A stretch of 52,193 nt of DNA. Source: a virus. Lineage: Duplodnaviria; Caudoviricetes. The translations under genes were made by a program, and so were the position numbers. The notes beneath the pieces are model-generated. The model was not told the origin of the DNA. It worked only from the letters and a program-made list of their open reading frames with translations, and did not search any database. The DNA lies in the IMG/VR virus record IMGVR_UViG_3300027863_000004, positions 1 through 52,193 of that record; one strand, given 5' to 3'. This document shows, in pieces, positions 1-52,193 of the stretch (positions are counted from its first letter, which is position 1; every line of letters begins with the position of its first letter).

Positions 1-127
1 AACTCCGATGGAATGGTATGACTTTTCTGGTATATTCGGCGGGTGGGTTGATGGTAAAGGTTATCATTTAGCACACGAGGCTTCATATACTGGTCAACCA
101 CCTTTTTACTTTCCTTACAGGTCTTCC
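1..127. repeat. Terminal direct repeat (assembly circularisation overlap), copy 1
   Basis: 1-127 is identical to 52067-52193. The length of 127 matches a common maximum assembler k-mer, and an ORF reads through the junction. Confidence 0.95.
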
Positions 128-1192
128 AGAACTTTTGTGGCGACACTGCGCTATGTGTATTCACGCATGCGCATGCTTGAAGTCAAACAAGGTGAAAACT
201 TCAACTGGCTATGGTTTTCAAAGCTTGGTTCAGCATCATGGGATAGCGCCGATGTAGGTTTCATGCTACCATACACTCAAGGCATGGTCATTGGCTTCTA
301 CCAATCACGGTCACAGCTCTATGTGCTTGTTTCAGACGGCATTTATGTGCTTGATAGTGCTGAAGAGCCATATGTGTTCATTCCACAATTACTTGCATCT
401 GGCATAACGCCAATAAGCATCAAGACTGTGGCATCTTATGAGGATACAGTGTTTGTGTTGTGCCAAGAAGGGATTTACATAATTGCAGGGCGCTCTGCAC
501 AACCATTCTCGCAGGCGCTCAACCCAATCATTCAGCACATGGAAATAAACCGTCATCCAGTGCCACCAAACGAACTTGATACAAATCCACAATATCCACC
601 AGCGCACTGGTGTGCAATGAACCCACGCTTCTTATTTGTGCACCTTGATTTGCCATATGAGGAAAAAGATAGGCTTTATGTATTTCACATGGCATCACAG
701 CAACCACAGCTCACATCATTTGAGCTTCCAAGTGATGGCTTGCTTTATGGTGGTGTTACAGTGCCAACACTTGAGCATGATTTGGTTGTGATTGACAATC
801 ATGGGCTTTATAGGGTGGCGAACATGAAGCAAGTTAACCCAGATGAAGTTCCGCCACCTACCCTATATCGTCTAAAGTATGGGCAAGCCCATAGGATACG
901 GTATCAATCGCGCTGGTGGCACTTTGGCACAACTGCATACAAGCGTTTGATGCGTGTTGCATTTCATGGTAATGTAAAATGTGATAGACCGCTAAGACTT
1001 GTGATTGACTATGCAGTTGAGCATCCAGATGCAGGCTATGTCACAAAAGAGTTCAAAGTGCCACCAGACAAGATGGAAGTTGATGTTGACATTACAGCAA
1101 GGTGGTTTAGGTTCACACTTGAAGGCGAAAATGTCTCGAATAGCGAGTTATTCGCGCTCGTGTTACACTATAAACCGAGAACTATAAGGTGA
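1..1192 (+). CDS. C-terminal part of putative tail nozzle / head-closure protein (P22 gp10 / T7 gp12-like position); gene starts at 51471
   Basis: ORF 8..1192 is in frame with the open frame from ATG 51471, giving about 595 aa. It is beta-rich, has a YQSRWWHFG...KRL...RWFRFTLEG C-terminus typical of podovirus nozzles, and follows the adaptor gene. Confidence 0.65.
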   Translation, partial: TPMEWYDFSGIFGGWVDGKGYHLAHEASYTGQPPFYFPYRSSRTFVATLRYVYSRMRMLEVKQGENFNWLWFSKLGSASWDSADVGFMLPYTQGMVIGFYQSRSQLYVLVSDGIYVLDSAEEPYVFIPQLLASGITPISIKTVASYEDTVFVLCQEGIYIIAGRSAQPFSQALNPIIQHMEINRHPVPPNELDTNPQYPPAHWCAMNPRFLFVHLDLPYEEKDRLYVFHMASQQPQLTSFELPSDGLLYGGVTVPTLEHDLVVIDNHGLYRVANMKQVNPDEVPPPTLYRLKYGQAHRIRYQSRWWHFGTTAYKRLMRVAFHGNVKCDRPLRLVIDYAVEHPDAGYVTKEFKVPPDKMEVDVDITARWFRFTLEGENVSNSELFALVLHYKPRTIR

Positions 1193-1203
1193 GGTGATTT
1201 TAA

Positions 1204-3798
1204 ATGCCTGAAGCGACTACTCAAAATGCACAAGACCAACTTATAAAACTCTTGGGGCAATTGCAATTTCAATTGCCATCACAAGTGCAATCACAATTTC
1301 CTATCGCGTTGCCATTGCAATTGCCCGTGAATGTGTTGCTTCAATTGCAACAAGGACAGCAGGCAGGACAAACAGGACAAACAGAACAAGCACCAACGCC
1401 ACAACAACCCAATTTACAAATGCCAATTGTTGCACCACCAACGATACCTAATTTGCCTGCGCTAACAGAGCCACAACAGTTCATGCCACAACTTATCCCA
1501 CCGACTTACCAAGGACCGAGATGGATACAAGCGCAACCTCAACCATTCACAGGGCAACTTCCATTGACTGGTGTTACGGAAGTTCCAATGATACCTGCTC
1601 TTTCAGGACCGCGCTTTGCACCACCACAAGTTGATTGGAGCAAACTTGGACAACAAGGGCAAGATATTACATCGCTATTGCCACAACTTCTTAGCGCACT
1701 TGGAATGTCAGGGTATGGACAACAATTGGCAGATATAGTTGGAGAAATTACAAGGCAAATGATGGGCATGTATGGCGACATTCTTAACAGGATTTTTGGT
1801 GGAATGACAGGTGGACAACCACCAACAGGAGTTCAACCACCATATGGAACACAACCGCCAGGGACGCAACCACCAACGGGCACTCAACCACCAACTGGAA
1901 CACAACCACCATATGGAACACAGCCACCAACGGGGACGCAACCACCGCGTGGTGGTGGACCGTTTGGTTTTGAAGAAGTGTCACGCGGTGGTGGAGGCGC
2001 AGGTCCAGCGCAACCAACCTATCCACAAGGCTATGGGCAACCACCGATACAGTTGCCACAAAGCCTTCTCAACACTTTGCCACAAGGTGGAATTTGGGGG
2101 GTCAATCCGAACACTGGTGGGTATACTTACACATTGCCTAATGGACAAACTTACGAAATTCGTCCAAATCGTAATGGTTGGATTGAAGTTTGGACACCTG
2201 ATGGTAGGGTATTGACATATCCACCACAGACAAGCGTGCCAGTTCAAACGCCAACTGGTGAGTGGTTGTCACATCCAAGGGACATTGCTCCGCTCGTTGG
2301 AGGGCGAGTTCCACGAGCTACTCCAGAAGATATACTCCGACAACCCCAACAAGTGCAAACACCTGATGGGCGCACGATTACACTTCCACCAGGTGTAACA
2401 TTGCCTCCTAACGGACAGTGGATAGAAGACCCAGAATATGGACAGGCATACAAAGCACCTGATGGCACAACTTACTTCTTCCTACCTGATGGAAGCGTTG
2501 CTATAAGGCGTCCTGATGGTAGCACGCAAATAATTCCACCGTCAACAATAACACCAAGAACGCCTGAAATTGCACCACAGACAGTTGTTCCCGAAACTGG
2601 CACTACACAACCATTTGTAGTTGGTGCGCAGTTTGGACAGCAACAGCGCCCAGAGGAGCTATACCAACGCCTTAAAGATGCAATCTTTCAACATTTATGG
2701 GGCGTGCAAACCGCAGGTGGAACTCCAGACGATGCCTTAACTGGCATATATAGCATCATCGGTGAAACAGTGGGCAAAGAAGTTCCGCAATGGGTGCAAA
2801 ATGAAATACGAGACTTAGTTGGAAGGCTTATAGGTTCTACATTAGAACCAGGCGCGTGGGGTGCATGGACACAAGACATGCAAGGGACTGAAAGCGTAGC
2901 TGGCGAAATTGCGCATCTTGTGCAGACATGGCTTGCTTCTCCACCAGAATGGCAACAACCAGCGCCTACACCGCAAGTTATTCCCACCAATGAGTTTGGT
3001 TTTCCTGTTGGCGTTACTGAAGGTGGTGTTCCTACTGGACAACCACCTACTACACAGCTACCAGAGGTAACACAACCAAGACAAACAACTCCAACTCCTA
3101 CACCAATACAACCTACAGTTCCAACACCGACACCACAAATTGGGATGTCACCATTAGACCAATACTTGCAAACGCGCACTCAATTGGCACAGATTTTGTA
3201 TGGCATAGGTTACACACCAGAGCAAGCAATTAACTTAGCCTCAGGGTTAACTGGATTACTTTCACAGTATGGTGGGTTTTCTGAAGACCCAACCCAAAGA
3301 TGGAATGCTTACTCTTATTTGATTTCACACTTAACACACACTGTGCCGTATGACGAAAGGCATCGTCCTGTATGGGATTACTTCCTAACGCAAATGGGAG
3401 TATTACAACCACAACAACAAACAAGTGCACCTGTGCACTTAGCTAAGGCATCGCTAACAAGAGCATACCAACCACAAACACTCTTATCATACCCACCACA
3501 ACACACACTTCCATACAATGTATCACAACTTACTCCAACTCAAACGCAGTCACAATTGACAAATCTTCTGACACAAATAGGCTATCCATCTAACAGGGCT
3601 ACACAATTAGCATCAACTATCACCAACATGCTTAGGATGTTTGGTGGCTTTAGCCCCAATCCAGTTGACAGGTTTAACGCCTACAACATTTTAGCTGGAC
3701 AGTTAAACTATATCTTGCAAAATGAGCCAATGGATGTTTACCGAGCACTTGCAGACTGGGTAATAAGGCAAACAGGTGCAGGAGGTGCAATAGTGTAG
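1204..3798 (+). CDS. Pro/Gln/Thr/Gly-rich virion-associated protein (possible internal/ejection protein) with internal repeats
   Basis: 864-aa ORF with SD GAGGTG, GTQPP tandem repeats and two duplicated domains, located in the structural operon. Confidence 0.5.
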   Translation: MPEATTQNAQDQLIKLLGQLQFQLPSQVQSQFPIALPLQLPVNVLLQLQQGQQAGQTGQTEQAPTPQQPNLQMPIVAPPTIPNLPALTEPQQFMPQLIPPTYQGPRWIQAQPQPFTGQLPLTGVTEVPMIPALSGPRFAPPQVDWSKLGQQGQDITSLLPQLLSALGMSGYGQQLADIVGEITRQMMGMYGDILNRIFGGMTGGQPPTGVQPPYGTQPPGTQPPTGTQPPTGTQPPYGTQPPTGTQPPRGGGPFGFEEVSRGGGGAGPAQPTYPQGYGQPPIQLPQSLLNTLPQGGIWGVNPNTGGYTYTLPNGQTYEIRPNRNGWIEVWTPDGRVLTYPPQTSVPVQTPTGEWLSHPRDIAPLVGGRVPRATPEDILRQPQQVQTPDGRTITLPPGVTLPPNGQWIEDPEYGQAYKAPDGTTYFFLPDGSVAIRRPDGSTQIIPPSTITPRTPEIAPQTVVPETGTTQPFVVGAQFGQQQRPEELYQRLKDAIFQHLWGVQTAGGTPDDALTGIYSIIGETVGKEVPQWVQNEIRDLVGRLIGSTLEPGAWGAWTQDMQGTESVAGEIAHLVQTWLASPPEWQQPAPTPQVIPTNEFGFPVGVTEGGVPTGQPPTTQLPEVTQPRQTTPTPTPIQPTVPTPTPQIGMSPLDQYLQTRTQLAQILYGIGYTPEQAINLASGLTGLLSQYGGFSEDPTQRWNAYSYLISHLTHTVPYDERHRPVWDYFLTQMGVLQPQQQTSAPVHLAKASLTRAYQPQTLLSYPPQHTLPYNVSQLTPTQTQSQLTNLLTQIGYPSNRATQLASTITNMLRMFGGFSPNPVDRFNAYNILAGQLNYILQNEPMDVYRALADWVIRQTGAGGAIV
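1810..1947 (+). repeat. Coding tandem repeat (G[TVG]QPP[TY])x8
   Basis: GGQPPTGVQPPYGTQPPGTQPPTGTQPPTGTQPPYGTQPPTGTQPP; caaccacca recurs at 15-18 nt spacing. Confidence 0.9.
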
Positions 3799-3799
3799 C

Positions 3800-4405
3800 A
3801 TGCGCATAGATGACCTTCTTTTGCCACAAGCTCACAAGGGTGGTGCAAATATAGGTGTCATAGTGCGCACACTACAATCGTGGGCACAAAATTTGGTAGC
3901 GAAATTAAGGATAGTTGTCCATAAGACCGAGACTACAGGGATATTTGCCAATGGCACAGTTACTGGCATACCACAAGCATGGAGCAATGTCCAAACCTAC
4001 CCTGTCCCAGCGTGGGTTTCAATCGTGGGACAGCGAAGCTGGGACAGCCCTGTAGAGCAAATTCCTTACGACAGGTTTATTCCACTTTATGGGTATATCC
4101 AAGCTCAAAACCCTAACAGCGTAGATTTGACTGTAGATTATAGGCTAACTGTTAAATGGAAAGGGAGCGGAAACAACTTAAGAGATGCTTACTTACAAAA
4201 TGTCGTTTTGCCTGCAAACACAACGAAAATCATTGACATTCCACCAAATGTATGGGTAGTGCTTTTGAGAGGTATTTCATGGTATCTTGCAGAACCTACG
4301 GCGCTTGGTATTAGCTCGTGGGTCAAATACAGGCCGCAGTTACTGGACATCAGTCACGCATTTTATGTCACACTTCTTTTGTTCCAATATCCATTTGTGA
4401 GGTGA
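3800..4405 (+). CDS. Hypothetical structural protein
   Basis: 201-aa ORF tightly packed in the structural operon. Confidence 0.6.
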   Translation: MRIDDLLLPQAHKGGANIGVIVRTLQSWAQNLVAKLRIVVHKTETTGIFANGTVTGIPQAWSNVQTYPVPAWVSIVGQRSWDSPVEQIPYDRFIPLYGYIQAQNPNSVDLTVDYRLTVKWKGSGNNLRDAYLQNVVLPANTTKIIDIPPNVWVVLLRGISWYLAEPTALGISSWVKYRPQLLDISHAFYVTLLLFQYPFVR

Positions 4406-4411
4406 TTATGA

Positions 4412-5665
4412 ATGCCACGAGAGCAAACAGTAATGCCATATGAAAGTGAAGCGCCAGCGATAAGTTTTGAGGCGCGCCCATATTTTCATTGGCTTGCACA
4501 GGGCTTGGCGCAAGTTTTAGGTGAAGCACCGTATTTAGGTGCAGTTGCGCCATCACCACAGGCTATAATGCAACAAGCAGTGCCACTATTTCAATGGTGG
4601 ACAAGGCAAGTTGAAGCACCATCGCCAGAGTTTGCTACTGCGGCGAAGTGGATGTATGAACGCCCTGAGGAGACACAGCTTGTGACATGGGCACTTCAAA
4701 ACTTGCAAGCTTCCACTATGCCAGAGCTATCGCAACTTCAAACTTATGTGCCTGAGGTTATAAGTGCGCTTGGTAGGGGCATAAGGACACCACAATATGA
4801 GGCGCTAAAGGACATTGGAGTTGGTTATGGCGATTACCTAAACAGGATTTCGGTTGCGCTACAAGACATTGCACGAAGATACACTGATGTGCTTACACAA
4901 AAGGCATTGCCATTAGCTGAAGCGCCAACGATTGAGAGTTTACGAGAGACAGACCCACTTGTGAGGGCATTGAGAGGACAATGGGAGCAAACTACACAAG
5001 ATTTGGTGAAGCAACTTAGGCAATCGGCAATTGTGCGTGGCTTAGAGAGGCATGGTGGCACTGGGAGGCTTGAAGAAGAGCTTCTAAGGAGGCGTGGCAC
5101 AGAACTTGATGCTACTTTAGCACAATTACTTGCACAGCGCATAGGGCAACGAGAGAACCTAATGCTACAGGCATGGAATACATTGCAAAATCTTGGGGCA
5201 ACGGCGATGGGTGCATATCAAGCTGCAGCGGGGCTTGCGCCAACTGCTGCACAGCTTGGCATGCAAGCTTACCTTATGCCTTGGCAGGCATACCAACAGC
5301 AACTTGGGCAAGAACTTCAAAGGATGCAACTTGCGGCGCAACTGCCGATGGCACTGGCACAACAACAATTTGCACAACAACAAGCGCTTGGTGGGCTTGG
5401 CTTACAAGCGATGCAAGCCTACCAACAATATCTAAGGAATGCAATGGCAGTTGAGCAGGCGTGGCGTGCACAACAACAACAGAACTTGCTCAACTTGATG
5501 AATTGGCTACAGCAAACACAAGCTACCATGTGGCAACCTGCATTGCAGGCGCTACTTGGGTTGACTGGAGTTAGAGCTGTGTATGGTGTGCCAGCTGCGC
5601 CACCAACACAAGCTCAAACTGCCATTGCACCATTAATCCTATTGGCGTTGGCAGGTGGTTTGTAA
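4412..5665 (+). CDS. Gln/Ala-rich helical protein, putative ejection (DNA pilot) protein
   Basis: 417 aa, Q/A/L-rich, no Cys seen, hydrophobic C-terminus; position is typical of podovirus internal proteins. Confidence 0.5.
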   Translation: MPREQTVMPYESEAPAISFEARPYFHWLAQGLAQVLGEAPYLGAVAPSPQAIMQQAVPLFQWWTRQVEAPSPEFATAAKWMYERPEETQLVTWALQNLQASTMPELSQLQTYVPEVISALGRGIRTPQYEALKDIGVGYGDYLNRISVALQDIARRYTDVLTQKALPLAEAPTIESLRETDPLVRALRGQWEQTTQDLVKQLRQSAIVRGLERHGGTGRLEEELLRRRGTELDATLAQLLAQRIGQRENLMLQAWNTLQNLGATAMGAYQAAAGLAPTAAQLGMQAYLMPWQAYQQQLGQELQRMQLAAQLPMALAQQQFAQQQALGGLGLQAMQAYQQYLRNAMAVEQAWRAQQQQNLLNLMNWLQQTQATMWQPALQALLGLTGVRAVYGVPAAPPTQAQTAIAPLILLALAGGL

Positions 5666-7386
5666 TGCCAAACAAAAGGAAAGTTACAGGATACCTATAC
5701 AACGAGGCAGGAGAGCCACTCTCTAATACAATCATCCTTATCAGGCTATGTCATGGTGTGACAGCGCCACCAAACATCCTTTACAGCAAACTTGGCATTG
5801 TTTCAAAGACTGGCGCAAATGGTTATTTTGAAGTTTACCTTGTGCCAAATGAAGAAACTGATGACCCTAACAGCTATTACGAGATGACTGTGCCATATGT
5901 TGAAGGCGACCTTAAGCTTTACCTTAGAGTGCCATCTGGAACTACAGAGATTGATTTTCGTTCATGTCTCATTTCAAAGCCAACTACACCAAGCGTTGAT
6001 GTCGTAACTGGTGTCGCTGTAGCTTCTCAAGCGCTACTTCATGGCAATGTGTATTTTGAAGCAGGTCAAAATGTGACACTGACACAAGACAATGCACAAA
6101 AGAAAATCGTCATCTCTGCCACTGGTGGTGGTGGCACAACCAATCATAACCTTCTTAGCGCCACACACTCAGACACAGTTGCAGGAACACCAGCCCGTGG
6201 TGACATTATCGTTGCACAGTTACAGGCAGACAATACAGTTAAGTGGCAAAAGAAGGCAATAGGCTCAGCAGGACAATATTTAAGGAGCGATGGGAGTGAT
6301 GTTCAGTGGGCAAACATTCAAGATAGCGACATTCCAAACACAATTGTTAGAACTTCACGAAGGATTAACACGGGCACAGGCTTAACAGGTGGTGGTGACC
6401 TAAGTGCCGATAGGACTATTGAAGTTGTGCCAAATACTACAGTTCAAAAAGTTGAGATTGCAAAAGCGGGCACACTTATTTCCACAAGGAAGCGCATCAA
6501 CTTAATGGAAGGCACAGGGATTAGCATCTCTGTAGCTGATGATGCAACAAATGACAAAACAGATGTCACGATAACCGCAACTGGAAGTGCTGAACCAGGA
6601 CCGCACGCCTTACTTGGTGCATCTCACAATGATACAGTTGCAGGCACACCAAGTAGGGGTGACATCATAGTTGCGCAATTGCAACCTGATAACACAATTA
6701 AGTGGCAAAAGAAAGCAATAGGCTCGGCGGGGCAATACTTACGTAGTAATGGCACAGATGCACAATGGTCAAGCATACAAGATGCTGACATTCCAACAAC
6801 GATTGTAAGGACATCAAGGTGCATTAATACAGGAACAGGGCTAACAGGTGGTGGTGATTTAAGTGCTGATAGAACACTAAGTGTTGTCAATGATACGACT
6901 GTGCAAAAGGTTGAAGTTGAAGCCAATGGGACACTAATTGGCACAAGGAAGCGCATTAACTTAATAGCAGGCACTAATGTCACAATTTCAGCCACTGACG
7001 ATGCAACAAACAACAAAGTCAATGTGACAATTAGTGCCACAGCAAGTGGTGGTGGAGGAACTCCATTACCTACTGTATCGGGTAAATGGACATCGCCAAG
7101 TGCGGGTGCGATTGGGTATCTATGGGCTTACACTCCATCTGTAGACCAAACGATGTATATCTATGCTGCAAGTGTTTCTCTGGTAAATGGCATGGGATGG
7201 GCGGAGATTGGGATTTACCGTAGTGATGGCTATTGGGAATGGACGACAACATCTCAGTTTGCCAAAGGTAGCCCACTTGCGACAATTTCTCTTTCTTCAG
7301 CCTACACTTATTATATTGCCATCCATGACTTAACTGGCATGGGCGGTTTTGAGTATGCAGGCTTTATCACATTTGATATTGTGTGA
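5665..7386 (+). CDS. Tail fibre / receptor-binding protein with a 153-aa internal duplication
   Basis: N-terminal prealbumin-like segment (GYLYNEAGEPL...TGANGYF), two copies of INTGTGLTGGGDLSADRT fibre motifs, and a C-terminal beta domain. Confidence 0.8.
   Translation: MPNKRKVTGYLYNEAGEPLSNTIILIRLCHGVTAPPNILYSKLGIVSKTGANGYFEVYLVPNEETDDPNSYYEMTVPYVEGDLKLYLRVPSGTTEIDFRSCLISKPTTPSVDVVTGVAVASQALLHGNVYFEAGQNVTLTQDNAQKKIVISATGGGGTTNHNLLSATHSDTVAGTPARGDIIVAQLQADNTVKWQKKAIGSAGQYLRSDGSDVQWANIQDSDIPNTIVRTSRRINTGTGLTGGGDLSADRTIEVVPNTTVQKVEIAKAGTLISTRKRINLMEGTGISISVADDATNDKTDVTITATGSAEPGPHALLGASHNDTVAGTPSRGDIIVAQLQPDNTIKWQKKAIGSAGQYLRSNGTDAQWSSIQDADIPTTIVRTSRCINTGTGLTGGGDLSADRTLSVVNDTTVQKVEVEANGTLIGTRKRINLIAGTNVTISATDDATNNKVNVTISATASGGGGTPLPTVSGKWTSPSAGAIGYLWAYTPSVDQTMYIYAASVSLVNGMGWAEIGIYRSDGYWEWTTTSQFAKGSPLATISLSSAYTYYIAIHDLTGMGGFEYAGFITFDIV
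6145..7044 (+). repeat. Tandem 459-nt duplication inside the tail fibre gene
   Basis: HNLLSATHSDTVAGTPARGD... at 6145 and HALLGASHNDTVAGTPSRGD... at 6604. Confidence 0.9.
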
Positions 7387-7397
7387 GGTGATTTATA

Positions 7398-9149
7398 ATG
7401 CCTGACCTTATAAGCACAGTTTTACAACTTGCGCAACCACTACAAGATGATGTTGAAAATTTGTCAGCAGCTGAAGTGCTACGCTATTACTCACAGCCAA
7501 GGCAATATCCAGCGGGCACTTCAGGGCTTTATCAAGTTGTGATGGACTTAGTTCCAATCCTGCTCCTTTCACGCTCGCGAAGGAAACAAAAACAAAAGGA
7601 GCGTGAATGGAAGCGGTTGCAAGAAGAAGCGTCTATTGCGCTTGACATCTACAACAGGTGGCAAAATCTTGGACCGACAGACTATGATGAGTATTTGAAG
7701 CTACAAAGAGAGGCATTAGGTGCAATGGGGCGGTTGTCATTGTCGCCATTGAGGGCATTGGTTGGTGTTGTTTCAACAACGCCACCTGTAGTTAAGGATA
7801 TTCAACTTCGTCAAATTGAGGAAGCGATTAGAACACAAGGTGCAATGCAACTTGATTTATGGAGACAACAACTTGGTCTTGCATTTGAACCAGCTAAAGA
7901 GGCAGCTATGTATGAAGTGAAAAGAAGATATGAACCAGGGTTAGCTGGGGCAATTGAAAGAGAACGCCTGTTTGCAAGAGTTGCTGGTGAAGAAGCTGAG
8001 CAACTTTTGAATGCGGTTAATCGTATTGAAGGTGCTGCAGCATTACTTCCACGAGAAAAAGCTGATGAAATTTTCAAGGTATCGCCGCAGCTTCGTGAGG
8101 CTCTTAAGAGAGGCGACACTGACAGATTTTATAGTCTACTTAGCTCCATTCAAGACCCAGACGCTAAGCGTGCAGCTATTTGGGCTTTAGTGGATGCGTC
8201 ATTTAGCCCTAAGGATGCATGGCTTGGTAACTATGCGAACAATGTCTTGAGATGGGCTGCTGAAGGTATCACAAACGCGCTTGCTTACAATAACTTCCCG
8301 CTGGCATCTTACTATGCTTGGTCTACAGTTGGTGCAATAGCATCTGCAGGTGGACTTGAGACAGCGATGAAGTTTGGCAGCACAGTGCTTAACCTAATTG
8401 AAACACAGGCAAATCAACAAGGCTTGCTACGCAAGGATATCATGGAGCAATCGCGGTGGGCATGGGAAGCCAGTTTCAATATGTGGCGAAGCCAAAGAGA
8501 AGAACTATTCAAGTGGCTTGACTACCAATTTGACATATGGAAAGAGTATTTGGCTCAAGAGAGATGGAACAAGGAATACTTACTCAACACGCGTAAAATG
8601 CTGTGGGATGTATACTTCAAGCTGCAAGACATAGCACATGGTAGAGCAATGGACTATGCTCGTCTTTACTTGGATGCAATTCAAATTCAAGAAGCCATTG
8701 CTAAGACAAGACTTGAAATGAGGAAATTAGCGAATGAAATTGCCCGTGAGAGTTTGAACAACTTACTTAATGTTCTTGCAGAGATTTCTGGACAGTTATC
8801 ATCTCTTGCTCAACTTGCTCAAAGAGGCATACAAGTATCACCGCAGACTGTTAGTTACCTGATGAGTATGAGCCTTCGGCTCATGCAAATGATTGACAAG
8901 ATAATTGGAGGCGCTGGCACTCAACAACCACAGTATCAAGCACCGCCTCCTACACAGCAACCTACTCAGCAAACGCCATACATACAACAACCAGTGCAAC
9001 AGCCAGTGCCACAACAAGCACAGCCAGCTGTTCCTTTGCCACCACCAACTCCTGGGCAACAACTTCCGCCACAACTTCCATCATACAACATTCCAGGATT
9101 GCCACAACCACCATCCTATTTCAATCCGCATAATATGTGGCAACATTAA
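7398..9149 (+). CDS. Helical protein with Pro/Gln tail, putative ejection protein
   Basis: 583 aa, helical/coiled composition, immediately upstream of the giant gene. Confidence 0.5.
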   Translation: MPDLISTVLQLAQPLQDDVENLSAAEVLRYYSQPRQYPAGTSGLYQVVMDLVPILLLSRSRRKQKQKEREWKRLQEEASIALDIYNRWQNLGPTDYDEYLKLQREALGAMGRLSLSPLRALVGVVSTTPPVVKDIQLRQIEEAIRTQGAMQLDLWRQQLGLAFEPAKEAAMYEVKRRYEPGLAGAIERERLFARVAGEEAEQLLNAVNRIEGAAALLPREKADEIFKVSPQLREALKRGDTDRFYSLLSSIQDPDAKRAAIWALVDASFSPKDAWLGNYANNVLRWAAEGITNALAYNNFPLASYYAWSTVGAIASAGGLETAMKFGSTVLNLIETQANQQGLLRKDIMEQSRWAWEASFNMWRSQREELFKWLDYQFDIWKEYLAQERWNKEYLLNTRKMLWDVYFKLQDIAHGRAMDYARLYLDAIQIQEAIAKTRLEMRKLANEIARESLNNLLNVLAEISGQLSSLAQLAQRGIQVSPQTVSYLMSMSLRLMQMIDKIIGGAGTQQPQYQAPPPTQQPTQQTPYIQQPVQQPVPQQAQPAVPLPPPTPGQQLPPQLPSYNIPGLPQPPSYFNPHNMWQH

Positions 9150-9167
9150 TAGTGGGGGTGACTTGGT

Positions 9168-12100
9168 ATGCCATCGCTTGATGACATAAAAGAATTGCGC
9201 AAACACTCGTTATTCAGCATCACATCACCTAATCAGGCAAAGAGATATGTTGCAGCGCTCAACTACCTTAGATGGCTTTACAGGGATTACAATGGTGATG
9301 TATATCGTGTGGCGCAAGAAATTTCAGGACAGTCAAAACTATGGGATAGCACAGGAGTGGCTATAGGGTTATATCAGTGGCTAAATGCTCCGTTAGCAAC
9401 CGACCCGAAGACAAAGAAGCCAACACGGTTATTGTATGAAGACTTGGTTGCTTGCCGTGAATTTTTAGACCAACTTGCTAACTCGCCCGAACAAAGACAA
9501 AAGAGCCTCAAGAACACTATAGTTCAAGTTGGTGGTGTTCCATACTCTGGCATGCGTGTTGCTCAATACATGGCAGCGATAGCACGCGCTATTGACTATT
9601 ACTTAACCATGACCGACGACCCAAGTTTGAAGGAGCTGAAACAAAAGTGGAATGCGTATTTATCTTCCAACAAGTATGGCAAACAAATCCTCACACCTGG
9701 CTTATGGGAAGACAAAAAAATAGGTGACTTACTTGTGACGGCTAACACTTTGTTTTCCTACTTCGCACCAATTGTTAACCACTCCATCAGTGTGACGAAG
9801 AGGATTGCTCCTATTCTTGAGCGCAGTCACCAAGGCGTTTCAAAAGACAACAAGAACGCTCTTACAGGTCTTGTTACAATTGGTATAGTTTCCGCTTTAG
9901 GCGGGCTTCATGGGTCTATGTTTTCCTCAGTTCCTCTAAATGTTCAGACATGGGAGACATTTAAAAAGGAAGCTCAGCAAACACACAAGGCGATAGTGTC
10001 GCAATTAAAGACACCGCAAGAAGTCATCAAGTCTTTCTGGAGCAATGTATTCAAACAGGTTTCCCATAGGGATTACACGGTGATTGGTGGTTTGAAAGAA
10101 TTAGGACAAGAAGTCTACAGGTATAACTATCAAGAGATGTTTGAGCCCAATGAGAAAATACTGCCACCAGAGCTTAAGCATCGTGTTAGCGACACAGAAA
10201 AGGAGCTTTTTGGATTTACACGCTCTTTCACTGCTTCCTTTGCAGGATGGGCAGCCAGAGGGTTTAGGTATGCGCGTGGGTTGATTAAAATCGGACCAGA
10301 AACTTATGCATGGATTGACATTCCAATTTCGGAAGTGCCATTTGTAGAGAATAGGAAGAAAAGGACTTGGGAAAGAGTAGGAGAATGGAGTGGGGCAACT
10401 ACAGCAATACTTAGAGATATTGCGATAACATGGGGAGCAAGTGCGCTCGCCAGGGGAGCTGTAGCAGGAGTAGGTATGCTTAGCAAATTAGTGGGAGCAA
10501 GTGGAATTGCTGGGAAAATGTTTACTGAAAGCGAAAAAATCGCTAAATTTGGAGAAGCTGCATCAAAAGCCTTGACTGCGCTTCGTTCCACAAAGATTGG
10601 TGAACACCTTATTCACCTTGCGCCATTTTCCAGTGTAGTTGGTGCCGAACATGCGATAGAAGTTTTTAAAGACGAGAGTAATGCAAGAAAGGCGGTATTG
10701 GAGGGTATAAAAAGTGCTGGTTTAACTGAAATGCAAGTTTTGCTCATGCAGGCAGCTGGCGCTCCTGCAGCAAGGTTTGTAGCTCGCCATCTTGAGAGGA
10801 TACCTAAACTTGCTCCTCGTGAAGTGATGGTTGGTTTAGGAACAGCGGCTGCCACGAGGCTTAAGATACAAAATCCATTTGTAACTATGCTTCGCACAGG
10901 TATAGAATTTGGAGTTGGTGCTCCAGCTGTTGGGATAGCTTTTGATACATACAGAACCATAAGAGAAGGTGAATACAAGCAACTTCCGTCTGTGATTTGG
11001 GAGCATGTCAAAGAAGCGCCTTCTGAATTCTTACGAGGTTTAACTGTTCATTTCCCACATTTCTTTGGTGAAGCTGAAGCATACAGAGAAGCGGGTAGAC
11101 CGCCAACTCTACCAACTACTCCACCTACACCACCTGCTCCACCTGCTCCTCAACCACCAACACCGCAACCACCTGCTCCACAACCACAAGCTCAACAACC
11201 GCCAACAGCACCACCAGGTGCACCACAACCTCAGACTTTGAGGGAAAGAATGGAAGCGATAAGGCAAAGAGCCCAAGAATTGCGTCAAGCCGATGATATG
11301 ATGCGGCAAGCAGAGGAATTATTACGGCAAGGTAAAGCAGTAGAAGCAGAACAACTAAGAAAGCAAGCAGAGCAAATCAGGGCTAAGTATCCACCTTCGC
11401 CAGTAGAAGAACCGAGGGTAAGAAAAGTAGAAATTACCTTTGGCGAATGGCGCACAGCACCACGCGGTCCTGCGAGCAAGATGCTCTCAGAAGAATTAGC
11501 AAAAGAGCCAGACCCTCTCTCAATCGCCGCGCGTGCAAGGGTTAGAATGTCAAAGTTTGTTGATGCCACAGTGAATGTTGATGCAACTCCTTTGGAAGTT
11601 GCGCAGAAAGACAGGTCTTTTGAAAAGGAAAGAGGAGTTCTTAGAAAGCAAAGAGAGCAAGCAATTTCCTTGCTCTCTACCTTTTACAGGCGCTTAGGAA
11701 TGAGTGAGGACATGGCACGGTTGTTAGCGCAAGAGGTTGTAGACATCAACATTGCCAACTCCTTAGCTGAAAGTGGTTTAGACCTAAAGAAGGGACTTGA
11801 TGTGCCAGATTATCTACAACAAGAAGCGAAAGGGTTAGCAGGTGGTGATGCAGAAGCTCAAAAGCAATTCATTAGCAAGCTAAGAGAGGGCTTTAGCAAA
11901 GCATCACAAAGACTTGATACTGTTACAGGGCTTCTTACTCCAATGATGACGGGCGTTGCTGACAAAGATATTGCTCTTCACTTTTCACATCCAGAGCTAC
12001 TTAGGTTTAGCATGCAACATCCGTTGTGGCAAGCTGCAGGCGATATAGTGACTGCAAGTAGACCTGCGATTGAAGACTTAACTGTGACTTTGAACGAGCC

Positions 12101-15100
12101 TGGAACTTGGAACAAGAGACCGCGCGTTGAAATAAGTGCAAACATTTCCGCAAGGAATAGAGCCGCAGTAGATGAAGCAATTAATGAAGTTGTTAGAAAG
12201 TATAGGATGCAACCAGAGCAAGCAAATGCTTTACGCGTCATGGCTCATGCTCTTTATGAGGCATCGCCATTTGGTGACATTGATGTATTACGCAGAGCTG
12301 GTTTATATGCAGCTGATGAAGCATGGAGTATTTTGGGCACTGTTAATAATGATGCTGAACTTCGCTCAGTTGCATTCTCACATCCAGACCTTGTTGTGCC
12401 TTTGTTGATGCGTGATGAAGCACAATTAACTGCAACTATTAAGGCACGCGTTGTTCGTTACTTAGAATCGCTGAAACCCCACGAAGATTTCAAAGTTCCA
12501 GAAGAGGACATAAATGCTCTTGCCGCATCAGTTGCAAAGGCATTACTTAATCCTCCAGTGCCGTATCTTCGCATGAGACCACAAGATGCAAGAAGCAAGA
12601 TTGAGAAGTGGATTTCAGAGGAACTCATTCCAGAACAACTTGCGATTGATGTGATAAAGGTTATGGGCAAAGTTACGCCTGAGGAAGTGAAGAAGGGGCT
12701 TGCTGACAAAGCAATCATTAGTCTTTTAGACACATTTGACATGGCTGCGGGGCTTGAAAAACCAGAATATGCATTAGCCGCAGGTTATTACAGGGCGCTT
12801 TTGTCGTCAAGGTTAATGAGCAAAGAAAGAGCGCGACAGCACATGTTAAATCTACTTCGTGGTGGTGTGGAGAAAGCTTTGACGAAGTTTGCACAAGAAC
12901 CACCGAGTGAGCTGAGTGAATTCTTTGGCACACTGACCAAGCTTGATGATGCGCTGGTGAAGTTGGTTACGGAGAAGAGCCTTGATGCCAATGACACCGT
13001 TGTTGAAGCGCTTGAGGCACTACAGAAGAACATAGGTGACGCAGATGCATGGGGTGTCATTGTTGGTGATGAGCTTGCGTCATTGATTGCAAAGCATAAA
13101 TCTTCTCCAGTGCTTCGTTACAGAGCAGAGCGTGTAGTTAATGCAGCTCGTAGTGTTGTTGGTAGAAAGCTTGTAGAGAACATCTTTGGGTTTATTGAAG
13201 CGCCATTTGAAGAATACAAAGGGGCAGCACAAAAGCTCACAGAAGAATTAGCCACAGGTGAAGTGAGTGATGAGACAAGAAGCTCATATGACCAAGCTGT
13301 TAGCAAGCTGAATGAACTAACAACAACTTTGGTTACCCTTATAAAGGGAGAGAAAATACACGGTGACCTTGCAAGGCTTCTCAACATGTATAACCGCGTG
13401 GCAGGAAAGGTTACATACAATGAGGCTATGCTTTACTTGAGCCGTCATTTAGAGAACCTACAACTTCTTGGAGCTATGGAACAACAGTTGGCAAAGGAGA
13501 CTTTGAGCCATTTCGCCAATGTGGCTGTTGATGAGGCGTTGTCTTCTCTCAAGGTTGAAGAAACAGCAAAGAAGGAAAAGAAGGCAAAGGAAAAAAAGAT
13601 ACCGTCAATTCTTCAACTTGAACAAATACTTCCTCAGCAACTTTACCGAGTGTTACCATCGCTTGAAGAGCGCTTGTATCTTGTTCATGAAGAAATAAAG
13701 AGGCGTTTACTTGAGGACGAGAACCTTTCAAGGCTTACTCTTAAAGGGATGTCTCCAGACACTATTGATGATTACTTAATGGGCAGATTACTTTACACTC
13801 TTGGTATTCAGCCAAACGAGCGCACGCTTGGGAATTACTGGCGCTCTCTTCCAGAAAGTGCAAGAGGGGCTATGCTTGATGGTTACATTGATGCACAAAC
13901 TGGGCGTGCTCGTGAATTTATGCGAATCGTAAGAGAGCTGGCAGTCATTCCAGAAAGAGCTATTATGCCAGCTGTTATTGTCACTCCTCCACCTACACCT
14001 GCAGCAGGAGCGTTTTTGCCGCCAGAACAACCAATACGAGCGCTTCCGTTGCCAGGACAACCAAGAGGTGTAACTTTTGTTCCAACAGCACCTGCAACCA
14101 CTCCTCCGTATGGAATAAGGGAACTTCCGCCAGTATCTGAAGTTGAGGGCAAACCAACAGAAATGCCATCCATTAAAGAGCCATCGCCAGAAGAGAGAAT
14201 TGAGGTGTCAAGGCTTGAGCCTATTACAGAGCCACCAAAGCGAGAGAGGGGAGAAATTGAGGTAGAAGACTTCGTTATTAGTGTAAAGGGCACTCCTAAG
14301 AAAGTATATGTAAGCATAGAACCTTGGGGGCTTTTGCGTCCAAGGTTTGATGTATGGGGGCTGCGCAAAGAACGCGACCAAGCTGTTGGAGAAAAAGATG
14401 TTGTTCCTGTTGTTGCATTTCCTTCCAGTGAAGTTGTTCTTAATTCGGTTTTTGCCACAGCATACTCTGATGAGAAATGGAGCGATTTAGATAGAGCGCG
14501 TCGTCAAGAAACGAAGACTGTGCTTCTGGAAACATACAAGAAATGGAGTGAGGTCACCAGTGGAGAAATTTCTGACATGATGGAATTCTGGTATCAAGTT
14601 TTCAAAGCAACCAACATTAACTTAGCCGAAGAAGGCAGATATGTGCCTCTTGGAGACCAAGCCTCGCAGTTAGTTCGCCAATGGATTGAGGAAGCTGAAG
14701 CTGGAAAAAATACTAAGGGGGCTAAGATAGTTAACCAATTTGGCTTAGAGCGGGTTAAAAGGTGGGTTGAATATGAAACTCGTGCTTTCATATTCCCGCC
14801 AGTGCTACGGGCTGAAATAACAGAGAAAGAGGGGTTTGCATTTACCTATGATTTACCCGAAAGCCTTGGTTACTTCCCCATCATTCGTCGTCCTTCCGAA
14901 GAAGCTGAAAGAAGTGCAGAGACTGCGCCAGGAATGCAAGTTGCACAAACTGTAAAAGGCTCTGAACCAGTTCCACCAAAGGCTGAACCGCCCACAAGCA
15001 AAGAGGAAGAGAGAGAGCAAAGGCGTAGGAGAATTGCAGAGTCGTTGCTCTCTGCATTAGAAGAAGAAAGCCAACCAGGTGGATGGCTTGGTGGAAGAGA

Positions 15101-18100
15101 GCGCTTACGGCTATCTCGGGAAATCAAAGTGTTAGAAGAGCGACTTAGCAAAGCAAGGAGCATTCTCAATCGCTTAAGGGTTAAAGGTGAAGACTGGAAA
15201 ATACCCATCTTAGAAAAAATAGAACAAAGGCTTCAAGAAAAGATTGAGCGCAGAAAAGCCAGGCTTGCAAGAGCCGAAGAACTTAGAGAAGCTCGTAAGG
15301 AGCTGTATGAGGCATTTAGTAGGCTTGTTAAAACGGTAGGCAAGGAGAAGGTTGCATCCGATGCAGATGCAGTATTGCGTAATCCTTACTATTCAATGCC
15401 GTTTGCTCTTGCGCATGAATTCATAAAATCCACAGGATTACCTTTGACCAGAGATGCAGAGCAACTTGCGACGGCAATTAACGAAGCCAAAATAAGTGGT
15501 GCAATGACACACACTGTGGATGCATGTATTTCTGCTCTATTTAGGATGAGAACATCGCACCGTGTATTTGTTCTCTTAAGCCTTGTAGACCCTGAAGAGT
15601 TTGAGCGCGTTGCTTCAACTAAACATGTTTCTTCTTTGCCCAAAGCTCTTACTGCTGAACGCGAAGTGCCCTCTGAGCCAACCTCAATTGCTGAATTAAT
15701 TCTAAGCGGTCCATTTAACATTGAGACAGCGACTCCAAGTGAAATTGCAGAGAGACTTGCGCTGGAGCTCTATCATATTGCGTTAGAAACCACTCAGAGT
15801 TACAGTCACTTACTTACTTCCTCAGCCCGCAAGGCTCTAACAAAGATTATTTACAAGGTGCTTCTATATTCCGCACGCTATCCTCGTGTTACAGAACAAA
15901 ATACCAAAGAAGCTCTCAAGCTATGGCGCACTTTAATGTATGGCACCGAAGAATTGCCACTTGAAGAAAAGGGGTTGAAAGATTTAGAATACAAAGCATT
16001 TATGGGCATAAACACAATCAACTCTTACCTTAACAACGCAATAGTTATCACTTTGCCGACAATTCTGCGCACGCGTCCTCGTCCCAGGGCAGAAAGAGCA
16101 ACAAAAGAGCCGCGAGAAGAAGAAGTAAAAGTAGACCTTTCGAAATACAGATTTGTTGCTCCTGAAGGTGCAATAGTAGAAGAAGAAGCTCCAGTAGAAG
16201 AAGGTAAGGTGGTTGAAGAAATAGCTGCTGCGCTTAGAGAGCCACTCCCTGAGGAAGTAGAAGAGGGTGAGGTAGTTGGAGAGGGCAGAGAAATTGAAGA
16301 AGAGATTGAAGAAGAAGTTGAAAAAGAAGGCGAAGCAAAGGCTCCGCCTAAAACAGCGGCAGCACTACTTACATATGACAAAGTTGTAGAGAGAGCCAGA
16401 AGACGTATAGTGAGTGAAAAATTTGAGAAGCAGTTGATAAAGTTGTATAAAATGCGTAAGCTTGGCAAACTTGTAAGTATTTTCACAATTAGAGAAGGCA
16501 CACCTGTGCCTGTTAAAGAAAGAGTAAGACCTATGAGTTTTGGCGAGGCGTTGGAAGCCTTTGATGAGACAATGGCAACTGTTGTTGCGCGCCATCTTGT
16601 TGGTAAAGCATCTCCATCAAGTAATGTTTACAGATGGGCTACAACGCGATACGAGGGTGCTCTTAAGGTAATACCGTTTGTTGGTGCAGAGCATCCAGAG
16701 GAGTTTAAAAACTTAGGTTTTGTTGTCAGTGGCTTAGCTGCATTTAGAGAAGCTGTAGAACATCCAATGGTGCTATCAGAGAAAAAACGGTGGGCTTCAA
16801 CAACAACCTCGCTTGAAGAACTTAGGGAGAAAGCAGAAGAAGCGATGGAAGAAGGAGAGGAAGTAGAAGAACTTCCAATCAGAGACCTAATCACCATGAT
16901 TTACATGCCAGATGTTGAAGGTATGGCAGCTGATATTATTCCAAGAAGCATGATAACTGCTATTGACAAAAGAACCGAAAGAGTTATTGAAACCACTGAC
17001 AAACTTCTTACAGCGCCATTCTCGGATATTGCAAAGGCAGCGTTAATTTTCGGTTTACATGAGCCTTACGAAGTTAAAATAGAAGAGGTTGGGGAGACTG
17101 CCAAACTACCGAGCTTAATAGGTGCGATATGGAGAGGCAGAAACATGTCTGAAGCATATGCGTTATCGGCTATAGAAGTTATGGAAGAATACGCGGGGAA
17201 GCCAATTGGCAATGCATTTGCAAAAGTAAGCGAGATACTACAAAGCTGGAATGCCATAATGCAAGCTGGTGGTGAACAAGCACACTTTTGGGGCAAGATA
17301 GCGCTAATACGCCGTGACATATCGTCTTTAGAGGATGTGCTAACTGAGCTTAGAAAAGCTGCAGAAAAAGCTCCTCATGAACTTCCAGAAGGTGTTACAT
17401 TTGAAGAATTTGCTTCAGTAGTTGACCAAGCGCTAAGACATCTACACAATCAAAGGATGGCTATTGAAGCATCTTTGTCGTCATTTCCTATAGTCAACAA
17501 AGTTGCAATGACCTTCTCAGAGCTTTCAAGGAAACTTCGCGAAGACGAGAAGTTAAAGGAAATGGCGAATACTTGTAGAGAAGTTGCAGACCTTGAAGAT
17601 GAGAAAGCGATTTTAGAGAAAGAAAAAGAAATTACTGAATTTGCGCTGACGATTATAGGTGCTTTTAAAGATAGCCTGCGGTTTTTTGACAAGGGCAAAG
17701 AATTTGCGATTCAGTATCTATCTTACATTGCGTATCAAAACCTTCCTCACCTTTCTCTTGGAGAGGTATACACTCCGCTTCACAATGCATGGGTCTACAA
17801 GACGGTAGTTAGAGAAGGAGAGCTAACAGATGTTGAAGAAGAAGCCAAAAGGAGAGCTATAAAAGCTGCGAAGATAAAACTTGGTGCTGAAGTTTTTGCG
17901 GCTATTGCAGACCACTTACAGAAGCACACAGCATCTTATGAAGCCATTCTTAGGATGTGTGTTGGTGCAGTTAGTAGGAGAGCTGAAGAATATACTGCTC
18001 CATTATCTGTGACTGAAGTTGAAGTTGATTACGGCAAAGGTAGGCTAAGTGTTTTGGGTATTGATGTTAGCAACTCGTTGATTGCCTTAAGGCAATCATT

Positions 18101-21100
18101 AGAGCGATACTTCAGGGATACTGGAAAAGCTCCTACGGAAGCTACCTATCAATACTTAGGAAAAGTAATAGAGAACATGTTACACACCACTGTTGTTCAG
18201 CTAACAGCACAAACTGCGACAGAAATAACAAAAGAAGGGGCAAATCCACGCAATATCATCATAAGATACTTAGATGAATTGAAAGAGAGAGTTAAAGATT
18301 TCAGTTACGAATCCTATCGCAAAAACCGACCACTTTACTTCTACCTGCAAACACTTGATGGTATTCTTGACATCATTAAAGAACATGTCAAAGAGGGCAA
18401 GGTTAGTGACGATGTTCTAAAGGCTTTGTTTGGCGTATACAATCTACATGTTCAACTTAAGAGCCTACCAATACCACGAGAAGAAAAAGAAAGAATACTT
18501 GGGGAGCTTGCAACACGCGTAGAGGAACTTAGTTCTCTTGCTGTTAGAGATGAAGCTTTGCAAGCCCTTATGACTGACTTTAACAACCTACTGGCTATTC
18601 AAGAAACACTCTCCGTCATGGGGCGGCGGATTGGTGAAGCTTTGCAAAAAGGTGAAGTTGTAAATCTACTCAAGTCACTGGAAGAAAAGAAAGCGGAAGT
18701 GAAGGAAGCAGAAGCGAAGGAAGCAGAAGCGAAGAAAGCGGCAGAGGAAGTAGAAGAAGCAGCTAAGCCCAAGAAGAAATACACATATGCAGCGACGCTG
18801 ACTTTTAATCTTCGTGGCTTACCTGAGGTAAGGGTTGACCTATCACGCCTTTATGATGTTTCAGGACACGAACCAATTAGGGCTCTCAGTGGAGAAGTAT
18901 TTCGTGCTATTGGTGAGAACAAAGCTTTGTATGTTTCCAGGGATGCTCTAACTGACTACGCGAAGACGCTTAAGACTGTTGCAGATTTTGCTTTCAAGTC
19001 TGCTCAAGTTGAAGGTGATGAAGAAGCTATTGACAAGGCGCGTTATTTTGGGGAGTATGTTGATGCACTTGTGAGGACATTAGAGAAGCTACCGATGGAC
19101 AACATTATCTTACGCGTTGAAAGACCTGGTGAAATTACAGAAAGAGTTGAAAAGGCTCGCGAGTATATGGAGACAGCTGAGAGAGTTGGTGCTAAAACTG
19201 AGGCGCGTGAGATTTATGAGCAACTTAGCCGTAGGATTTACATACCTACAGAGTTATATGAAGTGGCACAAGAGGCTGTTAGGAAGGTAATAGGGAAGGA
19301 AGAATTTGAGAAAGAAATACAGGAAAAAGAGAAAGCGCTACAACGCAAAAAGGAAGAGTTAGAAGAAATTTTAGAAGACCTTGAAAGCCGTGCTAAAAGA
19401 AGCAAAAGTAAGGAATTGATGGAAAGGCTTGAACAAGCCCGAGCCGAATATGAGAGGGTTAATGCAGCGCTTGAAAGGATACCAAAGCTACGCGAAGTTC
19501 TTACTGAGTTGGCATCTAAAGAACTGCCTGAGCTTTCTCAGCTTCCGCTACTTCTTAGGCACTTACATGAGAGACCGCCTGAACCTATGCCAGAGGAAGA
19601 GCCTACTACTGGTGTAGTGAACTTAGGAGTGTTGCCCTTCTTACCAATTACAACCGATGCATTACAGAGCATGATTAACCATACAGCGCTTGCGCAGTGG
19701 CACGATTTACTTACAAGTGGTGTGCAAGGAATTATTACAGGGGTTATTGCAACCTATTATGCGCCGAGAGCGCTACATGAGTTCTTAAAGCTATTCCCTT
19801 CTTACAACAACTATGTTAGAAACATTCACAATCTCATTGAGCGTCCTCCTGCTCCTCGTTCTAAGATTGAAGAAGTGATGGCACGGCTAATGCATGGAGA
19901 GAGGATTGATGAAAGTGAGCTACGGTTTACGCTTGACTATTTGTTGAAGGATATAGAGGAAGGCAAAATCAAGTTTGAGATACCGACTGGGCTTTACAAG
20001 ATGTCCAACCCGCTAACGCGCACGCAACTTGTCTTTCAAGAGATTGGAAAGCAGATAGCGCAAAATATTGGTGCAGACCCTGAAGTAGTAACCACATTCT
20101 TGTATCAAGCTTTGATTGGCAATGGCATAGCAGCCCGTAGGAAAGCAAGGACAGACCTTGCGCCGAGGTTGTTTGGCTACTTTGCGGCAGCAGAGCATGC
20201 ATTGATGGGCGGCAAAAATCCAGAAGCCCTTAGGGGTATTGAACGAGTGAAAAACATTGTGGAGCGCTGGTGGACGCGTGCGACCAATCCTGTTCTAAAG
20301 ATTAAGTGGCAGCTATGGCATGAGAACTTGCGCAATGTATTTGATGCGATACACCAAGAAATTGTAGGCACAAAGCTATCTGATGAACTCCTTGCAGATT
20401 ACAATGAGAAGCTTACGCGTGCAATAGTTGAAGAATTTGACAGGCTTGACGCAAGCGGCTCTAAGAACCCTGCCGAAGATGTTCTCAATCTTGACATTGT
20501 TGATGTGCTTGCCAAGATACACAATGTGAGCAGGCGTAGTGTTGAGGATGCTCTTATGAGGTTGGGCTACTATCAAGGTGTCATTAGGCTTAGGGAAATT
20601 ATGAATGTGCTTTCGTTTGACTACAATGCGAAGAGGCTTAATGGGCAAACAGAGAAGGTTACGGTGAACATAACTCCTGATGAGTTACAGAGATTTAAGA
20701 CAGCCAGCGTTTACTATCTTGTTGGCTCATACAAAATCTTTGACCTTTACAATGATGCAGTCACGCGCTTTAGCAGTTATGAAGACATTCGTCCAAAGAT
20801 TACACACCTATCATTCTGGGCACCGCACTTCTGGGATACTTCATTCTCTGGTCTTATCAAGTTATGGTCACTTGAGCGTCTTGCGAGCATAACCAGGTCA
20901 CCAGATGCCAAGATATTGAGGTATGCGATTGAAGGTCGCAGGGCAGTAGCAAGGCAAATCAAGCAAATAGAAAGCGAGCCAACAACAGTTGAGGCAGCCC
21001 TTCGCTTACTTGCTACAAGGCATGCACCTTACTTTGAAGTTGAGAGGCGCGTGCTTGAGGGTTATCTTGGTTGGGAAGACCCATTCACATCAGCGCTTCG

Positions 21101-23252
21101 TGCAGCACATGCAGCGGCTTACTTCTCAGCAGAGCTACCTGCAGTTGCAGTTCAAGACATGTTCATCAAGAAGCTTTTGAAGGGCGCGAGCAATATTCGT
21201 GATGAAGGGCTTAAGAGGCAATATCTTGAATTAGCTGATGAGATTAAGAATGTGGCATTCCAACAGGCTGGCTATCGCCCATTCTATGAAGTTGGACCGA
21301 TGTGGTCTCGTTGGGTTACGCGTGTTACTGACTTCTTACACTCCTTAGCTGGCAAGATAATCGTTCCACTTAGACCGTTAATTCTTCTCAAAAACCTTGT
21401 ATTCTCGTGGTCGCCATATTTCCTCATCAATCCTTCTGAGCCAACTTGGAAGAAGATAAAATATCTCCTTCATGGCGCGTGGTTTACCATAGCAGACCCA
21501 GAGTTTAGGAAATTCGTCATCTCCAACCCAGCAATTTCCGAGATTTCGCTTGATGTTCTATATGGCTTATATGCAGGCTTTCTGAAGGCAGCGCCACAAG
21601 GGCTTTCAGAGAATGAGCGTGCAAGGTGGGCATTAGGCAAGCTTGAAGAGATAGCGCGCAATCCAAGTGCAGCGCTTGAGACGCTGTTTAAAGTTATACC
21701 AACAGCAGGAGAATACTTGTTCAAGATAGCAGACGCGGTTCCTCGCATAGTTATTTTTGCAGCTGAATACATGAAGGGGCTTAATGAAGGTTTGCCACAT
21801 GAAGTTGCCTTATCAAGAGCCAATACTACCTCGTTGATGGCACAAGCGCCATTAGTTTCAGGTGGCATTCCATACGCGTTATCACAATACCCGCCAGGCA
21901 TTAGGGAGTTATTGCGTGCTATTACATTCTTCCAGAGCTATGGTTTGAACAAGGCATTTTTGACACTAAACACATTCAAAGCAATTTCCAAAGCGCCTCC
22001 AAGGGAGAAGCTATGGATGACGCTTAACCTTGGGCTTGCATATACTATTGATTTCCTTGTGGCATTTGGGATTGCAACGCTACTATCGCGAAATTCAGAA
22101 GATGTAAAGAAGCTGCTTGTGCGTTCTCTTTTGTTGGATGTCATTCCACCAGTTATAGGAGATGCTTTGTATCGTGTCTATCGTGTTGGTGAGCGTTGGG
22201 AGCCGACAAAGACACTGAGAGTAGTTACGCGAGACCTTGAAACTGGTGCAGTTAAGAAGAAGTGGGATGAAATTGTAGCCGAGTATTTACAGACGGGCAT
22301 GGAAGCGCTACAAGCATTTGCAGGATGGTTTCCTCGTTCAACTGAATGGGGGCGTGGCACAATAGGTGCTCCACTATCAATGCCAGCGTTGGACATTTTA
22401 GGTGACTTAATCACTAACGTCCATGATGCTATTGGGTTTATGGCACACACATCACAGACATGGGAACAATTAAAGAAGCGTTATCCAGATGTTGGTGATT
22501 TAGTAACAGCTATGAAGCTTGTGTATCAAGACCCACTTGCAACAGCAATTGGTGGTGATAGGGTAGTTCAAGACTGGCATGCGCTTTCAATACTCCTTCA
22601 CATCCTTAGCAGGGCTGCGGGCACTGTTGCACCAGTGCCAGAATTTCCAGTTGTGCCAGAGACAGTCGCAAATGCACTTCGTGGCTATCTTGACATGCGT
22701 GTTGTCAATGAGCTTACACCGCGATATAACAAGGAATTTCTTGATGACATAAGCAAGTTCTCAAAGGCATACTTAGGTATCAAAGAGCTATTCCATGTTT
22801 TCAGGGGTTCACCTATGTTTGGCAAGCAATTAGTTTACTCTCACATCATTCACCAAAAAGGCTTCCAAGATGATGTCAAGCATCTTACATTGCTCAAGCT
22901 TATTCCAGACCCAGACCAGAAAGAAGTTTCACCGCAATTTGCTCTATCTACAATTTATGAGCTATTTGACCTTGCGTTGACACAGCCAGAAGTGAGAAGG
23001 TTTATCATCAAGTATAAAAACAGCGTTCTTGGTGAGAGGTTAAGGAAGTATGCGAGGTTAGCTGAACAAATAAGGAGCAAGCATGGTAAACCAATTTACA
23101 CGGAGCAGATGTTTGATGAAGCGATGAGAGCCATTGAAATATTAGCTTCTGAAGATGAAAAGAAAAGGAAAGAGGCGCAGCTAAAAGAACAAGCTCAAGG
23201 AATATTTCCTCTTCCAGCTACGCTAAAGGGAACGGGTGGTGAGAAGCAATGA
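9168..23252 (+). CDS. Giant (4694 aa) putative internal virion/ejection protein
   Basis: Uninterrupted 14-kb ORF at the end of the ejection-gene block. It is Glu/Lys/Ala-rich with only about four Cys, has hydrophobic Gly/Ala segments near the N-terminus, and its C-terminal region (ADAVPR...AITFFQSY) resembles the C-termini of large phage ejection/polyvalent proteins. Confidence 0.7.
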   Translation: MPSLDDIKELRKHSLFSITSPNQAKRYVAALNYLRWLYRDYNGDVYRVAQEISGQSKLWDSTGVAIGLYQWLNAPLATDPKTKKPTRLLYEDLVACREFLDQLANSPEQRQKSLKNTIVQVGGVPYSGMRVAQYMAAIARAIDYYLTMTDDPSLKELKQKWNAYLSSNKYGKQILTPGLWEDKKIGDLLVTANTLFSYFAPIVNHSISVTKRIAPILERSHQGVSKDNKNALTGLVTIGIVSALGGLHGSMFSSVPLNVQTWETFKKEAQQTHKAIVSQLKTPQEVIKSFWSNVFKQVSHRDYTVIGGLKELGQEVYRYNYQEMFEPNEKILPPELKHRVSDTEKELFGFTRSFTASFAGWAARGFRYARGLIKIGPETYAWIDIPISEVPFVENRKKRTWERVGEWSGATTAILRDIAITWGASALARGAVAGVGMLSKLVGASGIAGKMFTESEKIAKFGEAASKALTALRSTKIGEHLIHLAPFSSVVGAEHAIEVFKDESNARKAVLEGIKSAGLTEMQVLLMQAAGAPAARFVARHLERIPKLAPREVMVGLGTAAATRLKIQNPFVTMLRTGIEFGVGAPAVGIAFDTYRTIREGEYKQLPSVIWEHVKEAPSEFLRGLTVHFPHFFGEAEAYREAGRPPTLPTTPPTPPAPPAPQPPTPQPPAPQPQAQQPPTAPPGAPQPQTLRERMEAIRQRAQELRQADDMMRQAEELLRQGKAVEAEQLRKQAEQIRAKYPPSPVEEPRVRKVEITFGEWRTAPRGPASKMLSEELAKEPDPLSIAARARVRMSKFVDATVNVDATPLEVAQKDRSFEKERGVLRKQREQAISLLSTFYRRLGMSEDMARLLAQEVVDINIANSLAESGLDLKKGLDVPDYLQQEAKGLAGGDAEAQKQFISKLREGFSKASQRLDTVTGLLTPMMTGVADKDIALHFSHPELLRFSMQHPLWQAAGDIVTASRPAIEDLTVTLNEPGTWNKRPRVEISANISARNRAAVDEAINEVVRKYRMQPEQANALRVMAHALYEASPFGDIDVLRRAGLYAADEAWSILGTVNNDAELRSVAFSHPDLVVPLLMRDEAQLTATIKARVVRYLESLKPHEDFKVPEEDINALAASVAKALLNPPVPYLRMRPQDARSKIEKWISEELIPEQLAIDVIKVMGKVTPEEVKKGLADKAIISLLDTFDMAAGLEKPEYALAAGYYRALLSSRLMSKERARQHMLNLLRGGVEKALTKFAQEPPSELSEFFGTLTKLDDALVKLVTEKSLDANDTVVEALEALQKNIGDADAWGVIVGDELASLIAKHKSSPVLRYRAERVVNAARSVVGRKLVENIFGFIEAPFEEYKGAAQKLTEELATGEVSDETRSSYDQAVSKLNELTTTLVTLIKGEKIHGDLARLLNMYNRVAGKVTYNEAMLYLSRHLENLQLLGAMEQQLAKETLSHFANVAVDEALSSLKVEETAKKEKKAKEKKIPSILQLEQILPQQLYRVLPSLEERLYLVHEEIKRRLLEDENLSRLTLKGMSPDTIDDYLMGRLLYTLGIQPNERTLGNYWRSLPESARGAMLDGYIDAQTGRAREFMRIVRELAVIPERAIMPAVIVTPPPTPAAGAFLPPEQPIRALPLPGQPRGVTFVPTAPATTPPYGIRELPPVSEVEGKPTEMPSIKEPSPEERIEVSRLEPITEPPKRERGEIEVEDFVISVKGTPKKVYVSIEPWGLLRPRFDVWGLRKERDQAVGEKDVVPVVAFPSSEVVLNSVFATAYSDEKWSDLDRARRQETKTVLLETYKKWSEVTSGEISDMMEFWYQVFKATNINLAEEGRYVPLGDQASQLVRQWIEEAEAGKNTKGAKIVNQFGLERVKRWVEYETRAFIFPPVLRAEITEKEGFAFTYDLPESLGYFPIIRRPSEEAERSAETAPGMQVAQTVKGSEPVPPKAEPPTSKEEEREQRRRRIAESLLSALEEESQPGGWLGGRERLRLSREIKVLEERLSKARSILNRLRVKGEDWKIPILEKIEQRLQEKIERRKARLARAEELREARKELYEAFSRLVKTVGKEKVASDADAVLRNPYYSMPFALAHEFIKSTGLPLTRDAEQLATAINEAKISGAMTHTVDACISALFRMRTSHRVFVLLSLVDPEEFERVASTKHVSSLPKALTAEREVPSEPTSIAELILSGPFNIETATPSEIAERLALELYHIALETTQSYSHLLTSSARKALTKIIYKVLLYSARYPRVTEQNTKEALKLWRTLMYGTEELPLEEKGLKDLEYKAFMGINTINSYLNNAIVITLPTILRTRPRPRAERATKEPREEEVKVDLSKYRFVAPEGAIVEEEAPVEEGKVVEEIAAALREPLPEEVEEGEVVGEGREIEEEIEEEVEKEGEAKAPPKTAAALLTYDKVVERARRRIVSEKFEKQLIKLYKMRKLGKLVSIFTIREGTPVPVKERVRPMSFGEALEAFDETMATVVARHLVGKASPSSNVYRWATTRYEGALKVIPFVGAEHPEEFKNLGFVVSGLAAFREAVEHPMVLSEKKRWASTTTSLEELREKAEEAMEEGEEVEELPIRDLITMIYMPDVEGMAADIIPRSMITAIDKRTERVIETTDKLLTAPFSDIAKAALIFGLHEPYEVKIEEVGETAKLPSLIGAIWRGRNMSEAYALSAIEVMEEYAGKPIGNAFAKVSEILQSWNAIMQAGGEQAHFWGKIALIRRDISSLEDVLTELRKAAEKAPHELPEGVTFEEFASVVDQALRHLHNQRMAIEASLSSFPIVNKVAMTFSELSRKLREDEKLKEMANTCREVADLEDEKAILEKEKEITEFALTIIGAFKDSLRFFDKGKEFAIQYLSYIAYQNLPHLSLGEVYTPLHNAWVYKTVVREGELTDVEEEAKRRAIKAAKIKLGAEVFAAIADHLQKHTASYEAILRMCVGAVSRRAEEYTAPLSVTEVEVDYGKGRLSVLGIDVSNSLIALRQSLERYFRDTGKAPTEATYQYLGKVIENMLHTTVVQLTAQTATEITKEGANPRNIIIRYLDELKERVKDFSYESYRKNRPLYFYLQTLDGILDIIKEHVKEGKVSDDVLKALFGVYNLHVQLKSLPIPREEKERILGELATRVEELSSLAVRDEALQALMTDFNNLLAIQETLSVMGRRIGEALQKGEVVNLLKSLEEKKAEVKEAEAKEAEAKKAAEEVEEAAKPKKKYTYAATLTFNLRGLPEVRVDLSRLYDVSGHEPIRALSGEVFRAIGENKALYVSRDALTDYAKTLKTVADFAFKSAQVEGDEEAIDKARYFGEYVDALVRTLEKLPMDNIILRVERPGEITERVEKAREYMETAERVGAKTEAREIYEQLSRRIYIPTELYEVAQEAVRKVIGKEEFEKEIQEKEKALQRKKEELEEILEDLESRAKRSKSKELMERLEQARAEYERVNAALERIPKLREVLTELASKELPELSQLPLLLRHLHERPPEPMPEEEPTTGVVNLGVLPFLPITTDALQSMINHTALAQWHDLLTSGVQGIITGVIATYYAPRALHEFLKLFPSYNNYVRNIHNLIERPPAPRSKIEEVMARLMHGERIDESELRFTLDYLLKDIEEGKIKFEIPTGLYKMSNPLTRTQLVFQEIGKQIAQNIGADPEVVTTFLYQALIGNGIAARRKARTDLAPRLFGYFAAAEHALMGGKNPEALRGIERVKNIVERWWTRATNPVLKIKWQLWHENLRNVFDAIHQEIVGTKLSDELLADYNEKLTRAIVEEFDRLDASGSKNPAEDVLNLDIVDVLAKIHNVSRRSVEDALMRLGYYQGVIRLREIMNVLSFDYNAKRLNGQTEKVTVNITPDELQRFKTASVYYLVGSYKIFDLYNDAVTRFSSYEDIRPKITHLSFWAPHFWDTSFSGLIKLWSLERLASITRSPDAKILRYAIEGRRAVARQIKQIESEPTTVEAALRLLATRHAPYFEVERRVLEGYLGWEDPFTSALRAAHAAAYFSAELPAVAVQDMFIKKLLKGASNIRDEGLKRQYLELADEIKNVAFQQAGYRPFYEVGPMWSRWVTRVTDFLHSLAGKIIVPLRPLILLKNLVFSWSPYFLINPSEPTWKKIKYLLHGAWFTIADPEFRKFVISNPAISEISLDVLYGLYAGFLKAAPQGLSENERARWALGKLEEIARNPSAALETLFKVIPTAGEYLFKIADAVPRIVIFAAEYMKGLNEGLPHEVALSRANTTSLMAQAPLVSGGIPYALSQYPPGIRELLRAITFFQSYGLNKAFLTLNTFKAISKAPPREKLWMTLNLGLAYTIDFLVAFGIATLLSRNSEDVKKLLVRSLLLDVIPPVIGDALYRVYRVGERWEPTKTLRVVTRDLETGAVKKKWDEIVAEYLQTGMEALQAFAGWFPRSTEWGRGTIGAPLSMPALDILGDLITNVHDAIGFMAHTSQTWEQLKKRYPDVGDLVTAMKLVYQDPLATAIGGDRVVQDWHALSILLHILSRAAGTVAPVPEFPVVPETVANALRGYLDMRVVNELTPRYNKEFLDDISKFSKAYLGIKELFHVFRGSPMFGKQLVYSHIIHQKGFQDDVKHLTLLKLIPDPDQKEVSPQFALSTIYELFDLALTQPEVRRFIIKYKNSVLGERLRKYARLAEQIRSKHGKPIYTEQMFDEAMRAIEILASEDEKKRKEAQLKEQAQGIFPLPATLKGTGGEKQ

Positions 23253-24706
23253 AGTTTTGTCTCATCACAAAAAGCGGTCCAGGCTTACCATTGCTTTTGC
23301 GTTTAAGAGATGAAGGGCATCAAGTTGCAGCTGTCATAATGTCAAAGTCGTGCAAGCATTTGTATGATGGTTTAGTGCCAAAGTTTGACAAAGTGCCCGA
23401 TGACTTTGATGTGTATTTTAGTGATGAAACTGGTTTATCCAAGGTGATGGAAGACCTTCGCAAGTCTGGCAAGAAGGTTTTCAATGGCACAGCGCTTGGT
23501 GATAGAGCGGAAGAAGATAGGCATTTTGGGTTGGCGATGGCATTGGCATCGGGCATCCGTGTGCCATACACACGCGTGTTCAAGGATGTGAACGAGGCAG
23601 TAGATTACATCATCAAGCACAACAGGAAGGTTGTCATCAAGCTTTCGGGCAGAGTTGCATGTGCATCATCGTATGTGGCACAAAACCCAGAAGCTGCAGC
23701 GCGTTGGCTTATGAGGCAACAGGAGGCGGGTTACCTGGTTGATGCCAAGTCATTCATTGTTCAAGACTTTGTTCCAGGGCACGAGATAAGCACGGAAGTG
23801 TGGTATTCCAATGGCAAGCCAATACCTGGCTCAGTTAACTACACAGTTGAGACGAAGAAGTTTGCGCCTGGTGATTTGGGACCGAACACGGGTTGTCAAA
23901 CTTCAATTGTGTTTGCTGCAGGAGCAGATGATTTACTTGTTCAAGAGACACACAAGAAGGTTGCACCGATGTTTGCAGCTGCAAATGAAAGTGGTGCATG
24001 GGATGCGAACACGATAGTGAGCCATAGGAGTGGCAATCCATTCTTCCTTGAGTGGTGTGGTAGCAGGTTTGGCTACAATGCAATCTTTTGTTTGCTCATG
24101 TTGATGGGGCGCACACAGGAGTTTGGTGAGGTGCTTTACAAAGCTGCGGCTGGAGAAGAAGTTGTGATGAACTTAAGGAAGGGGTATGGGTTTGCAATTA
24201 GAGTATCCATACCACCGTATCCGCTTGAAGGCAGTGACACAGTTTCACAAGAAGTTGAGAAGCTCTACGAAGTGTTTGCCAAAGATGTGTATGTTGAATT
24301 TCCAGACACACCAGAGGATGTAGAAATCTTTCCAATGGATGTTTACATCAAAAATGGTGAGCTTCGTTGTGCAGGCACAGATGCAATCATTTGTGAAGTT
24401 GCATCATTTGGTGAGACGATAGCTGAAGCAAGAGATAAAGCGCTTGAAGTTGCACAGAAGATAAAGTGTGACAGTGACATCTACTACAGAGCAGAAGATG
24501 CAACAGAGCGTGCAGAGAAAGTCATACCAAACCTTGCATCGCGTGGTATAATTACAGCACCAGGATATAGCGAGCAACCAGAGCCTGAAGAGGCTACAAA
24601 GAAAGACTTGAAAGGGGTTAGACAAATGCGAACACCGCGTGGCATAATAAAAGTGGACAAGTTAACATTTGGAGATGAAGGAGATGAGGGTGATGAAGGT
24701 GATTGA
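23249..24706 (+). CDS. PurD (GAR synthetase)-like ATP-grasp ligase
   Basis: EEDRHFG...GIRVP, VVIK, IVQDFVPGHEIS, ETKK...GDLGPNTG and LEWCGSRFG match PurD-type ATP-grasp motifs. The N-terminus diverges from the PurD GxGGRE loop. Confidence 0.85.
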   Translation: MKFCLITKSGPGLPLLLRLRDEGHQVAAVIMSKSCKHLYDGLVPKFDKVPDDFDVYFSDETGLSKVMEDLRKSGKKVFNGTALGDRAEEDRHFGLAMALASGIRVPYTRVFKDVNEAVDYIIKHNRKVVIKLSGRVACASSYVAQNPEAAARWLMRQQEAGYLVDAKSFIVQDFVPGHEISTEVWYSNGKPIPGSVNYTVETKKFAPGDLGPNTGCQTSIVFAAGADDLLVQETHKKVAPMFAAANESGAWDANTIVSHRSGNPFFLEWCGSRFGYNAIFCLLMLMGRTQEFGEVLYKAAAGEEVVMNLRKGYGFAIRVSIPPYPLEGSDTVSQEVEKLYEVFAKDVYVEFPDTPEDVEIFPMDVYIKNGELRCAGTDAIICEVASFGETIAEARDKALEVAQKIKCDSDIYYRAEDATERAEKVIPNLASRGIITAPGYSEQPEPEEATKKDLKGVRQMRTPRGIIKVDKLTFGDEGDEGDEGD

Positions 24707-25184
24707 AAAGCCATCACCAAATCAAAGTGAAAGATTACTTGGTAGTGTTACGAATGTGATAGTTCTTCACACCACAGAAGGCGATGCAAAAGGAGCATTA
24801 TCATGGCTGACAAACCCCGAGAGCAAAGTTAGCGCTCACTTTCTGGTTACACGCGATGGAACAATCTACAAACTTGTTCCCACCACAAGAAAGGCGTGGC
24901 ATGCAGGTAAGAGCAGGCTTGGTGTATGCAATCAAGTGAACAACATTTCAATTGGCATTGAGATTGAGAGTTATGAAGGAGCGCGTGATTATCCAGATAA
25001 GCAACTTGAGGCGCTTGCGTGGCTCATATGGCAAATCATGAAGAACAATCCAACACCGATTTCCACAATCACTACACACAAAGACATTAGCATTGCAGGC
25101 AAACAAGACCCTGTTGACTTTCCCTACTTGCGGTTCTGGAAAATATTCGCTAAAGTTGTGTGTAGAGAGGAGGGCATTAAGTGA
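24693..25184 (+). CDS. N-acetylmuramoyl-L-alanine amidase (Amidase_2) endolysin
   Basis: IVLHTTEG, VSAHF, AWHAG, SIGIEIE and H...K.DP zinc-amidase motifs. Confidence 0.92.
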   Translation: MKVIEKPSPNQSERLLGSVTNVIVLHTTEGDAKGALSWLTNPESKVSAHFLVTRDGTIYKLVPTTRKAWHAGKSRLGVCNQVNNISIGIEIESYEGARDYPDKQLEALAWLIWQIMKNNPTPISTITTHKDISIAGKQDPVDFPYLRFWKIFAKVVCREEGIK

Positions 25185-25984
25185 AGAAGTCAAAAGAAAC
25201 ACTCGTTGCCCTGATTAGCGATACACACATTGGTAAACTTACGTCCTCGTTCAATGTGGAGAGGGCACGCAAGATGATGGAGCGATGGATGGACAAGATA
25301 CTGCGCATCAAGGAGCTGCTTGGCAGTGGATACATCTTTGATGAATTAGTGGTGGCATCACTTGGAGACATCAATGATGGCACAGAGATTTATGCCACGC
25401 AACCACATCATCAAGCCATCACGAATGTCCTCTTACAGGCAGAAGTTGCAGCTGACATCATTGCCACACAGATAAAGCGCGCCCATGAGCATTTTAAGAA
25501 CATTACCTTTGTAGGTGTAGCAGGCAATCATGGGCGTGCTGGCAAGAGGGCGCATGAGGCAGCCAACTGGGACATTGCGACATATAAGTTCATGAAGGCG
25601 ATGCTACCCAAAACGAGGGTTGTGATAAATGAGCATGATGATTTTTTGATGGTGCACAAAGTTAAGGGGCATGGGTTACTACTTTACCATGGGCATTACA
25701 TTAGGATGTATGCGCAAGTTCCTTGGTATGGGATAATCACCAAAGTGTTGAAATGGGCGCAAAGTGTGAGGGATGGATGGCGCGTGGCATGTTTTGGTCA
25801 TTTTCATAGTTGTGGATACACGCAGTTAAATGGCATAGACATATTTTTGAATGGGACGCTTGTGACGGATGATTTGTATCCGATGATGACGCTTGGTTTG
25901 TTGTCGTCAAACAAATGGTGGTTGTTTGGCGTATCAGAGAGGCATCCAACGACGTTCAAGTTTGACGTAGACCTTGAGCGCTAA
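25181..25984 (+). CDS. Calcineurin-like metallophosphoesterase
   Basis: SDTHIG, LGDIND, GNHG, YHGH and GHFH motifs. Confidence 0.9.
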   Translation: MKKSKETLVALISDTHIGKLTSSFNVERARKMMERWMDKILRIKELLGSGYIFDELVVASLGDINDGTEIYATQPHHQAITNVLLQAEVAADIIATQIKRAHEHFKNITFVGVAGNHGRAGKRAHEAANWDIATYKFMKAMLPKTRVVINEHDDFLMVHKVKGHGLLLYHGHYIRMYAQVPWYGIITKVLKWAQSVRDGWRVACFGHFHSCGYTQLNGIDIFLNGTLVTDDLYPMMTLGLLSSNKWWLFGVSERHPTTFKFDVDLER

Positions 25985-25995
25985 AATCCAGCTGA

Positions 25996-26024
25996 TTGAA
26001 TTTGCATGCAACATATTATATGGA
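25996..26024 (+). promoter_or_regulatory. Promoter-like motif TTGAAT-N17-TATGGA
   Basis: Shares TTGAAWTTGCAWGCA...TATGG with 29922 and 38943; lies in the intergenic gap before the middle block. Confidence 0.6.
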
Positions 26025-26056
26025 GAGCACACACATCACCACCTGAAAGGAGAGTG

Positions 26057-26509
26057 ATGGGCATGTCAGCCTATGATGAGATGATAAAAAAGCTATTTAA
26101 AGGGGATTATGAATGGGCTATGACTATTTCTGAGATGAGGAAGAAGATTGCTTCCTACATTCAAGAAGGTTTAGAGCGCGAGTATAGCTTTGTCATTCAA
26201 GTCACTCCAGACATTGAGCTTCACATTGATTTTTGCCCATATTCATCCAAAAGCAATGAAGTTCACTTCCACATCTATGTCTATCACACAACCTATGGAC
26301 AGCAGAGGTATTACTCATTGGAGAGGTTACCAGTGCAGATGAGGCTTCCAGTGATGCGTGCATTGTATGAGTTTTTTGCAAGCAAGAAGAAGGAAATGGA
26401 CGAGTGTAAGGAAGCTCAAGGGCTTGCCAGGGAGCTACTTGCACTCGTTGATGAAGATGTAGTGAAATACATCCTAAGGGAGGTGCTCAAGGATGAGCAA
26501 CAACAATAA
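26057..26509 (+). CDS. Hypothetical protein
   Basis: ORF with SD AAAGGAG before ATG 26057. Confidence 0.65.
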   Translation: MGMSAYDEMIKKLFKGDYEWAMTISEMRKKIASYIQEGLEREYSFVIQVTPDIELHIDFCPYSSKSNEVHFHIYVYHTTYGQQRYYSLERLPVQMRLPVMRALYEFFASKKKEMDECKEAQGLARELLALVDEDVVKYILREVLKDEQQQ

Positions 26510-26963
26510 TGCGTGTGCTGACATAAAGTGCAATGAAGTAATAGGACGAGTTGCAGCCATCTTGCACAGGGCACTTAAGGATGATGGAGAGAAGAAGTTT
26601 GTCTTTGACTTAGGCACTGTTGATGGCGTGAGGAAGATTGTAGGCATAGGTGTCTACTCCTTCTGTGAGTGGGTAAGGCGTGCAATCAAAGACACTCTGC
26701 AAGTGGAGCAACTTTCAAGCGCGTTTGAAAGGCTTGCAGATGCATTAGGCGTCACAGCATATGTTGCGCGAGATGTCATTGTTGAAGAAGTCAATATCCC
26801 TCTCACAGAAGAAGAAGCAGAAGTTGCAATGCGCTACTCAGTCTTGTGGATTGCTGCGGTCATAATTGGCTTGAAGTATCTTGACGAATTGCCTGGGGGT
26901 GATGACAATGACAAGGTATCACAAGGGACGGAGACTGGAGTATCGGGTGAAGAAGCTGTTTGA
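26493..26963 (+). CDS. Hypothetical protein
   Basis: ORF with SD GGAGGTG, overlapping its neighbours. Confidence 0.6.
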   Translation: MSNNNNACADIKCNEVIGRVAAILHRALKDDGEKKFVFDLGTVDGVRKIVGIGVYSFCEWVRRAIKDTLQVEQLSSAFERLADALGVTAYVARDVIVEEVNIPLTEEEAEVAMRYSVLWIAAVIIGLKYLDELPGGDDNDKVSQGTETGVSGEEAV

Positions 26964-27192
26964 AAGTCAAGGCTACTTTGTCATTCGCTCCTCAGGAAGT
27001 CACACTCCAGTTGACATTGTCGCCATCAACAAAGATGAAGTTGTGTTAATACAATGTTGCACCAAGAAGGACAAGAAGCGTAAAGCTCATGAGCTATCAC
27101 AAGTAGTGTCGCCAAAATGCGTGCGGAAGATGGTATTCTATCTTGACAAACAAAGAAGAAGGAGGGTGATGTTAAGTGAGCAAGTGGATTAA
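26908..27192 (+). CDS. hjc: Hjc-type (PD-(D/E)xK) Holliday junction resolvase
   Basis: KGRRLEYRVKKLFESQGYFVIRSSGS..PVDIVA....VVLIQC matches the archaeal-type Hjc pattern. Confidence 0.8.
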   Translation: MTRYHKGRRLEYRVKKLFESQGYFVIRSSGSHTPVDIVAINKDEVVLIQCCTKKDKKRKAHELSQVVSPKCVRKMVFYLDKQRRRRVMLSEQVD

Positions 27193-28252
27193 CTTCCCAA
27201 AGTGGTGTGCGCGTCGTCTTGAGTGGTATCTCAAGGACGAGCGAGTTGTCAAGGTTCTAAAAGTCTTATGGGAGAGCACATATGAGTGTGGTGATGGTTA
27301 CTTGCGTGTTCCTTTGTCAATTAGAGAGATAGCGAGGCGTGCTGGCTTGCATATGGAGACAGTTCGTCGTCTCCTTGGGCGCAACCCACGATATAGGGCA
27401 CGCCTTGCCTACCTAACCATTCAATATGCCTATGATGGGACTAATACCCTTGGTGTCACTCTCTCACCGCTTGGAGAGGCGGTAGCAGAGGCGCTTGCAT
27501 CAGGACAGACCTTGACCTATGCAGAGCTTTACAAGCTCATCAAGTTTTTCAAGGTTCATCCCCTGACACTACATATTTTGTGTTATAGGTTTAATCCTTT
27601 CCATAGAAGTAGTTCCGTAGATAATAAAGAAAGTTCTAACTCTAACGGAGTGCGCGCAAACAGCACGCGCAAAGAAAATCTTGTTCTTTTAGATGAGAAA
27701 AGGCTTCTTTATAGGGAACTGGTAGAAATTGCAGGAAAAAGGTTGACACACAAGGAGTTTTCCACCTGTTGGGGCATATGGAGAATGCTACGGAAGAAGG
27801 GTTTCTATGCTGAAGAGATTTTCTACTTCATCAGGCAAGCACTTGATGTAGTGTCACCTAATTGCCGCAATATACCCACGACTGTTATGAAAACATGCGC
27901 GAAACTTGCAATTAGCAACATGCCATCTCTAAAAGCAATTAGAGCAGAGAAGGTGAAGAGGGCTAAAACTGACAAAGAGGCACTGAAAGAGACAATCAAG
28001 AGGGTGCGTGAGAAGATACAGCTCTTAGAGCAAAAGACTGAACCAGAGAAGAAGGAGCAGTGTTCTCGCTGTGGTGTCATTGAAGTGTGTCGTGTCTTTG
28101 AGCTTGCTCGCTATGCGTTGCCTAACCCACCTGCTGCATACCGAGAGTGTATTGCTTACATGGGCAAGAAAGTATGTAACCAGTGCTTCACCGAGCTTAG
28201 GAAAATTGAAGCTCGATGCTGGTTGGAAAGACTGCAACAGGAGGGCGATTAA
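27176..28252 (+). CDS. HTH and C-terminal Zn-finger protein, putative replication initiator
   Basis: HTH LSIREIARRAGLHMETVRRLL, a Ser/Asn low-complexity linker over AT-rich DNA, and CSRC...CNQC. Confidence 0.45.
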   Translation: MSKWINFPKWCARRLEWYLKDERVVKVLKVLWESTYECGDGYLRVPLSIREIARRAGLHMETVRRLLGRNPRYRARLAYLTIQYAYDGTNTLGVTLSPLGEAVAEALASGQTLTYAELYKLIKFFKVHPLTLHILCYRFNPFHRSSSVDNKESSNSNGVRANSTRKENLVLLDEKRLLYRELVEIAGKRLTHKEFSTCWGIWRMLRKKGFYAEEIFYFIRQALDVVSPNCRNIPTTVMKTCAKLAISNMPSLKAIRAEKVKRAKTDKEALKETIKRVREKIQLLEQKTEPEKKEQCSRCGVIEVCRVFELARYALPNPPAAYRECIAYMGKKVCNQCFTELRKIEARCWLERLQQEGD

Positions 28253-28254
28253 CT

Positions 28255-28569
28255 ATGGCACAAAAGAAAGATGAAGAAAAGCATGTATGGGCGCTCGTTG
28301 CATCTCGTTCTGATGGACATTACCTTCTTATGTTCATAACTGATGTGCCTGCAGATGTAGGAAAAGAAGAGATAGCTAAAAAGCTTGCCCTTACTCTTAC
28401 AACCCGCGGTATGTTGACATATCAATTTCACCTGACGCTACTAACACCAGAGATGGTAACGCTTCAGATGCTCTATGAGTTGGGCAAGGCAGAGAAAATA
28501 ACATGGGATGAACTGTGCGGAAATGTTAGCTGGTTGGAAAAACTACAACAGGAGGGTGATGTGCTATGA
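28255..28569 (+). CDS. Hypothetical protein, paralogue of 34286..34564
   Basis: Shares FITDVP and EKIT(W/Y)DEL with the 34286 product. Confidence 0.7.
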   Translation: MAQKKDEEKHVWALVASRSDGHYLLMFITDVPADVGKEEIAKKLALTLTTRGMLTYQFHLTLLTPEMVTLQMLYELGKAEKITWDELCGNVSWLEKLQQEGDVL

Positions 28570-28817
28570 CGCAAAAAGAACAGGCACTTAAAGAGCGCAT
28601 AGAGGAGCTTGAAGAGCGCCTTGAAGCCCTCGCAGACGCAAATGCAACACTTGAAGAGGAGGTGATGGAATGGGAAGCGTTGGCATTGGATTTGTATTTC
28701 GCCTACAAGGACTGTGAAGGTAAATTAACACCAAGGCTTGAGAAGGCGATAAAGAACATCGTTCACTTTCTTGGAATACCTAACAAGGAGGGTGAGGAAG
28801 ATGATAAGGACGCATAG
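28566..28817 (+). CDS. Small coiled-coil protein
   Basis: Heptad-like LKERIEELEERLEAL; SD GGAGGG. Confidence 0.65.
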   Translation: MTQKEQALKERIEELEERLEALADANATLEEEVMEWEALALDLYFAYKDCEGKLTPRLEKAIKNIVHFLGIPNKEGEEDDKDA

Positions 28818-29112
28818 AATAACTCGTGGTGCAACACTTAGTGTCACCAAGACATTCAGCATCAAAAGTAAGCCATTCGTTGAAGACCAAGATGAAGCTC
28901 TGTCTGTGCTACTAAATGAAGTTGCACTATATGTGAAGAAGCACAAGCCAGTTATCATCTCTATGCAGGTGCAGAAGGGACAGAACTATTGCTCTAAGTG
29001 TGGCGTGTGGGAAGTTGAGTGGACTGTCATTCTCACTACATCTGCACCACAGCCAGAGAAGCCAATCTATGACGAGGACACTGGCTCATACTATGTCATG
29101 GTAACAGAGTAG
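28801..29112 (+). CDS. Hypothetical protein with CxxC
   Basis: ORF with SD; contains CSKC. Confidence 0.6.
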   Translation: MIRTHRITRGATLSVTKTFSIKSKPFVEDQDEALSVLLNEVALYVKKHKPVIISMQVQKGQNYCSKCGVWEVEWTVILTTSAPQPEKPIYDEDTGSYYVMVTE

Positions 29113-29125
29113 GTGGTGATAGGCA

Positions 29126-30016
29126 ATGACAGGATACCCTGGCGGGAAATACTTCTTTGCAAGATGGATTATCTCTCATTTCCCGCCAGGGTATGAAAAT
29201 TTAATGTATGTGGAAGTGTTTGGTGGCATGGGTTGGGTATTGCTGAAGAAAAAGCCAAGTAAAATTGAAGTGTTCAACGACATCAATGGTGACATAGTCA
29301 CTGTGTTCACTCAAGTGAGAGATAACACTGAAGAGCTACAGCGCTGGCTGTTTTGGACACCATACTCAAGAACTCTCTTTAGAGTGCTACAGACAAAGTG
29401 GAAAAACCGTGAATTTAAAAATGACCTTGAAAGAGCTGGCATATTTATCTACTTGTTATGCACATCTTATGGTGGTAAATACTACTCAACATTCACTGCA
29501 CCTGGGAAAAAGGTAAACACATATAGACCATTCACTCCAATAGCAGGCTATAACTCACTCATAGACAACCTCACTCACATAGCACATAGGCTAAGAAATG
29601 TCATCATTGAAAACCTTGACTATCGTGAGCTACTTTCAAAGTATGACACTCCAAACACTTTGTTCTACTTAGACCCACCATACCTTGGCAGAGAATACTA
29701 TGGTTGCCCTATCTGGACTGAAGATGATTACATTGAGTTACATAGCCACATAACCAAACTACAAGGAAAATGGATACTTTCTCATGATGAACATCCATTT
29801 GTTGAGGAGCTGTTCAAAGACTACTATTGTGTGCGGAAAGAAAGACGCTTGTCACTTGATAAGGAAAGGCGAAAAAAGGCGGTTGAGTTGTTGTTCATGA
29901 ATTACGCACCAACCAAGCCAATTGAATTTGCAAGCACATTTATATTATGGGAGAGCCAAGCCTCTCTCCTCAATCCACAACACCAAAGGGGGGATAAAGT
30001 ATGGGATTGCAGGTAA
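29126..30016 (+). CDS. Dam-family (D12-class) N6-adenine DNA methyltransferase
   Basis: YPGGK, YVEVFGGMG, EVFNDIN, IENLDY and FYLDPPY motifs. Confidence 0.93.
   Translation: MTGYPGGKYFFARWIISHFPPGYENLMYVEVFGGMGWVLLKKKPSKIEVFNDINGDIVTVFTQVRDNTEELQRWLFWTPYSRTLFRVLQTKWKNREFKNDLERAGIFIYLLCTSYGGKYYSTFTAPGKKVNTYRPFTPIAGYNSLIDNLTHIAHRLRNVIIENLDYRELLSKYDTPNTLFYLDPPYLGREYYGCPIWTEDDYIELHSHITKLQGKWILSHDEHPFVEELFKDYYCVRKERRLSLDKERRKKAVELLFMNYAPTKPIEFASTFILWESQASLLNPQHQRGDKVWDCR
29922..29951 (+). promoter_or_regulatory. Promoter-like motif TTGAAT-N18-TATGGG
   Basis: Same motif class as 25996 and 38943; inside the MTase 3' end, upstream of the AAA_24 gene. Confidence 0.55.
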
Positions 30017-31044
30017 AAAAGCTTGGGAAACAGCCCATCAAGCATGCAACCATAGCAGTCTACGGACCACCTAAGGGTGGAAAGACGACATTTGGCGCGA
30101 AGGTTGCCCGCGCCCTTGGTGGTCTGGTAGTGGACATTGAGAAAGGAACGGATTTCTTACCGTTCCATGTTGATGGCGTTCAGCCTGAGAGTTGGGAAGA
30201 GTTGCTTGCTATACCGAGTGAGTTCGGTGGCAAGTATCCGTGCATTGTCATTGACACTTTGGACGCTGCTTACGACTTGTTGGCGAACTATGTTGAAGCA
30301 CAGATTGGAACAGACCTTGAGAAGGCGGCGTATGGCAAGGGCTTCGCGCTTGCACGCATCAGCATTGTTGACTGGATTAGGGCACTGCGAAAGAGCTTCC
30401 AGCTCGTTGTCTTCCTAATCCATGTAAAGCCAGGACTGGAAGCTGGCGCATCAACGGTGGACTTGCCAGGGAAGACGGGGCGTGCAGTCCTGGCAGAGTG
30501 TGACGCGATAGGTAACATCAGTGTGCAGGTAATAGAAGGTAGGTTAGTTTACCAGGTCTCATTCTCTCCAGCGGCAGGCAATGTCGGAGCGCGTATTCCA
30601 GCACTACACAACGCAGTGTTTCCTGCAGAAGCCGAGGAACTGCTCAGGAGACTGAATTTGGCAACAGAGAGACCACAAGAGCTCCCAGTTGAAGAAGAGG
30701 AAGCGCCAACAGTGGTAGCGCCCACTGACCCAGTTGAACTGATTGAAGAAGTGCTTGATGCGCCAGTTGAAGAAGAGAAGTCGTTCCCACAATTCCTGCA
30801 GGAGAAACTCGCTGATGCTATGAAGAAGAATGAGGCGATTGCGGCAGTTGTAAGGCTGATGGTAAAGATTTACAACTCGTCAGAAATATCAGACCCTGAG
30901 CGAGAGCAAATGGAACAACTTGGAAAGGAATGGGCGGAGATTGTAGCATCAAACAAGCCTTGGAAGGCGCAGGAGTTCTACAAGCAAAAACTGCGCCCGT
31001 TCTTGGAAGAGTTGAAGAAGAAAGTATCACCTAATGGCACATAA
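30001..31044 (+). CDS. AAA_24 / Sak4-like ATPase (single-strand annealing recombinase)
   Basis: YGPPKGGKTT Walker A, DIEKG, IVIDT Walker B and YGKG motifs. Confidence 0.8.
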   Translation: MGLQVKKLGKQPIKHATIAVYGPPKGGKTTFGAKVARALGGLVVDIEKGTDFLPFHVDGVQPESWEELLAIPSEFGGKYPCIVIDTLDAAYDLLANYVEAQIGTDLEKAAYGKGFALARISIVDWIRALRKSFQLVVFLIHVKPGLEAGASTVDLPGKTGRAVLAECDAIGNISVQVIEGRLVYQVSFSPAAGNVGARIPALHNAVFPAEAEELLRRLNLATERPQELPVEEEEAPTVVAPTDPVELIEEVLDAPVEEEKSFPQFLQEKLADAMKKNEAIAAVVRLMVKIYNSSEISDPEREQMEQLGKEWAEIVASNKPWKAQEFYKQKLRPFLEELKKKVSPNGT

Positions 31045-31086
31045 GAGCCATCCTCTCCGCCGTCTCAGCCTGTCTCGCTACCCGCG

Positions 31087-31114
31087 CAGGGGACGGCTTA
31101 AAAGCCGTCCCCTG
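31087..31114. terminator. GC-rich inverted repeat (13-bp arms)
   Basis: caggggacggctt-aa-aagccgtcccctg downstream of the AAA gene; no clear U-tract on the + strand. Confidence 0.5.
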
Positions 31115-31140
31115 TAAAATCCACAAAGGGGTGAAGCGCA

Positions 31141-31413
31141 ATGTCATGGGAAGACAATCCGCAAACGAGGGACGTTGCAAGATATGTTCTGGAAGGTGGT
31201 GACCCCCAAGTGTTGTTGTCGGATAAGCCGTATATCTCTGGTGTTGGCTATGCAAGATGTTGTAAATGTGGCAAGATGGTAGATGTGACATTTGTAGGCA
31301 TTAAGACTGTTGGTCGTTTGTTAAAAGAGGGAAAGTTCTTTTGTAGTAAGTGCAAGGGGAGTGAACGGAATGGCACGCAAGCTCTAAAAGAAGGAGGTGA
31401 TGATGATGAGTAA
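31141..31413 (+). CDS. Small Zn-ribbon protein
   Basis: CCKC...CSKC. Confidence 0.65.
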   Translation: MSWEDNPQTRDVARYVLEGGDPQVLLSDKPYISGVGYARCCKCGKMVDVTFVGIKTVGRLLKEGKFFCSKCKGSERNGTQALKEGGDDDE

Positions 31414-31684
31414 GTGGTTGATGGTTGAAAACGGAAGCCACATTACTTGCGTCAACTTGAACAACATCGGAAGGTTGGATATTGTTGAGATTGGCGATAG
31501 AGCTGAACTTTCCTTTTACAGCATTACAGGCACGCTAATCTATGTGTTTGTCATACCTGCATCGTCTCTCCCAAAGTTTCTGCAACTTCTCACCTACGCT
31601 ACAGGCGGAATCGCACCTTGGAGGAGAGCAATCCATGAAGTGTCAGCGGCAGAACTGCAACAAGAGAGCAACAAGGTGGATTAA
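31397..31684 (+). CDS. Hypothetical protein
   Basis: SD GGAGGTG; overlapping gene chain. Confidence 0.65.
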   Translation: MMMMSKWLMVENGSHITCVNLNNIGRLDIVEIGDRAELSFYSITGTLIYVFVIPASSLPKFLQLLTYATGGIAPWRRAIHEVSAAELQQESNKVD

Positions 31685-31892
31685 GTTCGGTGAGAACATG
31701 CTCTATATGTGCAAAGAGCACTATGAAAAAGAGCGTGATGCGCTAAGAAAAATGGCGTTCTGGTGTAACATTGGGTTTAGTGATGGAAAAATCCAAAAGG
31801 AGGTGAAGAAAGATGAAGTGCGTCGTGTGCGGAGAAAACGAAGCCAAAATATACGACTACAGAATAAGCCCAGACAGCGAAGTATACACTAA
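31635..31892 (+). CDS. Small Cys/His protein
   Basis: SD GGAGGAG before ATG 31635; MKCQRQNC...CKEH. Confidence 0.55.
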   Translation: MKCQRQNCNKRATRWIKFGENMLYMCKEHYEKERDALRKMAFWCNIGFSDGKIQKEVKKDEVRRVRRKRSQNIRLQNKPRQRSIH

Positions 31893-32049
31893 GTATCCTG
31901 TGTGCTATGCATGTGCACTGCTAACTGACGCCAAGTTCTTCTCTAAACTTGCGCGAAGGAGGAGGATGGAACATGAGGCTGAAAGACGAGCAAAGGATAA
32001 TCAACGCAGTCAAAAGAAGGTGCGCCAAACACGGGTTAAAAATAGTTAG
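31813..32049 (+). CDS. Small Zn-finger protein
   Basis: MKCVVC...CYAC; SD GGAGGTG. Confidence 0.6.
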   Translation: MKCVVCGENEAKIYDYRISPDSEVYTKYPVCYACALLTDAKFFSKLARRRRMEHEAERRAKDNQRSQKKVRQTRVKNS

Positions 32050-32272
32050 CATCAGAAATAAGCCCGTGCATGGCGTCAAGAGAATAAGGATTGTGTTCAC
32101 TATCACTAATTCCGACACACAGGAGCTGTATCTTGTGATTAATGAGGTTGAGTATCAACGGAAATGTAGGAGGAGGTGGTATGAAGTAATACAACCTACA
32201 ATACCATTCTTTATGTCGTATGACAAAATGACAGAGGCGTTCAAACAAATCACTCAACTCCTTGAGAGGTGA
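31973..32272 (+). CDS. Basic hypothetical protein
   Basis: SD GGAGGA before MRLKDE. Confidence 0.55.
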   Translation: MRLKDEQRIINAVKRRCAKHGLKIVSIRNKPVHGVKRIRIVFTITNSDTQELYLVINEVEYQRKCRRRWYEVIQPTIPFFMSYDKMTEAFKQITQLLER

Positions 32273-32508
32273 TGAAAATGCAAGAAGCATGGGTTAAAGT
32301 GAATAGTGACGGGAAGGTGTCTTGTCCATTCTGCGGAGCGCGCTATACCATCGTGATTGACGACGATGGTATGAGCGCGGAAGAAGTGGTGAAGTGCTCG
32401 CACTGGACTGGAGAATGGGATACCTATCTGGGCACGCCACCACATGTGGAGTTCTTGTTTGTTAGTGACACACGGGAGGTGAATGATGATGAAGGGAGTC
32501 GTAGATAA
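32269..32508 (+). CDS. Small Zn-ribbon protein
   Basis: CPFC...CSH. Confidence 0.6.
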   Translation: MMKMQEAWVKVNSDGKVSCPFCGARYTIVIDDDGMSAEEVVKCSHWTGEWDTYLGTPPHVEFLFVSDTREVNDDEGSRR

Positions 32509-32782
32509 AGTTGGTGAAGATGCAGTCGCAACTGTGGTTTATCTGTATCTTGATGAGCTCGCGCGCACAATTGGCAAGAGTGTAAGTGATTTTAAGAGCG
32601 TGCGCGAGCTCATTGATGCAGTAATGAGCGAGTTGGGAGACGAGGATGGCACAATTGATGGGAGTATTTTAAACTGTGTGGAAGAGCGAGTATATGCTCG
32701 CTTCAGACAGGAATGGGGATGGCTTCTACCTGAACCCCACTGGAGCGAAGTGAACGAAGCTATCTATTCACTCTGGTCATGA
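32483..32782 (+). CDS. Hypothetical protein
   Basis: SD GGGAGGTG; last gene before the cassette region. Confidence 0.65.
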   Translation: MMMKGVVDKVGEDAVATVVYLYLDELARTIGKSVSDFKSVRELIDAVMSELGDEDGTIDGSILNCVEERVYARFRQEWGWLLPEPHWSEVNEAIYSLWS

Positions 32783-32805
32783 TGCACATATACACGGGAA
32801 GTAAG

Positions 32806-32853
32806 CACATAGGCACATAGACATATAGCACACATAGGCACATAGATACATAG
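32806..32853 (+). repeat. CATAG microrepeat array (~8-nt period)
   Basis: gcacataggcacatagacatatagcacacataggcacatagatacatag. Confidence 0.85.
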
Positions 32854-32936
32854 CGCCAGTAGGAGGTCAATAGCGACGATGTTCCCGTTTGTGACAGAGA
32901 CGCTCACCTCCGTGCCTCCTGCTGGCGCAATTTTTT
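32853..32936 (+). terminator. Long-loop hairpin with T-tract
   Basis: gcgccagtaggagg (32853-66) pairs with cctcctgctggcgc (32915-28), followed by T6. Confidence 0.7.
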
Positions 32937-32963
32937 AAAATGGTTGGCGCAAAATTTTGGGGA

Positions 32964-32992
32964 TTGGGTTTTCATTTCTCATATCTTATGAG
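32964..32992 (+). promoter_or_regulatory. Promoter-like motif TTGGGT-N17-TATGAG
   Basis: Same spacing and motif as at 37558 and 38470. Confidence 0.6.
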
Positions 32993-33026
32993 CTACCAAA
33001 ATTTAATCTCAAAGAGGTGAGCGACG

Positions 33027-33665
33027 ATGAAAGTGCGTGTGAAATATGAAGTGTATGACTTGGAAGGTTCGTTCTCTATGCCGTTAAGTGATTTCATCAA
33101 CATTACGGAAGTGCCAGAAGAATTGTTCCCAAATACCTATCGCCCAATAACGCTCAACGATGTTGCAGAGATACTGCGCTCACTCGGTGCGTATGTGCCA
33201 GACGAGCCCTTCCTTAGCGACATAGGAAGGGCGATAGACGAACTTGAGTTGACTTGGAGCGGAACAAATACCTACAACTGGAATTGGTGGGGACCGACGC
33301 TGGATTTCGCAAAGATAAAGATAAGCGACAACAAAACTGTTGTGCGCATTGGGGTTCACTTGTTCGGTGATGTCAGGACGAACTACGAGTGGTATTGGTA
33401 TCTTGTCAGCAAGCCGTATGAAGAGGTATCAATCCTTGACATAATCGGCTCGCTTGAGTTGCGTATGCTTGTTGAGTTCGAGGACGGAACAACCGAGTAT
33501 GCATCATGCGTTGATGAAGAAGGCGCTCGTTGGCAAGCAGGGTATGATTGCCCGTTTGTCGCAGAGAACCTTAATGAAATCCTTGAAGCGGCGCCTCCTT
33601 GGGAGACGCCAGCGGAAGGCGTTGAAATTGAAATAGGAGGTGATGACGATGAAGGAGAGGAATAG
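33027..33665 (+). CDS. Acidic hypothetical protein (early-like)
   Basis: 212 aa, SD GAGGTG, contains NTYNW and HLFGDVRTNY motifs. Confidence 0.7.
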   Translation: MKVRVKYEVYDLEGSFSMPLSDFINITEVPEELFPNTYRPITLNDVAEILRSLGAYVPDEPFLSDIGRAIDELELTWSGTNTYNWNWWGPTLDFAKIKISDNKTVVRIGVHLFGDVRTNYEWYWYLVSKPYEEVSILDIIGSLELRMLVEFEDGTTEYASCVDEEGARWQAGYDCPFVAENLNEILEAAPPWETPAEGVEIEIGGDDDEGEE

Positions 33666-34044
33666 TTGGGAAGAGGAGCTCATTAGGTTGCGGGACTGGG
33701 AAGAGCGGTTAATGCCTGTAGCACCCGAAGTTGTGGAGAAAGTAAAAGCGCTTGAGGATAGAGGATTTATGGTTTGTGTGGTTGAGCCAGGAGCGAAGCT
33801 GGTTTTTGAGAGTGGGTCGTCGTCTTCGTCTATCGCGTGGTTAGAAAAGTCATGGTGGGTTGTGTGTGGGAAGCCGATTGAAAGGCAAGTTGGTATAAAA
33901 AATTGGCGAGCAGGCACGGCGGGTGGTAGTTTCATACAAACAGAGGTGACGATGAATGTCGGAGATGCTATAGCGGAAGAGGTGTGGGATAGCTTGGGCA
34001 TGGAATTACGGATAAGACGCAGGATTTATGTTGCAGTTCCATAA
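33649..34044 (+). CDS. Hypothetical protein
   Basis: SD GGAGGTG. Confidence 0.65.
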   Translation: MKERNSWEEELIRLRDWEERLMPVAPEVVEKVKALEDRGFMVCVVEPGAKLVFESGSSSSSIAWLEKSWWVVCGKPIERQVGIKNWRAGTAGGSFIQTEVTMNVGDAIAEEVWDSLGMELRIRRRIYVAVP

Positions 34045-34064
34045 CAACTACGGAGGTGATAAAA

Positions 34065-34286
34065 ATGCCTAAGTGCCCAGTGTGCGGCGAGGAAATAGAC
34101 CATCTTGTCGCATTCGCAACTGATGTTGTAGAGTGTGTGGTTGAGGTTGTGGACGGTAGGTTAATGGTAACTGAGGTTGATAAAGAATGCGGCGGTCTTG
34201 AAAGTTTCCTTTGTCCAAAGTGTGACGCTGAGCTATTTAAAACGCTCAGCGACGCAGAACAATTCCTTAAGGGAGGTGAGATGTAA
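34065..34286 (+). CDS. Small Zn-ribbon protein
   Basis: CPVC...CPKC. Confidence 0.7.
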   Translation: MPKCPVCGEEIDHLVAFATDVVECVVEVVDGRLMVTEVDKECGGLESFLCPKCDAELFKTLSDAEQFLKGGEM

Positions 34287-34564
34287 TGAGGAAGTGGGCG
34301 GTCGTCCACTTAATCCATGTGCGTGTGCCCCGCACGCACATTGCGCGACTGTTCATAACAGATGTGCCCGATGGGGTGACGGCTGCCGAACTAAAGTCCC
34401 TGCTTACACGGGCAGGGTTTTGGTTCGGCGAATTCGGTATACGGTGGGCGAACCACTACATCGCTCCTCAGGACGAATGGGAAGACGAAGTAGTAGGGGC
34501 GTTCAAGAGGGGCGATGTAGAAAAAATCACATACGATGAGCTTGTAAAACAGAGCGAGATATAG
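34286..34564 (+). CDS. Hypothetical protein, paralogue of 28255..28569
   Basis: FITDVP and EKITYDEL motifs. Confidence 0.7.
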   Translation: MRKWAVVHLIHVRVPRTHIARLFITDVPDGVTAAELKSLLTRAGFWFGEFGIRWANHYIAPQDEWEDEVVGAFKRGDVEKITYDELVKQSEI

Positions 34565-34596
34565 TCTCATAGCCTCATAGCCTCATAGTCGCATGT

Positions 34597-34703
34597 AAGC
34601 CCCAGCGCCTTGTCGCTAAGTTTCCCGCTCCTAAGGAAAAAGAGGAGCACGCCAACTGGGCACGATGCCCTTGACGAAACAAGGCGCTGGGGCTTTTGTT
34701 TTT
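34597..34703 (+). terminator. Branched hairpin (17-bp closing stem, two internal hairpins) with T-rich tail
   Basis: Closing stem aagccccagcgccttgt / acaaggcgctggggctt; internal stems gctcct..aggagc and gggca..tgccc. Confidence 0.7.
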
Positions 34704-34774
34704 GGATTTTCATGTTAAGCTATTTTGTGAAGCTAAACCAAACTAAACTAAACTAATGTGCGGAGGTGAGCGTT

Positions 34775-35479
34775 ATGGAGATAATGGAAAAGGCGAAAAA
34801 GCAGTGGGAATTAGTAGAGAGGTGCATACGGGATTGTCGGCGAGTATACCTGTTCGGCCCCCCGGGCGTGGGAAAGACACATTGCGCTCGGGAAATGTTA
34901 GGGAAGCTCGGATTACAGGCATGGCGGGTAGTCCTCAACGAAGACATTGCGGTTCAGGAACTGCTGGGCATGTTTATGCCCAGGTCGGGAGAATTCGTAT
35001 GGATGGACGGGCCTTTTGTAATGGCGATGCGCAAAGGGGGTTTAATTATAGACGAAATTCACCGAGCGTCAGGTGCCGTTCTTGATATGCTATTGGGAGT
35101 GTTAGACGATAACCCGTCGGGTGTAAGTTTACCGACGGGGGAAACTATTGCTCCTCATTCTCATTTTCGGGCGGTCGCTACTGCCAATGTGCCGCCCGAC
35201 GGGCTGGATGCGGCGCTGGTGGATAGGTTTGAGACCGTTTTGTGCGTCAGCTACCCGCATCCTCAGCTCGTCGAGGTGCTGAACCAGCAAATTGAAGGCT
35301 TAGGGACGTTTGTCCTGAAGTCTTACGAAGATGAGAACCCCGTGTCGCCGAGGCGGGCACTCAATTTTGCCCGCCTCGTGCGCGAATGGCGGTGGAACGA
35401 GACAGATGCTGCGAGAGTTACATTTGGCGATGAGCGCGCAGAGGAACTACTTGCGGCGTTGGCGATAAGTAAGGCGTAA
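34775..35479 (+). CDS. MoxR/CbbQ/NorQ-like AAA+ ATPase (AAA_5)
   Basis: GPPGVGKT Walker A, FVWMDGP, LIIDEI Walker B, FRAVATAN, ALVDRF and SPR motifs. Confidence 0.9.
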   Translation: MEIMEKAKKQWELVERCIRDCRRVYLFGPPGVGKTHCAREMLGKLGLQAWRVVLNEDIAVQELLGMFMPRSGEFVWMDGPFVMAMRKGGLIIDEIHRASGAVLDMLLGVLDDNPSGVSLPTGETIAPHSHFRAVATANVPPDGLDAALVDRFETVLCVSYPHPQLVEVLNQQIEGLGTFVLKSYEDENPVSPRRALNFARLVREWRWNETDAARVTFGDERAEELLAALAISKA

Positions 35480-35494
35480 AACACCTCGTGAAGC

Positions 35495-35530
35495 ATGGGC
35501 GCTGGTAGTATACTACCAGCGCCCATTTTG
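35495..35530. terminator. Perfect 32-bp palindrome with T-rich tail
   Basis: atgggcgctggtagta|tactaccagcgcccat. Confidence 0.65.
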
Positions 35531-35563
35531 TTTTATGGAGCGTAAACTTAAAAACGGAGGTGA

Positions 35564-36970
35564 GTGAAGGTGAAGAAGAAAAAAGTGCGTCCAATTCCCG
35601 CTGGCGTGTTGGCGGGGAAATACGAAATAGTTGACTCTGATGGGCACGGCGGCTCTTTGCCGCCGCTGGAAGGTAGGGCGGGAAGATTTATAGCCCCGCT
35701 CTATGATGGAGACGTGGAAAGGTATGTCAGATACCACGAATACGGGCATCTGAAATTATGCGATGCCTGTTCGTTACGGACACCGCTGGATGTTGTTAAC
35801 AAAGTCCTTTCTCTACTGCCGCAGCCGTATGACGCTGCGGTAGTAGAGCACTGGGTGCATGGCGTGACTGATGCCGTTGTCAATTATGTGGTTCACGAGT
35901 CGGGAGCGTCAAAGTATTTCGATACCATCAATGTAGTTGATTATTACGTGAGTGGGATTGTGAAACAGTTGCGAAAGGCGAAAAATGAAGACCTGCGCAA
36001 AAGAGTGGCGTTAACTGCTTATGCTGCGTTACTGCCATTTAGTTATTCTTCCGTTGCATACAAAAAGTTGCAAAAGGTTTTGTCGGCTGCGTCGCTTGAA
36101 GACACTGCCACGAGGGCGTTGACAGATGTCCTTTTGACGTTATTCGGGCAATTTAATGCGGGAAGGCTAACCGAAGATAGCCTTGCTTCTGCTGTCGCCG
36201 CCCTTCTTCTCCTCTACGAAAAGCCGATAGAGGAGGAAAAGAAAGGTGAAGATGAGGGTGAGGGTGGAGACGAAGGCGAAGACGAAGGCGAAGGCGAAGG
36301 CGGAAGACATGGTGAAGATGGATTAGATAAGCTCGTCCAGCACCTTGCCTGCCGTGCCTACGAGGCGCCAGAGGCGCCTCGCAACACATGGGGCGAGATG
36401 ACTATAGTTACACCGCCGCTAACCAAAACGAAGTATTCTATGCCATTATCGCGGCGGTGGGCAAGGGGATATTGCGGGGCGCTAAGATATCCGTGGCGGA
36501 TTATCACGGATGGAAAACTGTTCGGGCTGAAGAAGGACAGGGAGGGCGCTGCAATCTTAATTGATTGCAGCGGCTCAATGTGTCCGAGACCAGAACTTAT
36601 TGCGCAGATTGTCGCTCTCGCTCCTGCCAGTATTGTCGCATTGTATGCGTCAGAGAGGGACACATTAAAGCGAGGAAAACTGGTGATAGTTGCAGACAAA
36701 GGTAGAATGGCGGATGTAGAAAAGCTGGTGGAGATGGAATTCGGAAACGGTAACGTGGTTGATGGTCCTGCGCTTAGATGGCTTTCAAAACAACGTCAGC
36801 GTGTGAAAATATGGATATCTGACGGAAACGTAACTGGAGTAGGCGATGCTGGAAGCTATCATTTAACGCTCGACGCATTTTCAATATGTAAGCGGGCGCG
36901 GATTCGACGAATTAACTCCCTCGAGGAAGCGCTGGAATATTTCCAGCGTCTCTACGGGAGGAGGCGATGA
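35564..36970 (+). CDS. vWA-domain protein with N-terminal HExxH motif (MoxR partner, CobT-like architecture)
   Basis: RYHEYGH, an acidic G/D/E linker, MIDAS IDCSGSM, and WISDG. Confidence 0.8.
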   Translation: MKVKKKKVRPIPAGVLAGKYEIVDSDGHGGSLPPLEGRAGRFIAPLYDGDVERYVRYHEYGHLKLCDACSLRTPLDVVNKVLSLLPQPYDAAVVEHWVHGVTDAVVNYVVHESGASKYFDTINVVDYYVSGIVKQLRKAKNEDLRKRVALTAYAALLPFSYSSVAYKKLQKVLSAASLEDTATRALTDVLLTLFGQFNAGRLTEDSLASAVAALLLLYEKPIEEEKKGEDEGEGGDEGEDEGEGEGGRHGEDGLDKLVQHLACRAYEAPEAPRNTWGEMTIVTPPLTKTKYSMPLSRRWARGYCGALRYPWRIITDGKLFGLKKDREGAAILIDCSGSMCPRPELIAQIVALAPASIVALYASERDTLKRGKLVIVADKGRMADVEKLVEMEFGNGNVVDGPALRWLSKQRQRVKIWISDGNVTGVGDAGSYHLTLDAFSICKRARIRRINSLEEALEYFQRLYGRRR

Positions 36971-37101
36971 CAATGGTATGGGTGTTGATATTAGTTGTAT
37001 TGGTTATTGCAGTTGTAACGCAAAATGAGTTAATGCTTGCCCTTGCGCTCCTACTCCTGGTAGGAGCGCTTGGGCGGGCGGTGAGGAGGTGGTTGGAATG
37101 A
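36967..37101 (+). CDS. 44-aa hydrophobic membrane miniprotein (absent from the ORF track)
   Basis: MTMVWVLILVVLVIAVVTQNELMLALALLLLVGALGRAVRRWLE; SD GGAGG; ATGA overlaps on both sides. Confidence 0.65.
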   Translation: MTMVWVLILVVLVIAVVTQNELMLALALLLLVGALGRAVRRWLE

Positions 37102-37334
37102 CTTGTCAAGTTGACTGTGATAGCGTAGGTAAGTTGTATGATGTATGGCGTGACAGTGAATTTGTGACTTCTGCGTATATCTGCCCTCGCTGCGCTGCTT
37201 CTCTGCGTAGCGAAGGGTATATACTGGAGGAGGTGATAAGCGATGACGCTGGTAGAGTGGACTGTATGGGCGTTGGAGGTGAAGAGAAGGTTCAGCAAAG
37301 GGTTGGAAAGGAGAGCGTTGGAAGTAAAACTTAA
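37098..37334 (+). CDS. Small Cys-rich protein
   Basis: SD GGAGGTG; CQVDC...CPRC. Confidence 0.5.
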   Translation: MTCQVDCDSVGKLYDVWRDSEFVTSAYICPRCAASLRSEGYILEEVISDDAGRVDCMGVGGEEKVQQRVGKESVGSKT

Positions 37335-37461
37335 CAAATCCGCCGTAACTGACGCAGACCTTGTAGGTGCGGTGAAGAGGACGCTCAATGATATGGAAGC
37401 TGAAATCGTCGCGCTTTTCCTTTCCAACATAGACATAGACGACACATACGCACATACATAG
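37243..37461 (+). CDS. Hypothetical protein
   Basis: Strong SD GGAGGAGGTG. Confidence 0.6.
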   Translation: MTLVEWTVWALEVKRRFSKGLERRALEVKLNKSAVTDADLVGAVKRTLNDMEAEIVALFLSNIDIDDTYAHT

Positions 37462-37470
37462 GCATACAAA

Positions 37471-37586
37471 AGCGCCATGTTCCAGCGCCTGCCAGAAGAG
37501 TTAGGTCGTTGAAGGTTGCTTCTGGTAGGACGGAACATGGCGCTGTTTTTTTTGAGATTGGATTATCATTCTTTGTGTTTTATGAG
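37471..37586 (+). promoter_or_regulatory. Hairpin terminator followed by promoter-like TTGGAT-N17-TATGAG
   Basis: agcgccatgttcc/ggaacatggcgct stem, T8, motif at 37558-37586. Confidence 0.7.
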
Positions 37587-37619
37587 CATACCTAAACACA
37601 ACATAAAGGAGGGGCGTCT

Positions 37620-37856
37620 ATGGCAAAGGAGTTGCGTTCTTTATTGTTGGATGAGATAGTCGAAGAACTAACCAAACATGCGGCACCTCTGTATGAGGGC
37701 GAGGATTACAAGGTGCCGCTATGGGTCCTCTTGTATCTCGAGGACGTCCAAAAGGTGTTGGGAGACGTTCTGGAGGCCGCCCTGACGGCGGCCTGTGAGC
37801 ATCACAGGTTTGCCGACAGGGTGCGAAGGGCTTTCTACGTCCTGAAGGTTGAGTAA
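37620..37856 (+). CDS. Hypothetical protein
   Basis: SD AAGGAGG. Confidence 0.65.
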   Translation: MAKELRSLLLDEIVEELTKHAAPLYEGEDYKVPLWVLLYLEDVQKVLGDVLEAALTAACEHHRFADRVRRAFYVLKVE

Positions 37857-37877
37857 AAACAACGGAGGTGAGGTATT

Positions 37878-38084
37878 ATGGGCGTTATAGTAGTAGTGAC
37901 GGGAACTGTAGCGGGTATATCCACCGCCATGGCGATTGGAGGGTTGCTTACCTTCAACGCCTGTAGGGCGGTGGGGAAAGACGGCACTCTCCTATCGAAC
38001 ATAGCAGCGTTGATGACAGTGATAGGCGTAGTGGGTATGCTGTTATCAACGCTGGCTTTGAATATATTAATACTCCTTAGATGA
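37878..38084 (+). CDS. Small two-TM membrane protein
   Basis: Two hydrophobic stretches; SD GGAGGTG. Confidence 0.65.
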   Translation: MGVIVVVTGTVAGISTAMAIGGLLTFNACRAVGKDGTLLSNIAALMTVIGVVGMLLSTLALNILILLR

Positions 38085-38160
38085 TGTATTTGGAGTAACT
38101 ACACGACGGCGCGGGGCACAAACCCCGCGCCGAATCTACAATCGCAAGGAGGTGAGAGAG

Positions 38161-38376
38161 ATGGTGTTTGAAATCCTTGTCGCCGCCGTGAGGCGGTGGA
38201 AGAAGGCGCTGGAATTCCTCTTTCCGTGCGGAGAAGAACAAAAAGTTGCAAGAATGTGCGTCTTAGCGCTTGTGGCGGAGCTCGCGCGCGAACTCCAAGT
38301 TGCAGGCATTGTCGTCGACGAACTTGAGTTTGTCGACGCTTGTCTGCAAGATGAACCCATACATAGCGGGACATAG
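38161..38376 (+). CDS. Hypothetical protein
   Basis: SD AAGGAGGTG. Confidence 0.55.
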   Translation: MVFEILVAAVRRWKKALEFLFPCGEEQKVARMCVLALVAELARELQVAGIVVDELEFVDACLQDEPIHSGT

Positions 38377-38397
38377 ACAATACCGCCACAGGCTATA

Positions 38398-38498
38398 AGC
38401 GCCATGTTTTGGCTTGCCAGCGTGGGTTACATCGCTGGCAAGTCGGAACATGGCGCTGTTTTTTTGAGATTGGATTATCATTTACCATTTATTATGAG
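38398..38498 (+). promoter_or_regulatory. Hairpin terminator followed by promoter-like TTGGAT-N17-TATGAG (near copy of the 37471 element)
   Basis: 38444-38482 matches 37531-37570 except for one T. Confidence 0.7.
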
Positions 38499-38525
38499 GG
38501 CGTAAGTAAAAAGGAGGTGAGAGCG

Positions 38526-38672
38526 ATGGCGAAAACGAAGGCAAGGAAGACGAAGACGAAGAAGGAACGTGAGCGTGCCTCGCGTGAGCTGCGTGAATTG
38601 CAGCGCTTAATTAATATCGCGTTCGCCGCCAGGTTGAACGCCTGGCGGCGGATGTTGAACGGCAGGAGGTGA
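38526..38672 (+). CDS. 48-aa basic protein
   Basis: SD AAGGAGGTG; MAKTKARKTKTKKERERASRELREL... Confidence 0.6.
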   Translation: MAKTKARKTKTKKERERASRELRELQRLINIAFAARLNAWRRMLNGRR

Positions 38673-38696
38673 TGAGGTGACGCCGTCGCCCACCTT

Positions 38697-38735
38697 AATG
38701 GCGCTCAAGCTTATCATAGCTTGGGCGCCATTTTT
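38697..38735 (+). terminator. Rho-independent terminator
   Basis: aatggcgctcaagct / agcttgggcgccatt followed by a T-tract. Confidence 0.7.
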
Positions 38736-38852
38736 ATTTCACATAATCACATATCGCCACATATCGCCACATAATGTCGTGTTAGAGTGTAAGTGTGCGC
38801 TTGTGCTCTGTTTTTTTATGTAGCCACATACTTCCCAACCGAGCGCCATTAG

Positions 38853-38911
38853 GCGCTTACACTCGCGCTAATGTGCATGTAATGTTGGCGCGAGTGTAGG
38901 CGCGTTTTTTT
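38853..38911 (+). terminator. Rho-independent terminator-like long hairpin
   Basis: gcgcttacactcgcgctaa / ttggcgcgagtgtaggcgc followed by T7. Confidence 0.7.
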
Positions 38912-38942
38912 GTCACAAAGTTGTGCGGTGCTGTCAGGGTAA

Positions 38943-38992
38943 TTGAAATTGCATGCAGAATATGTTATGGAGTGAACTAATTCACTCCATAA
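38943..38992 (+). promoter_or_regulatory. Promoter-like motif TTGAAA-N17-TATGGA overlapped by a 12-bp inverted repeat
   Basis: ttatggagtgaa-ctaa-ttcactccataa (38965-38992). Confidence 0.6.
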
Positions 38993-39008
38993 TCCTAATC
39001 TTAGGAGG

Positions 39009-39359
39009 GTGATGGATATGGAGAAGATGCCGTTACCGAGCATAGAGGAAATTGCTAAGGCTGTAACACGGATTTTCCCCGAATGTGAGTGGGAGGATGC
39101 CGTTTCAACCGCAAAACTGATACTGCAATCAAAGAGGTTGAGGCATGTATGGGAAACTGAGGAATATCTGGTAGAACAAGCAAGGAAAATAAAACCTGCA
39201 ACAACAGTCAATGAAATGTGGCAGTTGCGACTTACCAACGCTTCGAATGCACAACAGTTCAGGCTTGGTTTAGTCCTTACACCAAGGACGCAGCGAACGC
39301 CAAAGAGGTCACCGCTCGCTAAATATGGTAAGATAGCCAACCCACAGCAAGATAGCTAA
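39009..39359 (+). CDS. Hypothetical protein
   Basis: SD AGGAGGG; flanked by its own promoter-like motif and terminator. Confidence 0.65.
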   Translation: MMDMEKMPLPSIEEIAKAVTRIFPECEWEDAVSTAKLILQSKRLRHVWETEEYLVEQARKIKPATTVNEMWQLRLTNASNAQQFRLGLVLTPRTQRTPKRSPLAKYGKIANPQQDS

Positions 39360-39365
39360 CCCCCC

Positions 39366-39407
39366 AAATGACAGGGTAACCAAATTGGTTACCCTGTCAT
39401 TTTTTTT
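39366..39407. terminator. 37-bp near-perfect palindrome with T-tract
   Basis: aaatgacagggtaaccaa-a-ttggttaccctgtcattt. Confidence 0.7.
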
Positions 39408-39536
39408 GCTATTTTGTGCCATTGTGCTATGCCATAAGCTATGTGCCATTGTGCTATTTTTTTTGTGCCATCCATTGTGCCACAAAATTGCCAAACCTTG
39501 TGACGCGTGACAAAGTTGGCGCGCCAGTTGTGCCAA
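39408..39536. repeat. TGTGC(C/T)A iteron-like repeat cluster
   Basis: tgtgccattgtgctat occurs twice, with further tgtgcca copies, in non-coding DNA. Confidence 0.7.
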
Positions 39537-39689
39537 GCCCCATGCCCCGCCCCCTGCAGAGCTACTTCCCACACCATCGCCTTTCATTTTATACTCCTCC
39601 CACTCTTTTTGTCAATTGGGTCACTCAAATTAGGGGTATTATGAGGAAAATTCAAGGGGCGCATGCATGTATTACATGCACTTTTGTTT

Positions 39690-40202
39690 TTAGTTCACAC
39701 TTTGTGGCAAGTTGGGGTATGGAAACTTCATTTGGTTTGCTCTAATTGTGTCAAGTTCTATGTTATGGAGTTCTTCTTGTGATGGTTTTTTGAGCACGAT
39801 ATAGCGTATGACTTTTCCATACACTTGGAAGGCTGAGACCCAACCGTAGTATCGGCTATCGTAAGAGAATGGGTGTTCGCCGAGCACCCAGATTTTGTCA
39901 CCTTGTTTAGCGACCACTCTTTTGACGATGTGCAAGATTTTGTCGCCGTCGGTAATTCTCACATCAACCAAGTCACCGATTTTGATGTCTTCAATGTCTT
40001 TATAACTTTCAAAGTGATATCGTTTCAAAAGTGCGATACTGAATGCACCCAATGTTTTATACATTGAAAGTCCGCGCGCTAAAACTGGTGTGTAATGGTA
40101 ATCCATGATTAGAGTAAAGGAGCATGACAAAGCAAGGCAAATACAAAACAAGACAATTTTGCGTTTTATTCTCACATACTCGTTTCTACTCATTTCCTTC
40201 AA
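39690..40202 (-). CDS. S26 (signal peptidase I-like) Ser-Lys peptidase
   Basis: N-terminal TM, GLSMYKTL (catalytic Ser), IVKRVVA (catalytic Lys), and SYDSRYYG. Confidence 0.85.
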   Translation of the reverse strand: MKEMSRNEYVRIKRKIVLFCICLALSCSFTLIMDYHYTPVLARGLSMYKTLGAFSIALLKRYHFESYKDIEDIKIGDLVDVRITDGDKILHIVKRVVAKQGDKIWVLGEHPFSYDSRYYGWVSAFQVYGKVIRYIVLKKPSQEELHNIELDTIRANQMKFPYPNLPQSVN

Positions 40203-40467
40203 CCTTCTTACTTAAAAATTGCCTAACGATATCTTCAACTGCCTGTCTACCCGCGAATGCGGCGCTGAATGCGATAATTGGGGATTGGTCAACGATGATG
40301 CCAAGTATGATACCGAGCACCAAGTCACTTAGGAAGCCGAGTGCGATTTTATGTCCTTTTCTTTTTGGCAGTTCAATGAAGCCAGAGATGCAAGCTCTTG
40401 CAATTGCGCCAGCAGCACCAGCGAGTGCGAAGATGAGTGTCTTGCTTGCAAGCACTGTATGTAACAT
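40186..40467 (-). CDS. Small multi-TM membrane protein, holin candidate
   Basis: Three hydrophobic segments and a basic C-terminus. Confidence 0.5.
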   Translation of the reverse strand: MLHTVLASKTLIFALAGAAGAIARACISGFIELPKRKGHKIALGFLSDLVLGIILGIIVDQSPIIAFSAAFAGRQAVEDIVRQFLSKKVEGNE

Positions 40468-40481
40468 ACCACATCACCGTT

Positions 40482-40766
40482 TTAGTAGATGATGAGCCAG
40501 TCCAAGGCTCGGCACATTGCAAGAGCCACCAACAGGTTGAGTTGGCGCTCCTTTAGTGTTATTCCTTTCCTGTGCAGTAGTAGTGAGATATTGTATTTTG
40601 CAAGTGCGCATTCATGTTCAAAGCACCGTGTCTTATACAATGCCCACAAGGCTGCTGTAATGACTTTTCGTGCAAAGAGTTTACTTTCCTTCCAGCTCAT
40701 CCCACTATTCATGTGCACCAACAGTGTGATGAGCGTCTCATTTACCAATTCTTTCCAAAACTTCAT
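40482..40766 (-). CDS. Paralogue of the adjacent LL-H-holin-like protein
   Basis: KGITLKERQLNLLVALA resembles KGKQLTKRQINLAVELAV. Confidence 0.5.
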   Translation of the reverse strand: MKFWKELVNETLITLLVHMNSGMSWKESKLFARKVITAALWALYKTRCFEHECALAKYNISLLLHRKGITLKERQLNLLVALAMCRALDWLIIY

Positions 40767-41031
40767 GGAAGATATTCACCGCCAACTCAACAGCAAGGTT
40801 GATTTGGCGCTTCGTAAGTTGTTTGCCCTTTTCTTTGAGCAATGCCTCAAGCGCCTTCTTCGCTTCTTCAAACTTTTGTGCATTTGTATACGGCTTCTTG
40901 TCAAGTTGCTCCACAATCGCAAGTAACACATCTTTTAGGTCACCGACTAAGTATTCAAGTGACCTTTCCATGTAGCGTCTGAGGAAGTATTTTTCAATTG
41001 ACTTGAACACTTTCTTAAGCGTCATTTTCAT
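40738..41031 (-). CDS. LL-H-family holin-like protein
   Basis: KFEEAKKALEALLKEKGKQLTKRQINLAVELAV resembles the LL-H holin C-terminal motif; the TM segment is weak. Confidence 0.5.
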   Translation of the reverse strand: MKMTLKKVFKSIEKYFLRRYMERSLEYLVGDLKDVLLAIVEQLDKKPYTNAQKFEEAKKALEALLKEKGKQLTKRQINLAVELAVNIFHEVLERIGK

Positions 41032-41299
41032 CGCCTCCTGATGGCAATGGTATGATTATCTCATCTGGTGTCACAATCATGAACTCATGTTCACCAATGA
41101 AGCCAAGCTTTTTAGCAGAATGCATCGTCAATTTGGCAGCATATACGAATATCGTGCCATAAAATTGCACTCTAACCCAATCAACGATTTCGTCAACGAT
41201 GTATGCCATAAACAAGTCCCATGTGAATTTAATCTCGCTCCATATTCTCTTCAACAGTGACATCAATGACACCTTCCTTTTTCTTCTCTCGTGCGCCAC
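41015..41299 (-). CDS. Hypothetical protein with hydrophobic segment
   Basis: ORF in the leftward operon. Confidence 0.5.
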   Translation of the reverse strand: MAHERRKRKVSLMSLLKRIWSEIKFTWDLFMAYIVDEIVDWVRVQFYGTIFVYAAKLTMHSAKKLGFIGEHEFMIVTPDEIIIPLPSGGDENDA

Positions 41300-41759
41300 C
41301 TGATTGTAGTATTTTGAACCGAAGCACCGTTTGTTGCAAATCTGTTGTGCCTTGATAGCATGGATGGCGTGCTTGCAAGAACTTTATCGCTGCAGTAGTG
41401 TCGTCTTGCAATGCACGCTCAATGAGCTTGCGCTCTATCCTGAGCGCCCAAAAGTCAAAATAGTTCCTGATGGCTTGCGCAACCTCAGGGTAGATTTGCA
41501 CAAGCTCATCTATGTCCGATTTAGATATACCATACTCTTGCATGATGTCATCAAGGAAGAAGCCCTTCCTTAACCCTCCTATGATGACATCACGCGCTTC
41601 TTCTTTTGTTAAAGCGCATTTTGTATTGGCGAGTGCCAGCCCAACTTCAATCTTGCTTACACACGAACACGCTTCTTTGGAAGGAGCTTGTTCGGACCCT
41701 TCCCGCCCTTTGAGGCTACCTTCTTCTCTTTCGGTGAGCACTTCTTCTTCGGCATGCAT
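41229..41759 (-). CDS. terS: Terminase small subunit-like HTH protein
   Basis: HTH (IMQEYGISKSDI..YPEVAQAI) followed by IERKLIERAL..DTTAAIKFL, a common TerS pattern; SD GGAGGG on the minus strand. Confidence 0.6.
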   Translation of the reverse strand: MHAEEEVLTEREEGSLKGREGSEQAPSKEACSCVSKIEVGLALANTKCALTKEEARDVIIGGLRKGFFLDDIMQEYGISKSDIDELVQIYPEVAQAIRNYFDFWALRIERKLIERALQDDTTAAIKFLQARHPCYQGTTDLQQTVLRFKILQSGGAREKKKEGVIDVTVEENMERD

Positions 41760-41804
41760 GCTCTCCCTCCTTTGCGTTACACTTAGATTAAGGGTGATGA
41801 AACA

Positions 41805-42596
41805 ATGCTTATGCTCACTGACATTGACAGCCTAAAGCGCTTCCTCATGAATGCAAGTATAGCGCAACTACAGCAACTTGTAAAGCAGTCAAAGACACAA
41901 ACATGGATTGTCCATGCGCTACTTGTTGATGCAATTGATAACCGCGACGATATAGACGAGGAACAGAAGAAGAAGTTGCTTCATGAGGTTGGCTCACGCT
42001 ACAAGCTCTATCAACTGCGCGTCGTCTACAAAGTCTTTGGTGCAATACCAGAGAGCTACAGTGCACCAATGACATCGCTCTTTTGTTTGCACATGTTATG
42101 TCCTGATGAGCCACCTGAGAAGCTTATTCCATACGCTTACATGAAGACTTCGGCGCACTGGACAAAACTCTATAGGCAATATCGGTGTGCTGCTAAGCAA
42201 AAGCTCACTATCAGTGACATTGAAGCAACATTAGATGGGTTTGTGAAGACGACAAGGAGCGTAGCAATTTCAAGGCAACACCTTGCCGACCTTATTATCA
42301 CTTCATTTAACACGCCACTTTCGTTCGCCTCATTTATTGCCTATGTTGTGTTCAAAATGCGTGACAAATTGCGTGAATGTGGGTATAGCACATTAACAGC
42401 GTCGCAACTTTGGGTGCTCATTACAAGGCGCATCTTGATTGAGAAGGTGAACTTGGTTGGTGTGAAGATTGAAATTGACGATAGCATTTGGGATGACATT
42501 GAGGCGATAATAGAAGCGACCGCTGAAAGGAAATTGAACACATTCAATGGAAAGCCACTGGAGGTGTATGCACAAGATGATGCAGAAGGAGATTGA
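41805..42596 (+). CDS. Hypothetical protein, first gene of the late operon
   Basis: 263-aa ORF overlapping terL. Confidence 0.6.
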   Translation: MLMLTDIDSLKRFLMNASIAQLQQLVKQSKTQTWIVHALLVDAIDNRDDIDEEQKKKLLHEVGSRYKLYQLRVVYKVFGAIPESYSAPMTSLFCLHMLCPDEPPEKLIPYAYMKTSAHWTKLYRQYRCAAKQKLTISDIEATLDGFVKTTRSVAISRQHLADLIITSFNTPLSFASFIAYVVFKMRDKLRECGYSTLTASQLWVLITRRILIEKVNLVGVKIEIDDSIWDDIEAIIEATAERKLNTFNGKPLEVYAQDDAEGD

Positions 42597-43956
42597 GCTA
42601 ACACCGAAGCAGGCAATGTTTGTGCAGGCACGCCAGCCTGTGTGCATTTACATTGGTGGATGGCGTGCTGGAAAGACTTTTGCAGGGTGCTGTAAGGTGC
42701 TCCATTACATCTTACAAAATCCAGGTGCATGTGTCTTAGTGGGCAGGAAGACATACAGGGAGCTATATGATACAACGCGTGCAACATTTATGCAAATCCT
42801 ACCACCTGACTGGCTCAAGATGTATAAGCACTCAGAAGATAAAGCGGTGATACAGCCAAGTCGTGATGACCCACCTTCAATTGTCCTTTTCAGGGCGCTG
42901 GATGAGTTTCAAAAGTTTGGCTCACTTGAGCTTGCAGCATGCTATATTGATGAAGCCACTGAGTTCAAAGACGATAGCATTTTCAACTTCCTCATGGGTA
43001 GGTTGAGCCAGCGTGGCTACCCACCACAAATATGGCTCACCGCTAACCCTGCATCACCAACACATTGGCTCTATGAACGCTTTGTGAGCAGAGCTGGCGG
43101 CAGGGATGTGTATGAGGATGAGGAGCTATTCTTTTGTCGCTCACGCACTGTTGAAAACCCATTCATAGACCCTGCCTATATTGAGCTACAGTTGAAACAG
43201 ATGCCAGCTAAGTGGCGTCAAAGATACTTAGAAGGTGATTGGGTTGAGCTTGAAGGCTATGAGCCAATCTTTCCCGAATACAACGAGGAGCATCGTGCAC
43301 ACAATTTAAGGGTGAGCCTCGCAGTGCCACTTTACCGAGGTTGGGACATTGGGCATGCACATCCTGCATGTGTGATTGCACAATGGCTTCCTGTGGCACA
43401 AAAGTTCAATGTGCTGTGGGCTGAGGTGCAGTCACACATGTGGATGGGCGACTTCCTTAAGTATGTTGAAACTGTGACACATGTCCTTATGAGTGAGGCA
43501 TTAGCTAATGCAGACCCAACTTCAGTAGTATGGGGCGCACGCTTTTCAATCATTGATGTTGCAGGGCATGATGCAAAAGCTCATTATCCAACTTCGGACA
43601 AAAGCGTCATTGAAATCTTTCGTGAGCATGGTATAACACTTCATACAGTGTATTCTAACATGCTTGATAGAGTGCGAGCAATGCACGAACTTCTAAGCAA
43701 ACGCTCAAGAGAAGGTGGGGCAATGTTGCAAGTTGATGTTGAGCGCGCTAAAATAATTGACGATGGCTTTCGTGGTGGGTATTCTTGGAAGCCCACCGAT
43801 ACTGGAGAATTGAAAGTTGACACAAGGCATATTAGCGTTCATGCTATGGACGCGTTGGGTTTTATCATTCTTAAGGCGATGCCTTGGACATTGCGTGGCA
43901 CACAATCATCAGTGCCATTGATTGATGTGCCATCGCCAACATATGGGGTGATTTAA
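42577..43956 (+). CDS. terL: Terminase large subunit
   Basis: LTPKQ, GGWRAGKT Walker A, YIDEA Walker B, LTANP, ENPFI, GWDIG nuclease Asp, and HAMDALG. Confidence 0.95.
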   Translation: MMQKEIELTPKQAMFVQARQPVCIYIGGWRAGKTFAGCCKVLHYILQNPGACVLVGRKTYRELYDTTRATFMQILPPDWLKMYKHSEDKAVIQPSRDDPPSIVLFRALDEFQKFGSLELAACYIDEATEFKDDSIFNFLMGRLSQRGYPPQIWLTANPASPTHWLYERFVSRAGGRDVYEDEELFFCRSRTVENPFIDPAYIELQLKQMPAKWRQRYLEGDWVELEGYEPIFPEYNEEHRAHNLRVSLAVPLYRGWDIGHAHPACVIAQWLPVAQKFNVLWAEVQSHMWMGDFLKYVETVTHVLMSEALANADPTSVVWGARFSIIDVAGHDAKAHYPTSDKSVIEIFREHGITLHTVYSNMLDRVRAMHELLSKRSREGGAMLQVDVERAKIIDDGFRGGYSWKPTDTGELKVDTRHISVHAMDALGFIILKAMPWTLRGTQSSVPLIDVPSPTYGVI

Positions 43957-43958
43957 AA

Positions 43959-45803
43959 GTGCCACAAGAATGGCTTGACAAGAGTATGCCCGAGGTTGAA
44001 TTTGACGAAGGGCGCATATTGCCTGAAAGCTTCTATGTGAAGTTTGTTCAAGACTTACAGAGATGCTCCAAGAACTACCGTATGAACTGGGAGAATAGAG
44101 CAAAAGAGGCGTGGCGTGTTTACAGGCAGGAGTATGACTTTAGTGCAAAGCGCCCTTGGCAGGCAAAGACATACATTCCTAAGCTCACAAAGGCTGTTGA
44201 AGTTGCAGCAGCCATTTTGAAAGTCCTCACGGTGCAATCGCGAGCCTTCTTTAGCGTAGACCCAATAAGGAACACTCCAGTAGACCTTGACATTGCAAAA
44301 TCTATTGAGCGTGTGTTGTGGCATGTGCTTGAAGAAAATAGGTTTGTTGAGAGCTTCTATGAGGCGCTCATTGTTGGCTTAGTCACAGGCATGCTCGCCT
44401 ATAAGGTGTATTGGCATACAGAGCAGAATATTGAATGGCAGTTGTCGGCGCTTGGGTTGATGCCGAGTGTGAAAAATGTTGCAGGTGTAAGAATTGACTT
44501 AGTAGACCCGCTTGACCTTTACCTTGACTGGACTGGCAAAGATACATTTGCCATCCACGAGTTCTATCTTGAAGTTTCAACGGTGAAGGCGCTCGCAGAG
44601 ACTGGCTATTTTGACCCAGACAAAGTGAAGGAGCTAAAAGGTTCAGGGCTTGAAGATTGGGCAAAGACAAAGGGCACATTCATTCCAACATCGCCATATA
44701 AGAAGCATGTGAAGATTTGGGAATTTTGGGGCACGGTGACGGATGAAGATGGCAATATCATCCATCCAAACGCATATATGGTGATTGCAGACGAGGACAA
44801 GCTTCTAAGAGGACCGATACCAAACCCCTATGCGCCATTCAAACATCCATTCATTATTGCAGCTCCATTTTATAGACCATTCCTTGTCTACCACAAAGGG
44901 TTGGTGCATGATGCGATAGAGCTACAGCGTGCCTTGAATGAGTTCATGAACTTTATGATTGATGCATCACGCTACCATGCACTGCCAATCTTTGTTGTGC
45001 AACTTGATATGCTTGCAAGACCTGAAGATATCTTAGAAGGCATCATGCCAGGTAAGACTGTGCTTCTAAGTGGTGCAATACCACCGAATGCATCTCCAGT
45101 CACTGCAATCAATGTTGGTGGCATCACACAAGAGATTGTGAACATCTATGCAATCCTTGAGCGTGAGATACAGAATGCGACTGGAATTACAGAGCTTTTG
45201 ATGGGCACACAAAGTGCGCGCGGGCGTCCCACTGCAACTGAGATTGTGACTGGTAGAGAGCAAGCTACAGCGCTTGTTGAAGTTATTGGACGAAACATTG
45301 AAGACCAATTACTTGAGCCACTACTTCAACGCATTTGGGTTATCCTCACACGCTTTAGAGACCAAGTCACAGATGAAGAGTTGAAAGAACTGCTTGACAA
45401 GATTGAAGAGTATGCACAAGAGCTTGAAGACCCAAGTGAGGTATGGACGCGCCCTTACAAGTTTAGAGCGCGTGGTATAACGACGATAATGCAACGCGCC
45501 GCACAGATTAACAAGCTTGCGAGTTTCTTACAACTCATACAGGCGTTCCCAGATGCAACACTTGCCATTAAGTGGTATAATCTACTTGTGGAAATGATTA
45601 AGTCGCTTCAGTGGCAACCTGATGAAGTGCTCATACCTGAAGAAGAATTTGAAGCAAAGAGACAGCAAATGATGATGATGCAACAGATGATGGCAATGTT
45701 GCAACAGGCAAGCAAGGGTAAAAAGAGAGGCAGTAAAAGGGCACAAGAGCGCCCTGGCACAATGACAGAAGCCATCGGTGGCGAAATGCCACGCACCGAG
45801 TAA
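43959..45803 (+). CDS. Portal protein (podovirus type)
   Basis: 614 aa directly after terL; DPLDLYLD, KIWEFWG, LQRALNE and TATEI motifs. Confidence 0.88.
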   Translation: MPQEWLDKSMPEVEFDEGRILPESFYVKFVQDLQRCSKNYRMNWENRAKEAWRVYRQEYDFSAKRPWQAKTYIPKLTKAVEVAAAILKVLTVQSRAFFSVDPIRNTPVDLDIAKSIERVLWHVLEENRFVESFYEALIVGLVTGMLAYKVYWHTEQNIEWQLSALGLMPSVKNVAGVRIDLVDPLDLYLDWTGKDTFAIHEFYLEVSTVKALAETGYFDPDKVKELKGSGLEDWAKTKGTFIPTSPYKKHVKIWEFWGTVTDEDGNIIHPNAYMVIADEDKLLRGPIPNPYAPFKHPFIIAAPFYRPFLVYHKGLVHDAIELQRALNEFMNFMIDASRYHALPIFVVQLDMLARPEDILEGIMPGKTVLLSGAIPPNASPVTAINVGGITQEIVNIYAILEREIQNATGITELLMGTQSARGRPTATEIVTGREQATALVEVIGRNIEDQLLEPLLQRIWVILTRFRDQVTDEELKELLDKIEEYAQELEDPSEVWTRPYKFRARGITTIMQRAAQINKLASFLQLIQAFPDATLAIKWYNLLVEMIKSLQWQPDEVLIPEEEFEAKRQQMMMMQQMMAMLQQASKGKKRGSKRAQERPGTMTEAIGGEMPRTE

Positions 45804-45828
45804 TAATGTATTCAGGAGGTGATATTGC

Positions 45829-46050
45829 ATGCCTAAGCAGGAAGTCATTGAAGAGAACCCATTGGAAGGTGTAAAGCGCATTGGCTACAATGTCACTGTG
45901 AATGTGCTCCCACCAATTGATGATGTGGAAGAGAAGAGGGCGCGCGTTAAAGAGAACACCGCATTCAATGAGCCACTGCGCCCTGCATCACCATGGCTAA
46001 AGAGGCATCGTGCACGCATAAAAGCCAAACGCGCAAAGGAAGGTGATTAG
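45829..46050 (+). CDS. Small protein with basic C-terminus
   Basis: SD GGAGGTG. Confidence 0.65.
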   Translation: MPKQEVIEENPLEGVKRIGYNVTVNVLPPIDDVEEKRARVKENTAFNEPLRPASPWLKRHRARIKAKRAKEGD

Positions 46051-46051
46051 G

Positions 46052-46306
46052 ATGCCTCGCAAGACGAAAAGGCGCAAAGGTAGTGCAAAAAGAAAAGCTA
46101 CACTGGCGTCAAAGGAAATCCAAAAGCTCCTTCGTGAATACAAAAGAACTGGTAAAATGACAACTTCGCGTGCGACATATCGCCCTCGCAATTTGGAGCA
46201 CGCGCGCAAAATCGCGGCTGCCATTGCATATGGCAAACATGGTTTAGGTAAAGCAGGTGCAAGGAAGCGTGCAAAGAAGGCGTCTAAAAAGCGTAAGAAG
46301 AGGTGA
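46052..46306 (+). CDS. Lys/Arg-rich small protein (resembles DUF6496-type phage basic proteins)
   Basis: REYKRTGK...KIAAAIAY core with basic tails. Confidence 0.7.
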   Translation: MPRKTKRRKGSAKRKATLASKEIQKLLREYKRTGKMTTSRATYRPRNLEHARKIAAAIAYGKHGLGKAGARKRAKKASKKRKKR

Positions 46307-46312
46307 ACTATA

Positions 46313-46621
46313 ATGCCACGACGAAGACAAGCACAAGTGCCACCAACGCCACCAATGCCACCTATGGGCATACCTGGTGGTTTGCCGTTAGACATACTTG
46401 GTGGCATCATGCCTACGGGCATGTTTCCACCAGCAATGCCTGAAGAAGCAGGAGAGCCAGCGCGCAGGCGTAGCAGGGCTACGAAGCGCGCAAGGACAAC
46501 AAAAAGAAATGCAGCAACAAGGACAAGGCGTAGGCGAGCTACAAAAGAAAGGAAGAGAAGAAGGGCTACTACAAGAAGAACCCAAAGAAGAACAACAAGG
46601 AGAAGGACAAGAAGGCGGTGA
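46313..46621 (+). CDS. Protamine-like protein with Pro/Met/Gly-rich N-terminal half
   Basis: The last 52 aa contain 26 Arg and 4 Lys interspersed with Thr/Ala; SD GAGGTG. Confidence 0.7.
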   Translation: MPRRRQAQVPPTPPMPPMGIPGGLPLDILGGIMPTGMFPPAMPEEAGEPARRRSRATKRARTTKRNAATRTRRRRATKERKRRRATTRRTQRRTTRRRTRRR

Positions 46622-46627
46622 TAAATC

Positions 46628-46861
46628 GTGCCAGCGCTCACATCTAAATTGCTTGCTCGTGGCTTAGCAGTGCCAAAGTTGGCGCGTGCACGCAAGCCAA
46701 GAAAGCCAAGGAAGCCACGCCTAAAAAAGATACGCATGCCAAAGCTAAAGTCATCAATTAGAGGTGTGCGCTTATCCACCAAAAAGAGAGGGCGCACCAA
46801 GCTACCTAAACTAAAGGGGCTTAGACGGGCAACGCGTATAACCGCGCGTATAACATCCTAA
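46628..46861 (+). CDS. Lys/Arg/Pro-rich histone-H1-tail-like protein
   Basis: RKPRKPRKPR repeats and no acidic residues in 77 aa. Confidence 0.65.
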   Translation: MPALTSKLLARGLAVPKLARARKPRKPRKPRLKKIRMPKLKSSIRGVRLSTKKRGRTKLPKLKGLRRATRITARITS

Positions 46862-46876
46862 TAGGGGGTGATTGTA

Positions 46877-47644
46877 ATGCGTTACAAAGTCGCGTTATCT
46901 TTCGTTGTAGGGATGGTGATTGGTATGGTTGTAGCATATGCAAACACGCTTGATGAGCTTGTAAAGTGCACATGGTCACTTGAGAGCACATCAGCGCGTG
47001 GCACTGGCACATTGTTTAAGTCACCTAAGGATGGCAAGTGGTATTTCCTGACTGCAGGGCATTGTGTTGAAGACTTGCGTTCCGAGCAAAAGGAAGTCGG
47101 TCCTGAAGGCAAGGAGATTATAAAGGAGAAGTGGGAAGACGCATACATTGTTCAAAAAGTGACCGCGCTTGTTGATGACATTGAAACTGAAGTTGGCACA
47201 ATAAGGCTTCGTGCTAAAGTTGTTGCCTATAGCAAGTTTGAAGACGAAGACCTTGCGTTGCTTGAAGTGTATGCTATGCCATTTGAAGCAGTTAGTGCGC
47301 AGTTTGCACCACCAGATTTGCAACTCCAGCTTGGAGAGCAAGTCTGGCATGTGGGCAACTTGCGTGGTGAATTGACCGCGTCATTAACTGCAGGTCATAT
47401 CAGTGCAGTTGGGCGCATTTACAAGTCAAAGCCATTCATTCAAACAACAACTGTTGCAGTGCCTGGGTCGTCTGGTGGTGGAATTTATGTTCAGCGCGAT
47501 GGTAAATTCTACTATGTGGGCATGATAACGCTTGGTGATGCACAGGCAAGTAACATCAACTTTGCAATTCCGTTCCAGCGCATAAGGAAATGGTTGCACA
47601 AAGTCGGGTATGCACATGTGATAGGTGATAAGGATGAGCAATAA
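46877..47644 (+). CDS. Trypsin-like (S1) serine protease with predicted Sec signal peptide
   Basis: TAGHC, DLALL and PGSSGGG catalytic triad motifs; N-terminus MRYKVALSFVVGMVIGMVVAYA|N. Confidence 0.9.
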   Translation: MRYKVALSFVVGMVIGMVVAYANTLDELVKCTWSLESTSARGTGTLFKSPKDGKWYFLTAGHCVEDLRSEQKEVGPEGKEIIKEKWEDAYIVQKVTALVDDIETEVGTIRLRAKVVAYSKFEDEDLALLEVYAMPFEAVSAQFAPPDLQLQLGEQVWHVGNLRGELTASLTAGHISAVGRIYKSKPFIQTTTVAVPGSSGGGIYVQRDGKFYYVGMITLGDAQASNINFAIPFQRIRKWLHKVGYAHVIGDKDEQ

Positions 47645-47855
47645 CCTAATTGAAGCGCTGTTTGATGAGCAAAAGTATCAATTTCTAAAGGAGACACTGC
47701 CATCGTGGCTATTTGACCATTTCAAGAGAGTTGCGTTACAATATATTCATGACTGGCTTTCTGGCAAGCGTGATGAAAAAGAAGTGCGCATTGCACTTGA
47801 AACACTTGTGTCGTATCATCAAACATTGGCGCTAATTCTTAAATCGGAGGTGTAA
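47634..47855 (+). CDS. Hypothetical protein
   Basis: Small ORF upstream of the scaffold gene. Confidence 0.6.
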   Translation: MSNNLIEALFDEQKYQFLKETLPSWLFDHFKRVALQYIHDWLSGKRDEKEVRIALETLVSYHQTLALILKSEV

Positions 47856-47858
47856 AGC

Positions 47859-48638
47859 ATGGCTTGGTATGACGAAGAAGAGCGTGAAGAAGAACAACAA
47901 GAACAACAAAATGAGGTGACTGAGAAGTTGGAACAGATACAGCAACAGTTGAATGAATGGCAAAGACAGCTATTGCAAAGTGTGCAACAACAGCCACAGC
48001 AACAGCCACAGGTGCAACAACCATATTATCAATTTCAATCAACGCCACCTGTGGCACAACAGCCACAACAAGGCATTGATGAAAGTGTGTATGAGCAGTT
48101 GAGTGAGCTCCTTCATGAAAATCCGAAGGAGTTTGTGAAGGCATACACACAAGTGGTTCAAAATCAACTACAACAGACTTTGGGTATGGTATATAGAACA
48201 GTGGCAGAGTTAAATGCATGGCGACAGCAGTTGCAGTTGCAACAGCTTGCACAACAGTTTTATGCTACCTATCCAGACCTTGTTGGCTTTGAGACGATTG
48301 TGCAAGCTGCTGCACAAAAAGTGTATCCACAGAAGACATGGACGAATGCACAAGAATACTTCCAAGCCGTCGCCGAAGAGGCACGGCGCATGATTAAGGA
48401 GATTGCAGAAAAAGCAGGTGGTAGGGTTGAGGCTCGTAGTAGGCTTCAACCTGCAGGCTTGCCTGCTCAATCTGGAATAACATCATCAGCTGTGACACAG
48501 CCATCAACGCCTTCACCAGAATTTGTGGAGGCGATGATGGAGAACCTTAACAAACAGTTTGTAGACGAACTTGAAAAAATAGTCAGGCAAAAGAGGAGTT
48601 CACCTCCGCCTCCAGTGACGCCATCGCGTCGGCGCTGA
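47859..48638 (+). CDS. Putative capsid scaffolding protein
   Basis: Acidic/Gln-rich helical protein immediately before the MCP. Confidence 0.7.
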   Translation: MAWYDEEEREEEQQEQQNEVTEKLEQIQQQLNEWQRQLLQSVQQQPQQQPQVQQPYYQFQSTPPVAQQPQQGIDESVYEQLSELLHENPKEFVKAYTQVVQNQLQQTLGMVYRTVAELNAWRQQLQLQQLAQQFYATYPDLVGFETIVQAAAQKVYPQKTWTNAQEYFQAVAEEARRMIKEIAEKAGGRVEARSRLQPAGLPAQSGITSSAVTQPSTPSPEFVEAMMENLNKQFVDELEKIVRQKRSSPPPPVTPSRRR

Positions 48639-48722
48639 TGGCACACTGGTAGCACATCGTTGTGTGACACTGGCGAGGTGAGTGCTCCAAGAAATTCCTG
48701 CATTACGCAGGGGTGATAGAGC

Positions 48723-49682
48723 ATGCCAGCGCAAGTTTACGGTGTGCCAAGACTTGGTGGAGTGCTCGCCTTGCCATCGCTAACTGCTGAAGTTCGCAAG
48801 GCAGCACTACCACGATTTGTCTTTCGTCAATTTGTCCGCCCAGTTCAGGGCTATGGCAAAAACAAGGGCGATGAAATTCGTTTCCCACGCCGTAGCGGTC
48901 TGGCTGGGTCAGGGCGCAGGCTGGCTGAGACCGAGCTCATCCCAGTCACAGGGTTCACGATTGATTACGGAACCTTGCTTGTGGATGAGTATGGCAATGC
49001 AGCAGCCTGCACACTCAGGTTGACAACCTTAGCCGAGATTGACATCCAGCCACATATCGTTGATGCTTTGCGCGACGACATTGTGGCTACGATGGACAAG
49101 GAGATTGCTGCAGTTGCCAAGAAGACGAAGATAAAGTATGTTCCTACATCCTCAACAGGTGGCGTGTTCCTTACCAATGGTGAATTCAAGGACAGCCAAG
49201 GCAACCCCGTCGTAGCTACAAGTAACTTGACAACGGCACATGTCAAGGACATTGTTGATTACCTGCAAGGTTACTTGCATGTGCCAGGCTATGACGGTGA
49301 GAACTATGTCTGTATCCTGACGACCAAAGCACGCCGAGGCATCATTGATGACAGCAACTTTGTGCAAGCTGCCCACTACGGCGACCCAGAGCGTCTATTC
49401 AGGTATGAGATTGGCTTGCTTTACAACACAAGGTTTGTGCACTGCAACAACCCAGACGCTCTGAACAATGCCGTTGGGCAGAATGGCGTGCTTGGTGAGG
49501 CTCTGTTCCTTGCCGACGACCCACTTGTTGAAGGCGTTGCTCTGCCTGAGGAAATCAGGTCAGAGACGCGCGACTTGGGTCGTCAGACAGTCATTGGCTG
49601 GATTTACATGGGTGGTTGGGCGCTCACTTGGGATAGCAACAAGCCTGGTGAGTGCCGTGTAATCCATGTTGGCTCTGCATAA
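48723..49682 (+). CDS. Major capsid protein (HK97 fold, N4-gp56-like)
   Basis: GKNKGDEIRFPR, EYGN, YEIGLLYNTRFV and DLGRQTVIGW motifs; follows the scaffold gene. Confidence 0.85.
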   Translation: MPAQVYGVPRLGGVLALPSLTAEVRKAALPRFVFRQFVRPVQGYGKNKGDEIRFPRRSGLAGSGRRLAETELIPVTGFTIDYGTLLVDEYGNAAACTLRLTTLAEIDIQPHIVDALRDDIVATMDKEIAAVAKKTKIKYVPTSSTGGVFLTNGEFKDSQGNPVVATSNLTTAHVKDIVDYLQGYLHVPGYDGENYVCILTTKARRGIIDDSNFVQAAHYGDPERLFRYEIGLLYNTRFVHCNNPDALNNAVGQNGVLGEALFLADDPLVEGVALPEEIRSETRDLGRQTVIGWIYMGGWALTWDSNKPGECRVIHVGSA

Positions 49683-49702
49683 TCAGCAGGGGGTGATAAG
49701 TA

Positions 49703-50077
49703 ATGCCATACAGCGAACAACACAAGGTGCATAAGGTTATCTTTTTCAATGTGGATACGACAAGCACGGCAAAAGTCGTTGATGCCGTGATGCCAGCGCC
49801 CATCGTCTTGAAAGGTATACAGTCTGTGGCTGCTACTGCGGGCACTGCGAATGCCAGTATTGTCATACAGGTTGACGGGACTACAGTTGCCACTGTCAAT
49901 GTCCCTGCCAATGGCGTTTTTGCAACCAACCTTAATGTCGTTGTAAAGGCAGGGCAGAAACTTACAATCCAAGGCAGTGGCACAACTGGCGGTCCTACCG
50001 TCACCTGTTGGCTCTGGTGGCGTGACCACTTTGACCCAGAGCAGCTCACAGGCGATTACGGGTGGGTTGGCTGGTAG
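49703..50077 (+). CDS. Putative capsid decoration/minor capsid protein
   Basis: Beta-rich 124-aa ORF co-transcribed with the MCP, before the terminator. Confidence 0.5.
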   Translation: MPYSEQHKVHKVIFFNVDTTSTAKVVDAVMPAPIVLKGIQSVAATAGTANASIVIQVDGTTVATVNVPANGVFATNLNVVVKAGQKLTIQGSGTTGGPTVTCWLWWRDHFDPEQLTGDYGWVGW

Positions 50078-50102
50078 TAACCAACTGCTAATGCTTGAAG
50101 AT

Positions 50103-50148
50103 AGAGTGCCAGCCTGACGCCATAAGTGGCGTGGCTGGCACTCTTTGT
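50103..50148 (+). terminator. Terminator after the capsid genes
   Basis: agagtgccagcc..acgcca-taag-tggcgt-ggctggcactct followed by tt. Confidence 0.7.
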
Positions 50149-50167
50149 ATATGTGAGGTGGTAAATC

Positions 50168-50386
50168 ATGCCACTACAATGGAAAGAACCACACGAGATT
50201 ATCACGACACGCCCATTTGGCAGGATTTACCACCAACGGGGCAAATTTTTCTATCCAGATGGCAGTGAGATTTATGATGTAGAGCTCATCATCAAGATGC
50301 TCCAAGAGCATTCGCATTGGCGTAAGAAGGCTGAAGAGCTTGCAAAGAAGCACAAACTCACGCATATCCTAAAAGCGAGGTGGTAA
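50168..50386 (+). CDS. Hypothetical protein
   Basis: SD GAGGTGG; YHQRGKFFYPDGSEI resembles YYQDGKVYAENGEEI in the next gene. Confidence 0.65.
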   Translation: MPLQWKEPHEIITTRPFGRIYHQRGKFFYPDGSEIYDVELIIKMLQEHSHWRKKAEELAKKHKLTHILKARW

Positions 50387-50388
50387 AA

Positions 50389-50769
50389 ATGGCGCTTGAT
50401 ACAACTAAGCCTTATATGATGTTCAAGAGCGTGGACACACCAATGTTGTATTACCAAGATGGTAAAGTGTATGCTGAGAATGGTGAGGAGATACCTAAGG
50501 AAAAGGTTGTAGAAATCATTTCGCCAATAGATGCACCATTGCTTTACAAGCTACTTGACCTAATCAGTGATGAAGATTATAAGCTAATTTGCACTCTCAA
50601 TGCACAAGAGAGCATGCAAGCATTCGGTGTGGTTATCACGCCAGAGGAACTGGAAGAAACTGTCCTCTCGTTAATTGAAGAAGAGGGCATACATCAAGAA
50701 ATTGTAAAGAAGGCAATTGAGCTATTGCGCAAACAGAAAGAAGGCAAGAAAAGGAGGGTTAAAGCATGA
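50389..50769 (+). CDS. Hypothetical protein
   Basis: SD GAGGTGG. Confidence 0.65.
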   Translation: MALDTTKPYMMFKSVDTPMLYYQDGKVYAENGEEIPKEKVVEIISPIDAPLLYKLLDLISDEDYKLICTLNAQESMQAFGVVITPEELEETVLSLIEEEGIHQEIVKKAIELLRKQKEGKKRRVKA

Positions 50770-51458
50770 CAATTGGCGAATGTTTAGAGCAAGTCAAGCG
50801 CAACATAAGCTTTGAAGCACCACAAGTTGAAGACAGTTTACTTTTTACAGCCAATGCAGTTATGAGGCGCATTGAGCGCATGTTTGATTGGAGCTTTGAA
50901 TACACCGTTGAAGCAACAAAGACACAAGATGCTCAAGGCAACCCAACTAAGATTTTGCCATTACCCACAGGTTGCAAGCGCTTGCTCTACATCACCTATC
51001 CAATTGAAGACCCACAGTCGCCCATCATCATTGCAAGCTATGTGAGTGATGAGTTTTATCTTTCACGGACATCGCCATCGTTTCAAAAAGAACAAGGACG
51101 ACCCCGAGGCTTCCTTTTGAGAGCAGACCATATTGAGCTTGTGCCAACGCCTGACAAGGTTTATGACATCTTCTTGCACTACTACAAGTGGCTTCCTGAG
51201 TTTACATCGCTTCAAGATACAAACGCACTCATCCAGAATTATCCAGATATGGTTGTTGAATTCATCACAGCTCAGGTGCTCTTTCAACTTGGTGAAACAC
51301 AAGAGGCAATGGTATGGGAACAAAAAGCAACGCTCAAGCTAAATGAAGCAATCAGGCATGATAAGATGCTTAGAGTGTCACAGCCTGCATACATTGAGCC
51401 ATTGCCACCACAACCATCATTAAGTGCACTTGAGCGCTGGAAAGTCACCTTTGAATAA
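50766..51458 (+). CDS. Head-tail adaptor (tail tubular protein A-like)
   Basis: GRPRGF...IELVPTPDKVY...YY pattern and position before the nozzle gene. Confidence 0.7.
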   Translation: MTIGECLEQVKRNISFEAPQVEDSLLFTANAVMRRIERMFDWSFEYTVEATKTQDAQGNPTKILPLPTGCKRLLYITYPIEDPQSPIIIASYVSDEFYLSRTSPSFQKEQGRPRGFLLRADHIELVPTPDKVYDIFLHYYKWLPEFTSLQDTNALIQNYPDMVVEFITAQVLFQLGETQEAMVWEQKATLKLNEAIRHDKMLRVSQPAYIEPLPPQPSLSALERWKVTFE

Positions 51459-51470
51459 GGTGGGGATAAA

Positions 51471-52193
51471 ATGAGATGGCAAATAGAAGCACATCAACTA
51501 ACATATGGCATGGATTACAACCTACCTAATCTTGGTGTGCCACCATCAAACCCTATAGACCTTGTTAACCTTGTCCCTATGCCTCACTTGAAGTCACAAT
51601 GGGGATGGGTTAAGGTTGGTGACCTACACAAGCCCACTGTAGACTTAGGCAATCCACAAGAGCAACCAGCTTACTTGCTCAATGTCATTGGCAATGTGAT
51701 TTGCTACATACCACGAGCATATGATAACAATGAAAAGTCTCACATTGGAAAGGAAGCAATCGCGTTCATGGTAGTGCCATTGCCTTCAAGGTTTGGTGAT
51801 GGCATTACATACGACCCAAACACGGGGCAATACATTGGTGCATACCATAGCAAGTTCAACCTTTACAACTACTTCATTTCCGATACAGAAGTGACACAGA
51901 GATTAGTAGCTAATAGCGCTGAGGGGTATTTTGAAGCATCTTGGGTGTATGTCATGGGTTACAGAGTTTATTCCTTCCCACCAATGTGCCCAACACCATC
52001 AGCGCGTGTCATCTATCCAACAATTCAATTTGTGTCATCAGCAACTGTGCTTGATAGCACTTCAGGAACTCCGATGGAATGGTATGACTTTTCTGGTATA
52101 TTCGGCGGGTGGGTTGATGGTAAAGGTTATCATTTAGCACACGAGGCTTCATATACTGGTCAACCACCTTTTTACTTTCCTTACAGGTCTTCC
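51471..52193 (+). CDS. N-terminal part of putative tail nozzle protein (continues across the junction to 1192)
   Basis: ATG 51471 after SD AGGTGGGG; no stop to the window end; in frame with MEWYDFSG at 52074, which corresponds to position 8. Confidence 0.8.
   Translation, partial: MRWQIEAHQLTYGMDYNLPNLGVPPSNPIDLVNLVPMPHLKSQWGWVKVGDLHKPTVDLGNPQEQPAYLLNVIGNVICYIPRAYDNNEKSHIGKEAIAFMVVPLPSRFGDGITYDPNTGQYIGAYHSKFNLYNYFISDTEVTQRLVANSAEGYFEASWVYVMGYRVYSFPPMCPTPSARVIYPTIQFVSSATVLDSTSGTPMEWYDFSGIFGGWVDGKGYHLAHEASYTGQPPFYFPYRSS
52067..52193. repeat. Terminal direct repeat, copy 2
   Basis: Identical to 1-127. Confidence 0.95.

Follow-up and report, generated by a model that had tools for sequence, protein, structure and literature searches.

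A minimal S26 signal peptidase and a signal-bearing S1 protease as probable independent accessory genes of a podophage-like genome

Bacterial type I signal peptidases (MEROPS S26A), such as SpsB of Staphylococcus aureus and the short Gram-positive forms, share Ser/Lys motifs, an S-x-D-S-R-x-x-G box, a single N-terminal anchor helix, and a common fold. Extra small S26-fold proteins are found near envelope-protein genes, as with SipW (Bacillus subtilis, alongside TasA and TapA), SipA (Streptococcus pyogenes pili), and TraF (conjugative systems); SipW uses a Ser/His pair, and SipA no longer has its catalytic residues. Among tailed phages, a minimal S26 protein is encoded by Bacillus phage BCD7 (gp032, “putative signal peptidase I”) and by related 60–90 kb IMG/VR contigs; a literature search found no characterization of gp032. 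The HtrA-family enzymes DegS, DegQ, and DegP combine an N-terminal signal peptide or anchor with a protease domain bearing a catalytic triad, while prohead proteases (HK97-type, ClpP-like, and T4 gp21-type) are usually encoded between the portal and the scaffold or capsid genes. The locus described here resembles each of these systems in part. It probably encodes two envelope-acting enzymes, one of family S1 and one of family S26, from accessory genes that are independent of each other and not paired in a conserved way.

The window, i.e., the whole stretch of DNA analyzed, is a complete virus record of 52,193 bp with terminal repeats (Table 1). Apart from the S26 and S1 genes, the genome is ordinary and podophage-like, and its capsid protein is approximately 30% identical to those of Vibrio and E. 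coli podophages and 24% identical to the distantly related capsid protein of BCD7. Six leftward genes (41759 to 39690) diverge from the terminase/portal/head operon, as described in a first-pass annotation that placed S26 and a multi-TM protein in the leftward operon, opposite the late genes. The hairpin, which lies beyond the S26 stop, is likely a bidirectional terminator. The amidase, a likely endolysin encoded 15 kb from the leftward operon, shows neither a signal peptide nor a hydrophobic segment in a hydropathy scan, and the 68-aa protein is a second holin candidate. The 259-aa Gln-rich protein, to which neither Pfam nor PHROG assigns a family, is scaffold-like by its position; a Gln-rich 203-aa protein fills the matching slot in contig L110, where no Arg/Lys-rich basic proteins are found. 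A 92-aa Arg-rich ORF similar to the basic proteins of the window follows the portal gene in L089, a related phage.

Table 1. Positions of the features discussed, numbered along the window
Feature	Coordinates	Strand	Basis
Amidase_2 peptidoglycan amidase	24669..25184	+	PF01510 E 1.6e-30
68-aa protein, two TM segments	37878..38084	+	hydropathy scan
Hairpin	39366..39402		17 perfect pairs, flanking A- and T-runs; past S26 stop
Type I signal peptidase of minimal size, membrane-anchored (S26, Ser46/Lys94)	39690..40202	-	PF10502
93-aa small membrane protein	40186..40467	-	2–3 hydrophobic segments (hydropathy scan)
94-aa weak paralogue of 97-aa protein	40482..40766	-	local match only
97-aa soluble protein, Holin_LLH C-terminal domain	40738..41031	-	PF09682, phrog_608
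94-aa protein, no assigned function	41015..41299	-	no family match
176-aa protein, first in leftward operon	41229..41759	-	BLASTP to L089 192-aa protein
Promoter-like site	41884-41856	-	10/12 matches; upstream of 176-aa gene
Terminase large subunit	42547..43956	+	PF04466 E 1.3e-15; phrog_2 E 1.4e-37
Portal protein, SU10-like	43959..45803	+	PF23899 E 1.1e-21; phrog_332 E 7.3e-52
Three consecutive very basic Arg/Lys-rich proteins, 87/102/77 aa	46043..46861	+	pI about 12
S1 serine protease (predicted exported), DegS/DegQ-like domain, no PDZ	46868..47644	+	PF13365 (Trypsin_2)
Acidic Gln-rich 259-aa protein	47859..48638	+	pI 4.9; precedes capsid gene
Major capsid protein	48723..49682	+	phrog_1357 E 4e-13

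The S26 protein matches PF10502 with an E value of 5.2e-11 (43.2 bits; cut-off 22.9), and its AlphaFold model (pLDDT 94) has SipA, SpsB, and the LexA C-domain as best PDB matches, with SipA ranking first. Family models for TraF and SodX match the protein weakly. The Ser/Lys dyad is intact, as first reported: in a 20-sequence alignment Lys94 is invariant and Ser46 at least 90% conserved. A Lys/Arg-rich N-terminus precedes a single TM helix (residues 14–36 by hydropathy scan), which would anchor the enzyme so that its catalytic site lies on the outer side of the cytoplasmic membrane. The true start is likely ATG 40193, behind a GAAGGA Shine-Dalgarno sequence; this codon overlaps the last codons and stop of the 93-aa gene, and the two genes would therefore be translationally coupled. 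The protein shares the dyad motifs, S-x-D-S-R-x-x-G box, anchor helix, and fold of the bacterial S26A enzymes. Unlike them, it is phage-encoded, very short (167–170 aa), devoid of the large second beta-domain, and equipped with a conserved C-terminal helical tail. It also carries G-E-H where the alignment consensus has G-D-N and falls below the NCBIfam equivalog cut-off (40.9 vs 47 bits). Its Ser/Lys chemistry sets it apart from SipW and SipA, and it differs from the SipW, SipA, and TraF pairs in that no substrate gene accompanies it in a conserved manner. Sequence similarity to BCD7 gp032 is remote, tblastn returns no match in GenBank phages at E ≤ 0.01, and the genomic settings differ, since the BCD7 gene lies in an early/nucleotide region beside a “sporulation protein” while that of the window shares an operon with a holin-like protein. 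The clade is rare: a search of 1.84 billion representatives gave 33 matches at E ≤ 1e-3 and three at E ≤ 1e-10. A near-identical relative of the phage retains S26 at 85.9% identity, compared with 90–96% for the rest of the leftward operon and 96–99% for core genes. The phage S26 is probably a rare, fast-evolving extra.

The S1 protein matches Trypsin_2 with an E value of 2e-15, and H65, D128, and the G-S-S-G-G-G run at residues 200–205 are invariant in 24 homologues. Translation likely starts at ATG 46877, and the N-terminal hydrophobic segment is followed by A-Y-A. The original description of a trypsin-like protease with a signal peptide ending in this motif therefore holds, the triad being intact and the N-terminus hydrophobic; export and cleavage are predicted from hydropathy. 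The structural model (pLDDT 88.9) best matches the protease domains of DegS, DegQ, and DegP (E about 1e-11), with which the protein shares the N-terminal signal, triad, and fold. It differs from these enzymes in being phage-borne, lacking a PDZ domain, and having about 20% identity to them, and it scores 33–40 bits with the NCBIfam DegP and DegS models, whose cut-offs exceed 400. The family is virus-borne: it occurs on at least 545 confirmed IMG/VR contigs, while 185,579 species genomes yield 15 loci, every one in a MAG and the phyla being scattered. Homologues on contigs P0002 and P0105 are 50% identical. Of the 80 viral-locus homologues fetched, 78 retain a signal-like N-terminus, scored as present when a 12-residue N-terminal window reaches a hydropathy of 2.0 or more; the remaining two comprise one borderline case (1.9) and one protein truncated by the contig end.

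Comparison with related phages suggests that S26 and S1 are accessory genes in their own right and not matched parts of a lysis system. The first-pass annotation had cast S26 as a dedicated processor of S1, whose timed release would degrade an S-layer, a proteinaceous envelope, or receptors in the service of lysis or exclusion. Co-occurrence across phages, which was to be checked for this proposal, reveals no conserved pairing. S26 was sought in 47 of the at least 545 S1-bearing contigs, many of them fragments, and was missing in 46, the exception being the near-identical relative; it is likewise present in one of the seven that are at least 90% complete. Conversely, 19 of 21 S26-bearing viral records lack Trypsin_2, and the S26 of L089, 46% identical to that of the window, stands alone, with no S1 in the 14 kb of the contig that was covered. 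In the window itself a distance of 6.7 kb separates the two genes, which belong to different operons on opposite strands, and A-Y-A is an ordinary type I site and therefore no mark of need for a special enzyme. In a survey of S1 neighbors at 78 distant loci (57 cluster representatives and 150 of 158 further neighbor representatives), none of the genes up to three positions from S1 belonged to a holin family or encoded a peptidoglycan hydrolase. Some observations do fit a joint role: both genes look intact and persist in the near-identical relative, and S1 is the only obvious phage-encoded S26 substrate because no other among 53 phage ORFs scanned has a cleavable-looking signal peptide. Moreover, an unrelated 55-kb phage (G065) encodes both S26 and a signal-bearing trypsin-like (Trypsin_2) protease, the latter with a holin-like protein and a Phage_lysozyme gene three genes away, Microcystis phage Mae-JY35 carries a signal-bearing S1 relative five genes after an Amidase_2-LysM endolysin, and L089 has an amidase in place of S1 in the slot after the Arg-rich protein. 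Set against the distribution of the two genes, these cases leave a dedicated timed-release system improbable. A different partner for S26 would be the 93-aa protein encoded by the overlapping gene. Its Ala/Gly-rich first hydrophobic segment ends in A-R-A followed by Cys, a stretch unchanged in the relative, and cleavage after Ala-Arg-Ala (residues 23–25) could remove the first helix, so that S26 would control when the holin-like protein becomes active and act as a proteolytic lysis clock. The coupling of the two genes agrees with this idea, as does G065, where an S26 gene and the last part of a gene whose product bears a classical signal peptide overlap. However, the cleavage site was read by eye, the 93-aa protein is only a putative holin, and the nearest endolysin is the distant amidase. 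The S26 of L089 has no such neighbor, most of the remaining viral S26 genes, on BCD7-like contigs, lack a hydrophobic protein immediately upstream, and a lysis clock appears more doubtful still.

The position of S1 raises another alternative, in which the enzyme, recruited from an exported family, matures the prohead by processing scaffold, capsid, or Arg-rich proteins inside it. The order portal, small basic proteins, protease, 76-aa protein, scaffold-like protein, and capsid resembles the classic T4-type head module and places S1 in the usual prohead-protease slot, which counts against two independent envelope enzymes. In a second, unrelated lineage (L041, L062, and L067) S1 also lies inside the head module, directly after the capsid gene, and Pfam and PHROG searches found no other protease in the genome. 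This positional likeness to HK97-type, ClpP-like, and T4 gp21-type proteases does not extend to the protein, which has a chymotrypsin-like fold of the periplasmic HtrA type, matches no PHROG or Pfam head-protease family, and retains a signal peptide with a canonical cleavage site and no internal start codon downstream. Its relatives are signal-bearing throughout and reside mostly in replication modules (at 44 of 78 distant loci, replication or nucleotide genes lie no more than three genes from S1), and four S1 loci encode a ClpP-like head-maturation protease as well. Furthermore, S1 is dispensed with in a related head module: the 48-kb contig G048, whose portal (E 1e-81), major capsid protein (E 3.6e-75), and adaptor are homologous to those of the window, lacks both S1 and S26 over its whole length and has only a 152-aa gene and a Gln-rich 203-aa gene between portal and capsid. 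Cultured phage PTXU04 similarly has two unannotated genes and no protease between a portal-sized gene and the capsid gene. Signal retention, fold, replication-gene surroundings, and G048 together support the earlier view that an exported S1 enzyme is unlikely to be a prohead protease, and a role inside the prohead seems the most remote of the three alternatives.

As an independent accessory enzyme, S1 would be made together with the head proteins, its gene being tightly packed in the late operon without a promoter or terminator of its own, yet would take no part in head assembly. It would be exported by the host Sec pathway via its signal peptide, cleaved behind A-Y-A by any type I signal peptidase available, and, once mature, act on periplasmic or cell-envelope proteins; lysis, S-layer cutting, or receptor destruction would be conceivable roles. 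Since S26 is nearly always missing from the S1-bearing records examined, the host signal peptidase must suffice for the S1 family generally, which would depend on it almost everywhere.

The remaining leftward genes bear on the holin content of the operon. The multi-TM protein noted beside S26 is indeed present; it is the 93-aa protein, whose C-terminus is charged and whose overall identity to its counterpart in the near-identical relative is 90%, with residues 12–49 unchanged. It matches DUF4257 below cut-off (E 2.8e-4), its Atlas neighbors are mostly viral small proteins (score 0.91), and it is the best holin candidate within this operon. Two paralogues resembling the LL-H holin had also been proposed, and this stands in part. 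The 97-aa protein matches PF09682 (E 5.4e-8), though only over the C-terminal half (residues 37–89 against profile positions 48–100 of 101), and phrog_608 “holin” (E 3e-6); its Atlas neighbors, viral Holin_LLH clusters with scores of 0.89–0.90, serve as a lead only. The adjacent 94-aa protein (40482–40766) matches no Pfam or PHROG family and is linked to it by a single 29-residue local match (14/29 identical, E 3e-5). A 19-residue hydropathy scan detects a clear TM helix in neither, with no helix in the 97-aa protein and a borderline hydrophobic C-terminus (residues 76–94) in its weak paralogue. The other 94-aa protein (41015–41299) has no TM segment and no match in Pfam, PHROG, or NCBIfam, and is 95.7% identical to its copy in the near-identical relative. 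The 176-aa protein also lacks matches in these three collections; because it is weakly similar (25% identity over 71 residues, E 6e-4) to the 192-aa protein encoded directly upstream of TerL in L089, it is possibly a small-terminase-like or HTH protein.

The trypsin-fold protease S1 (Trypsin_2) is a member of a large, almost exclusively virus-borne family. A 24-homologue profile matches at least 598 stretches in IMG/VR, at least 545 of which are confirmed, and the same kind of scan with one of two patterns, run over 185,579 prokaryote species (one genome each), finds 15 loci only, all in MAGs of scattered phyla. Among GenBank phages, the lone relative is that of Microcystis phage Mae-JY35 (24.7% identity), and a query with a second family member returns only two Staphylococcus phage records (27%). 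Proteases 50% identical to S1 (P0002, P0105) occur on contigs of up to 53.8 kb.

The first-pass annotation had described a trypsin-like protease with a signal peptide ending in A-Y-A, and the sequence agrees: H65, D128, and the G-S-S-G-G-G run (residues 200–205) that make up the triad are all invariant among homologues, the N-terminal hydrophobic segment runs into A-Y-A, and no later start codon could bypass either. In 78 of 80 viral copies a strongly hydrophobic N-terminal window precedes the protease domain, the other two being one borderline case and one copy truncated by the contig end; export, as predicted from Kyte-Doolittle windows, therefore appears to be a trait of the whole family. 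The structure model (pLDDT 88.9) is closest to the protease domains of the periplasmic proteins DegS, DegQ, and DegP (Foldseek E ~1e-11), and the closest viral models come from uncultured phages and carry annotations as periplasmic or as trypsin-like proteases. S1 shares with the HtrA proteins (DegP/DegQ/DegS) a chymotrypsin-fold protease domain and a His-Asp-Ser triad. However, HtrA members have at least one C-terminal PDZ domain, whereas S1 has none and stops 13 residues past the protease domain. Since it also scores far under the cut-offs of the NCBIfam DegP and DegS models, it is not filed in the HtrA family despite the likeness of its protease domain.

Positions of the features discussed, in the window and in related sequences
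Sequence	Feature	Position	Strand	Remarks
Window	Protein with S26 match and tail-fibre-like repeats	5665–7386	+	573 aa
Window	Giant ORF, tail region	9168–23252	+	4,694 aa
Window	Amidase_2 gene	24669–25184		15 kb from leftward operon
Window	Hairpin cluster	38697–39402	+	four perfect hairpins of 12–20 pairs with T-runs, inside 700 bp
Window	Leftward operon	41759–39690	−	six genes
Window	S26 signal peptidase	39690–40202	−	last leftward gene
Window	94-aa protein	40482–40766	−
Window	97-aa protein	40738–41031	−
Window	First leftward gene	41229–41759	−	176 aa
Window	Rightward run	from 41805	+	263-aa gene without assignment, terminase large subunit, SU10-like portal, small proteins, S1; then Gln-rich acidic scaffold-like protein, major capsid protein, SU10-type adaptor
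Window	Arg/Lys-rich trio	46043–46861	+	87, 102, and 77 aa; 6-nt gaps; pI ~12
Window	S1 protease	46868–47644	+
L089	Gene directly upstream of TerL	7696–8274
L089	CA/TG-rich repeat DNA	10470–12400		~2 kb, low complexity
L137 (G065)	454-aa protein and S26	5190–7218
L041	Capsid, S1, and head fibre genes	8896–11391
L067	Capsid, S1, and head fibre genes	5464–7965

The position of S1 between the portal and capsid genes favors a role as prohead protease. It had been argued earlier that an exported S1 enzyme is unlikely to serve in this way, and both the gene neighborhoods of the family and a related head module without S1 bear this out. S1 matches no head-protease family in PHROG or Pfam. Replication or nucleotide-metabolism genes (ribonucleotide reductase, DnaB, UvsX, primase, polymerase, and ThyA among them) lie within three genes of S1 in 44 of 78 distant loci; head-related genes do so in five, and 29 have nothing annotated within that range. 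A ClpP-like head-maturation protease is also encoded at four S1 loci. Pfam matches for 150 of the 158 remaining neighbor representatives are a mix of auxiliary genes (RtcB, a sigma factor, DnaJ, PAP2, glycosyltransferases, dUTPase, and Cpn10), with no head protease among them.

The best test of the prohead-protease reading is a 48-kb contig (G048) that is homologous to the window in its portal (E 1e-81), capsid protein (E 3.6e-75), and adaptor. Its portal-to-capsid interval has just two genes, one for a 152-aa product and one for a Gln-rich product of 203 aa, and the whole contig lacks both S1 and S26. Likewise, the cultured phage PTXU04, with a capsid protein ~30% identical, has no protease in the portal–capsid interval. 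What counts against a function outside the prohead is an unrelated lineage (loci L041, L062, and L067) in which S1 directly follows the capsid gene; this is a second independent head-module placement of the family, so the late-operon location of S1 recurs. A protease gene between portal and capsid genes should not, by position alone, be annotated as a prohead protease.

The last leftward gene encodes the S26 signal peptidase with a Ser/Lys dyad that had been recognized at the outset. Residues 22–106 match PF10502 with 43.2 bits (cut-off 22.9), and Ser46 and Lys94 are conserved. The nucleophile Ser46 lies in G-L-S-M-Y-K-T-L, the G-x-S-M box after the membrane anchor, in a column conserved at 90% or more across 20 aligned sequences (the window protein and 19 relatives), and the general base Lys94 (K-R-V box) is invariant in both alignments of S26 relatives, A2 and A3. 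The S-x-D-S-R-x-x-G box is present as S-Y-D-S-R-Y-Y-G, but G-E-H stands where the consensus is G-D-N; five of the six A3 sequences share G-E-H, and the sixth (P0069) has G-E-T. The score against NCBIfam TIGR02227 is 40.9 bits, under the cut-off of 47. The structure model (pLDDT 94) matches the folds of SipA, SpsB, and the LexA C-domain; this fold search placed the protein, as a PDB sequence search gave a marginal match only (4nv4, E 0.13). A single hydrophobic helix (residues 14–36) after a Lys/Arg-rich N-terminus forms the anchor, a topology from which we infer that the catalytic domain lies outside the cytoplasm. The likely start is the ATG at 40193, behind GAAGGA, which overlaps the final codons and the stop codon of the upstream 93-aa gene, so that the two genes would be translationally coupled.

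The S26 clade is rare. A word-indexed search returned three close proteins, and among 1.84 billion representatives searched exhaustively, 33 match at E ≤ 1e-3 and three at E ≤ 1e-10; neither GenBank phages nor PHROG families yield a match. A 47%-identical peptidase (P0101) lies on an 80.8-kb contig. In single-protein scans with S1, S26, and the portal, the sole find is the near-identical relative of the window phage (G001). S26 is 85.9% identical to its copy there, as against 96–99% for core structural genes, which fits an accessory, host-facing gene. A Peptidase_S26 match in Pfam (29.9 bits) also falls on the 573-aa protein; it arises from two tandem ~150-aa tail-fibre-like repeats, and this protein was rejected as a second S26 peptidase.

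Among the small proteins of the leftward operon, the multi-TM protein of the first-pass annotation is the 93-aa product, which has two to three hydrophobic segments and so the feature expected of any class of holin, at least one transmembrane domain in a small protein. Its likeness to small, mostly viral membrane proteins (Atlas score 0.91) is a lead. The two supposed LL-H holin paralogues fare unevenly: the 97-aa protein does match Holin_LLH (PF09682; 33.6 bits, cut-off 24.9), over profile positions 48–100 of 101 only, that is, the C-terminal half, but the 94-aa protein has no Pfam or PHROG match. The two have a 29-residue local match in common. A hydropathy scan finds no TM helix in the 97-aa protein and a borderline C-terminal segment only in the 94-aa protein; lacking a clear TM helix, neither is a holin by definition.

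The suggestion that S26 and S1 form a dedicated release pair is unsupported by their distribution, though it could conceivably hold for this one phage. A Pfam search places S26 in one of 47 S1-bearing viral records (from the at least 545 confirmed stretches), namely G001, and in one of the seven with a completeness of 90% or more. Type I signal peptidases encoded by phages are themselves uncommon: one motif scan for minimal S26 genes gave 21 viral loci in 2.9 million IMG/VR contigs, most on 60–90-kb contigs like Bacillus phage BCD7, which carries an annotated “putative signal peptidase I”. Trypsin_2 occurs in two of these 21 records, G001 and the unrelated 55-kb phage G065. A further relative, on metagenome contig L089, with homologous terminase and portal, has an S26 that is 46% identical. 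This gene is solitary and points away from the packaging operon, and neither a 93-aa nor an LL-H-like gene accompanies it. The 4.2 kb past the portal encode several small proteins, one of 92 aa that is Arg-rich, Amidase_2, and two larger products; no S1 occurs in the 14 kb covered of this 34-kb contig. In G065, S26 and the trypsin-like protease are 25 kb apart, and a holin-like protein and Phage_lysozyme are encoded three genes away from the protease; in Mae-JY35, the protease comes five genes after an Amidase_2-LysM endolysin. From the single case of G065 together with Mae-JY35, a lysis-linked role for S1 is possible rather than established.

S1 begins 6 nt past the preceding stop and shares 20 nt with the gene that follows, with no terminator flanking it, and is thus taken to be co-transcribed with the head genes. 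From export onward, we infer that S1 would be exported by Sec and cut after A-Y-A, a step open to any type I signal peptidase, and would then act late in infection on envelope or periplasmic proteins. Any signal peptide is expected to suit any type I peptidase. The phage S26 would be membrane-bound with an outward-facing active site; it may provide extra signal-peptidase capacity or have a particular membrane protein as its target, for which its coupled 93-aa neighbor is the nearest candidate. A phage-run proteolytic envelope program, in which S26 controls the 93-aa protein or the release of S1, goes further and seems to us improbable. Here, a private S26 co-translated with a holin-like membrane protein would remove the Ala/Gly-rich first helix of the 93-aa protein or free the exported DegS-like protease, and S1 would then cleave those protein links or layers in the host envelope that an amidase cannot open. 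The signal-bearing proteases on at least 545 contigs, almost all viral, would then represent an unrecognized class of envelope-remodeling phage enzymes.

Phage-borne copies of S26- and S1-type enzymes are already annotated in databases. The portions of the literature covered by our search contain no study on a phage-encoded signal peptidase or the S1 protease family; PMC10367356 is about substrates of host signal peptidase, not a phage enzyme. A target of S1 in the host envelope, if found, could uncover a novel phage strategy for remodeling, leaving, or shielding the cell surface.

The window is a complete virus record; it spans 52,193 bp and carries direct terminal repeats. Almost every gene is oriented rightward, and the six-gene operon is the only clear leftward unit, with long hairpin terminators beyond its end. 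The rightward operon crosses the record ends into tail genes, the giant ORF, the Amidase_2 gene, and replication genes. The closest cultured capsid relatives belong to phages of Vibrio, E. coli, Bacillus, Bacteroides, and Aquificae (24–31% identity), the terminase relatives are as widely scattered, and the window has no tRNA genes. The Amidase_2 gene points to a host with peptidoglycan and to no narrower assignment.

Several further observations concern the loci compared. The hairpin cluster marks the junction of the long rightward unit with the end of the leftward operon. The giant ORF has no Pfam match, and downstream of it lie an ATP-grasp protein (GARS_A-like), the Amidase_2 gene, and a metallophosphoesterase. 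Three genes in series between portal and S1 encode extremely basic Arg/Lys-rich proteins that could be packaged DNA-condensing or internal proteins; the Arg-rich 92-aa ORF after the L089 portal resembles them, and another compared locus, L110, has no such ORF. The first leftward gene product is weakly like that encoded directly upstream of TerL in L089, and on this likeness a small-terminase-like gene may be inverted relative to TerL in the window phage. The repeat DNA directly downstream of the L089 S26 contains long His/Thr/Ala/Cys-rich pseudo-ORFs on both strands. In L041 and L067, signal-bearing S1 lies between the major capsid and Gp80-like head fibre (PF23140) genes. In the tail-fibre region of G065, the 139-aa S26 gene overlaps the end of one whose 454-aa product bears a classical signal peptide, and a DUF5658 membrane protein is encoded next after S26; the arrangement looks like that of a peptidase set beside a secreted substrate.

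Follow-up and report, generated by a model that had tools for sequence, protein, structure and literature searches.

In the textbook view, the charge of a phage genome is neutralised by polyamines and metal ions alone. The original prediction for the locus described here likewise held that tailed phages normally package naked DNA, which is too simple: about 1000 internal protein molecules are packed with the DNA in phage T4, where their lysines touch DNA phosphates, and are ejected with it (PMC3012670). The same text describes a conserved capsid-targeting sequence through which these internal proteins enter the head (PMC3012670). In phiX174, each molecule of replicative-form DNA is coated with about 120 copies of protein J, and the structure of the virion shows J as a guide of the packaged genome between the DNA-binding pockets of the capsid (PMC13386984). 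The pVII and mu proteins of adenovirus and P6.9 of baculovirus are small polycations for which condensation of the viral dsDNA is known or has been proposed. SPP1 gp7 is a DNA-binding protein that is portal-targeted to the procapsid interior in few copies (PMC6316719), and gp28 of phiKT, 'disruptin', is reported in a preprint as a small cationic phage peptide that disrupts the outer membrane (bioRxiv 10.1101/515445).

The window, that is the whole 52,193-nucleotide stretch analysed, is the complete 52 kb genome of an uncultured tailed phage with 57 open reading frames (ORFs). The interval between its portal and scaffold-like genes contains four chained genes on the + strand, each led by a Shine-Dalgarno sequence (SD), which we designated A, B, C, and D. 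The features of the region are as follows.

43959..45803, + strand, portal protein of 614 aa, the upstream boundary of the cluster (Pfam SU10_portal, 1.1e-21; PHROG 332/1216/156)
45829..46050, + strand, ORF A of 73 aa, with SD AGGAGGTGAT and codon changes relative to locus L001
46052..46306, + strand, ORF B of 84 aa, with homologues, a structural model, and codon changes relative to L001
46313..46621, + strand, ORF C of 102 aa, characterised by its composition and by in-frame indels relative to L001
46628..46861, + strand, ORF D of 77 aa, with a GTG start, characterised by its composition and codon changes relative to L001
46877..47644, + strand, HtrA/DegS-like serine protease of 255 aa from its ATG (Pfam Trypsin_2, 2e-15)
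47625..47855, + strand, ORF of 76 aa, with codon changes relative to L001
47859..48638, + strand, putative scaffold-like protein of 259 aa, from its position before the capsid gene and its composition
48723..49682, + strand, major capsid protein of 319 aa (PHROG 1357 major head protein, 4e-13)
45997..46800, − strand, antisense open frame of 267 codons across B to D, judged to be a shadow ORF and not a gene

Three consecutive, SD-led and extremely basic ORFs had been predicted here, and B, C, and D agree with that description in length, composition, and frame. The start assigned to the cluster, 45829, belongs however to a fourth ORF, A, which had been omitted. The location between portal and scaffold stands, but the protease gene and the 76-aa ORF also intervene between D and the scaffold gene. 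The gaps A-B, B-C, and C-D are 1, 6, and 6 nt, and each of the four starts is preceded, at a distance of 4-9 nt, by an extended SD match of 6-10 letters ((A)GGAGGTGAT-like). Net charge per residue is 0.36 for B, 0.27 for C, and 0.38 for D, ranks 1 to 3 among the 57 ORFs, whereas the other 54 average 0.010 (sd 0.068, maximum 0.184). By simple arithmetic, a random gene order would place the three most basic genes side by side with P ~0.002.

The capsid protein scored 23.9 bits on Pfam Phage_capsid, just below the cut-off of 24.2. The scaffold label comes from position and composition (49 Gln, net −9), and the protein fell into no Pfam or PHROG family. The 76-aa ORF, with 15 synonymous and 0 non-synonymous changes relative to L001, had no family in Pfam, PHROG, or NCBIfam. 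In a promoter and terminator scan of positions 41000-52193, the counts differed from the means of the shuffles by no more than about 1.3 sd. The head block, searched as DNA against GenBank phages, gave no match.

ORF A, which opens the gene chain, has a net charge of +4 and a basic C-terminal tail. It differs from its L001 counterpart by 23 synonymous and 5 non-synonymous codon changes, and its relatives among the 90 loci compared were near ones only. ORF C contains 29 Arg in 102 aa. Its first 50 residues, which close with EEAGEPA, are rich in P, G, and M (14 P, 7 G, 6 M). The remaining 52, with 26 Arg and 12 Thr, form a protamine-like Arg tail. A single homologue of C, a near relative, was found at E <= 1 among 989 candidates. 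In the model of C (pTM 0.28), the N-terminal half is without secondary structure, residues 55-101 form one long helix, and no globular fold is seen. ORF D has a net charge of +29 with neither Asp nor Glu, the stretch RKPRKPRKPR (RKP three times), and (L/M)PKLK motifs, and is similar in its Lys/Arg/Pro composition to a histone H1 tail; an atlas search with D gave no usable match. C and D are polycations in which no fold was detected, C being the one of the two that was modelled. Since both are confined to this phage and three near-identical contigs, any three-protein 'system' of B, C, and D is lineage-specific.

The frame antisense to these genes is open for 286 codons in this phage and for 334 in L001. 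If it encoded a hydrophobic protein, or if the stretch were non-coding, C and D would not be real genes. The openness of the frame in both this phage and L001 speaks for this reading, as do the codon changes between them, since the counts in the B/C/D frame (53 synonymous, 34 non-synonymous) are close to those in the antisense frame (48 and 42); the L001 comparison does not separate the two frames, because the wobble position is common to both. The antisense frame, however, has a TTG start and no SD, and lies opposite to the + orientation of the surrounding head genes. Its openness is not rare by chance, as resampling of synonymous codons for the sense proteins left the frame without stops in 415 of 5000 trials. 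Of 11 B homologues at greater distance, 9 have the frame interrupted, and pN/pS over the B core was 0.37 in the sense frame (78 pairs) against 0.50 in the antisense frame. We therefore judge the 267-codon frame to be a shadow ORF, and find it scarcely credible that C and D are not genes. A, B, C, and D are real genes read in the + frames, because they have strong SDs and chained starts, synonymous changes exceed non-synonymous ones in A, B (20 to 5), and D (20 to 6), C has indels of 3 and 6 nt that preserve its frame (with 13 synonymous and 21 non-synonymous changes), and D starts with GTG in this phage and with ATG in L001 at the same site. Conservation of frame in relatives, proposed beforehand as a check, favoured the sense frame in the case of B; when C and D are taken by themselves, the sequences compared do not separate the two frames.

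ORF B, with 19 Lys, 14 Arg, no Asp, and 3 Glu (net +30), has a conserved core at residues ~20-69 that is flanked by poly-K/R tails. It is a member of a previously undescribed family of about 72 aa and not low-complexity filler. The family comprises 35 homologues of 51-94% identity, its profile reached 89 representative clusters at E <= 0.001, and its loci were viral (43), metagenomic (34), or from MAGs (6). The AlphaFold model of B (pLDDT 84.6; helix 5-33, hairpin 36-43, helices 48-63 and 66-83) predicts a small folded protein in which a long helix is followed by a conserved beta-hairpin rich in Thr, Ser, Arg, and Tyr and by a second helix, with poly-Lys/Arg ends. The invariant residues T38, S39, R40, A41, and P45 are concentrated in the hairpin and the following helix; Y43 is a further invariant residue of the hairpin. 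Foldseek searches of PDB and BFVD with this model gave no match at E <= 0.001, the best VIA-align hit (Z 6.2) was within the range common for helical models, and neither program matched B to a known DNA-binding fold. A PDB sequence search with the B-family profile reached a best E of 0.39, and prediction of a homodimer from two copies with the alignment scored 0.00 against a mark of 0.42.

With respect to catalogued families, the B family belongs to none in Pfam and is at most a distant kin of DUF6496 (PF20106) and PHROG 2423. No DUF6496 match was present in the window at E <= 10, nor did any of the 35 family members carry one. Against the curated HMM cut-off of 24 bits, the distant B relative L017 scored 16.8 bits and 2 of 88 representatives 21-22 bits; DUF6496 clusters were also the nearest to B in the atlas (score 0.86), which serves as a lead only. 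B itself matched no PHROG at E <= 0.1, and four close-family members matched none at E <= 0.01, whereas five distant relatives matched PHROG 2423 at 6e-10 to 7.5e-5 (5 of the 9 B homologues among 14 proteins scanned). Distant relatives found by tblastn and by profile share the pattern MPLKKGSS...GKIGTSKP...KQAAAIAYSKAG. A tblastn search with B gave no match, and what the searches of GenBank phages returned was either annotated as 'hypothetical protein' or lay in unannotated stretches. The histone H1-like family HC2 of Pfam was not matched by B, C, or D at E <= 0.1; the tail of one distant B relative, P0086, scored 25.9 bits on it, below the cut-off of 40. Outside subscription journals, a literature search on DUF6496 found nothing, and a search for such proteins in tailed phages found no description in the titles and abstract openings of the matches listed.

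Examination of gene neighbourhoods demonstrated a link between the B family and the virion gene blocks in dozens of contigs from uncultured phages. Of the 36 viral loci in which an ORF of 150 aa or more lies upstream, 19 have a portal gene as the closest such ORF, and in the close B family the downstream genes were scaffold-like and capsid genes. A second small polycationic ORF came after B at 16 of the 31 loci of the close family, while about half of them are without one; over all loci the count was 18 of 56, compared with 30 of 360 positions in the control. B was 63-77% identical between phages whose portal, scaffold, and capsid matches were short (19-31%) or absent. Such conservation, decoupled from head proteins that can barely be aligned, would fit a ligand common to all these phages, such as DNA. 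In four of four long fused proteins examined, a B-like module is flanked by a repeated AE[SDEG]F[EFD][AHF] motif, located within about 25 residues of the module on at least one side; the motif occurred in 0 of 124 other proteins compared. These fused forms may resemble the cleavable polyproteins of phage heads, and for two of them, P0120 and P0068, no viral locus was found. Since the distant portal relatives CHP58 and MaAM05 have no such genes, genes of the A to D type are not needed for this head type.

The polycationic ORFs that follow B belong to five unrelated sequence types; B is accompanied by C and D in this phage and by K/P-rich or R/G-rich ORFs in others. Homology of D to the K/P-rich ORFs was considered and rejected, because a six-member HMM of the latter performed no better on D than on 500 shuffles (4.2 bits for D of L001, 8.4 bits for the best shuffle). 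By their sequences, the small K/R/P-rich ORFs after B elsewhere are probably positional and compositional analogues of D only.

Precursor processing and a Thr/Ser phosphorylation switch had also been suggested. T4 prohead protease cleaves the capsid-targeting sequence off the internal proteins after their entry. No protease of the T4/HK97 prohead type was found in the head block with Pfam and PHROG, and the sole protease near the cluster is HtrA/DegS-like: its closest solved relatives are DegQ, HtrA, DegS, and DegP, its NCBIfam Do-family matches were far under the cut-off, and it has near relatives only, at two near-identical loci in viral contigs. We read its hydrophobic N-terminus (MRYKVALSFVVGMVIGMVVAYA) as a putative Sec-type signal or anchor, which would be more in keeping with export of the enzyme than with a protease of the prohead, and the suggested processing is left unsupported. 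The phosphorylation switch fared no better: a Pfam scan of the 46 other ORFs revealed no kinase domain, and the single metallophosphoesterase matches phage exonuclease families.

On the basis of these results, we suggest, with slightly less than even confidence, that A to D are late genes expressed together with those of the head, and that their basic products serve as counter-ions borne on the DNA in the head and leave with it at ejection. DNA binding, location in the capsid, copy number, and a benefit for packaging, stability, or the entering DNA are what we infer as parts of this reading. The proteins would bind double-stranded DNA without sequence preference and would then be enclosed in the head with the genome as protein counter-ions, each providing about +29 against a total of 104,386 DNA phosphates. 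At ejection they would exit with the DNA, as do the T4 internal proteins or J of phiX174. No capsid-targeting sequence was recognisable in the cluster proteins from the two sequences available. A bolder version is doubtful: this phage lineage would package its dsDNA as a true nucleoprotein, with B and the interchangeable polycations abundant in the capsid, neutralising a sizeable share of the charge and entering the host on the DNA, and the B fold would be a new, small DNA-binding module that many uncultured phages have in common.

The same composition and the same B-family arguments would equally suit proteins that bind DNA in the cytoplasm, where their task, before packaging or in the course of it, would be to compact the replicated phage DNA, to mark it, or to help the terminase, and that would have no stable place in the virion. 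This we consider unlikely, though several observations point that way. In one lineage, represented by five loci (L009, L061, L062, L068, and L087), B lies away from the capsid genes, with a giant ORF on one side and exonuclease and/or ATP-grasp genes on the other, a placement that would be equally compatible with a function in DNA metabolism; the ATP-grasp homologues (29-33% identity) occur in all five and the exonuclease homologues (40-41%) in three, and the latter are related to this phage's own exonuclease (PHROG 284 exonuclease). No small terminase subunit was recognised upstream of the large one, where ORF 41805-42596 has no family, and a small-terminase cluster is among the structural neighbours of B in the atlas (TM 0.50, under the bar). 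Most loci, however, place B within the portal-scaffold-capsid run and not in a replication module, and the fused forms with their repeated linker motifs look like structural polyproteins. The gene position of B after the portal, as in SPP1, and the portal gene upstream in the 19 of 36 loci mentioned above would suit a low-copy head accessory that enters the procapsid by binding portal or scaffold, like SPP1 gp7, and holds the DNA end or releases it at ejection, with C and D as unrelated add-ons. We regard this as quite improbable, as the conservation of B next to barely alignable portals is unexpected for a co-evolving protein-protein interface, a tail-fibre-like gene and not a portal gene precedes B in L006, L054, L056, L058, L060, and L064, and Pfam gave no Mu-F/gp7 family match for B or its 35 relatives.

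C, D, and the similar ORFs after B elsewhere could be envelope-active cationic lysis peptides like 'disruptin', perhaps acting with an exported HtrA-like protease. C and D are small and strongly cationic, some of the ORFs elsewhere (of the L007 and L056 type) appear amphipathic, and the adjacent protease has a secretion-type N-terminus and periplasmic relatives. Such a role is nevertheless very doubtful: the one lysis gene that was recognised encodes an amidase (24669-25184) and lies 21 kb from the cluster, C and D contain much proline and arginine but few hydrophobic residues, and the tie to B, scaffold, and capsid genes recurs in lineages without the protease. Arginine-rich helices commonly bind RNA, and the tail of C is modelled as a single long Arg-rich helix, so that RNA-binding or regulatory proteins of the arginine-rich-motif type, controlling late mRNAs or the translation of head genes, could also be imagined. 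We hold this to be most improbable, since a highly conserved folded core such as that of B, among structural genes, is atypical of antiterminators, and no family match was obtained in Pfam, PHROG, or NCBIfam.

If these proteins do ride on the DNA in the capsid, charge neutralisation in at least some tailed phages would be performed partly by dedicated protamine- or H1-like proteins, with a bearing on packaging force, capsid pressure, particle stability, and the first material that enters the cell. Being so rich in K and R, such proteins would probably be cut to pieces by trypsin and escape virion proteomics based on it; they may thus have been overlooked in phages already studied. B, as a well-defined and very conserved module of 50 residues, can be directly expressed and tested.

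Compared with the known systems, the cluster resembles IPI, IPII, and IPIII of T4 in encoding small basic proteins that would be made with the head proteins. A capsid-targeting sequence and a T4-type prohead protease are present in T4 and neither is recognisable here, the DNA contacts are made by Lys in T4 whereas C is Arg-based, and A, B, C, and D matched nothing in Pfam, PHROG, or NCBIfam, T4 internal-protein families included. J of phiX174 (Microviridae) is likewise tiny and very basic, coats DNA in many copies, and enters the capsid; that virus, however, is a T=1 ssDNA virus with coupled synthesis and packaging, whereas here dsDNA is pumped by a terminase. SPP1 gp7, a Mu F-like minor head protein, shares with B a gene position directly after the portal, but it is larger, belongs to another family, and makes a specific portal contact, whereas B is conserved independently of the portal. 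The gene of disruptin is part of a lysis cassette, and the peptide targets the outer membrane, whereas C and D lie in a head block. DUF6496 and PHROG 2423 also consist of small proteins, mostly in phages, but B and its close family match neither model and the link adds no mechanism. With adenovirus pVII and mu and baculovirus P6.9, the likeness is one of composition and not of homology: C, with 26 Arg in a 52-residue tail, is like them a small protein dominated by arginine runs. Those are proteins of eukaryotic viruses for which location in the virion and processing or phosphorylation are established, and the protease that neighbours the cluster here is HtrA-like and of neither the adenain nor the prohead type. 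If the nucleoprotein reading were true, this phage would nevertheless provide a bacterial-virus counterpart of the pVII/mu cores of adenovirus or the P6.9 cores of baculovirus.

The genome record of 52,193 bases is classed by IMG/VR as having direct terminal repeats, and an exact 127-base direct repeat is common to its two ends (1-127 and 52067-52193). The simplest explanation of this repeat is that assembly of a circular or circularly permuted genome left overlapping ends, and the unique length would then be 52,066 bases. Nearly all genes lie on the + strand, including those of the head block.

Genes of the head block
42547-43956, + strand, large terminase, first gene of the block
43959-45803, + strand, portal (Pfam SU10_portal, 1.1e-21)
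between portal and serine protease, + strand, four small genes, ORFs A-D
46877-47644, + strand, serine protease (Pfam Trypsin_2)
between serine protease and scaffold-like gene, + strand, 76-aa ORF
47859-48638, + strand, scaffold-like protein, Gln-rich and acidic
48723-49682, + strand, major capsid protein (PHROG 1357, 4e-13)
50766-51458, SU10-type adaptor, downstream of the major capsid gene

The original prediction concerned three consecutive, Shine-Dalgarno-led and extremely basic ORFs between portal and scaffold, and their compositions proved to be as described. B (46052-46306) has 84 residues, with 19 K, 14 R, 3 E and no D. C (46313-46621) has 102 residues: a 50-residue N-terminal part rich in Pro, Gly and Met that closes with EEAGEPA, then 52 residues with 26 Arg, 12 Thr and 4 Lys. 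D (46628-46861) starts with GTG; its 77 residues include 14 K, 15 R and 7 P, none is acidic, and there is a run RKPRKPRKPR. We take this composition to be reminiscent of histone H1 tails and AT-hook-like repeats. The span assigned to the cluster, 45829 to 46861, does contain B-D, but it begins with a further ORF, A (73 aa, net charge +4), which had been passed over. Long matches to the extended Shine-Dalgarno sequence lie closely upstream of all four ORFs, as for the other genes of the window, and the chain has gaps of 1, 6 and 6 nt. The net charges per residue of B (0.36), C (0.27) and D (0.38) are the top three among 57 window ORFs; for the other 54 the mean is 0.010 (sd 0.068) and the highest value 0.184. 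The structural model of C combines an N-terminal half without secondary structure (pLDDT 41-71) with a single long helix at residues 55-101 (pTM 0.28), so C is predicted to have no globular fold. B, C and D share one reading frame (46052-46861), divided only by stops (TGA at the end of B, TGA TAA at that of C) and spacers of 6 nt, and this layout is kept in the near relative L001 despite indels. Since B-like modules occur within polyproteins elsewhere, read-through fusions of the three are conceivable.

Conservation of frame in relatives had been named as a check, and it was examined with L001, whose portal is 99% identical in protein and about 92% in DNA, and which keeps all four ORFs. Synonymous and non-synonymous codon changes numbered 23 and 5 in A, 20 and 5 in B, and 20 and 6 in D. 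C changed faster (13 and 21), otherwise with only in-frame indels of 3 and 6 nt, and the GTG start of D is ATG at the identical site in L001. An antisense frame of 267 codons (45997-46800), with a TTG start and no Shine-Dalgarno sequence, spans B to D and is also open in L001. Its counts (48 and 42) resemble those of the sense frame (53 and 34) because the wobble position is common to the antisense and B/C/D frames. When the sense proteins were recoded synonymously 5000 times, 415 of the resampled sequences kept it free of stops, so that a shadow frame of this kind is not rare at this composition. Of 11 B homologues at greater distance, 9 have the equivalent frame interrupted. In comparisons of 78 pairs across the conserved core of B, pN/pS was 0.37 for the sense frame and 0.50 for the antisense frame, with values of 1.1 to 1.5 for the remaining four. 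The sense frame of B is secure. The sense frames of C and D are probable, being backed by gene signals, operon strand and in-frame indels, although the sequences compared do not formally separate them from the antisense frame.

Of 41 candidates from a word-based search with B, 35 reached E <= 1; most of these proteins have a length near 72 aa, and their identity to B is 51-94%. The family core has the consensus EIxKLxREYKxTGKMTTSRATYRPKxxxHAQKIAAAIAYGKHGVGRAG, flanked at both ends by Lys/Arg runs, and the alignment has 13 invariant columns. Exhaustive profile search extended the family to 89 representative clusters at E <= 0.001, 12 of them at E <= 1e-10. AlphaFold with the family alignment gave a confident model of B (mean pLDDT 84.6), in which a helix (5-33), a short hairpin (36-43) and two further helices (48-63 and 66-83) are predicted. 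In Foldseek no solved or predicted viral structure matched this model at E <= 0.001, and the best VIA-align Z of 6.2 is within that tool's common range for helical models. B has no matching model in Pfam, PHROG or NCBIfam. The nearest protein-atlas clusters are of DUF6496 (score 0.86, a lead only); the DUF6496 model had no match in the window at E <= 10 and, with a cut-off of 24 bits, gave only 16.8 to 22 to three distant relatives of B, which carry the pattern MPLKKGSS...GKIGTSKP...KQAAAIAYSKAG. PHROG 2423, a function-unknown family, was matched by five of nine B homologues among 14 proteins scanned. Membership of B in DUF6496 or PHROG 2423 was rejected, as neither model matches B, which is best regarded as a separate branch, probably of the same superfamily. 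Judged by its sequences, the B family is conserved and previously undescribed.

The conservation of B was compared with that of the structural proteins beside it, and we regard the outcome as the most telling of the analysis.

Identity of proteins at other loci to those of the window
L014, L073: portal 31-32%, capsid 40%, B 45%
L008, L010, L011, L066: portal 21-31% and capsid 23-28% (short matches), B 63-76%
L054, L056, L058: capsid 38-39%, B 71-77% (capsid and B compared)

The portal and capsid matches of L008 and L011 are non-significant (E 0.08 to 2.2). Because B keeps two thirds of its core while the structural proteins diverge beyond recognition, its dependence on a co-evolving contact with portal or capsid seems unlikely. 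The decoupling would fit a ligand universal to these phages, DNA being the obvious one; frequent exchange of B as a self-sufficient module fits as well. B-like modules were also present in four long profile hits, P0068 (804 aa), P0078 (374), P0120 (504) and P0073 (232). A repeated motif, AE[SDEG]F[EFD][AHF], bounds the module within ~25 residues on at least one side in all four (6, 2, 1 and 1 copies, respectively) and has no copy in the other 124 proteins. These fused forms suggest polyproteins built from modules, in which the motif would mark linkers or cleavage sites, similar to head proteins that large phages process.

Scans with the B alignment hit 43 loci in viral sequences, 34 in metagenomes and 6 contigs labelled as MAGs. 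The last (L085-L090) are short and make up all the matches among species-representative genomes; the MAGs that contain them carry the labels Aenigmatarchaeota, Armatimonadota and Patescibacteria/Parcubacteria. Most likely these are phage contigs binned with cellular genomes, and the labels therefore give no host. Among 36 viral loci with an ORF of at least 150 aa upstream of B, that ORF matched portal families in 19, tail-fibre families, a DNA-ejection family and unknown-function PHROGs in one each (the last a giant ORF in L009), and no family at 1e-5 in 14. Close-family loci (TSRATY type) usually have an acidic scaffold-like gene and a capsid gene downstream. In one lineage (L008, L011, L055, L057) a conserved 137-aa ORF (MWVKQFKKFLIRLLMDKEIE...; 5550-5963 in L011) lies between B and a putative portal gene, which encodes 671 aa without a PHROG match in L008 and L011 and is truncated in L055 and L057.

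At five loci (L009, L061, L062, L068, L087) B is preceded by a giant ORF and followed by homologues of the window's exonuclease-type metallophosphoesterase (40-41% identity, in three) and/or ATP-grasp protein (29-33%, in all five). In the window, both genes lie downstream of a 4694-aa ORF. Giant ORFs of 1650-1985 aa directly precede B homologues in other phages, and tblastn found no link between them and the 4694-aa ORF. The latter (9168-23252, + strand), placed after tail-like genes and before the ATP-grasp gene, has no match in Pfam or PHROG and is a candidate for a giant virion or ejection protein. It is followed by a row of three genes (23249-25984, + strand), for a PurD-like ATP-grasp protein (TIGR00877 at 65 bits, far under cut-off), an Amidase_2 endolysin-like protein and the metallophosphoesterase.

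A second small basic ORF (no longer than 120 aa, with K+R of 25% or more, a net charge of +10 or higher, and a start -25 to +80 nt from the B stop) followed B in 18 of 56 loci with enough downstream sequence, identical B cores removed, compared with 30 of 360 long ORFs in the same loci. It was found in 16 of 31 close-family and 2 of 25 distant-family loci. Five sequence types make up these second ORFs: one K/P-rich type of ~80 aa and another of 43-48 aa, two types rich in R, G and A, and C in the near relative. The independent lineages are therefore well below 16. With an HMM of the commonest type, D scored no better than shuffled D. The recurrence would thus be one of position and composition, homology not being demonstrable. 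Among 90 loci, A, C, D, the protease and the 76-aa ORF are confined to near relatives of the window, and small basic ORFs of this sort are absent from CHP58 and MaAM05, two distant relatives by portal.

As read from its sequence, the protease carries His, Asp and Ser motifs of the chymotrypsin fold, and its closest solved relatives are the periplasmic DegQ, HtrA, DegS and DegP. Its N-terminus, MRYKVALSFVVGMVIGMVVAYA, is read as a Sec signal or membrane anchor, and an exported protease would be an odd occupant of a head module. This HtrA/DegS-like domain, without PDZ domain, occurs in the head block of near relatives only. Because its export is predicted, it is a poor candidate for processing cytoplasmic head proteins, and the proposed precursor processing gains nothing from its neighbourhood. 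A Thr/Ser phosphorylation switch fared no better, as a Pfam scan of 46 other ORFs contained no kinase domain; the calcineurin-like protein of the window matches phage exonuclease families (PHROG 284 at 8e-30). Peptidase_S26 was matched inside a tail-like protein (5665-7386, + strand, 7e-7) and by a 170-aa protein of the early region (39690-40202, - strand, 5e-11), which we guess to be a LexA/CI-like self-cleaving repressor. The window also encodes a D12-class N6-adenine DNA methyltransferase (29126-30016, + strand, 3.5e-24) and a MoxR/AAA_5-type ATPase (34766-35479, + strand, 1.5e-20).

Our leading, still tentative, reading is that B, C and D would be synthesized late, bind DNA without sequence preference, and be packed alongside the DNA in the head, where they would act as protein counter-ions; B is the conserved folded member of the set, and C and D are lineage-specific polycations. 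The same DNA binding may instead take place in the cytoplasm, during replication or packaging; the charge and decoupling of B would suit this too, and we hold it to be possible but considerably less probable. A low-copy accessory bound to portal or scaffold, like SPP1 gp7 (PMC6316719), would suit the gene position, but the divergence of portal and capsid around a conserved B makes it improbable. Cationic lysis peptides acting with the putatively exported protease, which is confined to near relatives while B is widespread, we consider more doubtful still. RNA binding or regulation, for which the basic composition would also serve, is given very little credence. Least credible is a real antisense frame, or no gene at all: the antisense frame is open in L001, but B is conserved in the sense frame.

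The preferred reading, enclosure in the head, can be set against known phages. That tailed phages normally package naked DNA, as the original prediction assumed, overlooks the internal proteins of T4 and other phages; about 1000 internal protein molecules are packed in the T4 head (PMC3012670), and internal proteins are reported for further phages (PMC7697877). Internal basic head proteins are therefore an already known kind. Our search of the tailed-phage literature, which covered titles and abstract openings outside subscription journals, found no description of proteins such as these. What appears new is the family to which B belongs, the decoupling of its conservation, and an Arg tail of protamine grade encoded in a tailed-phage head block, with a putative virion location. 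Taken once each, B, C and D together carry a charge of +87, and the genome has 104,386 phosphates, so neutralizing a tenth of the genome charge would by arithmetic take ~120 copies of each, which is within the range of the ~1000 internal molecules reported per T4 head (PMC3012670).
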